From positions 1,930,917 to 1,994,916 of the forward strand of contig NC_068983.1 of NCBI RefSeq assembly GCF_001194135.2: a stretch of DNA of 64,000 nucleotides. Reading direction: 5' to 3'. The stretch comes from Octopus bimaculoides (taxonomy: Eukaryota). The stretch's first letter is position 1. Every line of letters begins with the position of its first letter. This document shows, one piece after another, positions 1-64,000 of this stretch. The notes beneath the pieces are model-generated. The model searched no databases. It saw nothing but the letters and a program-made list of their open reading frames with translations, and had not been told where the DNA came from. A program made the translations under genes and the position numbers.

Positions 1-929
1 TAAATAATTTCCCCTATTTTTGCTGCTCTTGGTTTGAAGCGAGACACAACCACTTGTCAATAACATGATTATTAACAAGCTACAGAATAACAACAACAGT
101 ATCAGTGAAAGTAGCAGTAGTAGTAGTAGTAATATAGGATCACAGTTACGAAGTTAGAGAGATCTCTGTATTCGTATGCATATAAGCAAACATTTGGGAA
201 GCAAAATGCACAGTAAACGGGGGTAAATATCTAACAAAAGACATAGTAAGCCCCAACGAAGAAATATCTATGAATATAATAAATAAATACATAAGTTTCA
301 GAATAATATATGCGCAATATATTTTATGTGCATAGTCATAAATCTCAAGAGAGCATAAATATGAAGATAGCAGGTAGAAATGCTTGGAGATATGATAGAG
401 AGGATATGTAATGAAATAGAAAAAAATGGAAATAAAAGAAATATTCTCAAATGAAAGTAAGAACATTTAAAATAAATGTAGCAAAATAAGACATCTTCGA
501 TTTTGCAAAAGACATTTAAATATATGTGAAAATAAATAACACCGAAAAATGTCAGTGTTTATAGTTATCAAACGATAGAGAACTGAAAAGGAATACAAGC
601 GATAGAGAAATGAAAATGTAAATCAAATAACATGCTCTTTTATTAACTCATCAGACAAACATAATTCTGTCGTTCAGAAGTTCGATCCGCAACTATACTT
701 TTAAGGTTTCAGTCGCACTAGAAAGAAACCTGAAACAGGCGTTGCTGTGTAGTAAGAATATGCTTGCCAACCACACTAAACATTATATGTGTGAACCTTT
801 TTCAAGACCTACAAATCGTACGAGAGCCAACTCCCTGTCTGCATTAAATAAACTCTTCCAAGTGTAAGGAACTTATTATAATGGTGAAGAGGCTCTAGAG
901 ATTTATCAAATCTTAATTTCAAATTGTTT

Positions 930-1130
930 TATATTTCACTTGCTTCAATCATTAGACTGTGGCTATGCTGGGGTAATATCTTGAAAGATTTTACCCGAAT
1001 GAATTAATTCTAGCGCTTTCTTTCATCCTGCTACTTACTCTATCGGACTGTTTTTGCGAACCGCATGATTACTAGAACGTAAACACAATAACTCCTGTTG
1101 TCAAGCGGTAGTGGGGGGACAAACAAACAA
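930..1130 (-). mobile_element. SINE family A (tRNA-head SINE with CR1-like tail), 3' half
   Basis: Degenerate reverse-strand match to the tail of the fuller copies at 35355-35760 and 40774-41205 (cttgcttcaatcattagactgtggctatgctgg...gcgaaccgc...gtcaagcggtagtggggggacaaac). Confidence 0.7.
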
Positions 1131-1134
1131 ACAA

Positions 1135-1172
<38 letters not shown>

Positions 1173-1184
1173 GTATATATGTAA

Positions 1185-1220
<36 letters not shown>

Positions 1221-1319
1221 GAGTTAAGTAATTGTGTAGATAGCATCGGAAGTGGTAAATATACAAGCGAGGTGACAACCGAAGACTCCTGTTCAGGCCA
1301 TGAGTATCTTAACTGAATA

Positions 1320-1525
1320 AAATTTTAAGACCCTTGGACCGCTGAAATCTACAAGTTTCTTTCTTTCTTTCTTTCTCTCTCTCTGTTTGCTTTCTCTTAT
1401 TCCTTTCTGCTGAAGAGTGTAGGCTCGAAAGGTAAAATACAATTTCGTTTTTCCGGAGCGTCGAACTAATACACTTGCTAGTTGTTCATACAGCTGTCTT
1501 CGTCTTTTGTGTTTCTATAAATTTC

Positions 1526-1530
<5 letters not shown>
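1320..1530 (+). mobile_element. Penelope-like pLTR fragment with hammerhead-like core
   Basis: CTGAAGAgtgtaggctcGAAA at 1410-1430, then ctgtcttcgtcttttgtgtttctataaatttcaac(TA)n. A homologous copy lies inverted at 9181-9320. Confidence 0.6.
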
Positions 1531-1585
<55 letters not shown>

Positions 1586-1959
1586 CCGGTCAGATTGTGA
1601 CCACTGATGTCGAACCTATAAGACGCTTAGTTGTATAGGCAACTCCTCAGCCTTAAGTGGCCGGAGGTATAAAACCTTCCTACAACTGGAGAAATGGATG
1701 TCATTTTGAGAAAAAAATTCCTAAAAACATTCGGAAAAGATTCTACTGGCAAAGCTTTGGACGAGGCAGAATCATCCCCTTACATCAGTATCAGCTATAT
1801 CTACGACAGGCCAGGCAAAGGTGCCCGAGGCTGGCAGCATTTCCATTCTTGGTAAATGAAGATTTCTATGTTTTCCACATAAATTCCGTCTAATGTGGGC
1901 ACTGACTGAACACATATGTTTTCGAGTTTAAAATGTCCCCGGACTAAAAGAGTCCTTCA

Positions 1960-2122
1960 GGATTCTTGCTCTTTCGGACCTTATCGATTCAGCAAAACAT
2001 ACCGATGGGTTAAGTTCCAAGTTTGAATAGAAATAGCTATTGGTGTAGATTTGTTCGACTAAAATTCTTCAAGGCAGTGCCCCAGCTTGGCCGCAGTCTA
2101 ATGACTGAAACAAGTGAAAGGT
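1960..2122 (+). mobile_element. SINE family A, 3' tail fragment
   Basis: gatttgttcgactaaaattcttcaaggcagtgccccagcttggccgcagtctaatgactgaaacaagt matches the family A tail (compare 46960-47040). Confidence 0.75.
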
Positions 2123-2542
2123 ATACGGTGGTGTTATCACAGATGCACTGCGTCTGGAACAGGTGCAGAATGCTCACAGCTAGATTCACTTTGCTCATTC
2201 ATTGATTTATACGATGTGGATTACCAAATGTTAGACCTTTGATCTGTAAAATGTCTTTGCCCATACGATGGAAGTAATATTATCGTTCTTGTTATGTTTG
2301 GGTTGGGAAAACACAGAATTTATTTTCTTCTTGTAGCTACGTTTCTTAGATGTTTGTATTTTTGGCATTCACCTACTCAACATTCCGGATCTCATTTATT
2401 GTATATCGTTATTGTAAATTCTATCGTACCTGGCAAACGTGGCGGTTAGCGCGTGCCTCATTTCACACCATTCTTGAACAGTTTTCTTAAAGTGTTTGTG
2501 CCCTTTCGTACTTCCTCTGATTTAAACACACCAAACATATTA

Positions 2543-2758
2543 TTCTTTTCTACTCTAGGCACAAGGCCCGAAATTTTGGGGGAGGGGGCCAGTCGATTAT
2601 ATCGACCCAAATACGCAACCGGTACTTAATTTATCCATCCCGAAAGATGAAAGGCAAAGTCGACCTCTGCGGAATTTGAACTGAGAACGAATAGACAGAC
2701 GAAATTCCGCTAATCCTTTGGTCCGGCGTGTTAACATTTCTACCAGCTCGCCACCTTA
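2543..2758 (-). mobile_element. SINE family B (head aaggcggcgagctggcag...), near full length
   Basis: Reverse strand has a pol III-like head with B box gagttcaaattccgc. Multiple homologues at 3657-3797, 18963-19165, 19240-19393, 52790-52895, 55370-55580 and 62084-62297. Confidence 0.8.
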
Positions 2759-3186
2759 CAACAAACATATTGAAATTTCTACGGGTATTCTACTCTCTCA
2801 AAATTTAACAAACTGAAAGAAAATGTTATTCTAATATAATTGCGGAGATTTATTTGAAAAAAAATTTTAAGATTTATTCCAGTAGAAATTATTGCTCCCT
2901 ATTCAAAGACAGAGAACAACATTTTTCAGCCATAATGGTGACCTATTTTGAAACAAAAGCTTGAACGCTTGTGCGCAGTTATGCGTCTTTTATAAATATT
3001 TAATATTTGCTAAATGGCGTTTGTCAACATCCAAAATACTATTTTTTGAAGGGAAATACAATGATCCGTTCTTTGTTTCTTTAACATATTTTTAGATTTG
3101 TCTTGTAAAAATCTGTTTCCAAAACAAAATAAAAACACAGGAATCAAATGTAAGTTACAAATAGTATTCAGGAATTTTCCTCTTTG

Positions 3187-3556
3187 CGGCACTCCGTCGG
3201 TTACGACGACGAGGGTTCCAGTTGATACAATGAACGGAACAGCCTGCTAGTGAAATTAAGGTGCAAGTCGATGAGCATTCCACAGACACGTGTACCCTCA
3301 ACGTAGTTCTCGGGGAGATTCAACGTGACACAGAGTGTGACAAGGTTGGCCCTTTGAAATACAAGTGCAACAGAAAGAGTGAGAAAGTTGTGGTAGAAGA
3401 GTACAGCAGGGTTCGCCACCACCACCCTACCGGAGCTTCGTGGAGCTTTAAGTGCTTTGGCTCAATAAACACTCACAACGACCTGTCTGGGAATCGAAAC
3501 CGTGACCCTACGACTGCAAGTTTGCTGCCCTAACCACTGGGTCATTGCGCCTCTAC
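3187..3556 (-). mobile_element. SINE family C (tRNA-derived), full length
   Basis: Reverse strand starts ggcgcaatgacccagtggttagggcag (A box) ... ggtttcgattccc (B box). Collinear with the + copy at 37064-37421, including gggtacacgtgtctgtgga and the end ccctcgtcgtc...accgacggagtg. Confidence 0.85.
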
Positions 3557-3656
3557 ATTCAGGAAATTAACAGTATTTCAACACGTATAATGACACAGGG
3601 TGAATATTTAATATCACCATATTTTTACATTACTTCCAATATGATACTATTTTTCT

Positions 3657-3797
3657 TGAGTTCAAACGCCGCTGGAATCGATTTTGCCTTTCATCCTTTT
3701 GGAGTCGATAAAATAAGCACCAATTGATCACTGTAGTCGATGTAATCGAATTACCCACTCTTTCGAAATTGCTGGCCTTGTGCCAAAATTTGAAGCT
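3657..3797 (+). mobile_element. SINE family B, partial
   Basis: gagttcaaacgccgctggaatcgattttgcctttcatccttttggagtcgataaaataagcacc...ggccttgtgcc is the reverse complement of 2543-2700. Confidence 0.75.
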
Positions 3798-4575
3798 AAT
3801 ATGATAGAGTTTGTGAGTATCCCTGATTAGTGACAATGTAAATTAATAAGCTGTCATCTATTCTAGTTTGAAGTGAAATCATATCCTATGTCTTAAGTGG
3901 ATTCACTTACACAGCTTCTTCGCTTTTTGCTTTGTAAAATACACAAAGATTTGACTTAGTAGCACTAGCGCAAAAAAATAAGAGCAAAAATTAAGTATAT
4001 AAGGTCACGGAAGGGTAAAAAGGAGTCAACGACTCAATCGAATGGATTTATTTCTACTGCAATATTATTTTTAGAGAAATTAAGAACACAGCGGGAGATC
4101 ATGTTTGTTTCTCTAACAATCATTTATTTCTTTTCTACTGAAATAACAAATGGCATTAAAGATTGGGCCATGGTGTTTGAGGTGACGACTAATTAACTGT
4201 TTTCAATAATTTGGTACAGTTCAATTAAACAGCTTATTCATTCTGGAAGGGAAAAATATCACATATTCACGCACTAAAAATGGCTATTGACATCTGACCC
4301 ATTTCGCTACCATTAGCCCAACAAACAAACAGGCAATATTGTCTTCGAAACGCCTAGTCTAGAATAGAGGCAGCTGATAAAGGAATAATTCCATAAGTGG
4401 TTTGTCTGTTTTCCTATGTGTTCGTTCTGTTGTCTGTAAACAAAGTCCGTTTTTGTTTTTTATGTCCCCGTTCACTTTTCTGACGTTCTGTACCCGGATA
4501 TGCATATATATATACATGTAGATGTAGGTATGTACATGTATGTATGTATACATGCATATGCTCATATATCATTTG

Positions 4576-4606
<31 letters not shown>

Positions 4607-5646
4607 TATATTGATTAGTGTGTTCTAAAATTAGCAGGACAATATTGTCGTGTGATTTATATTTTTGCTATTTTAAGGAAAGGTATGTTAATTGTATTTG
4701 GATTTATGATAAAAGTCCATTTGTGTATAGTGCTAAAAGACACCTTAAATTTTCTAACAGTAGAACAAGGCCTCAGATTTTGAATGACGCGTGCAACTGA
4801 TTTAATCGAGATGAGGGATTGGTAGTTATTTAATAAATGCTGGAGCATCAGGAGCAAAGGTGATCTTAGTGTGAGATGAATGGAAGATAAAAAAATAACG
4901 TAAACCAATCCTAGAAGGCATTGAATCGATCATACAACCAGTTTCTTACTCGATGTCCTTTATATTGAATTAATATTATTATCAGAATGCCTAGCTTAGC
5001 AGATGAAATGCAATTTGCTTTCCTCTAAGGATAAATGTTTTTGTTCTTAGGAAAAATATGATACGATGTTATAAACGAAAAGAAATGGAGGTTTTGATTA
5101 GAAAACCGGTACTACGTTGGTGTGAAGTAAAACAGTCAACTAAAGGCAAAATCCAAAACTAGTTTGAAAATGAGAATAGGTTTGGTTGATGTGAGAAGAC
5201 AAATATTGGAATGTTTCGGAAAGAGTCCTTCAACAAAGGTCCGTCAGGTTCTTTCGTTCATGAAGCCAACCAAAGTTACTGGCGCCAACAAATTCGTATA
5301 GAATTATATTGCCATTTTCCCCGGAATAGATTCTCTCCATTTTACTCAGTCTGCTAAGATTCTGAATTTTAACCAGTTTAAATCTGCACTTTTATGTATT
5401 TTAATTACGTAAATCATTTTACTTCAGTATCTGATTGAAGTACCGTTAGAATACCGACAAAATTTAACCATAAAAGAAAACTTGTGCCACAAAACGAGAA
5501 ACACAATGAATCTTATTTAAATGTATAAATTGCTGTTGATATCTGAGGTTTACTTCAATTGTCACACATCAAACCAATATATCATGCGAACGTCTAAAAG
5601 CAACGGGATTAAAATTATAAACGAATATAAACAGTCTCTCTCTCTT

Positions 5647-5696
<50 letters not shown>

Positions 5697-6751
5697 CATA
5701 TATATATTTATTTATTTATATAACAGTGATCAAAATTATGTGTATAGCATTCAGAGCACACAGCAAATCTTGAACGAATAATAAGAAAAACAGAACAGCA
5801 GAGTCAACTAACTACATCTATAGGTATTTAAGAAAAACTTAGAAACATGTTTCCGAATCTTTATACGTAATCAAGCAAATTATACGAAAACAGATACATG
5901 TAGAAGTTCATTGTTACTGTCTCCGAAAAGTTACTTTCTTTGGCATGTATCGAATTTTCTTCTGGAAATGTCAAAATGGCAGCTTGGCCATCTCGCTGAA
6001 ATTTCATTCAATATATAATGTAAATAGTAAATGTGGCCAGCCATCTGAGACTATACACCACATTGCATCAGAATGTTCAATATTAGCCACTGTAATTATA
6101 TTCTTGGAGACATAACACCAAGTAAGTATGTTTAACATAGACAGGGTCAACTAACATTTTACAAAAATATAAGTAATCCACTACCTTCTTAGAATATAAC
6201 AATGTCTTCCTATTTTGGTGTGGAAAATGTTGTCGCTTCTACTATTCCACTGCACTAGGATTTAATTACTGACATCGAGATTATCTTTTAAGTGGATATT
6301 GGGCATTTAGTTCACGGATTATTTGTTATGAAATTGAATAGCCTCATGGCTGTCATTTATGCGGATAGAAGAGATACTTTGGCCGGTTGGCCGGTTTAAT
6401 GCCATCGCTTACCAGCTTGGGTGAATTTAGCAGAGTACAGTCTGTTCCATACATTCAGATCAACTCTTTAGTTTAAAAAGTATTCCTCTTCTTCTCACTA
6501 CCCTCAGACGCTCTGTAGAAGGTCAAATGCACTATCTTTTCTGTCTGAGTAAAATAAAAAAATAATTAGTCAAACGCGCTTTCTACAACACATACAAGAA
6601 GAATGCACACCTACTTCAAATAGGTTTCATTTCATTTTTTTCTTTTTCTCTCGCTTTTCACTCAATTTTGATGAAGGATTCACCGGGAAAGTTTGCCTAC
6701 TACTTTTCCTTTTTTCAGCAATTACTCATTCTGTATAACTTTTATTCTTAC

Positions 6752-6786
<35 letters not shown>

Positions 6787-7394
6787 CTTCTTTTCATTTT
6801 GTCCGTCAGTTTCCGAAATGCTTGTCTCTCATGTGAAGGCGGGTAGCCTAGTGTTAAATTTGTTGCACCCACGATCATTAGATCATGGGTTGCGTTCCCA
6901 GACTAGATCGTGTATTGTGTTCTTGAGCAAACTACTTTCTTTTACAATGTTCTTGTGGGGTGGGGACTGTTGCGTCAAAGAATAGACCCAAAGATTTCCT
7001 CTGCGTGTCGTAAAAGGCAGCTAAAAGAGGTTGAGGTAGGATTTGCAATCCGACTTCGTAAAACCCTTACCAGCAGCGACTACCCAAAAGACAAACAAAT
7101 GGATTGAAGGATTGTAACCCGAGTTGTGCAAAAACATCACCCCTGCTCCAGAAGTAGTAGGGAATCATCAACAAATGTTGGACGCAGCGATGCGCTGTTA
7201 CAACGCATGCAGCCATGCTGCCAATACTACTACTGCTACTATTACTACTACTGATGCTGCTGCTGCTGCAACCGTTGTCCGTCTCTTGTTCCTATCGTTG
7301 TACTTGTGCTATTTCACTGATAAAAATAATCTACTGCTTATCTCAAATTTCTTGCTCATTTAGTTTTAATCCACTGCAACTTTTGAAATAGCGA

Positions 7395-7812
7395 CGGTGG
7401 CCAATTTACAGTATTCCTTGAAAACAAGGAAACCTGAAGACATTATTGTAGTGGAAAACATGATGGTCATGTAAACACTCCCTTCGGTCATGAATGACTA
7501 TGGGATTGCGCCCAGAAAGTTCCCTTCCAAGGCACAGTCCGCGCAAGTTTGTTTTATGGAAGACCAACAATCATACATGCATACCAGCCTCCTCTCTCTC
7601 CACGTCACTGATGTTATCCAAGGGTGAGGCAAAGGTTGATACATCTTGGCAGCAGTGCGTTCGCAACTTATTTCTGCAGCTCAGTGAACTGGAACAACGT
7701 GAAATAAAGTATCTTGCTCAGGAGAACACAATACACAGTCCGGTCCGGGAATCGAATTCACTACCTCATGATTATTAGCCTGACGCTCTAACCCCTGAGC
7801 TAGGCGCCATCA
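7395..7812 (-). mobile_element. tRNA-SINE family D
   Basis: Reverse strand head gatggcgcctagctcaggggttagagcgtcagg...tgaattcgattcccggacc (A and B boxes), followed by cagttcactgagctgcagaaataagttgcg body. Confidence 0.65.
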
Positions 7813-8721
7813 CCATGAACGCCTTTGATAATTATCTCTCTGAGTACTGCTCTCTGTCAGTCAATAACTCTTGCAAATATTCAAATATTGGTTTTTAAGC
7901 AGATTCGTTGCGAATCATTCTACAGTGTCTGAATTTCGAGGAATCTGCATAGAAACCGCACAAGTACGCCCCACTCAATTACAAAATATGTGTGTCTGTT
8001 ATTACGAAGGTGTTATTGCCGATTATAATATTTTGATCTTTAGCAGGCTATGTTTTGTGAAGGAAATTTATTTCCACTTGCAAATCCCTATAAAAATGCA
8101 GAATAATCTTGCGTTTGTGTAAGGCACGCTCTTTAATCTCGTCTTGAACTCAAGCATATCTGCACAATATATCCAAGGTATTAATTATTCAGGATATACA
8201 TTATATTTCTAATTTCGCTGATATTTCGAATCGCTTCCTGCCAATGTGTGCCTCCAATAAGTCTTGTTAAGTATCCCTTTTCCCAAATCCTTATTTATAT
8301 AGCTTTCTCCAAATGCGAACCGCCAGTAAATACCAAACAAACACCTGTACCCTCTCTTTTGTGTCATATCTACGAAAAGCGGGATCTCGTCTGTCACTCA
8401 GCCAAAGCAAAGTTTTCGATGGAACAATGCCATGGCGTTGACAAGAAGAGAGGCCATCGAGTGTACCAGACCAGAATTTCCGTCTAGTTAAATGTGCTGC
8501 CTTTCGTTTATATTCCTTCGTCTATGAAGTGCCAGAAGGTTGTCTTCAGCCTTGCAGTGTTCGCTGATCTTACCATGTTTCACTGACTTCGCGCTTATAT
8601 ACTTTGGGCGGGAGGCAAAATATACAGTTACATATAATACAAATATGACAACGTCCGCCTTTCAATGTTGTTTTTTTATCTTTCTCTTGTATATTCTCTC
8701 TCTCGCCTCTCATTCTGTATT

Positions 8722-8774
<53 letters not shown>

Positions 8775-9180
8775 CATACACATTTAGATTAGCTGAAATA
8801 TGTTTGTCACATGTTACAACTGCTAAAAGACAAATACACTGCAGTTACCGCGGAGAAAAAATCTCTCTTATGATAAAAAGGTGTTAAAACACCCAGTTTC
8901 TTCAGTGTCGCCGTCTCTCGGGAATCTCAGACATCGATGTTTCGAGTTTTTGACTCTTGTCAATGAGATGTATGTACGACAGGCAACTCGGAACGAACTA
9001 AATAAAACTTGTATCTTTATAAATAATTCAGTCAACACGTTGACTGATTTGTTCTATTAGGTTGCCCGATCAAATTAATTAACAGAGCATAGGCGAAAAG
9101 CAATGTTTAGGTATGACCAGAATTTAGGTTAGTTGAAGTATTTCAACTAACCTGAATTCTGCTCATATCTAAGTAGTTTT

Positions 9181-9420
9181 ATATATAGTTGAAATTTACA
9201 GAAAAACAAAAGACGAAGACAGGTTATTAGCTTAACGCTCGAGAAGATGAGAAAGTATTTTACGTTTCGAGCCTACGCTCTTCAACAGAAAAGGACGCGA
9301 TGAAATAAACAGAGAATATATAAAAAAACCTTTGAGCTACAGGTCAATCATGGCGGCTGGACAAAGATAGTTAGACAGGAGAGCTAGGAAGAAGGGGAGA
9401 TGTTAAAGTATTGTTGAACC
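9181..9420 (-). mobile_element. Penelope-like pLTR fragment
   Basis: tacgtttcgagcctacgctcttcaacag (9261-9288) is the reverse complement of the hammerhead-like motif at 1410-1430. The flank gttgaaatttacagaaaaacaaaagacgaagacag also matches. Confidence 0.6.
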
Positions 9421-12118
9421 CCAAACGAAGGGTGTAAGTGTGTATAGGTGCTGTAAATGTGTGCGTGTGGATGCGTGTGAGAATGAGTTAGTACGTGTAT
9501 GGGATGGCGTTATAAAATACATATTCAAACATATTTCTATCACATCTCTCTCCCTCCCCCGCCTCTATTTTTCTCTCTCCCTCCTCCGCCTCTATTTTTC
9601 TCTCTCTATCTATCTGTCTTTTTTACTCGTTACTATATGTAGCCAAGTTTCCACGGTGTCGCCCTCACACTCTATCTCCCCTAACGCAATATATCAGATA
9701 TTACAATGTCACAAAGCTTGAAACCTCACTGCTATCTTCTAAATAAGACGATTTCTAGGAGCTAGTTTTGTGTCATTAAAGTTGGTGACGCCTGGATGTC
9801 TAACGCCTTCAACAACGACGACAACATTCAATAATGTGGCACGAGGCCAATATAAATTCTTTTATATTTGATAAAGCTGTTTAATCTCAAATCACTTCCT
9901 GTGTTAATTTGGGAAGGTAAATGGCAAATTGCTTTCGTTTAACAGATCGTTCTGTTATTTTGTAAACATCCTGTCATAATGATTGCTAATACTGTAAAGA
10001 GCATATAGATAATTACGGGCTAAGTACAGGGATCATAGTTTGGTATTTCTATGAAATCATTTTATTTAACCCATTAAAACACTTCTCGTTATTTCTACCG
10101 GATTTTCGATACTGTTCAACGTTGTTACTTAGCTCTGCAGTATTCCTAATAATAATAATAATAATAATAATGAACAGCAAAATTATTAGATATTATTGAA
10201 ATGTCTGTGACAGAAGTCTCCAGGTTTTGAAGCTTTGAGGAAATTGCTTTTCAATTGGTTGTGTTGCCACAGAGTCTCCTAAGAAACTATTCATTTGGTT
10301 GTAATTAGATTCTTTGACAGAAGATGATTTCCAAAATGTTTCTAATGATATTTTCCTTAATGCTAAACTTTTCTGCTCTGCTCTTTACACATTAATCATT
10401 TTAAACAAATTTTGATGGCTTATTTTCAACTTTGTAGTTTTGAAAGACTATTCAGATATGTAATTGAATGACTATTAAAATATGTAGTTTTGAAAAAAAG
10501 AAAGAAGAAATATATTTATTGAATATTTGATTTAAGGTGAATTTTGTTAGTTTTAGATATTTTAATATCTTAATTCGCGTTTTAGTATTTCCTTATATTG
10601 TACTTACTTCTATTCAACGTAGTTTTATTTCTTTTAATTTACCTGGAAGGAGAGTTAGTATCATTTGAATTATCTTACATCTCAACTTTCAATATCTATT
10701 TCACTATTTTACTTTCGCCTTCCGGTAATATTATGTATGTTGTTGTTGTCTATCTTCTCTACTATCACATTACATTCTTTAACGTCGATATGTAAGAATA
10801 AGAGTTTTAAAAATAAACTTACTTTCATGTTTATTCAAAGAAGTTCTTAATTGTTTGGCGATTGTCTGTTTTTCGTATAATTGATTTTACTAATGATAAT
10901 AATGTCTTACACTAACTCACATGATAATACAACGGTATACAACTGGTTCTGAAGCTTCAACGCTTTTCAGAAAAAGACGCTGTGACATTCATATGAGCTG
11001 TCACATTTCTTGAAACTCACAACACAAATTTCATGTGTTAGTCACTTTTTAGTTCATGAATGATATGTAATGCTATTTCAAACGTTCTGTTCTTTGTATT
11101 ATACAGTTTAAGGTCTACCATGCTTATTTTCCTTTTCCCGTTGCTTCTTGTTTAGTCTCGTTTAGCATGGTCGTCGAGTTGTCAGCAGCAGAGAGGTAAG
11201 AAGCTAACATGAGAAGGCCTTTTGGAAGAGTCACCTTCTTGTAGACATCTCTTTGACTATTTCATATTTCGTTTGGGTCGGTGAAATCTCCTGCTCTTTA
11301 TTCGTAACATGTCCTGTGCAGCTGGTGTTGCCTCGATTATGACAAATACATTTGGAATGCCTGATTAGGGAAATTGTCCAAATATTTCTGGCAATTCCGT
11401 TGTGCCAATGTCAGATCATATTACAGCTTCATATTTGCTTTAGTGGAAGCATAACAGGTACCTTACACACACATGCATAAAGACTGGAATTGATCATTAC
11501 TCACGGAAATTAATCTATATATATATATATACATAGATAGGTAGGAAAATAGGTAAATAAATATAGATAGACAAAGAGATAGATATTCAGTCTTATATTA
11601 TTGTGCATTGGGACCTTATTTTAACTATAGAGACTTCCCAAATATTTACGGAGCATATCTCGAACACACTCGCGCGTGCGCGCGCGTGTATATGTGAAAT
11701 TATGTTTATGCGATGGGTTTGTTCATTTCAACAGTCTTATATCCACATATATGTTGATATTGTTCATGCATGCCTTCAGTTATTATTAAAAGAAGCTCTC
11801 CTTCCAGGGCATAATATTGTTGCTACGAATTATGTAGCTGTATTAATAAAATTTATGAGTCTTGTTTTACGAGAATTAACATTGATTTCTCCACAGTAAA
11901 TCTCAAAGTTCTGTTTATAGATAATGCAGTAGAACATAAACTATTTCGAAACCAATTTTTCGATGCCCATTAGATATGGTAGAAAAATCTTTAGCAAATA
12001 GCGCTTTCTTGTACTTGTTATATGTGTATTTTGTGGTAGGCCGGTTAGGTCTTGGAATACACACTACACCTCAAGTCAATTTCTGTATTACTGTGATCTC
12101 TTCGGTCTTCCAACACAC

Positions 12119-12149
<31 letters not shown>

Positions 12150-12682
12150 CTAGCAGCTAATCCCGGTTTCACCCGGCCTGTTTGGATAATTTGGCTCTGA
12201 TCGTTTTCGGTTAGGTATAATCTATAACCGCGTTTCTCAACCTTATCATTTCGGGTCCCCTGTTTCGATTGGAGCCTCTAGCTGTATGAAGATCTCATCA
12301 CCCCACTGTCAGAAAATGGCTTCAGGAGTTGTGAAGAAAGAATTTGTACGTATTCTGTTTCTGAGAGCTATTCTATTGGACATCTGTATAATCATTAAAA
12401 CATTTATTTAATTATGAACATAGAAAAAAATTATACATTAATCCCAATTTTTGTAAGCAGTTGTAACCGTAAAATTGTATTTTCAGAGAGCAGAAATTGA
12501 AAGATGTATGAAATGGACGTGTGTGCGTGCATGCGTGCGTGCGGGAAAGAGAAGGAGGGCAAGATAGAGTGAATGAATGAAGTTGTGTGTCATTGACTTA
12601 CGTTGGCTGGCACGGCAAGTACGAAGCTTTTGAGGCGGCAGATGACTGGGTGATTTGGAAGCTGTGAAGAAATGCCGTCTTT

Positions 12683-13065
12683 TCAGTGGAGCACTTCTTT
12701 GTAGGCAACGTTTCTCGTTTTCCCTTCTGATGCAGAAACGTACAGACTTTCTGGCCTGCCAACAAGGGAGCATTCAACGTAATGTTGACCGAGGGAGAAC
12801 ACTTGCTCTGTTAGATTTAAACCAACCATTTGCACTAATTCACCCTGTACCTTATTTATTGCCATTTAACAGGAAATTGAAGCCGCTTAGACTTGTGGAT
12901 CGGAGGGAGGGAGGGACATTGGAGTTATAAGAACATCTTGACCAGCGGCAGTTCCGTTGAAGATGGTTGCCTGAAGAACACGTGAGTATAAATTTTGATT
13001 ATCATGCGCTTGCTGAAACACGTTATTGGCGCTTCCAATTGCCGTAAGAGCATGATGGGCGCCCC
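12683..13065 (-). pseudogene. Helitron Pif1-like helicase C-terminal remnant (frameshifted)
   Basis: Peptides across three frames: GAPIMLLRQL; SRVLQATIFNGTAAGQDVLI; KRLQFPVK; AINKVQG...VGLNLTEQVFSLGQHYVECSLVG...EGKTRNVAYKEVL. Together these match the Helitron helicase motif V/VI region. Confidence 0.85.
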
Positions 13066-14820
13066 ATCTCGGAACTTTCCAGGAAGTAATTTTTCCACCT
13101 CTTCGGACCTTTCCAGGAAGTAATTCCTCAACTTCCTCCCCTTTCTTGGATCTTTCCAGGGAGTAAATCCTCCCCTTCTTCATCACCTTGGAACTTTCCA
13201 GGAAGTAATTCCCCTTCCTCGAAATGATCCGGGAAGTAATTCCTCCCCGTCTTCGGACCTTTCCCAGGAAATAATTCCTCAACTTGCTCCCCTTCCCTGG
13301 GAATTTCCAGGAAGTAACACCTCCCCTTCCTCACTCTCCTTGGAACTTTCCAGGAAGCTCCATCGTCAGATTTTTGCAGGAAGTACATCAACGTAGAATT
13401 TTGCAGGAACTTGCCAGGATGACATTTTCAGGAATTACTAACCTCGGAACTTTCCAGGAAATAGTCAATCCGGATATTTCTAGTAAGTCCCATCCCTGGA
13501 ACTTTCCTGGAAGTAGTTAATCCTTGGAGCTTTCCCGAAAGACATTTGAACTTTGCAGGAAATCCACGAAGCTCCATCGTCGGAGTTTTGCAGGAAATAG
13601 TCCATCCTCGGAAATTTCCAGGAAGTCCCATCCCCGGAACATTCCAGGAAGTATTTAATCCTCCAAACTTTCCAAGAAGTCGCATCCTTGCAACTTCTCA
13701 GAAAGTAGCTCTTCCTCGGAACTTTCCAGGGAGTTGCCCATCCTCGAAACTTTCCAGGGAAAGCCGTGGAAATTTCCAGGAAGCTCTATCGTCAGATGTT
13801 TGCAGGTAGCAGATCAACCTTGGAACTTTCCAGAAAATAGAACTTTGCAGGATCTTTCCAGGATGACATCAGATATTTTCAGGAATTACCATCCTTGGAA
13901 CTTTCCAGAAAGTCACATCCCCGGAACGTTCCAGGAAGTAGTTATTCCTCGGAACTTTCCAAGAAATACCATCCTTGGAACTCTCCAGGAAGTAGCCCAT
14001 CCTCGGAAATTTCCAAGATATCCCATCCTCGTAACTTTCCAGGGAGTAGATCAACCTAGGAACTTTCCAGGAAGTTGCTCATACACGGAATATTTCAAGA
14101 CGTTTCCCATCCTTGGAACTTTCCAGGAAATTCGTGGAGCTTTCCAGCAAGTAGAACTTTGCAGGAACTTTCCAGGACGACATCAAATATTTCAGGAACA
14201 TTCCGGGAAGCTGCTAATCCTGGGAACTTCCGGGATGACATCGGGACTTTGCAAGAATTACCATTCTCGGAACAATCCAGGAACTAGCTCATCCTCGGAA
14301 CTTTCCAGTAAGTTGCCGATCCTCTGATCTTTGCACGAAAGCCGCAGAACTTTCCAGGAAGCTCCATCGTTGGATTTTTGCAGGAAGAAGTTCATCCTCA
14401 GAACTTTGCAGGAACTTTCCAGGACAATAGATGTTTTAAGGAATTGCCATCCTCGGACCTTTCCAGGAAATAGTCCATCCTCGGAAATTTCCAGGAAGTA
14501 ATTCCTCTCCTTCCTTGGAACATTCCACGACGTAATTCCCCCCACGGAATTTTCCGTGATGTATTTCCACTTCATCGGAACTTTCCATGAGTTATTCCTC
14601 CTCTTCCTTAAAAGTTTCCAAGAAGTAATTCACCCCCTCGGAACATTCGAGGAATTAATTCCTCCCCTTATGAACTTTCCAGTATGAAAATCCCCTCCTT
14701 CCTTTCCTCAGAATATTCCATGCGGTAATCGCTCCCCTTCTTGGAACTCTCCAGGAAGTAATTCCTCCCTTACCCTTGACGTTTCCAGGAAGTAATTCCA
14801 CCCCTTCGGAACTTTCCATA
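13061..14820. repeat. Structured minisatellite, unit ~25-35 bp, core GGAACTTTCCAGGAAGT
   Basis: Dozens of degenerate units. About 16 exact GGAACTTTCC and about 19 TTCCNGGAA by eye. Outer units carry GTAATTCCTCCCC linkers and inner units carry CCATCCT/TTGCAGGA linkers. Confidence 0.95.
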
Positions 14821-15983
14821 GCAGCCAAATCTCCCTGAAAACCTCTTATGTATTAATGCTACAATTCTGCGTCCTATGTAGTTTGAATGAGAAACTGTAA
14901 GGTATGTGAGCAACTGGTTGTGTTAATTGTCGAAGAAAGGGGAATTGCATTAGAAAAAGTTTTAATCGCTGTTCTCGGTAAGTATGGGGGTTAGGAAAAA
15001 AGAAAAGAGGCATTAAGAAGTTGATGCTTAGAATTGCTTTAACAGAAAATGAAGCTGTAAGAATTAATTGGGAAATTGTATATAAGAATTAATAGCAGGC
15101 GTATCCAATTTAAGAAAAGTGAAGTGAAAGAAGTATGGAATAATTATTATACGCTGTTGAAGATGAAAATGCATGGGAGAGCTATTGTATTTGACGTGTG
15201 TGTAATCATAGAGAAAGTGAAAGACATGAAATGGACTTACGTGTGCTTGTGTGTTTTGCGGCTAATTTGGCGGGTGTTTTGCAGTCAGCAGGAGGTAGTT
15301 TGTGTTTTATCTCTCGATCAATGGCCGGAAAAGTGAAAATATTCTTTTAATGTGTTTTGGGGAAAGGGGATCTTTTGAAGTGGGCGTCAAATGAAGAGAG
15401 ACATAAACTGAACTTCTCTTCAAGTTGGCGTGAGACAGAATAATTGGTGTGCGTGTGTACATGTGTGTGTGTTTGATGAGGTATGCGAGACAGAGAGAGT
15501 AATGTTGATGGTGTGTGTGTATATGAGAGAGAGAGAGAAAGAAAGGGAGAGGTAACTGAAATTTTTTTTTAGTTTTTGTAGTGAGTGAATGTGAGTGATT
15601 AATAGAAAAACCGAGAGAGTAATTATGTATGAATGGCTTCAGTGTCACACACTCACATATACGCATGCACACAGGTTGTTTTAATCGATTTTCTCGGTAA
15701 CTGTGGGGAATAGGAAAAAATATAAAGCGCGTTCCAGTCTATGCACCAGTCTCCACATGTGTGCCATTTTTCACGCGAATCCACCCAACCGTTTGGCCAT
15801 GAACCTCGAAACAAGAAAGAATACAACGGTCGCGCATGTTCAATTTATATTATAGGTAGATATACAATTCAATATAGACGATCGTGCGCAATGTTTTACC
15901 AAAAAGGAAAACTATAGTAGTCATTAAGTATGGCTTGGGTGTTAGAGCACATACATTGCTAGACGTCAGAGCTAAAAAGCTTC

Positions 15984-16395
15984 TAATGCTGTAGTCAAAG
16001 CACATTATTGTATACATATGTACTGACATGGATCGTAATTGCCCGAAAGCACTGGTCGAAATTTCCCTATAATAATCGGTCAGCTTCGGCTAATTCCGTA
16101 GCCTCATTGGTGAGGAAGGCTCGATTCGGTTGATTCCGGACTTGCTTCTCTGTTAGTACATACGTATTCGCAATAAAAAATCTATGGCTGATTTAGCAAA
16201 TCGCTAATGTATATACACTTATACTAACGGAGAAACAAGTCCGAAATCAGCCGAGTCGAGCGGTCCCCAGTGATGAGGCTACGGAATAAGCCGAAGCTGA
16301 CCGATCATTATAGAGAATTCTCGTCCTGAATTTTCGGGCATTACAGATCTTGTCAATACATATGCATATAATTATGTGTTTTAACTACAGCATTA
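15984..16395. mobile_element. Fold-back / MITE-like element 1
   Basis: Long imperfect inverted arms: taatgctgtagtcaaagcaca...gttagta (15984-16158) versus tactaac...tgtgttttaactacagcatta (16221-16395), with a spacer of about 60 bp. Confidence 0.75.
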
Positions 16396-17456
16396 AACCG
16401 TTTTAACTCTTATTTCTAGCAATGTAGGTGTTCCAATCCTCTAGTTATAAAATCATCGATTTACGATCACAATTGGTTCCGACTGACTGGTCTCAAGTCG
16501 ATTTGGTCGTAAGTTGGCTTAGAAAGCCTACATAGTTTGGTTTTATATTTTCACATCCTTAAGATGTATTCTTAGGTAAAAGTCAGACAGCATTCTGAAT
16601 TATACTGGCGTTAGTCAAACATTTCGCAGTCGTCTTACAAACAAATACGAGGCTGTCTCGATGTCTCCACGACAGTATATTAACCTAATACTTAGGATAA
16701 CCACGGTGGCGATTGATAACCAAACCTAGGCACATCATCCGTAGACGGGTTAATTTCTAAAAGATTAAACCCATTAGATTTCAACTTAACTATTATTGCT
16801 GCCGGGAGCTGGCGCACCAATCGTCGTAAAGTCGATTGATGGTAAGTGGGATAAGTCGTAAGTCGACCACGACTTGTGTATGTATGTATGTATGTATATA
16901 TATATATATATATATATATGCATGCATGTTTACATATTTATACATACATCTTTTGTTTTTTTCTTTTACGTTTCAGCCATTAGACAACGGCTACAATGGG
17001 AATGGGACAGTGTTTTGAATAATCTTTAGTCGAATGAAGTGGCCCCGGTACTTACTTTTTTAAAGCGTGGTCCCTTTTGGCAAATCGCTAAGTTACGTGA
17101 ATATATATGTGTGTGTGTGTGTGTGTGTTTGTGTGTGTGTGTTTGTGTGTGTGTATACACACACACATAAATTCAGCATTCAAATGAATCCGGTCTTTAA
17201 ATAGTGAAGTACCAAAGAGGTCGCGTCAGTGAAATTTTTATCGTGAACGAGCAATATTGAAACACAATAAACTAAACACGGATTTATAATCCGGCTGTGT
17301 GTAATCGTAAATGGCCGACTGAACTGAGATGTTTTAAGTGTTTAATTCTTATACGTGTTCACCTGTTGAATGCATATTTTTTTCGCATGATGTAAGAATT
17401 TTATTCGATAATACAAACATTTGAAACAGATGTAGTAAACCCACGATCTATCTGTT

Positions 17457-17510
<54 letters not shown>

Positions 17511-17513
<3 letters not shown>

Positions 17514-17923
17514 GTATTTACATGTGACAGATATTTGTCCTCATCTTTTTCAACGTTTCGGCTGATATACCCTCCACCCTTCATCAGGTGTCTTGGGGGA
17601 AAAGTTCTAATCTGGGTTCTCATGCCTAAGGTATTTTTCAATTTTGTTGTTATTATCATTATTTATTATTATTATTGTCATTAAGAGCGCGGGCTACTAA
17701 GCCCAAAATTCCGACTTATATTCCAGGCAGTGACCTGATTAATGATAATAATAGTAATAACAAAATCGAAAAATACCTAAGGAATGAGAACCCAGATTAG
17801 AAATTTCCCCCAAGACACCTGATGTAGGCTGAAGGGTATATCAGTCGAAACGTTGTTAACAACAAAAAAGATTAGGACAAATATCCGTCAAATGTAAATA
17901 ATGTACATTATTCCTCATCTCTT
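17511..17923. mobile_element. Inverted pair of Penelope-like pLTRs with hammerhead-like cores
   Basis: 17511-17660 is the reverse complement of 17741-17900. Consensus cCTGATGAaggctg-gagggtatat-cagccGAAAcgttg. Both outer ends abut (TA)n. Confidence 0.7.
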
Positions 17924-17939
17924 NNNNNNNNNNNNNNNN

Positions 17940-17973
<34 letters not shown>

Positions 17974-18962
17974 GCACACATATATCAATAGTAATAATAA
18001 AACTTTGATGAAATTCATAAATATTTTATCGCATCGTTACGCGAGTTCCTCGAATCACATGTTAGAAAAGCGCGTAGCGATGCATTAAAATATTTACAAC
18101 TTCTATCCCGAGATAATTATTGTTATTACTACATTATCCTGTATTATATCGGCAGAGCTCGGTGCTGCCCCCAAAATCCGCTATCGCCAATTGGCATCAT
18201 TTGTCTGTGGCCGGCATAAAAGAAAAGGTGCTTTGATATGATTATTCAAAATGTAAACAAAATTAAAAGATATATGTCTGTATATATATATGGGATTCTT
18301 TCAGTTTCTGTCTACCAAATCCACTGACAAGTCTTTATTCCTTATTTGTAGGCTGTTGAAGAAGACACTTGCTTAAGGTGTTACACAGTAAAACTGAACC
18401 CGGAACCATGTGGTTGGGAAGGAAGCTTCTTACCACATATGCACACAGACATACGGGTAGACAGATAGATAGATAGATATATATATATATAGATAGGTAG
18501 GTAGGGAGGTAGGTAGGTAGAGCGGTACGGATAGATAGATAGGGAGGTAGATAGATATGCAAATTTGTTTGGGTTTCGATGCAATGAGAATGTTTACAGA
18601 GTGAAACTTTTCCCTTTGTGTCTACGAGATCAGGTGCATAAACGAGTCTGTCGTGCTGATATCATTGTTTGCATGTGTTTCCTGTACATCTATGATTGCC
18701 AGGTGTGCGATTCTCTCGTTATTTACTTTTTATCGATGAATTTTATCGTTATATGTGTTTGTCGTTAGGACATAGAAAGATCTATCGATTTCAATTCTTT
18801 AACTATTTCCAACTTTAGATTATTTGCAGATATAGAACTTTCTACTTATTGATTTTTCTCATATTCACTTATCTCTAAATTTCATGGAGTTTATTGAAAC
18901 ACAAACGCCAAGAATGACAGCAACAACAAAAACCACAACAACAGCAACAACATTAACAAGAG

Positions 18963-19165
18963 TCCTTTTTACAATAAGCACAAGGCCTGAGATTTGGGGG
19001 ATGGCATAGTCGACAACATCGACCCCAGTGTTTAACTGGTATTGTTTTATCAACCCGAAAAGGATAAAAGACAAAGCGACCTCGGCGGAATATGAACTTA
19101 GAAAAGACGAAGTGCCGCTAAGCATTTCGCCCAACGTGTTAACAATTCCGTCAGCTCACTGCCTT
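18963..19165 (-). mobile_element. SINE family B
   Basis: Matches 2543-2758 and is flanked by (AAC)n and (AAT)n. Confidence 0.8.
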
Positions 19166-19239
19166 GATAGCAATAGCAGGAATACTAATAATAATAATAA
19201 TAATAGCTATAATAATAATAATAGTAATAATAATGATAA

Positions 19240-19393
19240 TCCTTTCTACTGGAGGCGCAAGGCATCGAATTTGGGTGTAGAAGACTTGTCGATTATATCG
19301 ACGCCAGTGTTTCATTGGTACTTAATTTATCGGACGAAACACCGCTAAGCATTTCGTCCGGTGTGATAACGATTCTGCTAGCACATCGCTTTA
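19240..19393 (-). mobile_element. SINE family B, internally deleted
   Basis: cctttctact...gtcgattatatcgac...ccgctaagcatttcgtccggtgtgataacgattctgctagc, embedded in (AAT)n. Confidence 0.75.
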
Positions 19394-19417
19394 ACATCAA
19401 CAACAGCAACAATAATA

Positions 19418-19908
19418 ATAATAATAATGCTTGAAAATGATCACATCTCACTCCTCTGGAACTTCACCATTCAAACTGACAGAAAGATGGATGCGAAAAG
19501 GCCAGACATTATATTGAAAAAAAAATTCAGACAAAACTCATACCTCCTCATTTATATGACCGTCCCAATCAATATAAATGTATCTGTCAAGACCTACCAA
19601 AAACTGAGCAGGCATAAAGGTCTTGAAAATGGAAATTGGCAGATACCAGGACACCCCAAAACGGCAGAAATTCAAAAGATAGTGCTAATGGGAACTGCCC
19701 ATATCCTACGTAAAATACTGTTTATGTAATCTCAAATTTTAAAACAAACTCATATTTTTCTTGTTTTCTGAAACATTCTCTAGAACAATACTATGTGCGA
19801 AACCAAATATATGACACCCTAGGCATAACACCAACATGAACCTCTAGCTTGTTTGTCTCTTGTGGTCTCTGGGTGAGACTTGATGTCAACTTGTACAAAT
19901 ACAAAGCT
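19418..19908 (+). mobile_element. R4/Dong-like RLE LINE, 5'-truncated copy A
   Basis: ORF 19427-19729 has LLWNFTIQTDRKMDAKRPDIIL...MTVP...EIQKIVLMGTAHILRKIL, the restriction-like endonuclease PD..D region and C-terminus. Its 3' UTR is shared with copy B, and it starts directly after (AAT)n. Confidence 0.85.
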
Positions 19909-22020
19909 AAATTATTAACTGAATTAGAGATTGACCAAATTAAACAATTAGTAAGAGATCAAATGAATGGAGTTGCAACTAAAGCAGATACCACTGAAGA
20001 AATAATTACAGACCAACACAGGTCTGATGAAAATGCAGTAATGACAGAAAGAGTCAATGTAACAGATAAGCAAAGTGAAATACTTTTTGAACCAGCCATA
20101 AATATCAAGAAAGACGAAAACATCTGTCTTGACTGAATAGACGTATTACCTTTTAATAGAAAGTCGCATCTTTCCTAATGAGCATAGAGGATTTAAATGT
20201 GGGCCCTATGCTTGCAAAGCTCACCTACTCACCAATAGGATAGTTTTAGAAGATTCTCACAAACAACACAAGAACTTACCAATAACCTGGATAGACTATA
20301 AAAATCCTTCGATAGTCTTCACACAACTGGATTAGAAAATGTTTGGAAATTTATAAAATAGAACCTACTCTGCGAAACATGGTAAACGGCACTGACTTTG
20401 AATAGTCAAAATGAATCTTTCAATGCTGAGGATGTAAGAATTCCATGTGTTATTTTCCAGGGTGAATCTCTATCACCTCTCCTCTTTTGTCTAACCTTTA
20501 TACCTTTTTCGAAATTGTTTGATGATGTACAATATGGCAATAACATTTTTTTGAAAAAAATATAAATCATGTCTTTTACATGGATGTTGTAAACTCTTTG
20601 CAAAAAATGACCGACAACTAGAAGGTTTACTGGCAATTGTAAAACAGTTCAGTGATGAATTCAGGATGGAATTTGGCCTAGGTAAATGGGCGGAAGCTTC
20701 CTTTATCAGAGGAAAATGATAATAACATCCACCGTTAACCCTAAACAACAAAATGCTATAAACGAATTGGAACCAGCGGAGGGATATTTGAACGTGATAG
20801 AATCAAACATTCATGAGGGAAACGATTAGAAACGAATGTTATCGCAGGGTTAGGGCAATACTAAAGCCAGAGCTGAACGCAAGAGACAAGATCGAAGCGA
20901 TCAATATTTTAGCCAAGCTTGTCGTGACTTACAGTTTCAATATTATAAACTTGTCAATTACTGAAATCAGAAAACTTGACAGGAAATTACGAATATTGTT
21001 GACAATGCATAAAATGCACCCACTTAGGGAGATATTGAACGATTTTACCTGCCAAGAAAGAGAGGGGCGCTGTGAACATTTTCTAATGGAATTGGCAATG
21101 AAGATCGCCACAATTATTGGCCTAAACACCTACCTGAAAATCTCCGATGAATAGACGTTAAAACTTGTCTTAAACCATGAAAACAAGAAAACAACAGTAA
21201 CAAAACAGTAACAAACCCAGCAGCGCAATATCAATGCCTACCTATAAGAAGCAACCTGGCTAACATCTCAAAGAACGGTAGTAGCCCAACATGTCGTGTA
21301 TGTAAACAACAAAATGAAACCATCGATCATGTTTTCTTCATGTGCAGCCTTCTTGCTCCTACACAATATCTCCACATGCACGATAGAGCAACACAGTATG
21401 TTCACCGGATAATTTTCAAAGACTTAGACCTGCCCCATGATAAAATCTAATGGGAACACAAACCCCCTCTAGTGCTTAAAACTGATCACATCTCAATCCT
21501 TTGGTACTTTACTATTCAAACTGACAGAAAGATAGATGCAAATAAGCCAGATATTATATTGAAGGTTTACAGAAAAAAACATACCTTCCCATCGATATGA
21601 CTGTCCCATACCGAATGAATCTATCAAGACCTATCAAAATCGGAGCTAATATAATGATCCCAGATACCAGGAAATCCAGAATCGGAAGAATTTCTAAAAA
21701 TAGTGCTCATGAGAACTGCTCATATCCTAACAAAAATATTTTTTATGTAATCTCAAAAACATTTTAATCTATACTTTTAAGTGTACATAATAGCAGACAC
21801 CTTTCACTGTTATCTTAAAAGAAGACTATCGTCTTTAATCAAATTAATTTTAGAACAGACTTCTTATCTTCTTATGTTTTTACAGACATTCTCTAGAACA
21901 ATAATTTGTGCAAACCCAAAATATGGCACCCTAGTTATAACATCAACTTCAACTTCTAAATTCTCTCTTCAGGTCTTTGGGTGAGACTTGGAGTCAACTT
22001 ATACAAATCCAAAGCGAAAG
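19909..22020 (+). mobile_element. R4/Dong-like RLE LINE, decayed copy B
   Basis: RT motifs: DYK..FDS (~20295), IFQGESLSPLLFCL (~20452), degenerate YMDD (~20573), RVRAILKPELNARDKIEAIN (20813-21154). CCHC knuckle CRVCKQQNETIDHVFFMC (~21294), KPDIIL (~21542), KIVLMRTAHIL (~21697). Contains stops and frameshifts. Confidence 0.9.
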
Positions 22021-22029
22021 CCAATGCAC

Positions 22030-22505
22030 ACTGTCTTGGCACAAAAGATGGGCTACGGTAAATATTCTGTTCAATACCACAGGTTTACTTGTCAGTTGTT
22101 TGGCCTTAACCAGTTGAAAATTATCCTTAGTGGCTGGAAATATGTGCATATCTGATCATAAACAGAAGCTGTAGGGGAGAGGCATAGTCATGTGTTGAGA
22201 GGAATTCTTTGGGGTTTGAATAATTCACCTCTGGAAACATAGGTGCTTCGTTCAACAACCTTAAACAACCCTTATTCAGGGATCATTTGAACGAGATGGG
22301 CTATCGACCTGAAAAAAAATTCTTACTGGGCCCTACCTGCAACGCCATGCGCTGTTTACTTTGATATGAGAGCACTATGTCGTACACATATGGTTGCGAT
22401 GCATGTGCTTGGTGTACAATTAGACGCGTAGTCATGATGGGTGTAATGGACGTCGTATATTTTACCCCAATGTCACTTTGATGGCATGCACTGCTCTCTC
22501 ACTCA
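22030..22505. mobile_element. Non-coding interspersed repeat associated with (AAT)n, copy 1
   Basis: Collinear with 57520-58040 (aaaagatgggctac...atgtgttgagaggaattct...tattttaccccaatgtcactttgatggcatgc...ctctcactca). Confidence 0.75.
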
Positions 22506-22790
22506 GCGGATGTTAACATAAGGCTGAAGATCAATGAAAACGAGAACACCTATGCTGAAATAGTGAGAAATTTGTGCAGCTGCTCTATTTTGATTACAAG
22601 TTCAGTTTTATACCTGTTACTTTTGTGGGACTTGTAATTATACGTAACACACTGCCTAAATACCATCTTGAGAAATTAGGTTTCTCAAAACCAGAAAGGA
22701 GAAAGCTGGTTCGAAGACTACAAATCCAATCCATCAGTGGAACTGTAAAGATCTGTAAAACTTTCCAGAAGTTCTTTCTCTAATTATATA
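22506..22790 (+). mobile_element. 3' end of a second RLE-type non-LTR family
   Basis: DVNIRLKINENENTYAEIVRNLQLLYFDYKFSFIPV...LEKLGFSKPERRKLVRRLQIQSISGTVKICKTFQKF resembles an RLE C-terminus. Followed by (CA)n. Confidence 0.6.
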
Positions 22791-22838
22791 TGAGCATATC
22801 TACATGTTGGCCCGACATACATAAAACAAGATGTACAA

Positions 22839-22903
<65 letters not shown>

Positions 22904-22914
22904 CATGCATTCAT

Positions 22915-23375
22915 TCATTCATGCATGAATAAATAAATAAATACTTATTGAAATCTTTATCTCCAGGGAAAGCTCGCTTACACCTAAATATTTCCTTGAC
23001 CACCAATGTACTCCGTGCTTCATTTCGGAGCGCTTTCCTAGTAACGCCTGTATAGCCCTCACCCTTAATGTTCATACAGACCAATCCTCCACATAGCTTT
23101 TCACCTTTTGTTTGTATGAGTTCCACAGAAAACACTTGATTCCTACTACAGCTCGTATCAGGAATTCTCTCCATCCTAATTTTAACCGTTTAATTCTATG
23201 CAACTTCGTGGATCTCCTCCTTTCCAGGGAACCCTCAACTGACGCTGGCATTGCCCCCATCCTTGCCTCCATTATATCATTTATGCAGCTTACATTCAAC
23301 ATACAAATCCTTATGTAATACTGATTAATCCTGATAATCCTGATCCCTTCATAAAATCCACTCACGTTCAAAATT
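22915..23375 (-). mobile_element. Decayed LINE-like 3' end (L1/Tx1-like, tentative)
   Basis: Protein-like minus-strand remnant (…RRRSTKLHRIKRLKLGWREFLIRAVV…) followed by a UTR ending in aataagtatttattt. Family assignment is weak. Confidence 0.35.
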
Positions 23376-24246
23376 TACCGATATTTTCTGTTATTTGACT
23401 ATAATCTCTGGTATACTCAGCCATAATATATACGTATGATACAATCAAAATTAATCAAACCTGGATTTGTTTTCTGTTAGACACCTGCATGCAAAGCTTT
23501 TTGTGAATTCAATGATTAATCTAAATAATAACAGCTACATACGGTTTGACTCGGGACTTTCGTCTGCTAATCTTCTCCCAAATGTTATTACTTTTAGAAT
23601 GAAACAGCGTGCATCTCACTAATATTGCCGTGAAAATCTAGTATGACTTGTATAAACAATTCTTTTACCCGTACTCCAATCCTCCCACCGTCAAGTTTTA
23701 CAGCTTCGAAAACAAGACACTCACACCGAGAACTATCTAATTTACATTGACGTGTGGATTAAGTCACCATTGCTGCTTTGCAAGAGAAGACGTTGATTTA
23801 CAAGTACAGCTTAATTTCTTCGTTCAATAATTCGATTATCACCAATACTTGGTGAGGATAATGTTTTAAATGTCTTAAACAGTTTTTATTTTCAATTTTC
23901 CTTCAAGCGTTGCAGATAATTTGTCTGTCAACAATAATGTTAGTTTTGTGGATTTCTCATTTTATTAACAATCATAGCGCTCCACAAACCTAGCCTTACC
24001 ACGCATCAAACAATGCCAATATTTTGTACCATATTTCCAACAGTCTAGACCAGTAGAAAAATTGCCCATTAGTTTTCTAACCTTACCTGTTACGATTGCT
24101 TTAACATTTGACATACCATAATTTATCTGTTCAAAATTATTGTTCACTGAGTTGAGTTGAACTGTATTTTGCTATTCAGTTCGGTTGAACTTGTCATGAA
24201 ACTTCAGCTTTATTCTATCCCTTACTTTCTCCCCTTCAGGAATATA

Positions 24247-25237
24247 CAGGGGTTTGACAAAATAATGGAAACACCTACCCTCATAGTATCATAATTTTCA
24301 AATATCTATAAAACGGTCATTTATTTTTATGGTTTTTGATTTATTATCAGTGTTGCTTAATATGTTTTGCTAAAATTGCTGTTTCTCTTCAGATATCATC
24401 AGAAAAAGGTAATTATATTTCATTAAAATGACAGATATATCGGCCTTTCAAAGAGGTCAAATTGTTGGTGCTCGTATGGCAGGCGCTAGCGTAAGGAAAA
24501 CAGCCGATATGTTTGGTGTATCAAGAATTACTCTCTCGAAAATAATGACAGCTTTGAGAATGTGGGGGAAAACTACTTGCCGAAACAAAACTCCGGAAGA
24601 AAACCAAAACTTCGGATCTTCGGACACTTACGCAAATAGTTAGAAAGGATCACAAAAGTACCACTTCGAGAACCCAGTTTCCACAAAAACTATTCGCCGG
24701 GAGCTTCACAAAGGCGGATTTCATGGGAGGGCTGTAATCAGAAACCACTACTTTCAAAAACAAATGTTTCAAACCGTTTAGAGTGGACTGAAAACCTATA
24801 GAATTGGTCCCTAGAGCAGTGGAAGAATGTTATTTTCTCGGACGAGTCATCCTTTACCTTATTTCCGACCACCGGCCGAATATACGTGTGGAGTTAGCCA
24901 AAAGAAACATTTGACCCAGATTGCCGAATATTTAAGCATTTTATCGGATTAAATTCATACTATGGTTGCGGAACTGTTTCTGGAGGGAAACGCAATATTT
25001 CAGCATGATAATGCACCAATTCACACAGCTGAATTTGTTACTGAATGGTGCATTTTAGAAAAGCAATTAAGGAATCGAGAACTGGAGACCTTTGTAGCTG
25101 GAAAGGATTCAAACTTTGTACGAGTCCATACATCATAGAATTCAAGCTATAATTACTGCCAACTGCGGTCCTACCCCATATTAAAATTGATTTTGTTTCA
25201 AATTTTAAAGTGTTTTCATTATTTCGTCTAACCCCTG
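24247..25237 (+). mobile_element. Tc1/mariner DNA transposon, internally deleted
   Basis: TA|CAGGGGTTTGACAAAATAATGGAAACAC ... GTGTTTTCATTATTTCGTCTAACCCCTG|TA gives TIRs plus TA TSD. HTH MTDISAFQRGQIVGARMAGAS (24428), IFSDESSFTLF (~24832), FQHDNAPIHTA (~24998). Confidence 0.92.
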
Positions 25238-27232
25238 TATATCTTTTCTTTTAAATGATTTACTAGCTTTAAATCATTTTCTGATCATAGACTCCAAATC
25301 GTCTTCTGTTGATGGACAGTAGTGGACCGTTTTGTGTCTACACAGTTTATAATGTAATTCTGTTTCCAATTTAGGTAATGGTTTAATGTGATTCCCTTTA
25401 AACATTCCTCCATTTCTATATAAAGTAAATATTTCTATCTGTTTCTCTTATATTCATTTGCATTATCACCAGTCGTTTTACCGATCAATGTTGTCCTAGA
25501 GCCTGCTTTGCTAGAGTTAGATTACTTGCTGTTAGGTTCTACGAACGATTCATTGTGGCTGGTTGGTCTAACAAACAAATAAGTTTTCCCTAGTATCCGT
25601 CCATTATTTTCTATTATCGATTTTGGTCTATGAAAATTAAATTACAAATCTTCACATTTTTCTTCAAACTGTCTCGTAGACACTAATCAGTAATAGGAGT
25701 TTCCGGCAAAATTTCGTCCAATATTGGTTTTCACAAACCATTAAAATTCTATTATTATTTTTATAATTACGTTTTACCGATCTGTAACCGCTGAAGTTTA
25801 AGGTGTCCGTTTCTCCTTTATATGGCTTCAGTATTGGTTACAAATGGCTAGTAATAATACCTTTCTAATGTTTTTATTTATCTCAAATTCTTCACGAAAC
25901 GTACTAGAAATATTCTGCTACGTTTCCTTCCTTATTGGTGTATTTACAGCACCATATTTTCGTAATCATTCGAGGAATTCCCATCTATCATGTGTCATTG
26001 ACATTGAATTTACATCAGCAGCTTTTCTTTCTAGATTCTTCAAAGAAATAATTTTTGAATTATTTTAAGTTTGTTCTAAGGAACCAATTGTTTATACTTA
26101 ATTTACATTTGCTGTAAATTATACATAACTATGTGAGGCTTTGCTTCCTCAGCAATGCTCCATTGTATTATGACGTGTCTTCGCCTCAGTTGTAAAACGG
26201 CAATATATATACTGCTCCCTTCGCGGTACATGCAGGGATTCTTATTGTTAAAAACACATAATGTCCCTAGAATCTGTTGTTCTGACGTTTACGCTATACA
26301 ATACTTCTGACTGCTATTATAAATGTACAGCTGCATTTATGTGGTAATACTGCTGTTATTATACAATCCTTTCGATTGTTATTGAATATTTATTACCTTA
26401 TCCAAATTAATTTATTGAACTTATTTGAATTTTATAGATCATTTTATGGAATTTACGTATCTGTGAAACGGTAAAATGTTTTCTCCCCAGTATCTGAACA
26501 TTCTTTGTGGAAAAGTTTTCTTTCGCTATGGAATATCATGTGTTCATCTTGTTTCAAGTTTTAGTATTTTGGTATGAATAACTTGCTCTGTGCACTTTAA
26601 TTGATCTTTGAAGCTCTTGTGAAGTTTTATTAAATGTTTCTTTATTTGATCATAGTGCTGATGCACTTCTATTAATATCATACATGGAATATTTCTTTGT
26701 AGGGACGATGTTTGCAGTATTTATATATGTATATACTTTCCTTCGCTAGCTTTACGATAGGCATGGCATTTTTCTGTGGGTAAATAATGTTTTATTCTAA
26801 TTGCTTTTCATACAACCGTTCATACAACTATAACTCCACCTCCATTTTTAATAAGCTTGATTTGACGATGTATAGCATATTTTAAATCTAGACAAATATT
26901 AAATTTTCCAGCTGTCAGAGATAACCATGGCTACATAGAAAAGTTAATTTCCGTGTAATTAATATAACACGAGTTATATTCATGACAGCGTTAATTATAA
27001 TTTTTTTTTTATTCTAAGGGTTTTCTATCAAATCCTTAAGCGGTTGGTGGGTTATATTCTAAAATTTTGTACAGTCAACTTTTACTAAATTTTTTTTTTC
27101 ACACTTCATAAAATCGGAATTAACTCACTAGTACTGGTCCACCACAGGAGTGTCTGTTTTGAGTCCAGCATATCTCTAACAAGTACGCCCAGTTTAACTC
27201 CGTGTTTAGGCTTCATCATTAAAATTGTTATA

Positions 27233-27707
27233 TATAACCACCACTCAGCAACCGTTATTGTTTAGTCTACGTATACGTTACTTAATATTTCCGTAACAAA
27301 AACCGAAAAAGTTTCAGGCTTCAAATAAGAACTGAGTTTTGTCCGTTCGGTAAAAGCTGTTCAGATTTATAACTGACACAAGTAAAAGATAAAAGAGAAA
27401 TGTGTGTGTGAGTGAGTGAATGTGTGTGTGTGTCTGTGTGTGTTACAGCTTTGCTCACCATGCAAAGAAAGACTACGTCTTTGCATGGTGAGCAAAGCTG
27501 TAACACACACAGACACACATTCACTCACTCACACACACATTTCTCTTTTAGCTTTTACTTGTGTCAGTTATAAATCTGAACAGCTTTTACCGAACGGACA
27601 AAACTCAGTTCTTATTTGAAGCCTGAAACTTTTTCGGTTTTTGTTACGGAAATATTAAGTAACGGATACGTAGACTAAACAATAACGGTTGCTGAGTGGT
27701 GGTTATA
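27233..27707. mobile_element. Near-perfect fold-back palindrome (MITE-like element 2)
   Basis: TATAACCACCACTCAGCAACCG...CGGTTGCTGAGTGGTGGTTATA. Arms of about 235 bp differ by about 2 substitutions plus small indels, with a 3-nt centre (gac-tac-gtc). Confidence 0.9.
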
Positions 27708-27722
27708 CATCTATATAATGTA

Positions 27723-29556
27723 CCAGCAGTATAGCACGGCGTTGCTCAGGATTAAGCTATGATTATTAAGTGATCAAGCGCTTTATTTCAAAGCAAAATA
27801 AGTGACACCGACATCAAATTTGAGCGAAATCTGTTGAAATTGGTAAACGTTTGTCTGAAAATGGGTTGCAGCAATTTGATTGGGAAATTCCATGAGGAAT
27901 CGGTTTATCGATTATTTCCACTCATCAAATGTTTTTTTTGTTTTTGAGAACTCAAAGATCGTATGAGTCCTAAGTAATGCTGGCATCAGGTTTGAGCAAA
28001 ATATGTCAAAATTGGTAAAAGTTATCGTTGAAAATGGGGTGTAGCCAATTTTAGTGGGAAATCCTATAACGAATTGGTTTATCAATTTTTTTTATCCTGA
28101 CTGAATGGAAAACCCAAAATGGATGCATGCCACCGATAGTGTTTGGCCTTGGGATTTGTTGATGGACATGGTGAAGCGTGGTCTCACCGAGAACTGCGAT
28201 CTGCGGAAGTTAAACGGCATGTCTGACCCCGAGGGATAAAGCTGCATCCTTGAAACGAAAACATGTTCACCCGTTCCCGCACCCTGTAACAATGGTGGCC
28301 TGAATCAAGTGGGGCGTCAAGGACTTGGTTACTAAGCGGGTCCCGTTGCACTGATTAAGCGTGAGCAAGTTTCTGATTAGCATAACTGGGCATCCAACCC
28401 TTAGCTAAGAGTGTGAGGTGGAAGCGCTGCTGGCTCCAATGAGTTGAGATAATCGATAGGGTAATTGACAATGTCTTGTGGGTGAGATGTCCGGTCAATC
28501 GATTTGTAAATGCGCTCCTCACCTGGAATTAGGCTTATGAACCAGTCATTGATAGCATTGACAGCTACGTTTTGTGGGGTCAGGATGGTTCTTTCACTGA
28601 GCCAATTGGTGTCTGCATAGTTATTTTCCAGATTGGGGAACATTGTTTCCAAAGGATCGGAAGGATTGTCCACAGTGTTGCACAGTTCAGAGATGGATAT
28701 GCCGCCCCTATCATTCCTAGGGACCTTGCCTTCTCCAAGGGCTAAAATGCTTTCATCAAATGCTGCAGACATGCTATCACCAAGCAAGTGCGCATGTTTG
28801 TTTGTGCTTAGGCTTAAAGTCTTAACCTGGGGCCATAAAGTGGATGAGTTAACGCATGCGCACACCTCATCAGCCCGGCTCCCTTTAGGGATGACAGGAA
28901 GGGTTTGCCGGAAATCTCCTGAAAGCAATAGTTATACCACCCATAGAAGCTGTAGAATCCTTGATTCCTTTCAGTGATCGGTCTAGTGCCTCAAGGGCAC
29001 CCTTATTGGTCATTGTGCATTCGTCCCATACAATGAGACGGCACTGTCTAAGAACTTGAACTTGAACTTGCTCTGAATTTTTACCAATGTTGGAAGTAGC
29101 CCTCACCAAATCTAAAGGCAGCTTGAATGCCGAATGCGCCGTCCTACCTCCCGGCAACAACGTAATAGCAATTCCTGAGGAAGCAACGGCTGGCACAATT
29201 TGTTTCTCGCGACGAATCTTACTAAGTATTAATTGTGTTACAAAGGATTTGCTCGTACCTCCAGGAGCATCGAGGAAAAAAAATGCCGGCCGCCTGTTTT
29301 TCAATGGCACTGACGACAGATTCATACAGCAGCCTCTGATCAGGGGTCAATTTCGGTTCATTTACCCTCAGGTACTCCGCAAGGCTATCAGCGTCATATG
29401 ACAACTCCAGAAGTAACTTTGGTGGGAGTGTGTTAACGACCTGTCGCAATGAGGATGGCAAACCGAATGTGTTCAACGCTGCCCCACCCATTTTGAGCTG
29501 GACATCCTCGATTTCAATCAGCACATCTCTCTCTCTCTCCCCCTCTCTCTCTCCCC

Positions 29557-29587
<31 letters not shown>

Positions 29588-29775
29588 ACTTCGTTATGGC
29601 ATGAATGGACTTAGCTCATGTTGGCAAACTTTAAAATTGATAAAAGGTATGGCTGGAAATCGATTTCTACCGCTATCCGTGGGTACCTCGGGAAAAATAA
29701 TGTGATGAAAATACAGCTAGCGGCATGGCTGCTAATGTGTGGACGTGCATAAATTACTTTCACGTACACATACAG

Positions 29776-29800
<25 letters not shown>
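27723..29800 (-). mobile_element. Helitron 2, helicase-only deletion derivative
   Basis: Minus-strand 3' end is a degenerate hairpin plus CTGG|T at 27726-27722. Two ~110-bp subterminal direct repeats (~27800-27915 and ~27985-28090). Helicase remnants at 28092-29524. The 5' boundary is uncertain. Confidence 0.75.
28092..29524 (-). pseudogene. Helitron Pif1-like SF1B helicase (frameshifted)
   Basis: Walker A FFLDAPGGTSKS, motif II LIVWDECTM, motif III LSGDFRQTLPVIP, TILTPQNVAVNAIN, MLIRN...CNGTRL, FRRSQFSVRPRFTMSINKSQGQTL. Split over four ORF fragments. Confidence 0.92.
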
Positions 29801-29808
<8 letters not shown>

Positions 29809-29814
29809 AATAAA

Positions 29815-29848
<34 letters not shown>

Positions 29849-29977
29849 AACATAATAATAATACAATGACAACAAAAGATTGAGACCTCATTATTAGGTA
29901 AATAGAGGAATTTATATATGCATAGTTTAGGACAATCAGTAAGTCCTATTATGACAACTTACTGATTGTCTTATACT

Positions 29978-30012
<35 letters not shown>

Positions 30013-31869
30013 CATGTAAACGGTGAGCTTCTTTCAGTTTCCTTCTACGAAATCCACTCACAACTATTTAGTCGAGACGGAGGTATACTAGAAGACCCTT
30101 GCCCAATGTGCTATGCAATGGGATTGAAGATGGAACTATGTGCTTTGGAGTACAGCCTCTTATCATCATATGGAAACACCGAGAGGGATACTTTTCTCGA
30201 AGAACTCTCAAACTATGAAAATATCTTTTCAGGTTATGCAAAAGGTGCTGGCTCTCCATATATATAACTTTTCTGCGGCATAAACCTTCTTAGGATATTC
30301 TTTCTCATTATTATTATTAGTATTTCAAGTTTTATTTCGCTATATTTCTTGTTAGCTTGTACACATGTACCGTTAAGTATATTTGTATGATGTTTTGCCG
30401 CCGATCAAATAAAAAATATGAAATATTGAGTTACTGTGGTATGTTACTGGCTGATTTCGCTCCCAATTCTATTTCATCAATTAGAATTCAAGTTTGGAAT
30501 TTACTTTTAACTATGCCAGTTTTTTTGCCAAATACACTGTATTTGGCCTACACCCTGCTAGCAATACGACGTAGGAGGTTGTGTTGCTCTATAAAGTGTT
30601 TCATATCTATTTTTATGTTTGATGGAGTAAATGGGCTTAGATATCCTTCTTATGCGTTTTATTATCATTAAATTTGTATTCCGTAACATTCCTACGTTGT
30701 CTCTGCGCAGATTGTTTGCCAGTCTACACCAATCCTGTTTCTTTCTTTCTCATTCATTTTAAATCCCTTGCACTTCCCTCTTGTATCATTCTGTATTTCT
30801 CATTCTTGTATCTCTTTTTATCGACCACAAAATTCAATCAGCTTCTTTACTCCTTCTTCCAATCTTTTACATTAATTCTATGATCATAATGAAAACGATT
30901 GTTTCTTTCATTAGTCATTTTCTAATATCCTTCCCACAAACTTTACATTTCTGTTACGTTGCCCTTTAATATTTAAACGCAGACAGCTTCATCGCAGCTT
31001 CCTTAACTTTCAATAGACCAAATCAAATCCATATGTACAACCAAGATTATGATTAAAAACTATACACCGTAAAATAGATGCGACAAGATGACCGCTCAGA
31101 GCCGGCAGCATGAAATTGTTTTCGTCCAGTATCAAATTATTTACGCTTCTATATCATGCATATAAGACGATTTTAAATTATCTTATCAATATAAATGAAT
31201 AAAGAAGCACTATTATAAAATTATAATAAAAAAAGTTTACAGTCTATACAAACACATCTTTTAAATATTAAAATATATAAACTACAACATCCTAGAATAT
31301 CCAAATTCGGCAAACGCTCTGAGGTCAAGAATGAATATGAGACCGAAAAATTTTGAAATCAAAGCGCAGGCGATGAAACTAATAACAACTGAATTGCTTT
31401 GAAATAATGTCTTTTTTTAATTTTTTATCGTGCATGTTCATAATATATGTCTTGAAAGCTGTCTTAGAAGCCTGTTGTGTACAAAACCTTTCAATAACTC
31501 CTTTTTTGCAGCAGATTTTTAATATAAACAGATATGCATTTCAGTAGGCTAATAGAAATTAATCAAAATTCGTTACACGTGATTTCAATTTACTGTACTT
31601 TAAAAAGAAAATTGTGGGTAGGGGGATATTTTGCTAATCAATTTTCGTTCTTCGACATTTGCTGATATGCAGCAATCGACGACATCTTATTTAAGGACAT
31701 TTTGATATGAAACGACATTGATTAATCTTGGAACATATTAGCTCACGATTTTTTTTTCAATATTCCATTTCATAAAATACAAAATTAAGTTTAAACGTAA
31801 ATTCTGAGTTGCCAAAGTCGTGGAAACATTAAGTCAAATACTCGCATACACACACGCATATATATATAC

Positions 31870-32012
31870 ACGGGCTTCTTTCAGTTTCTAACTACTAAAT
31901 CCACTCACACTAATGAGGCAATAGTAGAAGATACTTGCCCAAAGTGCCACACAGTGGGACTGAACTAGCAACCATGTGGTTGGGGAGCAAGCTTTTTACC
32001 ACACAGATACGC

Positions 32013-32015
<3 letters not shown>
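31870..32015 (-). mobile_element. SINE family A, head half
   Basis: gcttctttcagttt...aaatccactcac...gatacttgcccaaagtgccacacagtgggactgaac...catgtggttggggagcaagc. Similar head fragments at 18293-18450, 30025-30180 and 37850-38003. Confidence 0.8.
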
Positions 32016-32063
<48 letters not shown>

Positions 32064-32100
32064 TGTGTGTGTGTGCGTGTGCGTGTGCGTGCGTGCGTGC

Positions 32101-32148
<48 letters not shown>
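32016..32148. repeat. Compound microsatellite (CA)n-(GT)n-(GCGT)n-(GA)n
   Basis: Directly visible. (TA)n, (CA)n, (CT)n and (AAT)n tracts recur throughout the window, e.g. 1130-1220, 1529-1582, 17459-17510, 47385-47443, 54407-54452. Confidence 0.95.
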
Positions 32149-32150
<2 letters not shown>

Positions 32151-35100
32151 AAATATATATATGATTGCATATGTGAACATATACATGCAATTATATATGC
32201 ATAATTAATTGCCCTCTGTGAAAGGAAAATAATTTTTAATCATTTAGATTAATTTGTATTCAGAAGCCGGTTCTATCATAGAACATTACTTAGAAAAGAT
32301 ATGAATAACTAAATGAAAACATGCAACGGTGAGAGATTTTGAACTCTGGCAGTAATGGTTACATTAGCGGGGTTGTTTTTCTTCCTATTGTACATCCTGC
32401 GCACAGCCTTGTTACAATGGAAGCATATATGAACACCTAATAGGTCTATGTCTGTGAAAATAAATGAAAAGAAAATGTGCCTGGATTCGGTTTTTGGCGG
32501 ATAGTCTCCTCCTGATTAACGGAGAAATAAATACTTAGATAATGAATCTTTAACTATAATATATGAAGATGATATTAGCAATGAAGAAAAAATTGCGATA
32601 ACGTATACATGTATATACAATTATAAGCATGCCTGGTCAAGATGTCGTATGAATGACAGTTAAGTCATTTAAACAAGCGTCTGATTACTGATAGCTAAGT
32701 GAATAGTAGTGCACGTGAGGCGCACAAAAGAGGTTGTTTAAAGCTTTAGAGTAAATTTGTCTGCAATGTGTGCGCATGTGAATGGTTGGCAAATAACTGT
32801 AAAAAGCGAAAACGGATCATTGCTGATATAATCTACGAATTCGACACGGAACCAATAATAAAGGTGCATGCTAAAAGGCGGTCGAAGCGTCTTATACAAA
32901 CGTCTCTTTTGCCCTCCAAGAAAATAAATGCCCAGTTTTTGAGAACACACACGTTAATACATTAGAGTATACATACATGATTGTAGGCTTGCATACACAA
33001 CAGATGTCTGTGTGAGAGAGAGGAGGGTATCAATCGATCGATAGATAGATTGATTCGCTAAAATTTATATAGTGTGTCCCGAGAATAAAAAGCTCCAATT
33101 AAACACGTACAATCTTCCTCTCCCTTTTTCCTTCTTTCTCGCTCTAATACTTTCTTCCATTATTTCTTTCAAACTATTTTTCCTTTATTTCGCTCTTCTT
33201 CCAGTTACAATTCATTTCATTGGTTTTATATATTTCAAACATTATTTCCTGTTGTTTGGTTACTTTTTGGTTTATTGAAATCGACTTGTTTTAGTTATTC
33301 AGATAGATTCAGAAATGCCAAGTCTTGTGAAGATTCGAATCTCTCTGGATTACTTTTATGTATATATAATACACATACATATATATGACTTATACCGGGC
33401 TACCGGTAACATGTAATGCGGTAGAACCTGTTGCATGGTCGGGTTGTCGGCGATTAACTGGTAAATACACCGAGCTTGCTTGTTGAAGAGAGTGATTGTT
33501 GGACACACTTGGGAAAGAAAAGTAAAATCCGAGAAAATCCAACACTGTGTACATATATATATTTATAATTTTCTTATGAAACACAGAGTAGAATTGTTCA
33601 AGTCGAGCTTGAGGCGTTAGATAAGTATAGTGGATAGAATGGAAACATTCAAATAAGGCAGACAACAATTAATATGTATACATACGGGTTTAGTTAAGAT
33701 AAAATAAAGATTACGTGATGTTTTGTTGCCAACTTAATGTGGATGTCCCGTGAAAGGGAAGAATGCTACTGTTATTTAGCCCTATGAAACAACGTTTGCA
33801 GTTGGCCTTGGCACATTTTCTGTGTCCTTATGTTTTCAAAGGAGGAGATTAGCACCTCCACCCTGCAAAGCCAGCATCCAGAGACTAGTTTCAGAGTCAT
33901 TGCCAATCTGGAGTAGCATGGCTTGCTAGCTGTCGATGTTTATTCACATTTGAAAACATATATTTCATGTGATATATATAAAGATTGTCCGAACTGAAAC
34001 ATATATTGATATATTAGAATTATATAAAAATATACAGAAATATAAAAATATATGAATACCAAAAATATACATGAACATATAGTTATATAGATATATAAAC
34101 ATATGATTTGTAGTATTTATTCTGGGTACGAAATGTGAAAATCCCACTGATGTTTAGCCTATGTCTTATCAGACGATATTTATATTCTCGAGAGAAGCGT
34201 TTATTTATAATATTAAGGAAAATATTTGAAATTTGGAAGTAGTCTTTAAACTAAATGGTAGATTATACCGTATAATGTTTAATTTCCTACTTTTACTTAT
34301 ACAGTTTTTAGGTTTATTGTTCATTCTTTGTATTCCTCCTTCGTAGACTTTGTATTTTAACACGTCATTGGCATAATGATCCACACTCTTAAATGTGAAT
34401 ATACAATTATTAATGTTATAAAGTTCATTAAAGGTTATTGGACAATGGCTGAAACATTTGTAATATTTGGTAAATTCTCGTTAGACACACTAATGGCTGT
34501 AATTTGCAATACATACATTTAGAGTTATCATTTACTAGCTAAATATATTTAAATTTGTACCTACTGCTATCACTGTAAATATACTGATAATAGCAGACCC
34601 TATTTGGCCATTTGTGCCACGCTATATCACATGCTAGACCATCTGACACAACTTAAACTCTGCAGAAAAGGTCAGAGCCTCAAGTAGAACTTGAACGTAC
34701 AATCTTAACAATCCGAGTCATGATTATTATGGGTACATCAAGAAATTTCTGGCTATTAAGTTTAATCTAAAAATGAATTATGGCCAATGATATTAATATT
34801 CGAAACTTCACGGGATTAAGATATTTACTGGATCCGCATGGCTTTTCAAGAAAAGATTTCTTTGTAGATGTCTGAAGTTTACTAAATCGAAATGCATTAA
34901 CTTTTAAAACGTGCGAGTGCTCCATGTTATAAATACATTTAATAATCGATAATCTATACGTGAGGTGAATAAATGTACTCAGTGTCATAAATAATGGAAC
35001 TTAAAGTATATTTTTTTGTTCCTACCTACCTCATGTCACCAGGATTTATAAATCTATATTTGGGAGTGTCTAGAAATTAATCACTCTGATCTTGCTAGAT

Positions 35101-35354
35101 AATTTAATAGATCAAGTAGAGCTAAAGTTTCCACTGTATTGTTAATTGTGTTTCAGCTAAAATGTTGTTTTGCTTTTGTAGCAAGGGAGTAGTGAGTGTT
35201 AGCTTTAATTGAGTATTGATGATTTTGTAGGGAGAAGGGTGCTGTACGAATGTCTATTAGCTTTGTACAGATGAAATCGTGATTGGTTGTTGGAAGTCAC
35301 ATTTCGTCGATAAAGTTCACTAAAGATATCAATCTAATATTTTATCATATATAT

Positions 35355-35760
35355 TTTTACCGGTTTCAGCCATTATGTTGCATCATGCTGTGGAATGTGT
35401 TGGAGCATTTCAGTCGAACGAATAGGCCCCGGTAATTTTATTTTCAAGCCTGGAATTTACTCCATTCGTGACTTAAACGAAAATGCTAAGTTACGGGGAC
35501 GTAAATGCACTAACACCGGTTATCAAACGCTGGTGAGGGACAACCACAGACACAAAGGCATAAACACGCACACATGCACATGCACACGCACACACATACA
35601 CACAACGAGCTTCTTTCAGTTTCCGCCTACAAAATCCACTCATGTCTTTGGTCGGCCCAAGGCTACAATAGAAAACAGTTGTTCAAGGCACCACGCAGTT
35701 GGGCTGAAACCGCAATCATGTACTTGGGAAGCAAACTTCTTACCACACAGTCACATATGC
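35355..35760 (-). mobile_element. SINE family A, full length
   Basis: Head, (CA)n-like middle and tail are all present and collinear with 40774-41205. Confidence 0.8.
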
Positions 35761-36310
35761 CGAAGTATGTTCTATTTTAGGTAAATCCGCATTTAGCTAA
35801 ATAATGACCATAAAGAGATTTGACGACATAATGCAGAATATAACAACTCATCCTAACCATTTCTTTGTATTTCATAAACATTTAGGTCCTACTGTTTAAA
35901 AGGACACACTCCAAGGGGTCATAAATTTCATGAGATCTGTCATAGAAATAGCGTTTTCATGTGTTAGAGTTGTACCAAACTCACTCTCGCTTCTATAGTC
36001 ATCATAAACATTAAAATTCATTCCATTATTAAATCGAATCCATTCCGCGTTGATATGCAAGGAATTATTCAAATGTGTAACCTAACAAAGATTTATGTCT
36101 ATTGCTAAAGGGTGTGTCTTGCAAACAAATGAAAACACAAAAGAACATACACAGTGATCAGACACTTCGAAAGATATCACGCAGCCACCCTATCCAGACA
36201 TAGAGATTTAAGTGCCATGACGTCAACAATTATAAAATTACTATGTTAGAAAATTTCTGTAAGAGATGAAAGCAGTAACAATACTAGGAGGTAAAGTTTA
36301 TCACCCTCTA

Positions 36311-36583
36311 AACATGGCTGTTTAGCATTTTAACCCCAGGAGGACACCTCCTCCAGCTGGTTAGTCGATGGAATCTGCACCCGATATCTATTGCAAGAAA
36401 GAAAGTGAAACACTACTATCATCCAGCGACCCTACCATCTTCCCTTCGCTGGTAGATGATAGGGGTTCGCCCCGCTGCTTGCAATATACATCATGTGGAA
36501 ATTGCATTGAATAACCAGCTGGATGAGGCGTCCTCCTCGGGTTAAAATTTTAGTAGCGTCGGTTACTACGTAACAGCCATGTT
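36311..36583. mobile_element. Fold-back / MITE-like element 3
   Basis: Three nested inverted pairs: aacatggctgtt...ttaaccccaggaggacacctcctccagctggtta versus taaccagctggatgaggcgtcctcctcgggttaa...aacagccatgtt; inner attgcaag/cttgcaat; ctatcatccagcga/tcgctggtagatgatag. Confidence 0.75.
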
Positions 36584-37063
36584 GAGTTGGCGATAAACAA
36601 CATTTCTCAGTATAAAATCCGCTACGTTAACGTGTACAGAATACAGCATCTTTATCTCTTGTAAAGTACAACATCCAATTACAGTGATTTGAAATTTCAA
36701 ATCAAATATTGCAATGTATGAATTCTTGTAATGATATAAAAAGAAAATTATTTAGAAAATAATTTCGAGAAAAGACCTCGTCAAAATGCTGCTGACTCGC
36801 TCAAAAAAAAAAAAAAAAAAAAATTCAACACCCTCAAAAGATGGTTATTCGTTTATTCTATTATTCTTTTACTTGTTCCAGTCATGCTGGAGCACCACCT
36901 GAGAGGGTTTCAGTCGAAAAAAATCGCCCCCAATTACTTATTCTATCAATCTCTTTGCAGAACCGCTAAGTTACGGAGACGGAAACACACCAGTATCGGT
37001 TGTCAAACGATAGTGGAGGGGGACAAGCACTGACACAAACACACACACACATATATATAGTGT

Positions 37064-37421
37064 GTAGGCGCAATGACCCTGTGGTTAGGGCAGCGGACTC
37101 GCAGTCGTAGGATCGCGGTTTCGATTTCCAGAACGGGTGCTGTGAGTATTTATTGAATGAAATTACCTAAAGCTCCACGCGACTCCAGCAGGGGTTATGG
37201 TGAACCCTACTGTACACTTTCACCAGAACTTTCTCTCTTCGTGCTTCTGTTGTACCTATATTTCAAAGGGTCAGCCTTGTCACGCTGAATCTCCCTGAGA
37301 ACTTCGTTAAGGGTACACGTGTCTGTGGAGTGCTCAGCCACTTGCATGTTAATTTCACGAGCAGACTATTCCGTTGATCGGATCAACTGGAACCCTCGTC
37401 GTCATAACCGACGGAGTGGCA
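37064..37421 (+). mobile_element. SINE family C, full length
   Basis: tRNA-like head with A and B boxes (gtggttagggcag; ggtttcgatttcc). Reverse complement of 3187-3556. Confidence 0.85.
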
Positions 37422-38624
37422 CGTATGTATATATATATATNNNNNNNNNNNNNNNNNNNNNNNNNNNNNNNNNNNNNNNNNNNNNNNNNNNNNNNNNNNN
37501 NNNNNNNNNNNNNNNNNNNNNNNNNNNNNNNNNNNNNNNNNNNNNNNNNNNNNNNNNNNNNNNNNNNNNNNNNNNNNNNNNNNNNNNNNNNNNNNNNNNN
37601 NNNNNNNNNNNNNNNNNNNNNNNNNNNNNNNNNNNNNNNNNNNNNNNNNNNNNNNNNNNNTATATATATATATATATGTCGTTGAAAGCTCGAAATAGGG
37701 AGTAATTAGCAGCCGACAATTGCGAAGGTGGTTAGACTTCTGTCGCTATTTTGTCCCGTTACTTCTCTTTAATTATGTGTTTATGTATTGTTCATTCGTT
37801 GGTGATGTCCTGAATTTTACGTATTATGTGTATATATATATATATATGCACATGGGATGGGCTTTTGTTTTAGTTTCCACTCACAAGGCTTTGGTCGGCC
37901 GATTGCTGTGGTAGAAGACACTTGCCAAACGTTCCACGCAGACAGACTGAACCCGGAACCATGTGGTTGGGAAGCAAACTACTTACCACACAGTCACGCC
38001 TGCGCCTATACATCAAAACGCAATGAAAATTTTATTCAAAATAGTCTTTACTTGCTTTAGTGTTTCTTTAGATATATGGTACTGAAACAATGAATAAAAG
38101 ATGAATCTATCACGAGTTCTACGTATCTGAGTCTCTAACGTTTCTTAACACACATTCACATCACGAGTGTTGATTATATTCTGATATGTATATAAAATCA
38201 GTTTGTAAATAATTTAAAATATATAATCATTATAACGTTTCTTTCGTGATACCCTATTTCAAACTTTTGATAAATTACGAAAGTGAAACTCAGTGTTACG
38301 GTACAAGAATTCTCCGCAATAAATAATGAAAATTATTCATAAACAAATCAGTATGTAATTATTTGTCGATGACTGATTGATTCTGAAGAAATATTAGAAA
38401 CAATGGCCCTCATTCATTTAGTCATATTTCTAATAAAACATGATCTACAATTTATGAGTATGTGCATGCGGGTGTATATGTATGTATATATATAAATATG
38501 TACATGCATATGCACATATCTTTGAATAGATATACAAAGATATGTCTGCGTGTGCTTATGTCTGTGTGCGTACGTGTGTGGTTGCGTGTATGAGTGCGCG
38601 TATGTATGTGTGTGTGTGTGAGAG

Positions 38625-38655
<31 letters not shown>

Positions 38656-40773
38656 GAGACAGACAGACAAATAGACAGAGGGTATGTGTGTATAACTATA
38701 AATTCATANNNNNNNNNNNNNNNNNNNNNNNNNNNNNNNNNNNNNNNNNNNNNNNNNNNNNNNNNNNNNNNNNNNNNNNNNNNNNNNNNNNNNNNNNNNN
38801 NNNNNNNNNNNNNNNNNATGAGTGCGCGTATGTATGTGTGTGTGTGTGAGAGAGAGAGAGAAAGAGAGACAGACAGAGACAGACAGACAGACAAATAGAC
38901 AGAGGGTATGTGTGTATAACTATAAATTCATATATAGATAGAAACTCGAATATTCTATATTCTGAATTTGACATTTGCACATATAGTAACGGAATCACGA
39001 TATCGCATCAAAAGAAACTTTAAAAAAAAAATCAAAACATATCGAGTAGATTTTGGCTGGGAGATTAGTTTATGCAAAAATGTAGCCGCCCTCGGCTTCC
39101 ACTACAGACTCAAAATGGCCCTGGAACCTCCTGGCGCATTTATTCCTCACTATCCTTGAGATGATCTTGGTTTTAGCCACTGGCTTGATGTTGCAGGCTT
39201 AGCTGTCGGTCCTTTCTCAACCGTGGCCCACACAATCGAGGCAATTAGGAGACCAGATACTGAGGCTGGTGAAGTTGTAGAAATTTCCCGACAACCAATT
39301 CTGACAGTATCAGCAGAAGGAATGGCAAGGAGCCGAACCCTGCGGCCTCTTAGCAGCAACCTTCTACGGTTAGTAATTGATCATAGTCTCCAGCAGGTTT
39401 ACCTAGCCGTCTGAATTAAGCTTGGAGCGCTTTTCAAAGATGTGGGGATTATCTCCGACGTTGCGGACGCAGTCAGAACGCCTGCTGTGTCCCTTCCTGT
39501 TGGCCTTCCTCGTCGCTGTTACAGCTGTCCCTGTCATCCTTTACACTGTTCACAGAACAATCAGCAAGTCATTTTGTTGACATTTATTATGGCTGTTCTT
39601 CAAAAAAGAGGAAACATGCAAAAATCGTCATATTTAGTTCGAACACTGTATACGCATTAAAACATCTCCCTACACACACACACCTATATATGTATATATA
39701 TATATTAACTCTTCGAAACGCCAGTGTTATAATGGTGGCAACTGATGAAGGAAATGTTCTCTATGTGGCCTGCGTGTTTTCTGTACCATGTTTATCATTT
39801 TGTCCATGTTTTTTGCAACGTCATGTACCCAGATATGCACCTATATATACATGTAGATGAAGATATGTACATACATGTACATATATATGCATATACTCAT
39901 ATATTATTTGTGTGTGTGTGTGTACACACACACACACACACACACACTGTGTGTATGAAGGTAGGCTAATTGACAGTGTGTGAGCCCGACTTCTGCAATG
40001 GGTTGTAATTTGTGACATTGAGCAAAGTACTCCACTCTCTTTGCTCATGTCTTTTCCACTGAAAATGAGAATCAGCATAATACTGCTACATCGATCTTTC
40101 CACAACGCCGATAGTTTCGTGATTCGGTTAACTTCAGGTTGGGAAGACCGACACACTGCCTACATCTACCTGCGACTAAATTGGCAGCGGAATCTTTTAG
40201 TGAAATTACTGCATATTTTACCAAGTTTTACTGGCTTACAAATGTCGGCGACGGCTTATCGAGACGTGTGTGTGTGTTAGAGAGAGAGAGGGGCGAGGGA
40301 GATAGAAAGAGAGAGAGAAAAGAGAGAATGTGTGAGTAGTGAAACGATATGCTTAGTTCTTCATGAAAGAACGGGATGAAAGAGAGAGCTCCTGACGAAA
40401 TGTATTCATTGGTGTCTAATCGACTTAATTTAATTAGTTCGAGAAAATGAATTAATGAAGAAAGAGAAAAGATACTATTTTCATAGTTCTTGTAAAATGT
40501 AACAAAAAAGACTCAGAAAATTGTAATCGTTTAAAAATGAAATGGATGCATGTAGTGGTGTGTACGATTACTGTACATTTAGTATAGTCAGAGGGATGAT
40601 TCGTTCCTATAACTCTTCACCAGCGAAGCTTTGTCACATTAATAAATTGCAGAAATTTAGAATCAATGTCTAAGTCTTTCAGAATTCAGTGAAATCTTTT
40701 TCACTGATTAAAATATTTCCAAATATGGCGTGTGAACATTTTCCAAGAACGCCTCAGTACGTGCTGAATATAT

Positions 40774-41005
40774 ATTCTTTTATTCTTTTACTTGTTTCAG
40801 TCATTTAACTACGGTCATGCTGGAGCACCACCTTTAGTCGAGCAAATCGACCGCAAGACATTTTTCTTTTGCAAGACTAGTACTTATTCTATCGGTCCCT
40901 TTTGCCGAACCGCTAAGTTACGGGGGCGTAAACACACTAGCATCGCTTGTCAAGCAACGGTGGAGGTAGAAACATGGAGACAGACAGACAGACACATACA
41001 CACAC

Positions 41006-41044
<39 letters not shown>

Positions 41045-41205
41045 GATGGGCTTCTTTCAGTTACCATCTACCAAATCCACTCACAAGGCTTTGGTGGTCG
41101 GCCCGAATCTATAGAAGATACTCGCCCAAGGTGCCACGCAGTAGGATTGAACCGGGAACCATGTTGTTGGTTAGCAAGATACTTATCACGCAGCCACTCC
41201 TGTGC
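40774..41205 (-). mobile_element. SINE family A, full length
   Basis: Reverse strand runs from head (aggagtggctgcgtgataag...ggttcaatcc) through a (TA)n middle to tail ggtggtgctccagcatgaccgtagttaaatgactgaaacaagtaaaagaata. Confidence 0.85.
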
Positions 41206-44200
41206 CTATATAGTTAATTCTGCTACAGTGCACCACATGCATTTTTCGAATCAAAAGATTTGATCAACCAAAATTTACGTCCGTTCTTTATTTTCAACTG
41301 AGTGTGTAAATTCAGGGATATTGGTTTGCGATTTCTTGTAATCTCTCTATTACATGGAAACTTTCTTTAAAATATGTCATTGGTGTATCAGAAATGGTTG
41401 ATTGCGTTGGACCGTTTCATTCGGAGCATGTCAACGCAATAGTGTTGCCGATAAAATGTCAGCTAGTCTATTTGTAACTGATGTCTTGAAATAATGTCTA
41501 AGATTGGTGCAGGTGCAAACGCTGAATAAATAGTCAGATAAATCGGTGTTCTTTGTGAAGCATTTTTTTATTGTCCTGAAAAGCGATGCTGGAAAATTGT
41601 TGGTTGATTATATTTGAATGATTTAAATGAATACGAAAAGTGTCCAATAGCATTTCAGATCCTCATAAGCTGGTAATATTGATATGGTTGATGTTCAGTT
41701 TAACTGTAGTAAATAAGAGAAAATAATAGGAAAGGAAAACCCCAAAAGCAGAGAGGCGTTGTTTCACAAGAGAAGTTTTAGGATGAATTGTTTGGTACAA
41801 TGTATGTGAAGTGAAATCCTGCGAGGAAAGAGCGTTGTGTATAGTTAAATCTGGAAAACACTCATTATTTCAGTAGCAATAGAGAGAGAGACAGACAGAA
41901 AGCTTTCAGGAACCACTTGTTGAATCTTGATTGATTTCGATTAAATCTTTTTTTTTCTTCCGTATTTGTTCTCGTGTTTATGAATGCAGCAGCCAGTATA
42001 GTCCTAAATTTACTGACAGTGTAACAGAATAGTACTTATATGAACTGTCAGACATGTGATCTATTTGCTGATTAGACAACTGAATGTCTCACGAGGTGCG
42101 TTTTATTATCAAAGCATTGAAAATTAACTGTTCAAACATAAAATTTCCAATTCTGGAGTGAAAAGTTGCATTGCGAAATGTTTTAGGAGAGTGAAACATT
42201 TCTGTAATAGAACAGTTTCAACACTATCCTATTTCCAGATAGAATAGATACGTAGCAGTTTTAATGTCGCAATTTGAACCTAAATTCTTTTTTTTCAATT
42301 AAACGGTTTTAACAACCAACGAAACAATATCTTACAAATTGAGTGATAATGACGTCATGACCAAATGTAACCATTGATGTGTAACCAGTTCATATCGACC
42401 ACACCCAAAGTTGTTGATTGGAAATCAGTTAAGCTTTCATTAAACTAAACCCGATTTATAAAACAGAAGCGAACAACAGGAAGACGAACAGTGCTGGACA
42501 GTGCTGCACAGATAGTGATGCAATCGTGGATTGCTTTCAACAACCTGACTGGTCAACAATTTCGCAAAATATAATGGTCAAACAGATACTAATTCAAAAC
42601 CAACCATGCACCTCTCTCTCTCACTCTCTTCTACTTTCTCTCGTCCTCTTACTTTTTCTTTCTCTTTCTATTTTATTTTCTCTCTCTACCTACCTATCTG
42701 TCGATCTATCATTTTACCTATAGCTATCTATCTGCCATCTACACAGAATCACACAAGCAGCTCAACTAAATTATCATGAGAACATTCTGCTATAGAATTA
42801 GGCCACGACATTAAACTCGTCATTCCGACTCCATTCAGCATTTGTGTTCTATTCAACTACTACCAATAATAAAACAGAAGAACTTAAGACGACAAACTTC
42901 TATTATTTTGCATTTAACCCTGATGTCGAGTGTCATTCATATTGTCAGCCGATGAAATATAATTTTATCAATGCATTCGGCCAAACAAATGTTGCTGCCT
43001 TTAATATTCCCGTCAGAGTTGACCACCAGGTCTAGCGCACATGTACATTTAGAATGTGAATATTTCATGTTAAAGATGTATGTTGAATAGTATTTGTGTG
43101 GTAACACAGTATCTAAATAATAGAATGTTTGTAAAAGCTCAGTGATAGGGGAGAAATATTTCTTGTCTTAGGATTAATATGAATCAATAGTTACAGAATA
43201 ATATTTAAATTGTGTCCATTTCAGAAATAATAACACGTACAACTTAGCGTATTCACATTCACTGTAGATATTTCACAACGAATTAATGTAGAAGGTTTGA
43301 AAATTTTATACAATTTTCTCGCAAAATAAAATTATAAATTGAACTGCATCTATTCGCCATTAAATGCAGGAGGGAAAGCAATTGTTTACAATTTAGCGGA
43401 ACGATGTGCCTTGCAACGGGTTGCGAAGACACTTATTGTAGGATACATGTTATCTTATATACGAAGAAATGTGTGTACTGTAACCTTTCACTGTGAATAT
43501 GTATGTGGTGAAGAAGTAACTTATCAACCATATTTAAATCTATTTAGAATGTGAACCATACCCAGTGAAAACTTTTCAATACTGTTCATTTTCCTTATCT
43601 ATTGCATATGATTCCAGAAAGATTTGTGTCGAATCAATGAAAGTGTATTATTAGAGCAAAAGTGAATAGGTACCAAGATAGAGTGACAAATTGCGCATCT
43701 GTGCACTAACTGAGCGCGTACAGATACTCACGTACTTAGTAATGTAAGTTCGGATTTGTCCTTCACGTTGTGTATACATTCACAAGTATGGATCAATTAC
43801 ACAGGAGTATAATCCGGCACGTATTCCACGGTCCGCTATAAGCTCAAGGTCCAACGCAGGAAAATTTCTGAATGTGGCAAAGTATAAACTATAGCACAGA
43901 TCGGCTGAAGTTCACTACAGTTGTTTCAGACGTGTGTTTTATTAATGAACAAAACAATTACATAGTGTAAAGGAACCGTTTTCTTCAGGTAAATTAAGAG
44001 TAAAATTAGGCTTCTGGAATTTTTCATACAAATAGTATAGAATGCATAATAACTCTCTCATCTCGGTTCCAGCAGAGAAAATGAATAGGGAACGTTATTT
44101 TGATGTTGAATATACATGGTAGTAAATTTATCAACACGTTCAAGGAATTGAAATAGAGGAAAAAACAAAAAAGAGAAATAGGATGGGGAAAAAATAAAAA

Positions 44201-44789
44201 AGAAGAAAAGGTAAAGAGAAAAAAAACTCATCCCACTTCAAAATGTTAAAGGATTTCTCTCGGGCCTAAGAGACAAGAGGACAAAATAGCTCGCCAACAC
44301 CTGCACGTTATCAAGATAAACACAAGAATAAACAACTAGGAATAAAATTAAAATGAGATGATGTAAAAAAAAAAATCACCTCAAAATAAGAGTAGATGGG
44401 GCGCCAAGGAAGGGGCCATAAATAGAAAGCTTGTATATAAGCGGAGCATGCAGCACACACAGACTCGAAAACACACGCACGCAAACACACACATGCATAC
44501 ATATATATATATATATATATATGTATACTATATTGATATGGCGATAAACATTAATTCTCAGCAGAGTAACTACTTTTGTCTCTTAGAGATTTTCGAGCTA
44601 TAAATATATATATGCATATGTGTATATATATACATGTGTGTGTGTATATATATGCATACAAGCACACATACAAACAGTCAGGCAGACATATACACACACA
44701 CACACAATATGTATATAATGTGGTCTGGAGATTGATATAAGCAACGACGTTTTGTTTCACGTACAGATGGTGGCCATGTGCAAGCAAAA

Positions 44790-45385
44790 GGCCGGATGAA
44801 CTCTGAGGACCTTCAAAACAAGGGACCAGGGAACAATGCAGGTCCTATAGAGCACAATTCTACTCAGTTGTCTGGGCTAGTGTTCTTAACTGTGGTCACC
44901 CTATTGTGTCAAATTAGTAGTGGAACTTGAGTCAGTTCAGCGGTGCTACCCCAAGACGATTGCGTCAATAGGACACCTGACCTATTGGGAAATACTGAAA
45001 TAGCTCCGGCTCTACACCGCCGGAGCGAAGACGGAGGAAGTATGGGTGATATGGGTGTTGGAGATCCTAGACAAGCTGGCACCAAGCCTTGGTATCGAAA
45101 GTTATACTAACCCCGAATCGGACGTCACTGATCTCTTCCATAAACCCCAAGACCTTGCCAAATGAGCTGCGGGATCTTCAAGGAGTAGGGGTAGATGTTT
45201 TCAAGAGACACATTGGTCTCACTCCGAACCTATATCACGGCAAAAGCCTCAAAAGAGGACAGCAGAAATATCAAAATCCCTCCTTCGTCGAAAGACAATT
45301 ATATATGAATGGCCACTGAAAAGGTGATGGCAAGGAAGGTGCTCCAGGATGGCCACAATCTCAGGACTTCAACACATAAAGGCAT
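44790..45385 (+). mobile_element. CR1-like LINE 3' fragment, decayed
   Basis: LTYWEILK.LRLYT...RRRKYG...LAPSLGIESYTN and LPNELRDLQGVGVDVFKRH match the CR1 ORF2 C-terminus. Ends ggtgctccaggatggccacaatc. Confidence 0.75.
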
Positions 45386-46779
45386 AAGAGAATTAAAGAA
45401 TATATGTATGTATTTGTATGTGGATATGCATATATATATATATATGTGTGTGTGTGTGTTTATATGTATACATATATGCGTATCTAACTGCAGATGTATA
45501 TATGCATATATATGTATTATATACATGCACAACATATATATGTGTTCTGTGTGTATTTAATGGGAGCGAAAAGAGAGGGAACTGTAAATCTGACTAGAGA
45601 GAGAGAGACGTGTAATCAGTGTATCCGAATTTATTTATGTTTAACAGCTTTGTACAACTTCGCTCTGGGGAAAACTAATTTGCCATATACTCCAGCTCCT
45701 TGAAAACAGTGTCCAAACTTGGAATTACCGATATTTCTTATTAATTGATTTTAGTCAATGATCATTCGATCCAGCTTTACAATGAAAGGAAAACAGCTTA
45801 AGGCCACATAAAAAAGGCTTCACATATTACACCTGGCTCAGCCAAAGTTCATTATGGCGTTCTTTGGATAAACAATTTATATATATTATGAATAGAAAGT
45901 CACTGCAGAACTAGATACGTGTATGTGTGCTTGTGTCTGTTCACACACACACACACACACACACATATATTATACATACATATACACATTTTTAACTCAT
46001 ACACGCAGACGCAATCACTCCGAAAACGCAGATGCATACACGTTCAATTTACATATGTATATACGCTGGCGCTAGTATAGTCGTTTGCTTTCATTTGTTT
46101 ATCATATTTAAAGATTTTCACCGTTCTATTAAATTATGGCACTTTTAACAAATGAACTATGCCGCAGCGTCTACATCTCTGCTTCAGAACAGAACATCGT
46201 GAAGAAGTTTAATAAGCTGGCTTCCAAACACTACAAAGGTCATCAGCCCTTGTGAGAAAATGAGTTTCTTTACAAATATGTTCACATGCAATGGGAAGAG
46301 TAATGACAGAAAGGATTAAAAAAAAAATAATTTGTAATGGAATTTCAATCAATTGACCGTATCAATTTGAAAAGAAACCTCTCTTTCTCTGTATTCCCTT
46401 TTATCTATCTCGCTCTATTTATCTATATTATATTATATTATATTATATATATATATATATATATNNNNNNNNNNNNNNNNNNNNNNNNNNNNNNNNNNNN
46501 NNNNNNNNNNNNNNNNNNNNNNNNNNNNNNNNNNNNNNNNNNNNNNNNNNNNNNNNNNNNNNNNNNNNNNNNNNNNNNNNNNNNNNNNNNNNNNNNNNNN
46601 NNNNNNNNNNNNNNNNNNNNNNNNNNNNNNNNNNNNNNNNNNNNNNNNNNNNNNNNNNNNNNNNNNNNNNNNNNNNNNNNNNNNNNNNNNNNNNNNNNNN
46701 NNNNNNNNNNNNNNNNNNNNNNNNNNNNNNNNNNNNNNNNNNNNNNNNNNNNNNNNNNNNNNNNNNNNNNNNNNNNNNN

Positions 46780-46819
<40 letters not shown>

Positions 46820-46844
46820 TACAAGTATATATCTATGTGCGCGT

Positions 46845-47046
46845 GTCTTTGTGCCTGTGCTTGTCACCCATCACCGTTTGGCAACCGGTGCTGGTGTGTT
46901 TTCGGTCCCGTACCTCATCTGTTCAAAAGATAAGTACTAGGCCTAAAAGATAATTCCTGGGATCGATTTGTTCGACTAAAACCCTTCGAGGTGATGCTCC
47001 AGCATGGCTGCAGTCAAATGACTGATACAAGTAAAAGGATAAAAGA
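46845..47046 (+). mobile_element. SINE family A, 3' half
   Basis: ggcaaccggtgctggtgtgttt...gatcgatttgttcgactaaaacccttcgaggtgatgctccagcatggctgcagtcaaatgactgatacaagtaaaagga. Confidence 0.8.
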
Positions 47047-47381
47047 ATATATGTGTATGTGTGTGCATGTGTATGTCCATGCGAATGTGTATGTGTGTGC
47101 GAATTTATAAGCGTATAAGTTCACACACAGAGGCACATGCCCACACATACACACACGCACATACAGACGGACGGATGGATGGCTATGTTTGTGTGATTGT
47201 AACAAGTACAGGGGCATGTATATATGTGTGAATTTTGAAGAATGGCTGCACAGGTGTTTTTACTGTCTTCGTTCCAGGTCCCTGCATTCCGAGGTAGAGT
47301 CATGCCGAGTTTGACTCGTGACATCTCACGTTTTTTGGTTGCAGTACCGGTCATGATCTGCAAATTATCGCACACCTATGC

Positions 47382-47445
<64 letters not shown>

Positions 47446-50400
47446 ACATGTATCTATCAATTATATATATTTACAATATTGCATGTTTTGATATTTGGAA
47501 TATAGCAATGGTGGTCATCCTCATTAAAGTGATTGAGTGTTCAGATCGACCGAAATATTGACTTTAATCCGTTACGAAATTTTTCACTCTTTCTTTGTCG
47601 AAGCGTTACTTCACGAGATTTGGAATGAAAGTTGGGTGAACTGGAACTTAGAGGTCGGAAAGCGAGATTCTTAGTCGAACATTCATAACTATCTATTGAT
47701 ACAAATTTGATAGACATAAAATAAGATTGATTGTTAGCATGTATCGTTCAAGTGTTGTGAAATGTTGGAGATGGAAGCAACGTGACACTTGTTTTATTTA
47801 AATTAATTCATGCTAGGAATCTTATCTAAATTTCCAAATATTAACAAGATTTTCAAGAAATAATCAACTTTTGGTAAAGGAGGAAGTTAAAGTTTCATCT
47901 GGCAAAAAGCAAGTCGGCGTATGACAATCTGTGAAACCCCTCCAGCACTCATTAAATATCTCTTAACACATGTTTGTATTTAACGTTGTCCACTCAATTT
48001 AAAGTATTCGGGTTGTTGTTGTTGTCTGATGGTAATTCATTACCACCACCACCCTAACCCTATCACCGTCTAGGGCAATTACCTCACTAGTCTATTTTAG
48101 CGATTAGAGTAAACAATTAGACGTAGGTGTATTTCACGGAAAGAATAGGATTTAACGGTTCTTATGTTTACCAAGATGTGCGCGCTATTAGACCGATGAC
48201 GTAAACCATGCTCCATACGTCACCACGGCCCTGATACCTAAATATACTCAGAAAAACAACGAATCATCATTGTATTTCTAACCACTATACAAACGTAACA
48301 AATATATGACTACGTATTCTATCTTTTTTTTTTATTTGCTGAAACGGAAATAATAAACAGCATAACATGATAAGATATGTTTATGTGGTTTTACTTCCTG
48401 TGAAGTATCAACGTGGATGTAATTATGCACGCTAAAGTGAAGGCAATGGCATTATTTAATGTGTGTGTGGGTTAGATGTATGTGTGAGTGTGTGCGTGTG
48501 TGAACTTTCATGATATAAAATAGATGCGAATAGCAATTTTGTTTCCAATTGTATTTTTGTTTTTGCATATGATTTGTTTAATTTTAGTTTAAGGCAATAA
48601 ATATTTTTCTTTCAGCAATTAGTATTCGTTTCATCATTTTCTATAAGCACCAAGAAATTTAAGAAAGGCTAAATCATAATTAATAATAAATCTCTGAACG
48701 AGGTATAAACAGTAGCTGCACGACAAGCTACAGTAGCATCCACCCTTAGTGGTTAGCCACACTTAAGTGGCAAATATACTTCACGTTAAATTATAATTAT
48801 TGTACGTATGCCATATTTCCTGATAGTATCCATATTTCCTGATAATATCCATATTACAAATGTGTGTTTCTAAAGTTCCGTGTCATATGGCGAGTAATAC
48901 ACTAGTTTATATGGGTATATATAATTACATTACTATTGTCCTATCGCTTCATTACACAATGAAATCATAATGCATTTGTGTTCGTTTGAGTTTCTGTCAA
49001 GCTTCAATACAAGCTTCAAAAGCTGGTAAGGTTATAGCGAGCTCTGACTGTAGAACTTTAACTCAGCCTCTGTACTGGCTTCATACAACACCATAAAGGC
49101 TTTCAATGGATTTTGTGTTTTACGGAAAATAAAAAAAATTGCCTCTGCTTTCAGTTTATAATTAATTATTTTTTCAGTTTTTTTTGTGATTTGCAATATT
49201 TGTTGTCATAATTATAACACATACACACATACATACATGCTGATATGAATATATATGTATACATATATACATTTATGCGTGTAATGCATGTACACACACA
49301 TATGCGTATATATATAAATGTATATACATATATACATGCATATATTGTGTGTGGAGTGTTAGGTGTGGTGTACTGAAATTCAATATTGAGAAGAAAAATC
49401 GTCAGAATTTTTGAAAAATCTATCTGTCAGTCTGACTACCTATTTATCTATCTAACTATCTGCCGACCTATGTTTCTATCTATCTGTCTCTATTGTCATG
49501 GAACCTCACCCCCACCAAAACAAAATGTGTTCTCTTCTTCTAAACAAAACCCCCAAACCAAAAGACATGTTTTCTATAAAAGAACAAGCTGTTTGTACAT
49601 TCACAAAATTTTATTTGACAAGTTCGAGAAAGAACGAACGCGTTAATAATAATGAAGAAATAAAAAAGATTTTTTTTCCTAAATTCTGACGGCCTCTCTC
49701 TCTCNNNNNNNNNNNNNNNNNNNNNNNNNNNNNNNNNNNNNNNNNNNNNNNNNNNNNNNNNNNNNNNNNNNNNNNNNNNNNNNNNNNNNNNNNNNNNNNN
49801 NNNNNNNNNNNNNNNNNNNNNNNNNNNNNNNNNNNNNNNNNNNNNNNNNNNNNNNNNNNNNNNNNNNNNNNNNNNNNNNNNNNNNNNNNNNNNNNNNNNN
49901 NNNNNNNNNNNNNNNNNNNNNNNNNATATATATATATATATATATAGTAATATTTGGGGATGGTGATTTCTTTTTGTGCTTGCCAAATAGACACACGCAT
50001 TATATATTCGTTGTTCACTAGTTTATTACTTTTCTTTTGACATTAGGAATCTTGCGACACAGATTCATAAGCATGTATATATACGTGTGTGTGTGTGTGT
50101 GTGTGATATCTTGGTCCTCTCCATCTCAAACTCTAACCTACAGTCTAGAAAAAGTATATATAAATATGCTAATCCCGCCAATTTTCCAATCGCAACTTAC
50201 CTGCATATCTTTTGTGCGTACAGTTGAAACTCGGAGTAGCGAGGGCCTGACTGATGTTATAGATGTAAATATAGATGCGTTATTGTTATAGACATATATT
50301 GTGATGGAGTTATATAACCATCATATGTTTATATATTATCACATTAATATATTTTCTTCGTTTGTTTAATTTCAGGTGATTCAACGACTTCCAATTTCTC

Positions 50401-50864
50401 TCACAAGAAACCTTCTACGGATATAAAGTCACTACAACACAATGGTTAAGACAGTGCATCTCTCAAAAATGTGTTTACAACACCTATTATTCTTATAGAA
50501 TGTCTAGCGCCGTGTAACTAATATAACACAACGATCGCAATAGAACTATCAAAATTCACTTCATATTCCAACTTTTTCTTTTCCTCAAATAATTCACCAT
50601 CATTGCTGAATTAATAATTTCATCCAATTTCAATATTAAAGATTGCTTGATACATTTGCGATATGGATCATATTAGGACGTAATACACACACACACACAA
50701 ATATATGTAGTGAGATTATATATATACATATGTATATATGCATGCATGCATGTGCAAAATATGTACGCACTACATAATAATGCTTTAATTTCATAAAGAT
50801 AACTTCACGGTAACTGTTGAGAATTTAAACATTGAAATCTGTTGGTAATTCATTGACAAGAAAG

Positions 50865-52181
50865 ATGCATATATTTGAAGTTTCCACAGAGTTTAACCTC
50901 AAAAACGGTTCCGGTTTCGATATGAATGAAAGCTCCTATGAAACTGATATTAAATCTCCTGCTTGGACAGCAGACATAGTGGAAAGGATTATGTCCGTAG
51001 CTATCATCATGATTGCAACGATTGTTGGAAACCTAACTTTAATCGCAGCCATATTCTGGAAACGTTCTCGTCTTGTAAAAAGAGTAAATATATTTCTTGT
51101 GAACTTAGCTATTGGCGATTTGACAGTCGCAATGATTACAATGACCACAGAAATACTTTTTATTGCATTCGGAGAATGGATATTAGGAGAAGTCGTCTGT
51201 AAGATCAGCGTCTATCTGCAAATTGTAACATTGGCAAGTACAACATTTCTGATGACTGGAATGAGTATAGATCGATACCAGGTGATTGTCAAACCTCTGC
51301 AGTCCCTGAGAAAACGTCCAAAGATCCGAACGAAAGTTATTCTAGCCTGGGTGATGGCGTTTATATTCGCACTTCCACAGCTCTTGATTTTTGTCCAAGT
51401 AAAGGAAACAAAATCTGATGGCAGCACGCAGATGAAATGTGTCAGTAAAGGTTATACAGACGAATGGCAACGCAAAGTGTACTTCACCTTTCTCACGGCA
51501 TACATTTTGGTCGTACCAGGAGCAGTGATGTTTTATTGTTACTCGAATATAACACGTGTTGTGTGGAGCAGAGCAAACCATATACCACAAATAACCTATA
51601 ACAACAAATCTATACAAACGACGAACCGCATTTCGATAAACCAGTCTCTTGTTTCGGCCTCCAAACGGCGCGTAGTCACAATGACTTTGACTGTGATTAT
51701 TGGTTTTCTAACATGTCTCACCCCATATTTCATAGTGAACCTCATTAGAATATACAGTAACTACACCATAGGTATGAAGAAATCACTGCACGTTTCCGAA
51801 GCCATCTTTATGACACACAGTGCTCTCAACCCGATTCTTTATGGGATATTTTCATTACGAATGGAACATTTCTACAGAGTAATTAACGTCTGCTTATGCT
51901 TTATACCAGTGAAGAGCGTCATAGAAAGGGACACAAGCGTGGACAGTCTAGGTCATATGAACACTTTAAGTATGTTACAGATTAGGTTTTCACGACTAGG
52001 AAACAGAAACGCTGTTCAAAGTATAAATCAAAAGAAACAATCGTTCCAGAGGAAAAGTTTTCTGCGAAAGAACGTCGGTCATGCAATTAAGACTACGTTT
52101 CATCCGAAATCAAATTCAGTTCAAACAACTTTAGACAATACAAACCTGCGTCCGGTGAGTGGGCTATCGCCTAATGTTTAG
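50865..52181 (+). CDS. Class A (rhodopsin-like) peptide GPCR, vasopressin/oxytocin-GnRH-CCAP/NPS superfamily, uninterrupted coding region
   Basis: Seven hydrophobic segments with GN (TM1), NLAIGD (TM2), GEWILGEVVCK, SIDRY, AWVMAFIFALPQ (superfamily PQ), ECL2 Cys, CLTPYF (TM6) and NPILY (TM7). N-glycosylation sequons NGS and NES; C-tail CLC. First in-frame ATG is 50865; ATG 50922 is an alternative. The supplied track starts at a TTG (50832). Confidence 0.95.
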   Translation: MHIFEVSTEFNLKNGSGFDMNESSYETDIKSPAWTADIVERIMSVAIIMIATIVGNLTLIAAIFWKRSRLVKRVNIFLVNLAIGDLTVAMITMTTEILFIAFGEWILGEVVCKISVYLQIVTLASTTFLMTGMSIDRYQVIVKPLQSLRKRPKIRTKVILAWVMAFIFALPQLLIFVQVKETKSDGSTQMKCVSKGYTDEWQRKVYFTFLTAYILVVPGAVMFYCYSNITRVVWSRANHIPQITYNNKSIQTTNRISINQSLVSASKRRVVTMTLTVIIGFLTCLTPYFIVNLIRIYSNYTIGMKKSLHVSEAIFMTHSALNPILYGIFSLRMEHFYRVINVCLCFIPVKSVIERDTSVDSLGHMNTLSMLQIRFSRLGNRNAVQSINQKKQSFQRKSFLRKNVGHAIKTTFHPKSNSVQTTLDNTNLRPVSGLSPNV

Positions 52182-52392
52182 ACCTGCTTCAAAATGGCAA
52201 AAACTAAAAAATGGAACCAAACAGATATATCCCTCACCTGTCTTCGTCTTTGGTTTTCTGTACATACACGTACATACATATGTATATATATATATGTATA
52301 TATTTATATGTTCATTTCTTAATCTTTCCTTACAACCTGGTCCTTTCTGATAAACCTTTTGGATTCACAGAGGATACTAATTCCATAATTCA

Positions 52393-52398
52393 AATAAA
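52393..52398 (+). terminator. First AATAAA downstream of the GPCR stop (candidate polyA signal)
   Basis: caAATAAAct about 210 nt after the stop. Further AATAAA hexamers occur near 52550 and 52675. AT-rich background makes this weak. Confidence 0.3.
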
Positions 52399-53125
52399 CT
52401 CTTACATAATATCTCATAATTGGAAAAAAAGTAATGTTATCTAAAAGCTTAGACAGGAGCATGTGAGTGCCCGAAAGAAAGAGAAAGTATAAAAATAGAG
52501 GGAGGGATGCTGGAGAGTGAGTATTGAGTACGAAAAAGATGAGAATGAATAATAAAGAGAGAGAGAAAGAGAGAGAGAGGAAATAAAAACATTTTTTAAA
52601 GAAATCAAGGAAAAGAGTGTCCTGCTAAGTGGACAAAACTGATCTGAAAATCTGAATTTTGTTGTCAAGGAATGAATAAATAATGAGCAATGACTAATTA
52701 ATGTCATTAACTACTGAAGAAATAGCTAATAAATATAACACAAATTGTTCAGAATTTAGGCACAATCTAACAGTCTTTAAATAAGGGATTAGCCTATAGC
52801 ATCGACCCCAGTAACTCGTTGGTTCTATATTTTGCCGATGCTAGAGTCGTGGAAGGACAAGTTGAGTTCGGTGAGATTTGAACTCAGAACGTAAAGAGCC
52901 ATCACTGTTGTGGCTCTGCATATGTCACTGACCGTTAACTGTAATATTAAGTAGGATAGAAAATATAACTTATTTACATACTCGCATACACACACGTATA
53001 TATACTGATATACACGCATACACACACATATATATATATATACATACACGAACCTTGTTTTTATATGCATAAATATATATATATGTGCGTGTGTGTGAGT
53101 GTAAAAGAATATGTATTTATGCTTG

Positions 53126-53158
<33 letters not shown>

Positions 53159-53343
53159 ATACATACGCGTTAGTATATATATGATTAAGTATATACCTAC
53201 ATAAATATATATAAATAGAGCAATATACACATTCATACAGATATATGTAAGTTTATATAAAACACACACACGCATTTTTATATACTAATACTTGTATATC
53301 TTTATACGTATGCATATGAGTATCTATCTATCTATCTATCTAT

Positions 53344-53384
<41 letters not shown>

Positions 53385-54398
53385 CACGTATATTTATTAA
53401 GCGAATTATTGGTCAGCCTACCACATACCAATGAGCACTCACTGAGTACGTCTATTCTTCTTCCAACTGTGAAAAATGTCTCAAATTTTCCATTTCTTGC
53501 AACTCTTTGAATGAGCAATGCAGCAGTTATTAGCGTTTGTCAAGCTCTGTGACCCGATTAACCAACGTCAGGCCACCAAAATTTCTCACATCCCTCACGT
53601 GATGGCAAAAAACGTGATCTAAAATACCCGTTGAGTTATTTTACCCACAATCTGTTTTCATTGACACACATCTAAAGGAGTTTATGTCCCCAAAATTCCA
53701 CACGACGGTCTCTTACGAGAGTATCATTCTTTCTTTGTTATATCTATTATTTGACGATACCGTTTCCTGTGACAACCCAGTCATGTCAGACAGGAGATTA
53801 TCTTAATAAAATTACAGAATTATACGTTATTATCCGTCTCTCATTTTTTACATAGAACGATTGTATTGAACGCGTTCGATGAAGCATGTTTCAACAGGGC
53901 TTTCTCAGTCTTGCATTCGCTGCATATAATCTGTAATATTATGATGAAAATACCCGTATGCAGCAATCATTATTATTCAGACGATGCACTCTAAAATTTC
54001 TTATTAAAACCCCACAAGTTTCATCTGCATACAAACTAGTTTACCACGTGCATGGTTTATATCTGTAATATTTTGCTTCAGTGGAGGCATCACTACGTTA
54101 CCTTAAACAATAAATATTATGGTTATTTAATATCGTCTAATTACAGTTGAAAATAAAATGCGTAACATGTCAACACTATACATCCGATTCTGTCGTTGTA
54201 ACAGCATATATAAACATTCAAATCTTATATCTTTTTTAAGTCTACTTCAACCCTGTTGTATTGATAATATTCCTTAAATCTCTTGAATGATGGAATAGGA
54301 GTTCAGAGTTCGGCACTGCTGCAGGCGTCATTGCACCCGTCAAACAACTTTAAAAAAAATGAAATGTAGTCAATTTGGAACTGCCAAAAAATGTCAAT

Positions 54399-54455
<57 letters not shown>

Positions 54456-57134
54456 TTTTATAAGCTTAAAGCAAGCCACCAACGTGCAATGACTAAAGAG
54501 AATAGCTGAATAGAGAGTATATATATAATATATATATATATGTATATATATAATATATTTATGCATGTATGAAATATAAACTTTTTCAAGAAGAGAGTTT
54601 ATGGTGACTTCGAAATTTAGGCCTGCTAGCCTTCATTGGACAAAAGCTAAGAGACCGAAGTTTCGAAGTCACTGCCACCACTTTTCTTGCAAAATCATCA
54701 TACAAAGAAAAAGTACCAAGTAATTATTTAATTTAGCGTTAACTCGAATTGAAAAAAAGCATGTGTGCGTGCATGTCGTTTATATATATATATATATGCA
54801 TGTGTGTGCTTGTGCGTGTGTGTGTGTGTGTATGGGTGCACGCACGTACGTATGTATGTATTATGTATGTCGTTGTGTGCGTCTGTGTATTAATAACGCT
54901 CTCACAAGAGTTACGTAATTCCTTTGTATTTTAACTACTGCCTCACACAGATATTGTTTCCTGTCAATGGGATTTCTAAAACTATTATAAAGTATTCCAT
55001 ACTCATCCCTACAAAGCCATCTGCTCAGTAGCCCCTCCATCCAATAACATTTTTCTCTCCCTCATGTGTTTCCCTCGGCCCACTCTCCATTGATCATTTG
55101 TAAATTATTTCACCCGACAGACAATGCACTAAATATTTTCATTCATCCGTATTTCTATTCCTACGTATCGATAAAAAGAAATAAGATGAATATCAACCCA
55201 GTTCATGACAGAGAATCGTCAACATCACAACAACAATATTCTCCATATGCGTTATAGAGTGTGCATACAATATTAAGGAACCAAACTGAACCAAAGAATC
55301 ACGCGTACCCATGGCCCACAAGTCGCTGGTGGTGAACAAACCCGCCATGAAAATAAAATGATAATTGTTTAAAAGTTTGGCACCACGTCAACCATATCAA
55401 CGGGGACGGGATCGAATATTACATGGATCCCAGCATCTCACTCATACTTTATTTTATCGAACTCCAAAGGATGAAAGGCAAAGTTCAAGCTGGCAGCATT
55501 CGAAAGAAAGAACGATAGAAGAAATGCTGCTAAGCTTTTTGTCCGATATGCTAACGATTCTGCGAGGAAGCTGCCATAGATACCATCAACACGTTTTTCT
55601 AGTTGACTAGAAAACCCGACACATGCAATAGGTGAGACGCGAAATTTCTGTCACAAAACGTATGCATTTATATTTATAACTAATGGACGAGAGTGGGGTT
55701 ATAAGGAAAATGGTATAACGTTGACGGATTGATTTAAAATTCGTTAAATTAAAATTTAAAGAGAAATTAAAAACGTAAAAAATTTAGTATAAACTATCCA
55801 AAGTGTATAGAAACCTCCAACTATTTAGACAGGATCAGACAACTTAACGATTACGACAATTTTCAGATACGGTCCTTGTCTTGAAGCTTGGTACCGCAAT
55901 AATATGTCCTTGAATCAGAGCCGCGTTAGCTGAACCATGAGTTACCTCACAAAGCTCAATCACAATTTTACCACTACAAATGGATCCCAGACATATTTTT
56001 CAACAATTCATCACCTATGGTAACTAGAATCGAAACCCATCTTCTTAAGCAGCGTATTATTACTGGCTCTCTTCTCTGAGACTTTGCTGTAGTTCTTCTT
56101 TCGAATTGTAAACTACAGGCAGCCAGCGCTGTCGGAATCTTCTTTGTAAGTGGCATCCAGTGATTTGTTTCATTTGTACCTGCATTCACCGCTTTTGGCC
56201 CTCAGCGGGCAGAGTTCAAATCTAAGACCTGCTATTCTTATCCGAAATTCTCATTTCTGTATTTCCTTGCCATATGACTCATATATATTTTATTGTCGCA
56301 CTCATTGTAACTGATCCTTTGGCTCTGTATCACTAATTTCACTCTAACTTTGTGTCTACCCTTGGCTATATATAGTTTGCAGGTAGCATTGCGATGTTTG
56401 AGGATCATTAGCATCTGGATGGTCCAAGCAGACATAAATGACCCTAGCAGACAATTGCTTTCTGAGGGTAATCACTCTAGTCACATATATGTCTACTACT
56501 ATGCAAAGGTAAGACCAAGGAATGCTAAAATTATGAGGAAATACATCTGTTCATGGTTTTAGTATTAGAGATACTCATGCATTTCTTCAGAAGCCATTGA
56601 AGAAATGTATACCACGTGATCTCCACACTCCTCGCCACCCCCTCCACATACTTTGAACTTAAAGTTGAAACACACACTTCCATATACACTACGTTGTTTT
56701 CATCATCTTAAGTACTAGCTCTTTTGAACCATTATTATAGACAGCATATATTTTTGGAAACTAGAGGTATACAAAATTTCAACTTGTGCTTTCTTTCATA
56801 AATTGGTCGGAAATAAAAAAAGAAAACACCCCTTTTTTTCCCACCTCTTCATTTACTTCTTTTCCTTGAATTCACATGTCCTGTCGTTTCATTCAATCAA
56901 AGGTTTGTAAAAGAATGCTTATTGTTATCATTATTGACGTCATTCCGGTTTGTATTGGTTTTCTTTCCCTCAATCATGATGATATTTCTGGCGGCACCAT
57001 GTTTTCCGCCCTTCTCTTCTACAAGTATATGTATATCCGTTTAAACGCCAATCTTTAGTCGCGTATTCTTTTTTTTTATATTTTGGTTGTCTCTTTGAAA
57101 AGAAAAGTTTGATTTGATTTTTTTCATTTGAAGA

Positions 57135-57195
57135 CACGGTGGTGCACCAGCATGACCGCAGCCACTTGGCTGAAACACATAAATAAATAAATAAA
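57135..57195 (+). mobile_element. Extremely 5'-truncated CR1-like insertion (3' tail only)
   Basis: About 56 bp identical to the reverse complement of 63661-63716, with an (AAAT)n tail. Confidence 0.8.
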
Positions 57196-57474
57196 ATATA
57201 GAGTGCGTTCGTTTGCTTAATTGTGGATGCTGCTGCCTTGACAGTGTCAAATATTTCTTACAGTTACTCCAGACGTAGGGGACTAGCAACACCCGTAAAT
57301 GTTGCTAATTATTATTTGTTTAATGAAGAAATAAATAAAACGGAATCAGGTAAATGTCTAGAAACAGACAACAACTGCTGCGTAAAGTACTGTCTGACAG
57401 ACGGCCTTGTTCTAACTAAAGAGGCTGTACAAATCCTCGGTGCACAGGATATATTCAATCTGCGACATCAATAA

Positions 57475-57509
<35 letters not shown>

Positions 57510-57519
57510 TCATTTTTCA

Positions 57520-58040
57520 AATATGCAATAGCAGGTAGTTGCTCTCATGGCTCCTGATCTTAACTGATTCGAAGTGTTATCACAAACATTGTTTTATCTT
57601 AGTATAAAAGATGGCTACAGAAAATATTCTGCTCAATATCACATAGTTGCTTGTCAATTGTTTGACCTGAATCAACTGAGCTTGTCCGTTCGTGGCTGAC
57701 GATGGGTGTATCACTGACCACGAGCAGAAGTAGTCGGGAGAGCGTCACAGCCATGTGTTGAGAGGAATTCTGTGGAGTTTGGATAATTCATTCATCAATT
57801 TTAAACAAACTTTATTCAGGGACCTTTTGAGCTGGATGGGTTACTCGACCTGAAGAAGAGTCCAATTGGGCTCCATCTGCAAGGCGATGCGCTGTTGATG
57901 AGAGCATCATGTACCGCCCATATGGTTGGGATGCAAATGCCTGGTATACCCTTATCAGACGAGTAGTTATGATGGCTATACTGGGCTTCGCATATTTTAC
58001 CCCAGTGTCGCCTTGATGGCATGCGATGCTCTCTGACTCA
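57520..58040. mobile_element. Non-coding interspersed repeat associated with (AAT)n, copy 2
   Basis: Homologous to 22030-22505. Preceded by (AAT)n at ~57476-57505 and followed by AAT, (AAG)n, (AAC)n, (GGC)n. Confidence 0.75.
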
Positions 58041-58399
58041 ATAAGAAGAAGAGGAAAAAGAAGAAGAAGAAGAACAACAACAACAACGATAACAGCGGCG
58101 GCGGCGGCGGCAAATACAATTTTAAAAAATTAGAAACACGGAGGGTAGGCATAAGGAATATAAACAATGCATCAGACAGAATTTGCTGAATAAGAGGAAT
58201 AACAGTTAAAAGGTAATCGAGGAAATCGCATTAAACCTTAATGGCCGTCTCCACAAAAAGCAAATGTCGTCGTTTATTGACTGACTCTTAGACTCAAGAA
58301 GCATACTCAGAAGATATCTGTTCAATCGTACCATATTTGTTTCTCTCACCTCAGCCCCACCTTTTAGAGAAACTTATTCTGGGCAGCATCATGCATTTA

Positions 58400-61100
58400 T
58401 CCTTATATTCATTTTTCCTGTGTAAGACAATGACAGCTGACCAAAAAGTAAAATGTCTATCTTCCGTGGCTTCCATCTCGTTCACCACACAAACGTTTTC
58501 GAGATAGCCAACAGATAGAGGTGATTTGACTGCCCTCCCAGGCCAAACGAGGGTGCTGTGGGGATCATTACGATAGACTCAGCTAAAAGCCAGATCCATT
58601 CCAGGTACAACAGCAGCTGTTTGGCAAACTCTACAGATCAGTAATGCCGGGAGACTAAGCGAATGATTGAAGATTTATTTCGTTGCTCTGCGTGAATTTT
58701 ATATAAGTCCGGCTGGCGGTACTTCGGTGTACCTAAACCTTATTCCTACTCGCACTGCCAAGACAAGCCTTTCTGGAACTTATCCCAAGTTCTTTGGTCG
58801 AAAGCTCTTTGGGAAAGACCAGCCAGTAGACCTTAATCCATACCTAGAGTTTCTGCGAGAAACTCTTCATTTCCGCCATCACAAGTCTTGTATAGAATTA
58901 CAAAGTGGGAGTTCTACTGACCGTATTGACCGACCAGTAGAAAACAGTAAGCATTTGGTAGCACCACATGCCCTTCTTGTACTCTGTTTGACGCAAAATT
59001 GTAGCTCAGTCAAAGACAAAGACGGAATATCTGACAAATGGCCAATACATCAGTTCATATCTGTATATCTGTTTCTCTGTATATCAGCAGTCACAATATA
59101 TTGAGTGGGCACAGTATCTCTAGGTAATGGAATTTACTTCAGTCGGAAGCTGAATAGTTAAAATGTTACTTTAGTTTCTGTTTAATCTACTCGTCAGGAA
59201 TGAGGCGTTCAGCTTCTAGTAGCCAGGTCTCTGTGAAATCTATCTAGGTCAACCTTGCAACTAAAAACGTTGTAGTGTGTGTGGCCGAATGGTTGAAATT
59301 GGGGAAATCTTATAATGTTCCTGGCTGCAACCTAAATAAACGTCCTATCAAAAATAGGTTCTAGTAGAATGGATTACTCCGCGTCGACACTGGTACCTTC
59401 CGGAATTCTAATTGGTACCTCTCCGTCAGTTGCAAACGTCTGCTCAGGTTATAGAGCTTTTGCACCATGCACTCCTATCGACAAGCCTCAATTAATCTGG
59501 TGTGCATTATAGATGATGATGTAGTGGCCCACTAGTACTAAAGAGAGAGATGCTTTCAAAGACACTTCCAGCTGACTGAAGATATCTAGCAATCCTGCTA
59601 AGGTCGAGGTATATACGGCCACTAGACCGACAGTGCTATCTTTACTATTGGAGACGATCTATACCTCCGATTTACAGTCCGAAGCCAGGAAGATTGTTCA
59701 CGATTTGAGATCGAGAACTTTCTGAATCAACATTATTATTCCTCCTGATCCAGGTCGGACAAGAGGAGCGTACCTGTCGTATCATCGATGGAAATCTTCG
59801 TATTACTCATTGCTTCTACATCAATATCCAATAACACAAAATCGTTCTGTAAGAAGATTTACTTCAAAGCCAACCTCAAGTTACGTGCTATTTTTCCATG
59901 TAAATCAGAAAAAAATTACGTAAAGACGATCCCTTGCTTTGGTTTAATTGAAGAGCGGAGAATCCAGTCTTCAATATGGGTTGGGCTTCCTTCAATGGAT
60001 CCCTTGCGTCTGGTATGTGTCCGAGTCAAAGGTCTGACACTTCATGACAATGTTTGCAATATCAATACGACAAAGGAATGGCATTTCTGCTGTATGGTCA
60101 GCACATCTTTCCTCGTGTGTATCTATCGTTTTATATTTCTCTTCTATGTATTTCCTCGATTCACTGCTGTTTTGTCTCGATCAGGGAAGTCGAATCAGGT
60201 GTCTTTTGTGCATTTGGCTGTTGCTCTTCTTTTTTACTGAGGTTGTTATAGTGTTTGTTTTCCTGAAATGTTGTTGTTTCAATTTCATTTGTTGTTGTTG
60301 TGCGTTTCCCTATTGCTCTCAAGTGATGACATGGAGAAGCATAGAAATAAATACTGGTATGTTTCTATGTCTGTTCTTATGTGACGCCGTGGATGAGGGT
60401 AAAAAAGGGAGACGTTATGACAGGTTTGGTGGTGCGTTTTGTTGTTGCCTTTGTGACTGCACCTCTCTGTGGAAGTTCTTGATATTGTGGCATTGAGAAA
60501 AATAACGGATTCTCCTTTCATATTTTTTTAGCCGTAGGCAGAGATCTTTTAGACAGTAAGTAGCCTAACATATGTAACATATTGGCTGTCAGCTTTCTAA
60601 CGCCAATAACAACTTCAAACCAAAGGGCTCTATCTGGCAAGTGAATCAGGCCGGTCATGCTTTAGGTTCCCTGCTGGTTGATCTAGTTCAAACCCTCCAT
60701 CCCTTTCCACGAGTACTTTATTTGCTATGTGCCAGCAAAGATATGAGGGTATCAGTATAAATTTCTCGCTTCTGAGAGAGGCTATGCTGCGGTCTTTTCT
60801 CTTCGATACTCGTAGACAGTCTGCCAGCAATTGTGCAGGATTACGTGACATGACTGATAAGAGTCAGAACGGATGTGACGCACTTTTCTACTGAGGCTTG
60901 AGCCGTCCTTTCCTTTCGTCTATACAACCCTAGGCTATCATGCCTCTCCTGGTTTCTTCTATAATGCATTCAGGAAACGCAAGGCTTTTGCTTCTTCTTC
61001 TCCTCGTTAGCAAGGTTTTCGACTGCGATGTGTTTTCCAATTCTACTTCAATCTCTTCCCATATCCTCGATGCTCTGGCAAACTACCCACATTTTTCCCA
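58400..61100 (-). mobile_element. Decayed CR1/Jockey-group LINE, 5' half (ORF1 plus AP endonuclease)
   Basis: FTETWL (AP endonuclease motif) on the minus strand at 59220-59237. Cys/His-spaced ORF1-like remnant around 60100-60520. More GC-rich than the flanks, with many stops. Boundaries approximate. Confidence 0.55.
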
Positions 61101-62083
61101 TTCTTCATAGTAGACTTTGTTATCGTTGCTACTGGTGTTGCTTCTGCTGTAGCCTTTGCTGCTCTTTGTGCTTGCATCACTGGACGAGTGAGTGGATGCA
61201 GCAGTCATTATGGGGGTGGCGGTGGCGGTGACGTTTTTCTTTCTGAATGGAAGAGCGGTGACGTTGGCGGTGACGTTGGCGGTAGCGGCGATAGTTTTAA
61301 AACTGTTGCAGTGTCGACTGCTGTGTTGGTGAAAGTTGTGGTATTTCTCTTCTCTGTAAGAAATCAGTTGCTTACAATAAAAGAGGTAGTTCTTCAACAT
61401 ATTACTCTTTGCTGTCGGTGGTGGTGGTGGTGGTGGTGGGTTATGTTATTATTAAGTTGTTTTGAATATCCAACACGCCTTGTCACAGCTACTTATACAA
61501 TTTGCAATGGATATTAATACAGGGAAATCATTTCCATCACCATTGTTCTGGCTGTGACAGCCCCTCCTTCACAATCATCTCGTCACTGGATCTGACATTT
61601 ACTATGATACGATTTGCTTTTGAGATAATTCGGAATAACATTTTTTTGAAAGATATTTTTGCCACTATGTGGCAATCGAGAGAGTTTCCAGCAGGCCCAG
61701 GTGGGTATTGGTTGGCTGCGACACGAACCAGAAAACAAAAATATAACATTAACACGTTTTTAGATACTTAACCGAATAACAGCTTGCAAACCGTGTTCCA
61801 GTGTGTTTCGCAGATGCATACACTATCAACAACAACGGTAAAAATGACAAGGTTGCCCACAGTAATTTGAGGGGACGGAGCAAGTCTATTAAATTGACGT
61901 CAGTAGATGATTGCCCCAACATTTCATTGACACCGAAAATTTGAAAGACAAAGTGCATCTCGGCTAAACTTAAACTGTCAGAAGAAAAGCCGCTAAGCAT
62001 TTTGACAGAAGGGTCAACGATCCTGCCAGCTCCACGCTCAAATAACAATAACAACTACAACATAACAACAGCTATAATAATAA

Positions 62084-62297
62084 TCTCTTCTACTATAGGC
62101 CAAAGGCCGGAAAATTTGGGGAGGGGCTGGTCGATTACATCGCCCGAAGTGTATAACTGGTACTTATTTCATTGACCCCCGAAAGGATAAATGGCAAAGT
62201 CGACCTCGGTGGAATTTCAACTCAGAACGTGAGGACGGACGAAATACCGCTAAGCGTTTTGCCTGGTGTGCTAACGATTCAATCAGCTAGCAGCCTT
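62084..62297 (-). mobile_element. SINE family B, full length
   Basis: Matches 2543-2758. Flanked by AAC/AAT repeats on one side and AAT then (GAA)n on the other. Confidence 0.85.
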
Positions 62298-62303
62298 AAT
62301 AAT

Positions 62304-62418
62304 AATGAAGCAGAAGGAGAAGAAGGAGAAGAAGAAGAAGAAGCAGAAGAAGAAGAAGCAGAAGAAGAAGAAGCTGAAGAAGAAGAAGCAAAAGAAGAAG
62401 AAGCAGAAGAAGAAGAAC
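62304..62418. repeat. (GAA)n-derived 15-bp tandem repeat (GCAGAAGAAGAAGAA)
   Basis: About 5-6 units directly abutting the SINE and AAT run. Confidence 0.9.
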
Positions 62419-62991
62419 GGTTTTTACGAAATATCGCCATAGAGATTCACCATACTATAAAAGAAAAGAAACGAAATAATATGGTAGAGGCATGAAATAA
62501 TATACAAGACAACATCAGAGAGATGAGAATGTTGAGAAGTATGAGGGCCTCGCCATAGAGATGAAATGATTATGGAGCACAGGGATGAAAAATGTTCCAC
62601 TTGTAATGAAGTATTAATATACACGGCGCCAATTACAGCAAAAGTCATTTCCGTGAATGAGCTCCACAAGGTTGAGTGCCATTAGAAGGGAATACCTTTA
62701 ATGGGCCGATGGAACCATAAAGTGCAAGTACTAACCTGCATTCGGTAAGAATACAATTAAAGAGTATCGAGATTTGAACAGACTTGACGTCACCAATCTC
62801 AGAGAACATCATCACTAAATAAATTTCCAGATTTCATAGGAAGAAAAGTAATCATGTTTTCCATGTTTGGCGCCCAAAATTGATTTCTCAAGAAACACAT
62901 TTAGACAAATCATTCGACAACCAATAGCTTACACAGGAATACGCATATCATATACATACATTAATACACACACAAACACCTATACATGTGT

Positions 62992-63026
<35 letters not shown>

Positions 63027-63656
63027 TGTATATATATATATATGTATATATATATACGTATATATATATAAGATATATGTATATATATATAAGTATATAT
63101 ATATAATATATATGTATATATANNNNNNNNNNNNNNNNNNNNNNNNNNNNNNNNNNNNNNNNNNNNNNNNNNNNNNNNNNNNNNNNNNNNNNNNNNNNNN
63201 NNNNNNNNNNNNNNNNNNNNNNTATTAATAAATATGTAAATGTGTATCTTTATATTTTGATGAGTGTGTATGTATGCGTTTGTATTCGTCATATGTTTTT
63301 CTATGAATATGTTTACGTTTACAAGTCACATGTTTGAGTGTGAAAGCCTGATTCCATGTAAACATAAATACGTTAAATGTTGTAGGACTTTCTTTTTAGG
63401 TTAACATGTTTTTTTTTGTTTTTTTTTTTTTTTTTTTTTTTTTTGCTGCGCATCTTATCGTAAACCTCCTGAAGAGATCGGTGCACTGCTGACCATTATC
63501 TATCCAGCAGGATATTTTGGGGTGTCCACGTCGAAACGGGTGTTGAGGAATTCATGATATATATGGACTAACAACATCTCGAGCGTCCGTCTCCTTTTTA
63601 TCATATAATATATTATACACACATACATACACACAAACGTATATATATATATATAT

Positions 63657-64000
63657 TTTGTTTTATTTATTTATGTGTTTCAGCCAAGTGGCTGCGGTCA
63701 TGCTGGTGCACCACCGTGATATTCACGTTCCTTGCATGGCTCTTCTCCCCCACCTGACATGGTCCAATCAAGAGTTTTGATGGCACATCTGGTGTATAAG
63801 AGAATTTGACATAGCTGCCCTAAACTGCGTTTCATTACCAGCCATTGGTTCGTCTGGTATCGTGGAGAAGAAAGTGTCAAGTTTTGTCTTGAAGACCTCC
63901 GCATCCATGTCTTGCATGTCTCTCAAATGTTTTGGCAGGGCATTGAAGAGCTGAGGTCCTCTGAAACCGAGGCTGCTGCAGTATCTCGTTCTTATGTGAG
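63657..64000 (-). mobile_element. CR1-like LINE 3' end, young, runs off the window
   Basis: Open frame from 63998 to TGA at 63770-63768: HIRTRYCSSLGFRGPQLFNALPKHLRDMQDMDAEVFKTKLDTFFSTIPDEP...RAAMSNSLIHQM. Then a short 3' UTR and (AAAT)n tail. Confidence 0.85.

Follow-up and report, generated by a model that had tools for sequence, protein, structure and literature searches.

The tandem array at positions 13071–14822 of the Octopus bimaculoides DNA analysed here (a stretch of 64,000 nucleotides, referred to below as the window; array locus GCA_001194135.2, CM046603.1, ~1.944 Mb) is probably an old, decaying minisatellite that became joined to what is left of the 3′ part of a dead Helitron-type element and has since been left to neutral drift. 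An earlier reading of the sequence without database searches (the sequence-only reading) had proposed that the array is a mobile, Helitron-borne stress and immune enhancer cassette of overlapping HSE, STAT and κB-like sites. The likeness of the units to GAS/STAT sites, and also to ETS sites, is real at the level of sequence, and this richness in motifs is most readily accounted for by repeated copying of a single short palindrome-bearing unit; most likely, the array is ordinary decaying repeat DNA.

Organisation of the array

The array itself, first placed at 13061–14820, was confirmed with slightly shifted bounds (13071–14822, plus strand; 1752 bp, 45% GC), and about 60 units were anchored on a 15-nt core with the consensus GGAACTTTCCAGGAA, each core being followed by a linker of 6–29 nt. 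The core that had been described is present, but it is exact in only 6/60 units and the cores are degenerate. Allowing up to five mismatches, 60 core matches fall within the array and 62 are scattered over the remaining window, none of them in series. The periods detected by TRF are 26, 28, 34, 43, 54 and 82 nt. The array has a substructure, in which an inner sub-array (13342–14482) of 26/28-nt units with the linker GTAGTCCATCCTC is enclosed by outer units of 31–44 nt (13071–13341 and 14483–14822) with the linker GTAATTCCTCCCCTTC. Seven units make up the left outer sub-array, where the linker reads GTAATTCCTCCCCTTCCTC, and the right one is built from the same unit type. Higher-order structure is also evident within the inner sub-array, since the variant units RGATNTTTGCAGGAA and AGATATTTTCAGGAA recur in duplicated blocks; multi-unit duplication is exemplified by 13821–13878 and 14135–14192, which are 90% identical.

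These are the features of a minisatellite, i.e. a non-coding array, between 0.5 and several kb long, of head-to-tail units of ~10–100 bp among which variants and higher-order blocks occur. A coding repeat was considered and rejected, as the unit periods of 26, 28, 34 and 43 nt are not multiples of three, and the open reading frames of the array contain no Pfam domain and have no protein homologue. No Rfam match was obtained across the whole window, and no paper was found in the literature for the core 15-mer or its reverse complement.

Helicase remnant and candidate element ends

On the minus strand, the array runs directly into a pseudogene (12686–13074) corresponding to ~135 residues at the C-terminus of a PIF1-type helicase of the Helitron kind, identified by both tblastn and profile search. 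With P0121 and P0122 (Rep/Hel proteins, PF14214 and PF05970) and 120 other helicases as tblastn queries, this remnant gave E-values down to 1e-23 and aligned to the final ~135 residues of Rep/Hel proteins of full length, and a profile built from 62 helicases covered model positions 256–390 of 391, with scores of 82.4 bits (E 4e-27) and 14.7 bits. The homology starts inside the first core of the array, with zero spacer at the junction, and reaches the last residue of the protein; the reading frame shifts once, near 12995, and is interrupted by two in-frame stops, and six residues have been deleted. When the array was scored alone against the helicase profile, no positive score was obtained in any frame.

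Helitrons encode a Rep/Hel protein in which a HUH Rep endonuclease domain (Helitron_like_N) is joined to a PIF1-type helicase. The description of the array as Helitron-borne is supported in one respect, that it abuts a Helitron-type helicase remnant, and lacks support in another, as neither a Rep domain nor verifiable ends were found. A tblastn search with two full-length Rep/Hel proteins detected no Rep between 14.8 and 27.8 kb and no more helicase homology between 14.8 and 27 kb, and the flank from 14823 onwards has no recognisable element module. Without a Rep domain or convincing termini, the array might simply lie next to the remnant. Helitrons begin with TC, and their 3′ end is CTRR with a subterminal hairpin before it. 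The best candidate for a Helitron 3′ end lies at 12149–12176 on the minus strand, where CCGGGTGAAACCGGGATTAGCTGCTAG is followed by T (CTAG at 12150–12153) beside a (TA)n run, 536 bp past the helicase stop. CTGCTAGTA is present both here and at the terminus of the 27.7-kb helicase repeat described below. The hairpin of the candidate end, with a stem of just 4 bp, folds no better than shuffled sequences (z = +0.54), and neither a better 3′-end candidate nor a convincing hairpin was found between 10.5 and 12.7 kb. The 5′ end of the element is not definable from one copy. Flanking direct repeats were also sought, and the only match, 33 nt at 85% identity (12363–12395 and 15177–15209), does not extend and was discarded.

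A second helicase lies at 28–29.5 kb in the window, and it was probably this one that had led the sequence-only reading to invoke a Helitron. Three paralogous copies of this element have only window positions 27718–29794 in common, and it terminates in ...CTGCTAGT at ~27718, 13 kb from the array. Membership of the array in this element was rejected, because the latter is a separate 2-kb repeat that ends at that point.

Transcription factor motif content

GAS elements bound by STAT proteins have the form TTCN3GAA, with TTCCNGGAA as the optimum, while the ETS site is CAGGAAGT, with a GGAA core. The consensus unit of the array contains a perfect GAS/STAT-type palindrome, TTCCAGGAA, which overlaps an ETS site; the latter had been overlooked in the sequence-only reading. 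As string matches, the array holds 26 copies of TTCN3GAA, among which TTCCNGGAA is exact 18 times, and 13 exact copies of the ETS consensus, all of the window's copies lying within it. The STAT/GAS-like palindromes that had been claimed are thus real as sequence, and the motif counts given for 13061–14820 were nearly exact, with 18 copies of TTCCNGGAA rather than about 19 and 16 of GGAACTTTCC as stated, together with four of GGAAATTTCC, a single GGGAATTTCC at 13299 and GAAnnTTCnnGAA at 13823 and 13898. Each of these five strings is absent from the other 62 kb of the window.

The array is a much poorer match to HSEs and κB sites. Perfect three-pentamer HSE-like sites (GAAnnTTCnnGAA / GAACTTTCCAGAA) occur on the plus strand at 13823–13835 and 13898–13910, and a third trimer, missing from the sequence-only reading, is found in the opposite orientation at 14191–14203 (TTCnnGAAnnTTC / TTCAGGAACATTC, plus-strand coordinates), which gives three trimers in 1.75 kb; the third GAA of the consensus unit is displaced from HSE register by one base, so that the array cannot be called an HSE array. 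It had also been suggested that a single-base indel switches a unit between HSE and GAS spacing. The two perfect trimers instead come from a G-to-A change at core position 13 (GGAA to GAAA), a substitution rather than an indel, since the units that carry the trimers at 13823 and 13898 keep their lengths of 28 and 26 nt. The κB assignment fares no better: only two matches to GGGRNNYYCC are present (13299 and 14222), the canonical GGGACTTTCC is absent, and the consensus GGAACTTTCC has no 5′ GGG and does not fit GGGRNNYYCC.

Conservation and decay of the units

Mean pairwise identity among the cores is 74%, and this low value, together with the presence of only six exact 15-mers, indicates that the array is old and degenerate. 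The sequence-only reading had itself named equal conservation of motif and linker positions as an observation that would refute its proposal, and this is largely what the units display, the linker blocks GTAATTCC of the outer units and CATCC of the inner ones both matching the core in conservation. Within TTCCNGGAA, the degenerate N positions are 88–94% conserved, compared with 74–80% for the critical C9 and 72–74% for A4.

Intact sites were also counted against column-shuffled units, in which each column decays independently. No excess of intact motifs over these shuffles was seen for STAT (18 observed, 19.8 expected), GAS (22 observed, 26.0 expected), ETS (13 observed, 11.5 expected) or HSE dimers (28 observed, 26.6 expected). 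One pattern, GGRRNNYYCC, is commoner than in the shuffles (31 observed, 24.0 expected; 1/2000 shuffles), which we attribute, without proof, to co-inherited changes in variant unit types. At the unit junction, 25 units have the dinucleotide CG, 17 have TG and 4 have CA, a distribution indicative of CpG decay, and the observed/expected ratio of CpG is 0.59 in the array compared with 0.83 in the window. Core identity of this order, linkers conserved to the same degree as the core, the lack of motif excess and the decay of CpG all argue for neutral decay of the array. The missing signal of selection among 60 related copies is, by itself, weak evidence against function, because arrays may bind factors without constraint on each unit.

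Origin of the array and comparison with known systems

Read along the minus strand, the locus would consist of the array (14822 to 13071), the helicase pseudogene (13074 to 12686), a non-coding tail of ~536 bp and possibly a CTAG/T end at 12150. We propose that a short unit with the palindrome TTCCAGGAA was amplified through replication slippage and unequal exchange, either inside a Helitron derivative or at its truncated 5′ edge, and that whole blocks of units were later duplicated again before the array entered neutral drift. Under this proposal, the array would once have been part of the element and not just adjacent to it, and would have no function.

Support for the Helitron association comes from the contiguity of the remnant with the first unit and from the independent occurrence of the same architecture in Octopus sinensis. 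At one locus of this species (L022; GCA_006345805.1, CM016887.1: 3038901–3059668), a 69-bp array of at least 144 copies with 91% identity, and therefore young, ends ~10 bp short of a helicase fragment that aligns to Rep/Hel residues 1125–1490. As in O. bimaculoides, a long array is followed on the same strand by a 5′-truncated PIF1-type helicase that runs to the C-terminus, although the truncation falls at Rep/Hel residue 1125 in L022 and at ~1359 in the window remnant. The L022 unit has an open reading frame, derives from a 23-residue N-terminal repeat of Rep/Hel proteins and has no sequence similarity to the O. bimaculoides unit. The association is further supported by the documented occurrence of tandem repeats in Helitron/Helentron derivatives of another mollusc, Crassostrea gigas, in which tandem repeats resembling satellites occupy the centre of the non-autonomous Helentrons termed Cg_HINE (Vojvoda Zeljko et al. 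2020; PMC7492417). These resemble the octopus locus in having a tandem array in or attached to Helitron-superfamily sequence in a mollusc host, with arrays that have been proposed to originate and spread as a by-product of the element. They differ from it in their conserved non-coding left and right flanks, genome-wide dispersal and longer monomers, whereas the octopus array has units of 26–44 nt, the tail of a helicase pseudogene on one flank and no recognisable module on the other. In non-autonomous elements of the Cg_HINE and DINE-1 type, conserved modules on the left and right bracket the array, and many copies are dispersed.

The main competing explanation is that the array is an ordinary host minisatellite unrelated to Helitrons, next to which a deletion or rearrangement happened to bring the helicase remnant. 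The abrupt halt of helicase homology at the array edge without extension into the array, the lack of anything Helitron-like on the other side and the unverified element ends would all fit such a history. It is nonetheless unlikely, given a junction without spacer in which homology begins within the first core, the repetition of the array-then-truncated-helicase layout at L022 with a unit that is demonstrably Helitron-derived, and the internal tandem repeats that are common in Helitron/Helentron derivatives of molluscs (PMC7492417).

Returning to the proposal of a mobile Helitron family that would spread clusters of HSF, STAT and Rel sites and so render nearby octopus genes inducible by stress or infection, this seems very unlikely. 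Its attraction lies in the density of STAT, GAS and ETS matches in 1.75 kb, the contiguity with a Helitron-type helicase remnant, the activity of Helitrons in octopus ~25 My ago (PMC13282606) and the Caenorhabditis precedent, in which Helitron HSE arrays contain dozens to more than 100 trimers per element, at more than 10 per kb, in hundreds of annotated copies, with HSF-1 binding seen by ChIP-seq (Garrigues et al. 2019, eLife; PMC6927752). The two systems are alike in having short tandem repeats of inverted GAA/TTC blocks physically tied to Helitron sequence. The Caenorhabditis units, however, are true overlapping HSE trimers, whereas the octopus array offers three trimers in 1752 bp with a consensus at STAT spacing, out of HSE register, alongside two GGGRNNYYCC sites; and in place of hundreds of copies, one copy is known, beside a dead helicase fragment that has neither a Rep domain nor verified ends. 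Linkers as conserved as the core, intact sites that are not in excess, and a distance of 36 kb to the nearest annotated gene in the window, a GPCR gene with the array upstream of it, also count against this view.

The claim of mobility in particular found no backing in a search for further copies, which covered the window, 275 kb at 11 other helicase loci of O. bimaculoides and O. sinensis, and metagenome contigs, a small sample in which neither the unit nor its flanks recurred. All 11 of the other octopus copies sampled contain the helicase part only, matching Rep/Hel residues 963–1512, and two metagenome scans gave, respectively, 0 matches and 13 single chance matches in unrelated coding DNA. 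Dispersed copies sharing ends and inserted between A and T with no duplication of the target, by which Helitrons are recognised, were likewise not seen in this small sample.

A variant of the idea, that the locus represents a decayed member of a cephalopod non-autonomous Helitron family yet to be described, whose array would act as a dense composite STAT(GAS)/ETS platform and scatter cytokine- or immune-responsive enhancers, is likewise very unlikely. What defines GAS and ETS elements is factor binding together with promoter or enhancer activity, whereas the octopus array matches them as strings and bears no sign of constraint. Finally, an origin of the unit from Helitron coding sequence, either by slippage in NYPxEFLNSLEPPGLPPH just upstream of GxPIMLLRNL or from the N-terminal 23-residue repeat that gave rise to the L022 array, is scarcely credible and was rejected, as nothing scored above shuffles: BLAST does extend some helicase alignments into units 1–2 (NYFLERSEEVEKLLPG aligned to NYPLEFLNSLEH--PG), but this apparent match arises because the same DNA reads NYFLE in one frame and LLPGKF in another, the array alone has no positive helicase-profile score, the junction peptide scored a mean of 15.2 against 65 helicase segments compared with 14.7 ± 2.2 for shuffles (169/500 as good), and similarity to the N-terminal repeat was nil, with 59–73 of 100 shuffles at least as good.

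Implications

Two-thirds of the cephalopod genome consists of repeats and the regulation of cephalopod genes is poorly understood. Were the array one member of a composite STAT/ETS family, the family would parallel, for JAK-STAT signalling in an invertebrate, the Helitron-HSE system of Caenorhabditis, and a mobile, working STAT/ETS array would be the second independent example of an inducible gene network rewired by Helitrons and the first in a cephalopod. As the evidence stands, the value of the finding is mainly that of useful annotation. The O. bimaculoides array and L022 of O. sinensis supply cephalopod examples of the known association between Helitron-superfamily remnants and tandem repeats in molluscs, and the former shows how amplification of a single palindrome can produce what looks like a designed cluster of binding sites.

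Anatomy of the array

The repeat array observed by the sequence-only reading is confirmed as a tandem array at 13071-14822 on the plus strand (near 1.944 Mb on CM046603.1 of GCA_001194135.2), with 60 units when these are anchored on the 15-nt core GGAACTTTCCAGGAA, each consisting of the core and a 6-29-nt linker. The outer units on the left and right (13071-13341 and 14483-14822, plus strand) measure 31-44 nt and have the common linker GTAATTCCTCCCCTTC, and the inner part (13342-14482, plus strand) is built of 26/28-nt units with the linker GTAGTCCATCCTC. Variant units RGATNTTTGCAGGAA and AGATATTTTCAGGAA reappear in blocks within the inner part, where 13821-13878 and 14135-14192 are 90% identical. 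The array is old, since only 6/60 cores are intact and pairwise core identity averages 74%. It is probably a neutral, decaying Helitron-associated minisatellite. Of the interpretation as a stress-immune enhancer cassette, the adjoining Helitron-type sequence and the STAT/ETS-like strings stand, and HSE, kappaB, mobility and enhancer function are unsupported.

Association with Helitron-type sequence

When the array with its flanks served as a chimeric six-frame query, P0121 and P0122, full-length Rep/Hel proteins with Helitron_like_N and PIF1, were matched through the left flank. Here, 13074-12686 on the minus strand aligns to the last ~135 residues of these two proteins and of ~120 other PIF1-type helicases, extending to their final residue with E-values down to 1e-23. 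The helicase profile gives this remnant 82.4 + 14.7 bits, and its damage comprises one frameshift, two in-frame stops and a 6-residue deletion. Because the homology starts within the first array core, the array is fused directly, with no intervening spacer, to what remains of the 3' part of another, older Helitron-type element.

The sole candidate 3' end of this element is CTAG followed by T (12150-12153), 536 bp beyond the helicase stop, with a 4-bp stem and a fold no better than shuffles; the 5' end is not definable from a single copy. On the far side of the array there is no Rep or helicase homology. The claim that the array is Helitron-borne thus holds as physical association, and lacks a Rep, convincing ends and homology beyond the array. 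A 33-nt direct match of 85% identity (12363-12395 versus 15177-15209) lies on either side of remnant and array; alignment does not lengthen it, and chance may account for it.

The helicase at 28092-29524 (minus strand), which has PIF1 Pfam matches and whose fragments share 93% identity with a protein of Octopus bimaculoides, is ruled out as the carrier, as three paralogous copies (L001-L003) have only 27718-29794 in common. This 2-kb minus-strand repeat, which contains a frameshifted PIF1 helicase pseudogene, has ...GCTATACTGCTAGT and ...CTGCTAGT at its end, at about 27718, and is 84-89% identical to three or more further loci of O. bimaculoides. On the 5' side its limit is hidden by (TG)n/(GA)n microsatellites, which the paralogues have too. 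It has no DNA similarity to the element of the remnant.

Some BLAST alignments ran on from the helicase into units 1-2. This extension was rejected, as the junction peptide scores like its own shuffles, and the NYFLE and LLPGKF matches represent the same DNA in two reading frames. An origin of the unit in helicase coding sequence was likewise discarded, the array alone having no positive score against the helicase profile, as was one in the Rep/Hel N-terminal repeat, to which no similarity was found.

Motif content and conservation

Recounting left the motif counts of the sequence-only reading essentially unchanged, with 18 TTCCNGGAA (~19 claimed), 16 GGAACTTTCC, four GGAAATTTCC, one GGGAATTTCC (13299) and two HSE-like GAAnnTTCnnGAA trimers (13823 and 13898), and added one TTCnnGAAnnTTC (14191) and 13 copies of the overlooked ETS consensus CAGGAAGT. 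Outside the array, TTCCNGGAA, GGAACTTTCC and CAGGAAGT do not occur in the 64-kb window. As a string, the consensus unit combines a GAS/STAT palindrome with an overlapping ETS site, and it fits the pattern of neither an HSE nor a kappaB site.

The kappaB proposal is unsupported, with only two sites fitting GGGRNNYYCC and the consensus unit falling outside this pattern. Both GAAnnTTCnnGAA trimers arose by G-to-A substitution, and not by the indel suggested to switch units between HSE and GAS spacing. In the Caenorhabditis Helitrons to which the array had been likened, the HSE trimers are true ones that overlap, up to >100 per element and >10 per kb, and the copies number in the hundreds and show HSF-1 ChIP signal (PMC6927752). 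In contrast, the octopus array has 1.7 trimers per kb, a consensus in the wrong HSE register and one known copy, so in density, register and copy number it does not match the nematode system, and the HSE reading is unsupported.

A comparison of motif with linker positions, proposed in the sequence-only reading, came out against selection. Conservation of the linker block GTAATTCC.C in the outer units is on a par with that of the core (0.87 versus 0.86), and in the inner units CATCC is level with the core, conservation being weaker only in the indel-prone linker middle. Of the core positions, the degenerate N of TTCCNGGAA reaches 88-94% conservation, against 72-80% for the critical C9 and A4. 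When each column was shuffled among units, observed and expected counts were 18 and 19.8 for intact TTCCNGGAA, 22 and 26.0 for TTCN3GAA, 13 and 11.5 for CAGGAAGT, and 28 and 26.6 for GAAnnTTC, and therefore intact sites are not preferentially kept. The sole excess, of GGRRNNYYCC (31 against 24.0), goes together with variant unit types in which several changes are linked and which were copied in blocks. At the linker/core junction, 25 units have the dinucleotide CG, 17 have TG and four have CA, and the array has a CpG observed/expected ratio of 0.59 versus 0.83 for the window, as is expected for unconstrained methylated DNA.

Other features of the window

The sole annotated gene found in the window, 36 kb from the array, is an intact rhodopsin-family GPCR, 438 residues long and encoded by a single exon (50865-52181, plus strand; annotated in GCA_001194135.2); it anchors the window on CM046603.1. 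It is probably a neuropeptide receptor, since the solved structures closest to it are the receptors for GnRH, CCK (cholecystokinin) and oxytocin/vasopressin. Tc1/mariner-type transposase fragments lie at 24428-25138 (plus strand), with an HTH_23 Pfam match and a neighbouring ORF containing ...FQHDNAPIHTA.... Two long inverted repeats, at 15975-16404 and 17551-17855 (137-nt arms at 79%, 52-67-nt arms at 88-92%), resemble MITE-like palindromic elements. ORFs at 19400-21700 (plus strand) resemble a LINE reverse-transcriptase ORF in its C-terminal part; 18519-18906 of L001 shares 82-89% identity with the DNA at 19428-19641 and 21292-21659, so this is a dispersed retroelement family.

Helicase loci elsewhere in Octopus

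Neither a further array with this core nor any flank homology was found elsewhere in the window, in 275 kb around 11 other helicase copies sampled from O. bimaculoides and O. sinensis, or in JGI metagenome contigs, and the proposed mobility is accordingly not borne out. That the array is one member of a dispersed family of such STAT/ETS arrays is very unlikely.

One sampled locus, L022 of O. sinensis (GCA_006345805.1, CM016887.1: 3038901-3059668), contains a different array at its positions 1-11005, with at least 144 copies of a 69-bp unit at 91% identity and the open reading frame RASETAEQRALRNTQNAAATANA. This array extends past the locus start and stops ~10 bp before a PIF1 helicase fragment that covers Rep/Hel residues 1125-1490, running to the C-terminus. 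Its unit is derived from the N-terminal repeat of 23 residues in full-length Helitron Rep/Hel proteins, which it matches (0-1/300 shuffles scored as well), and the locus looks like a Helitron derivative in which Rep was lost and the N-terminal repeat hyper-expanded. Together with the array in the window, this indicates that the layout of a tandem array and a 5'-truncated helicase recurs in Octopus with unrelated units, and it fits the known association of Helitron/Helentron derivatives with tandem repeats in molluscs (PMC7492417).

In all 11 sampled PIF1-type copies the match is confined to residues 963-1512, which make up the helicase half of a 1513-residue Rep/Hel protein, and the Rep domain was found in 0/11, so the abundant octopus 'PIF1-like' genes may be a family of helicase-only derivatives.
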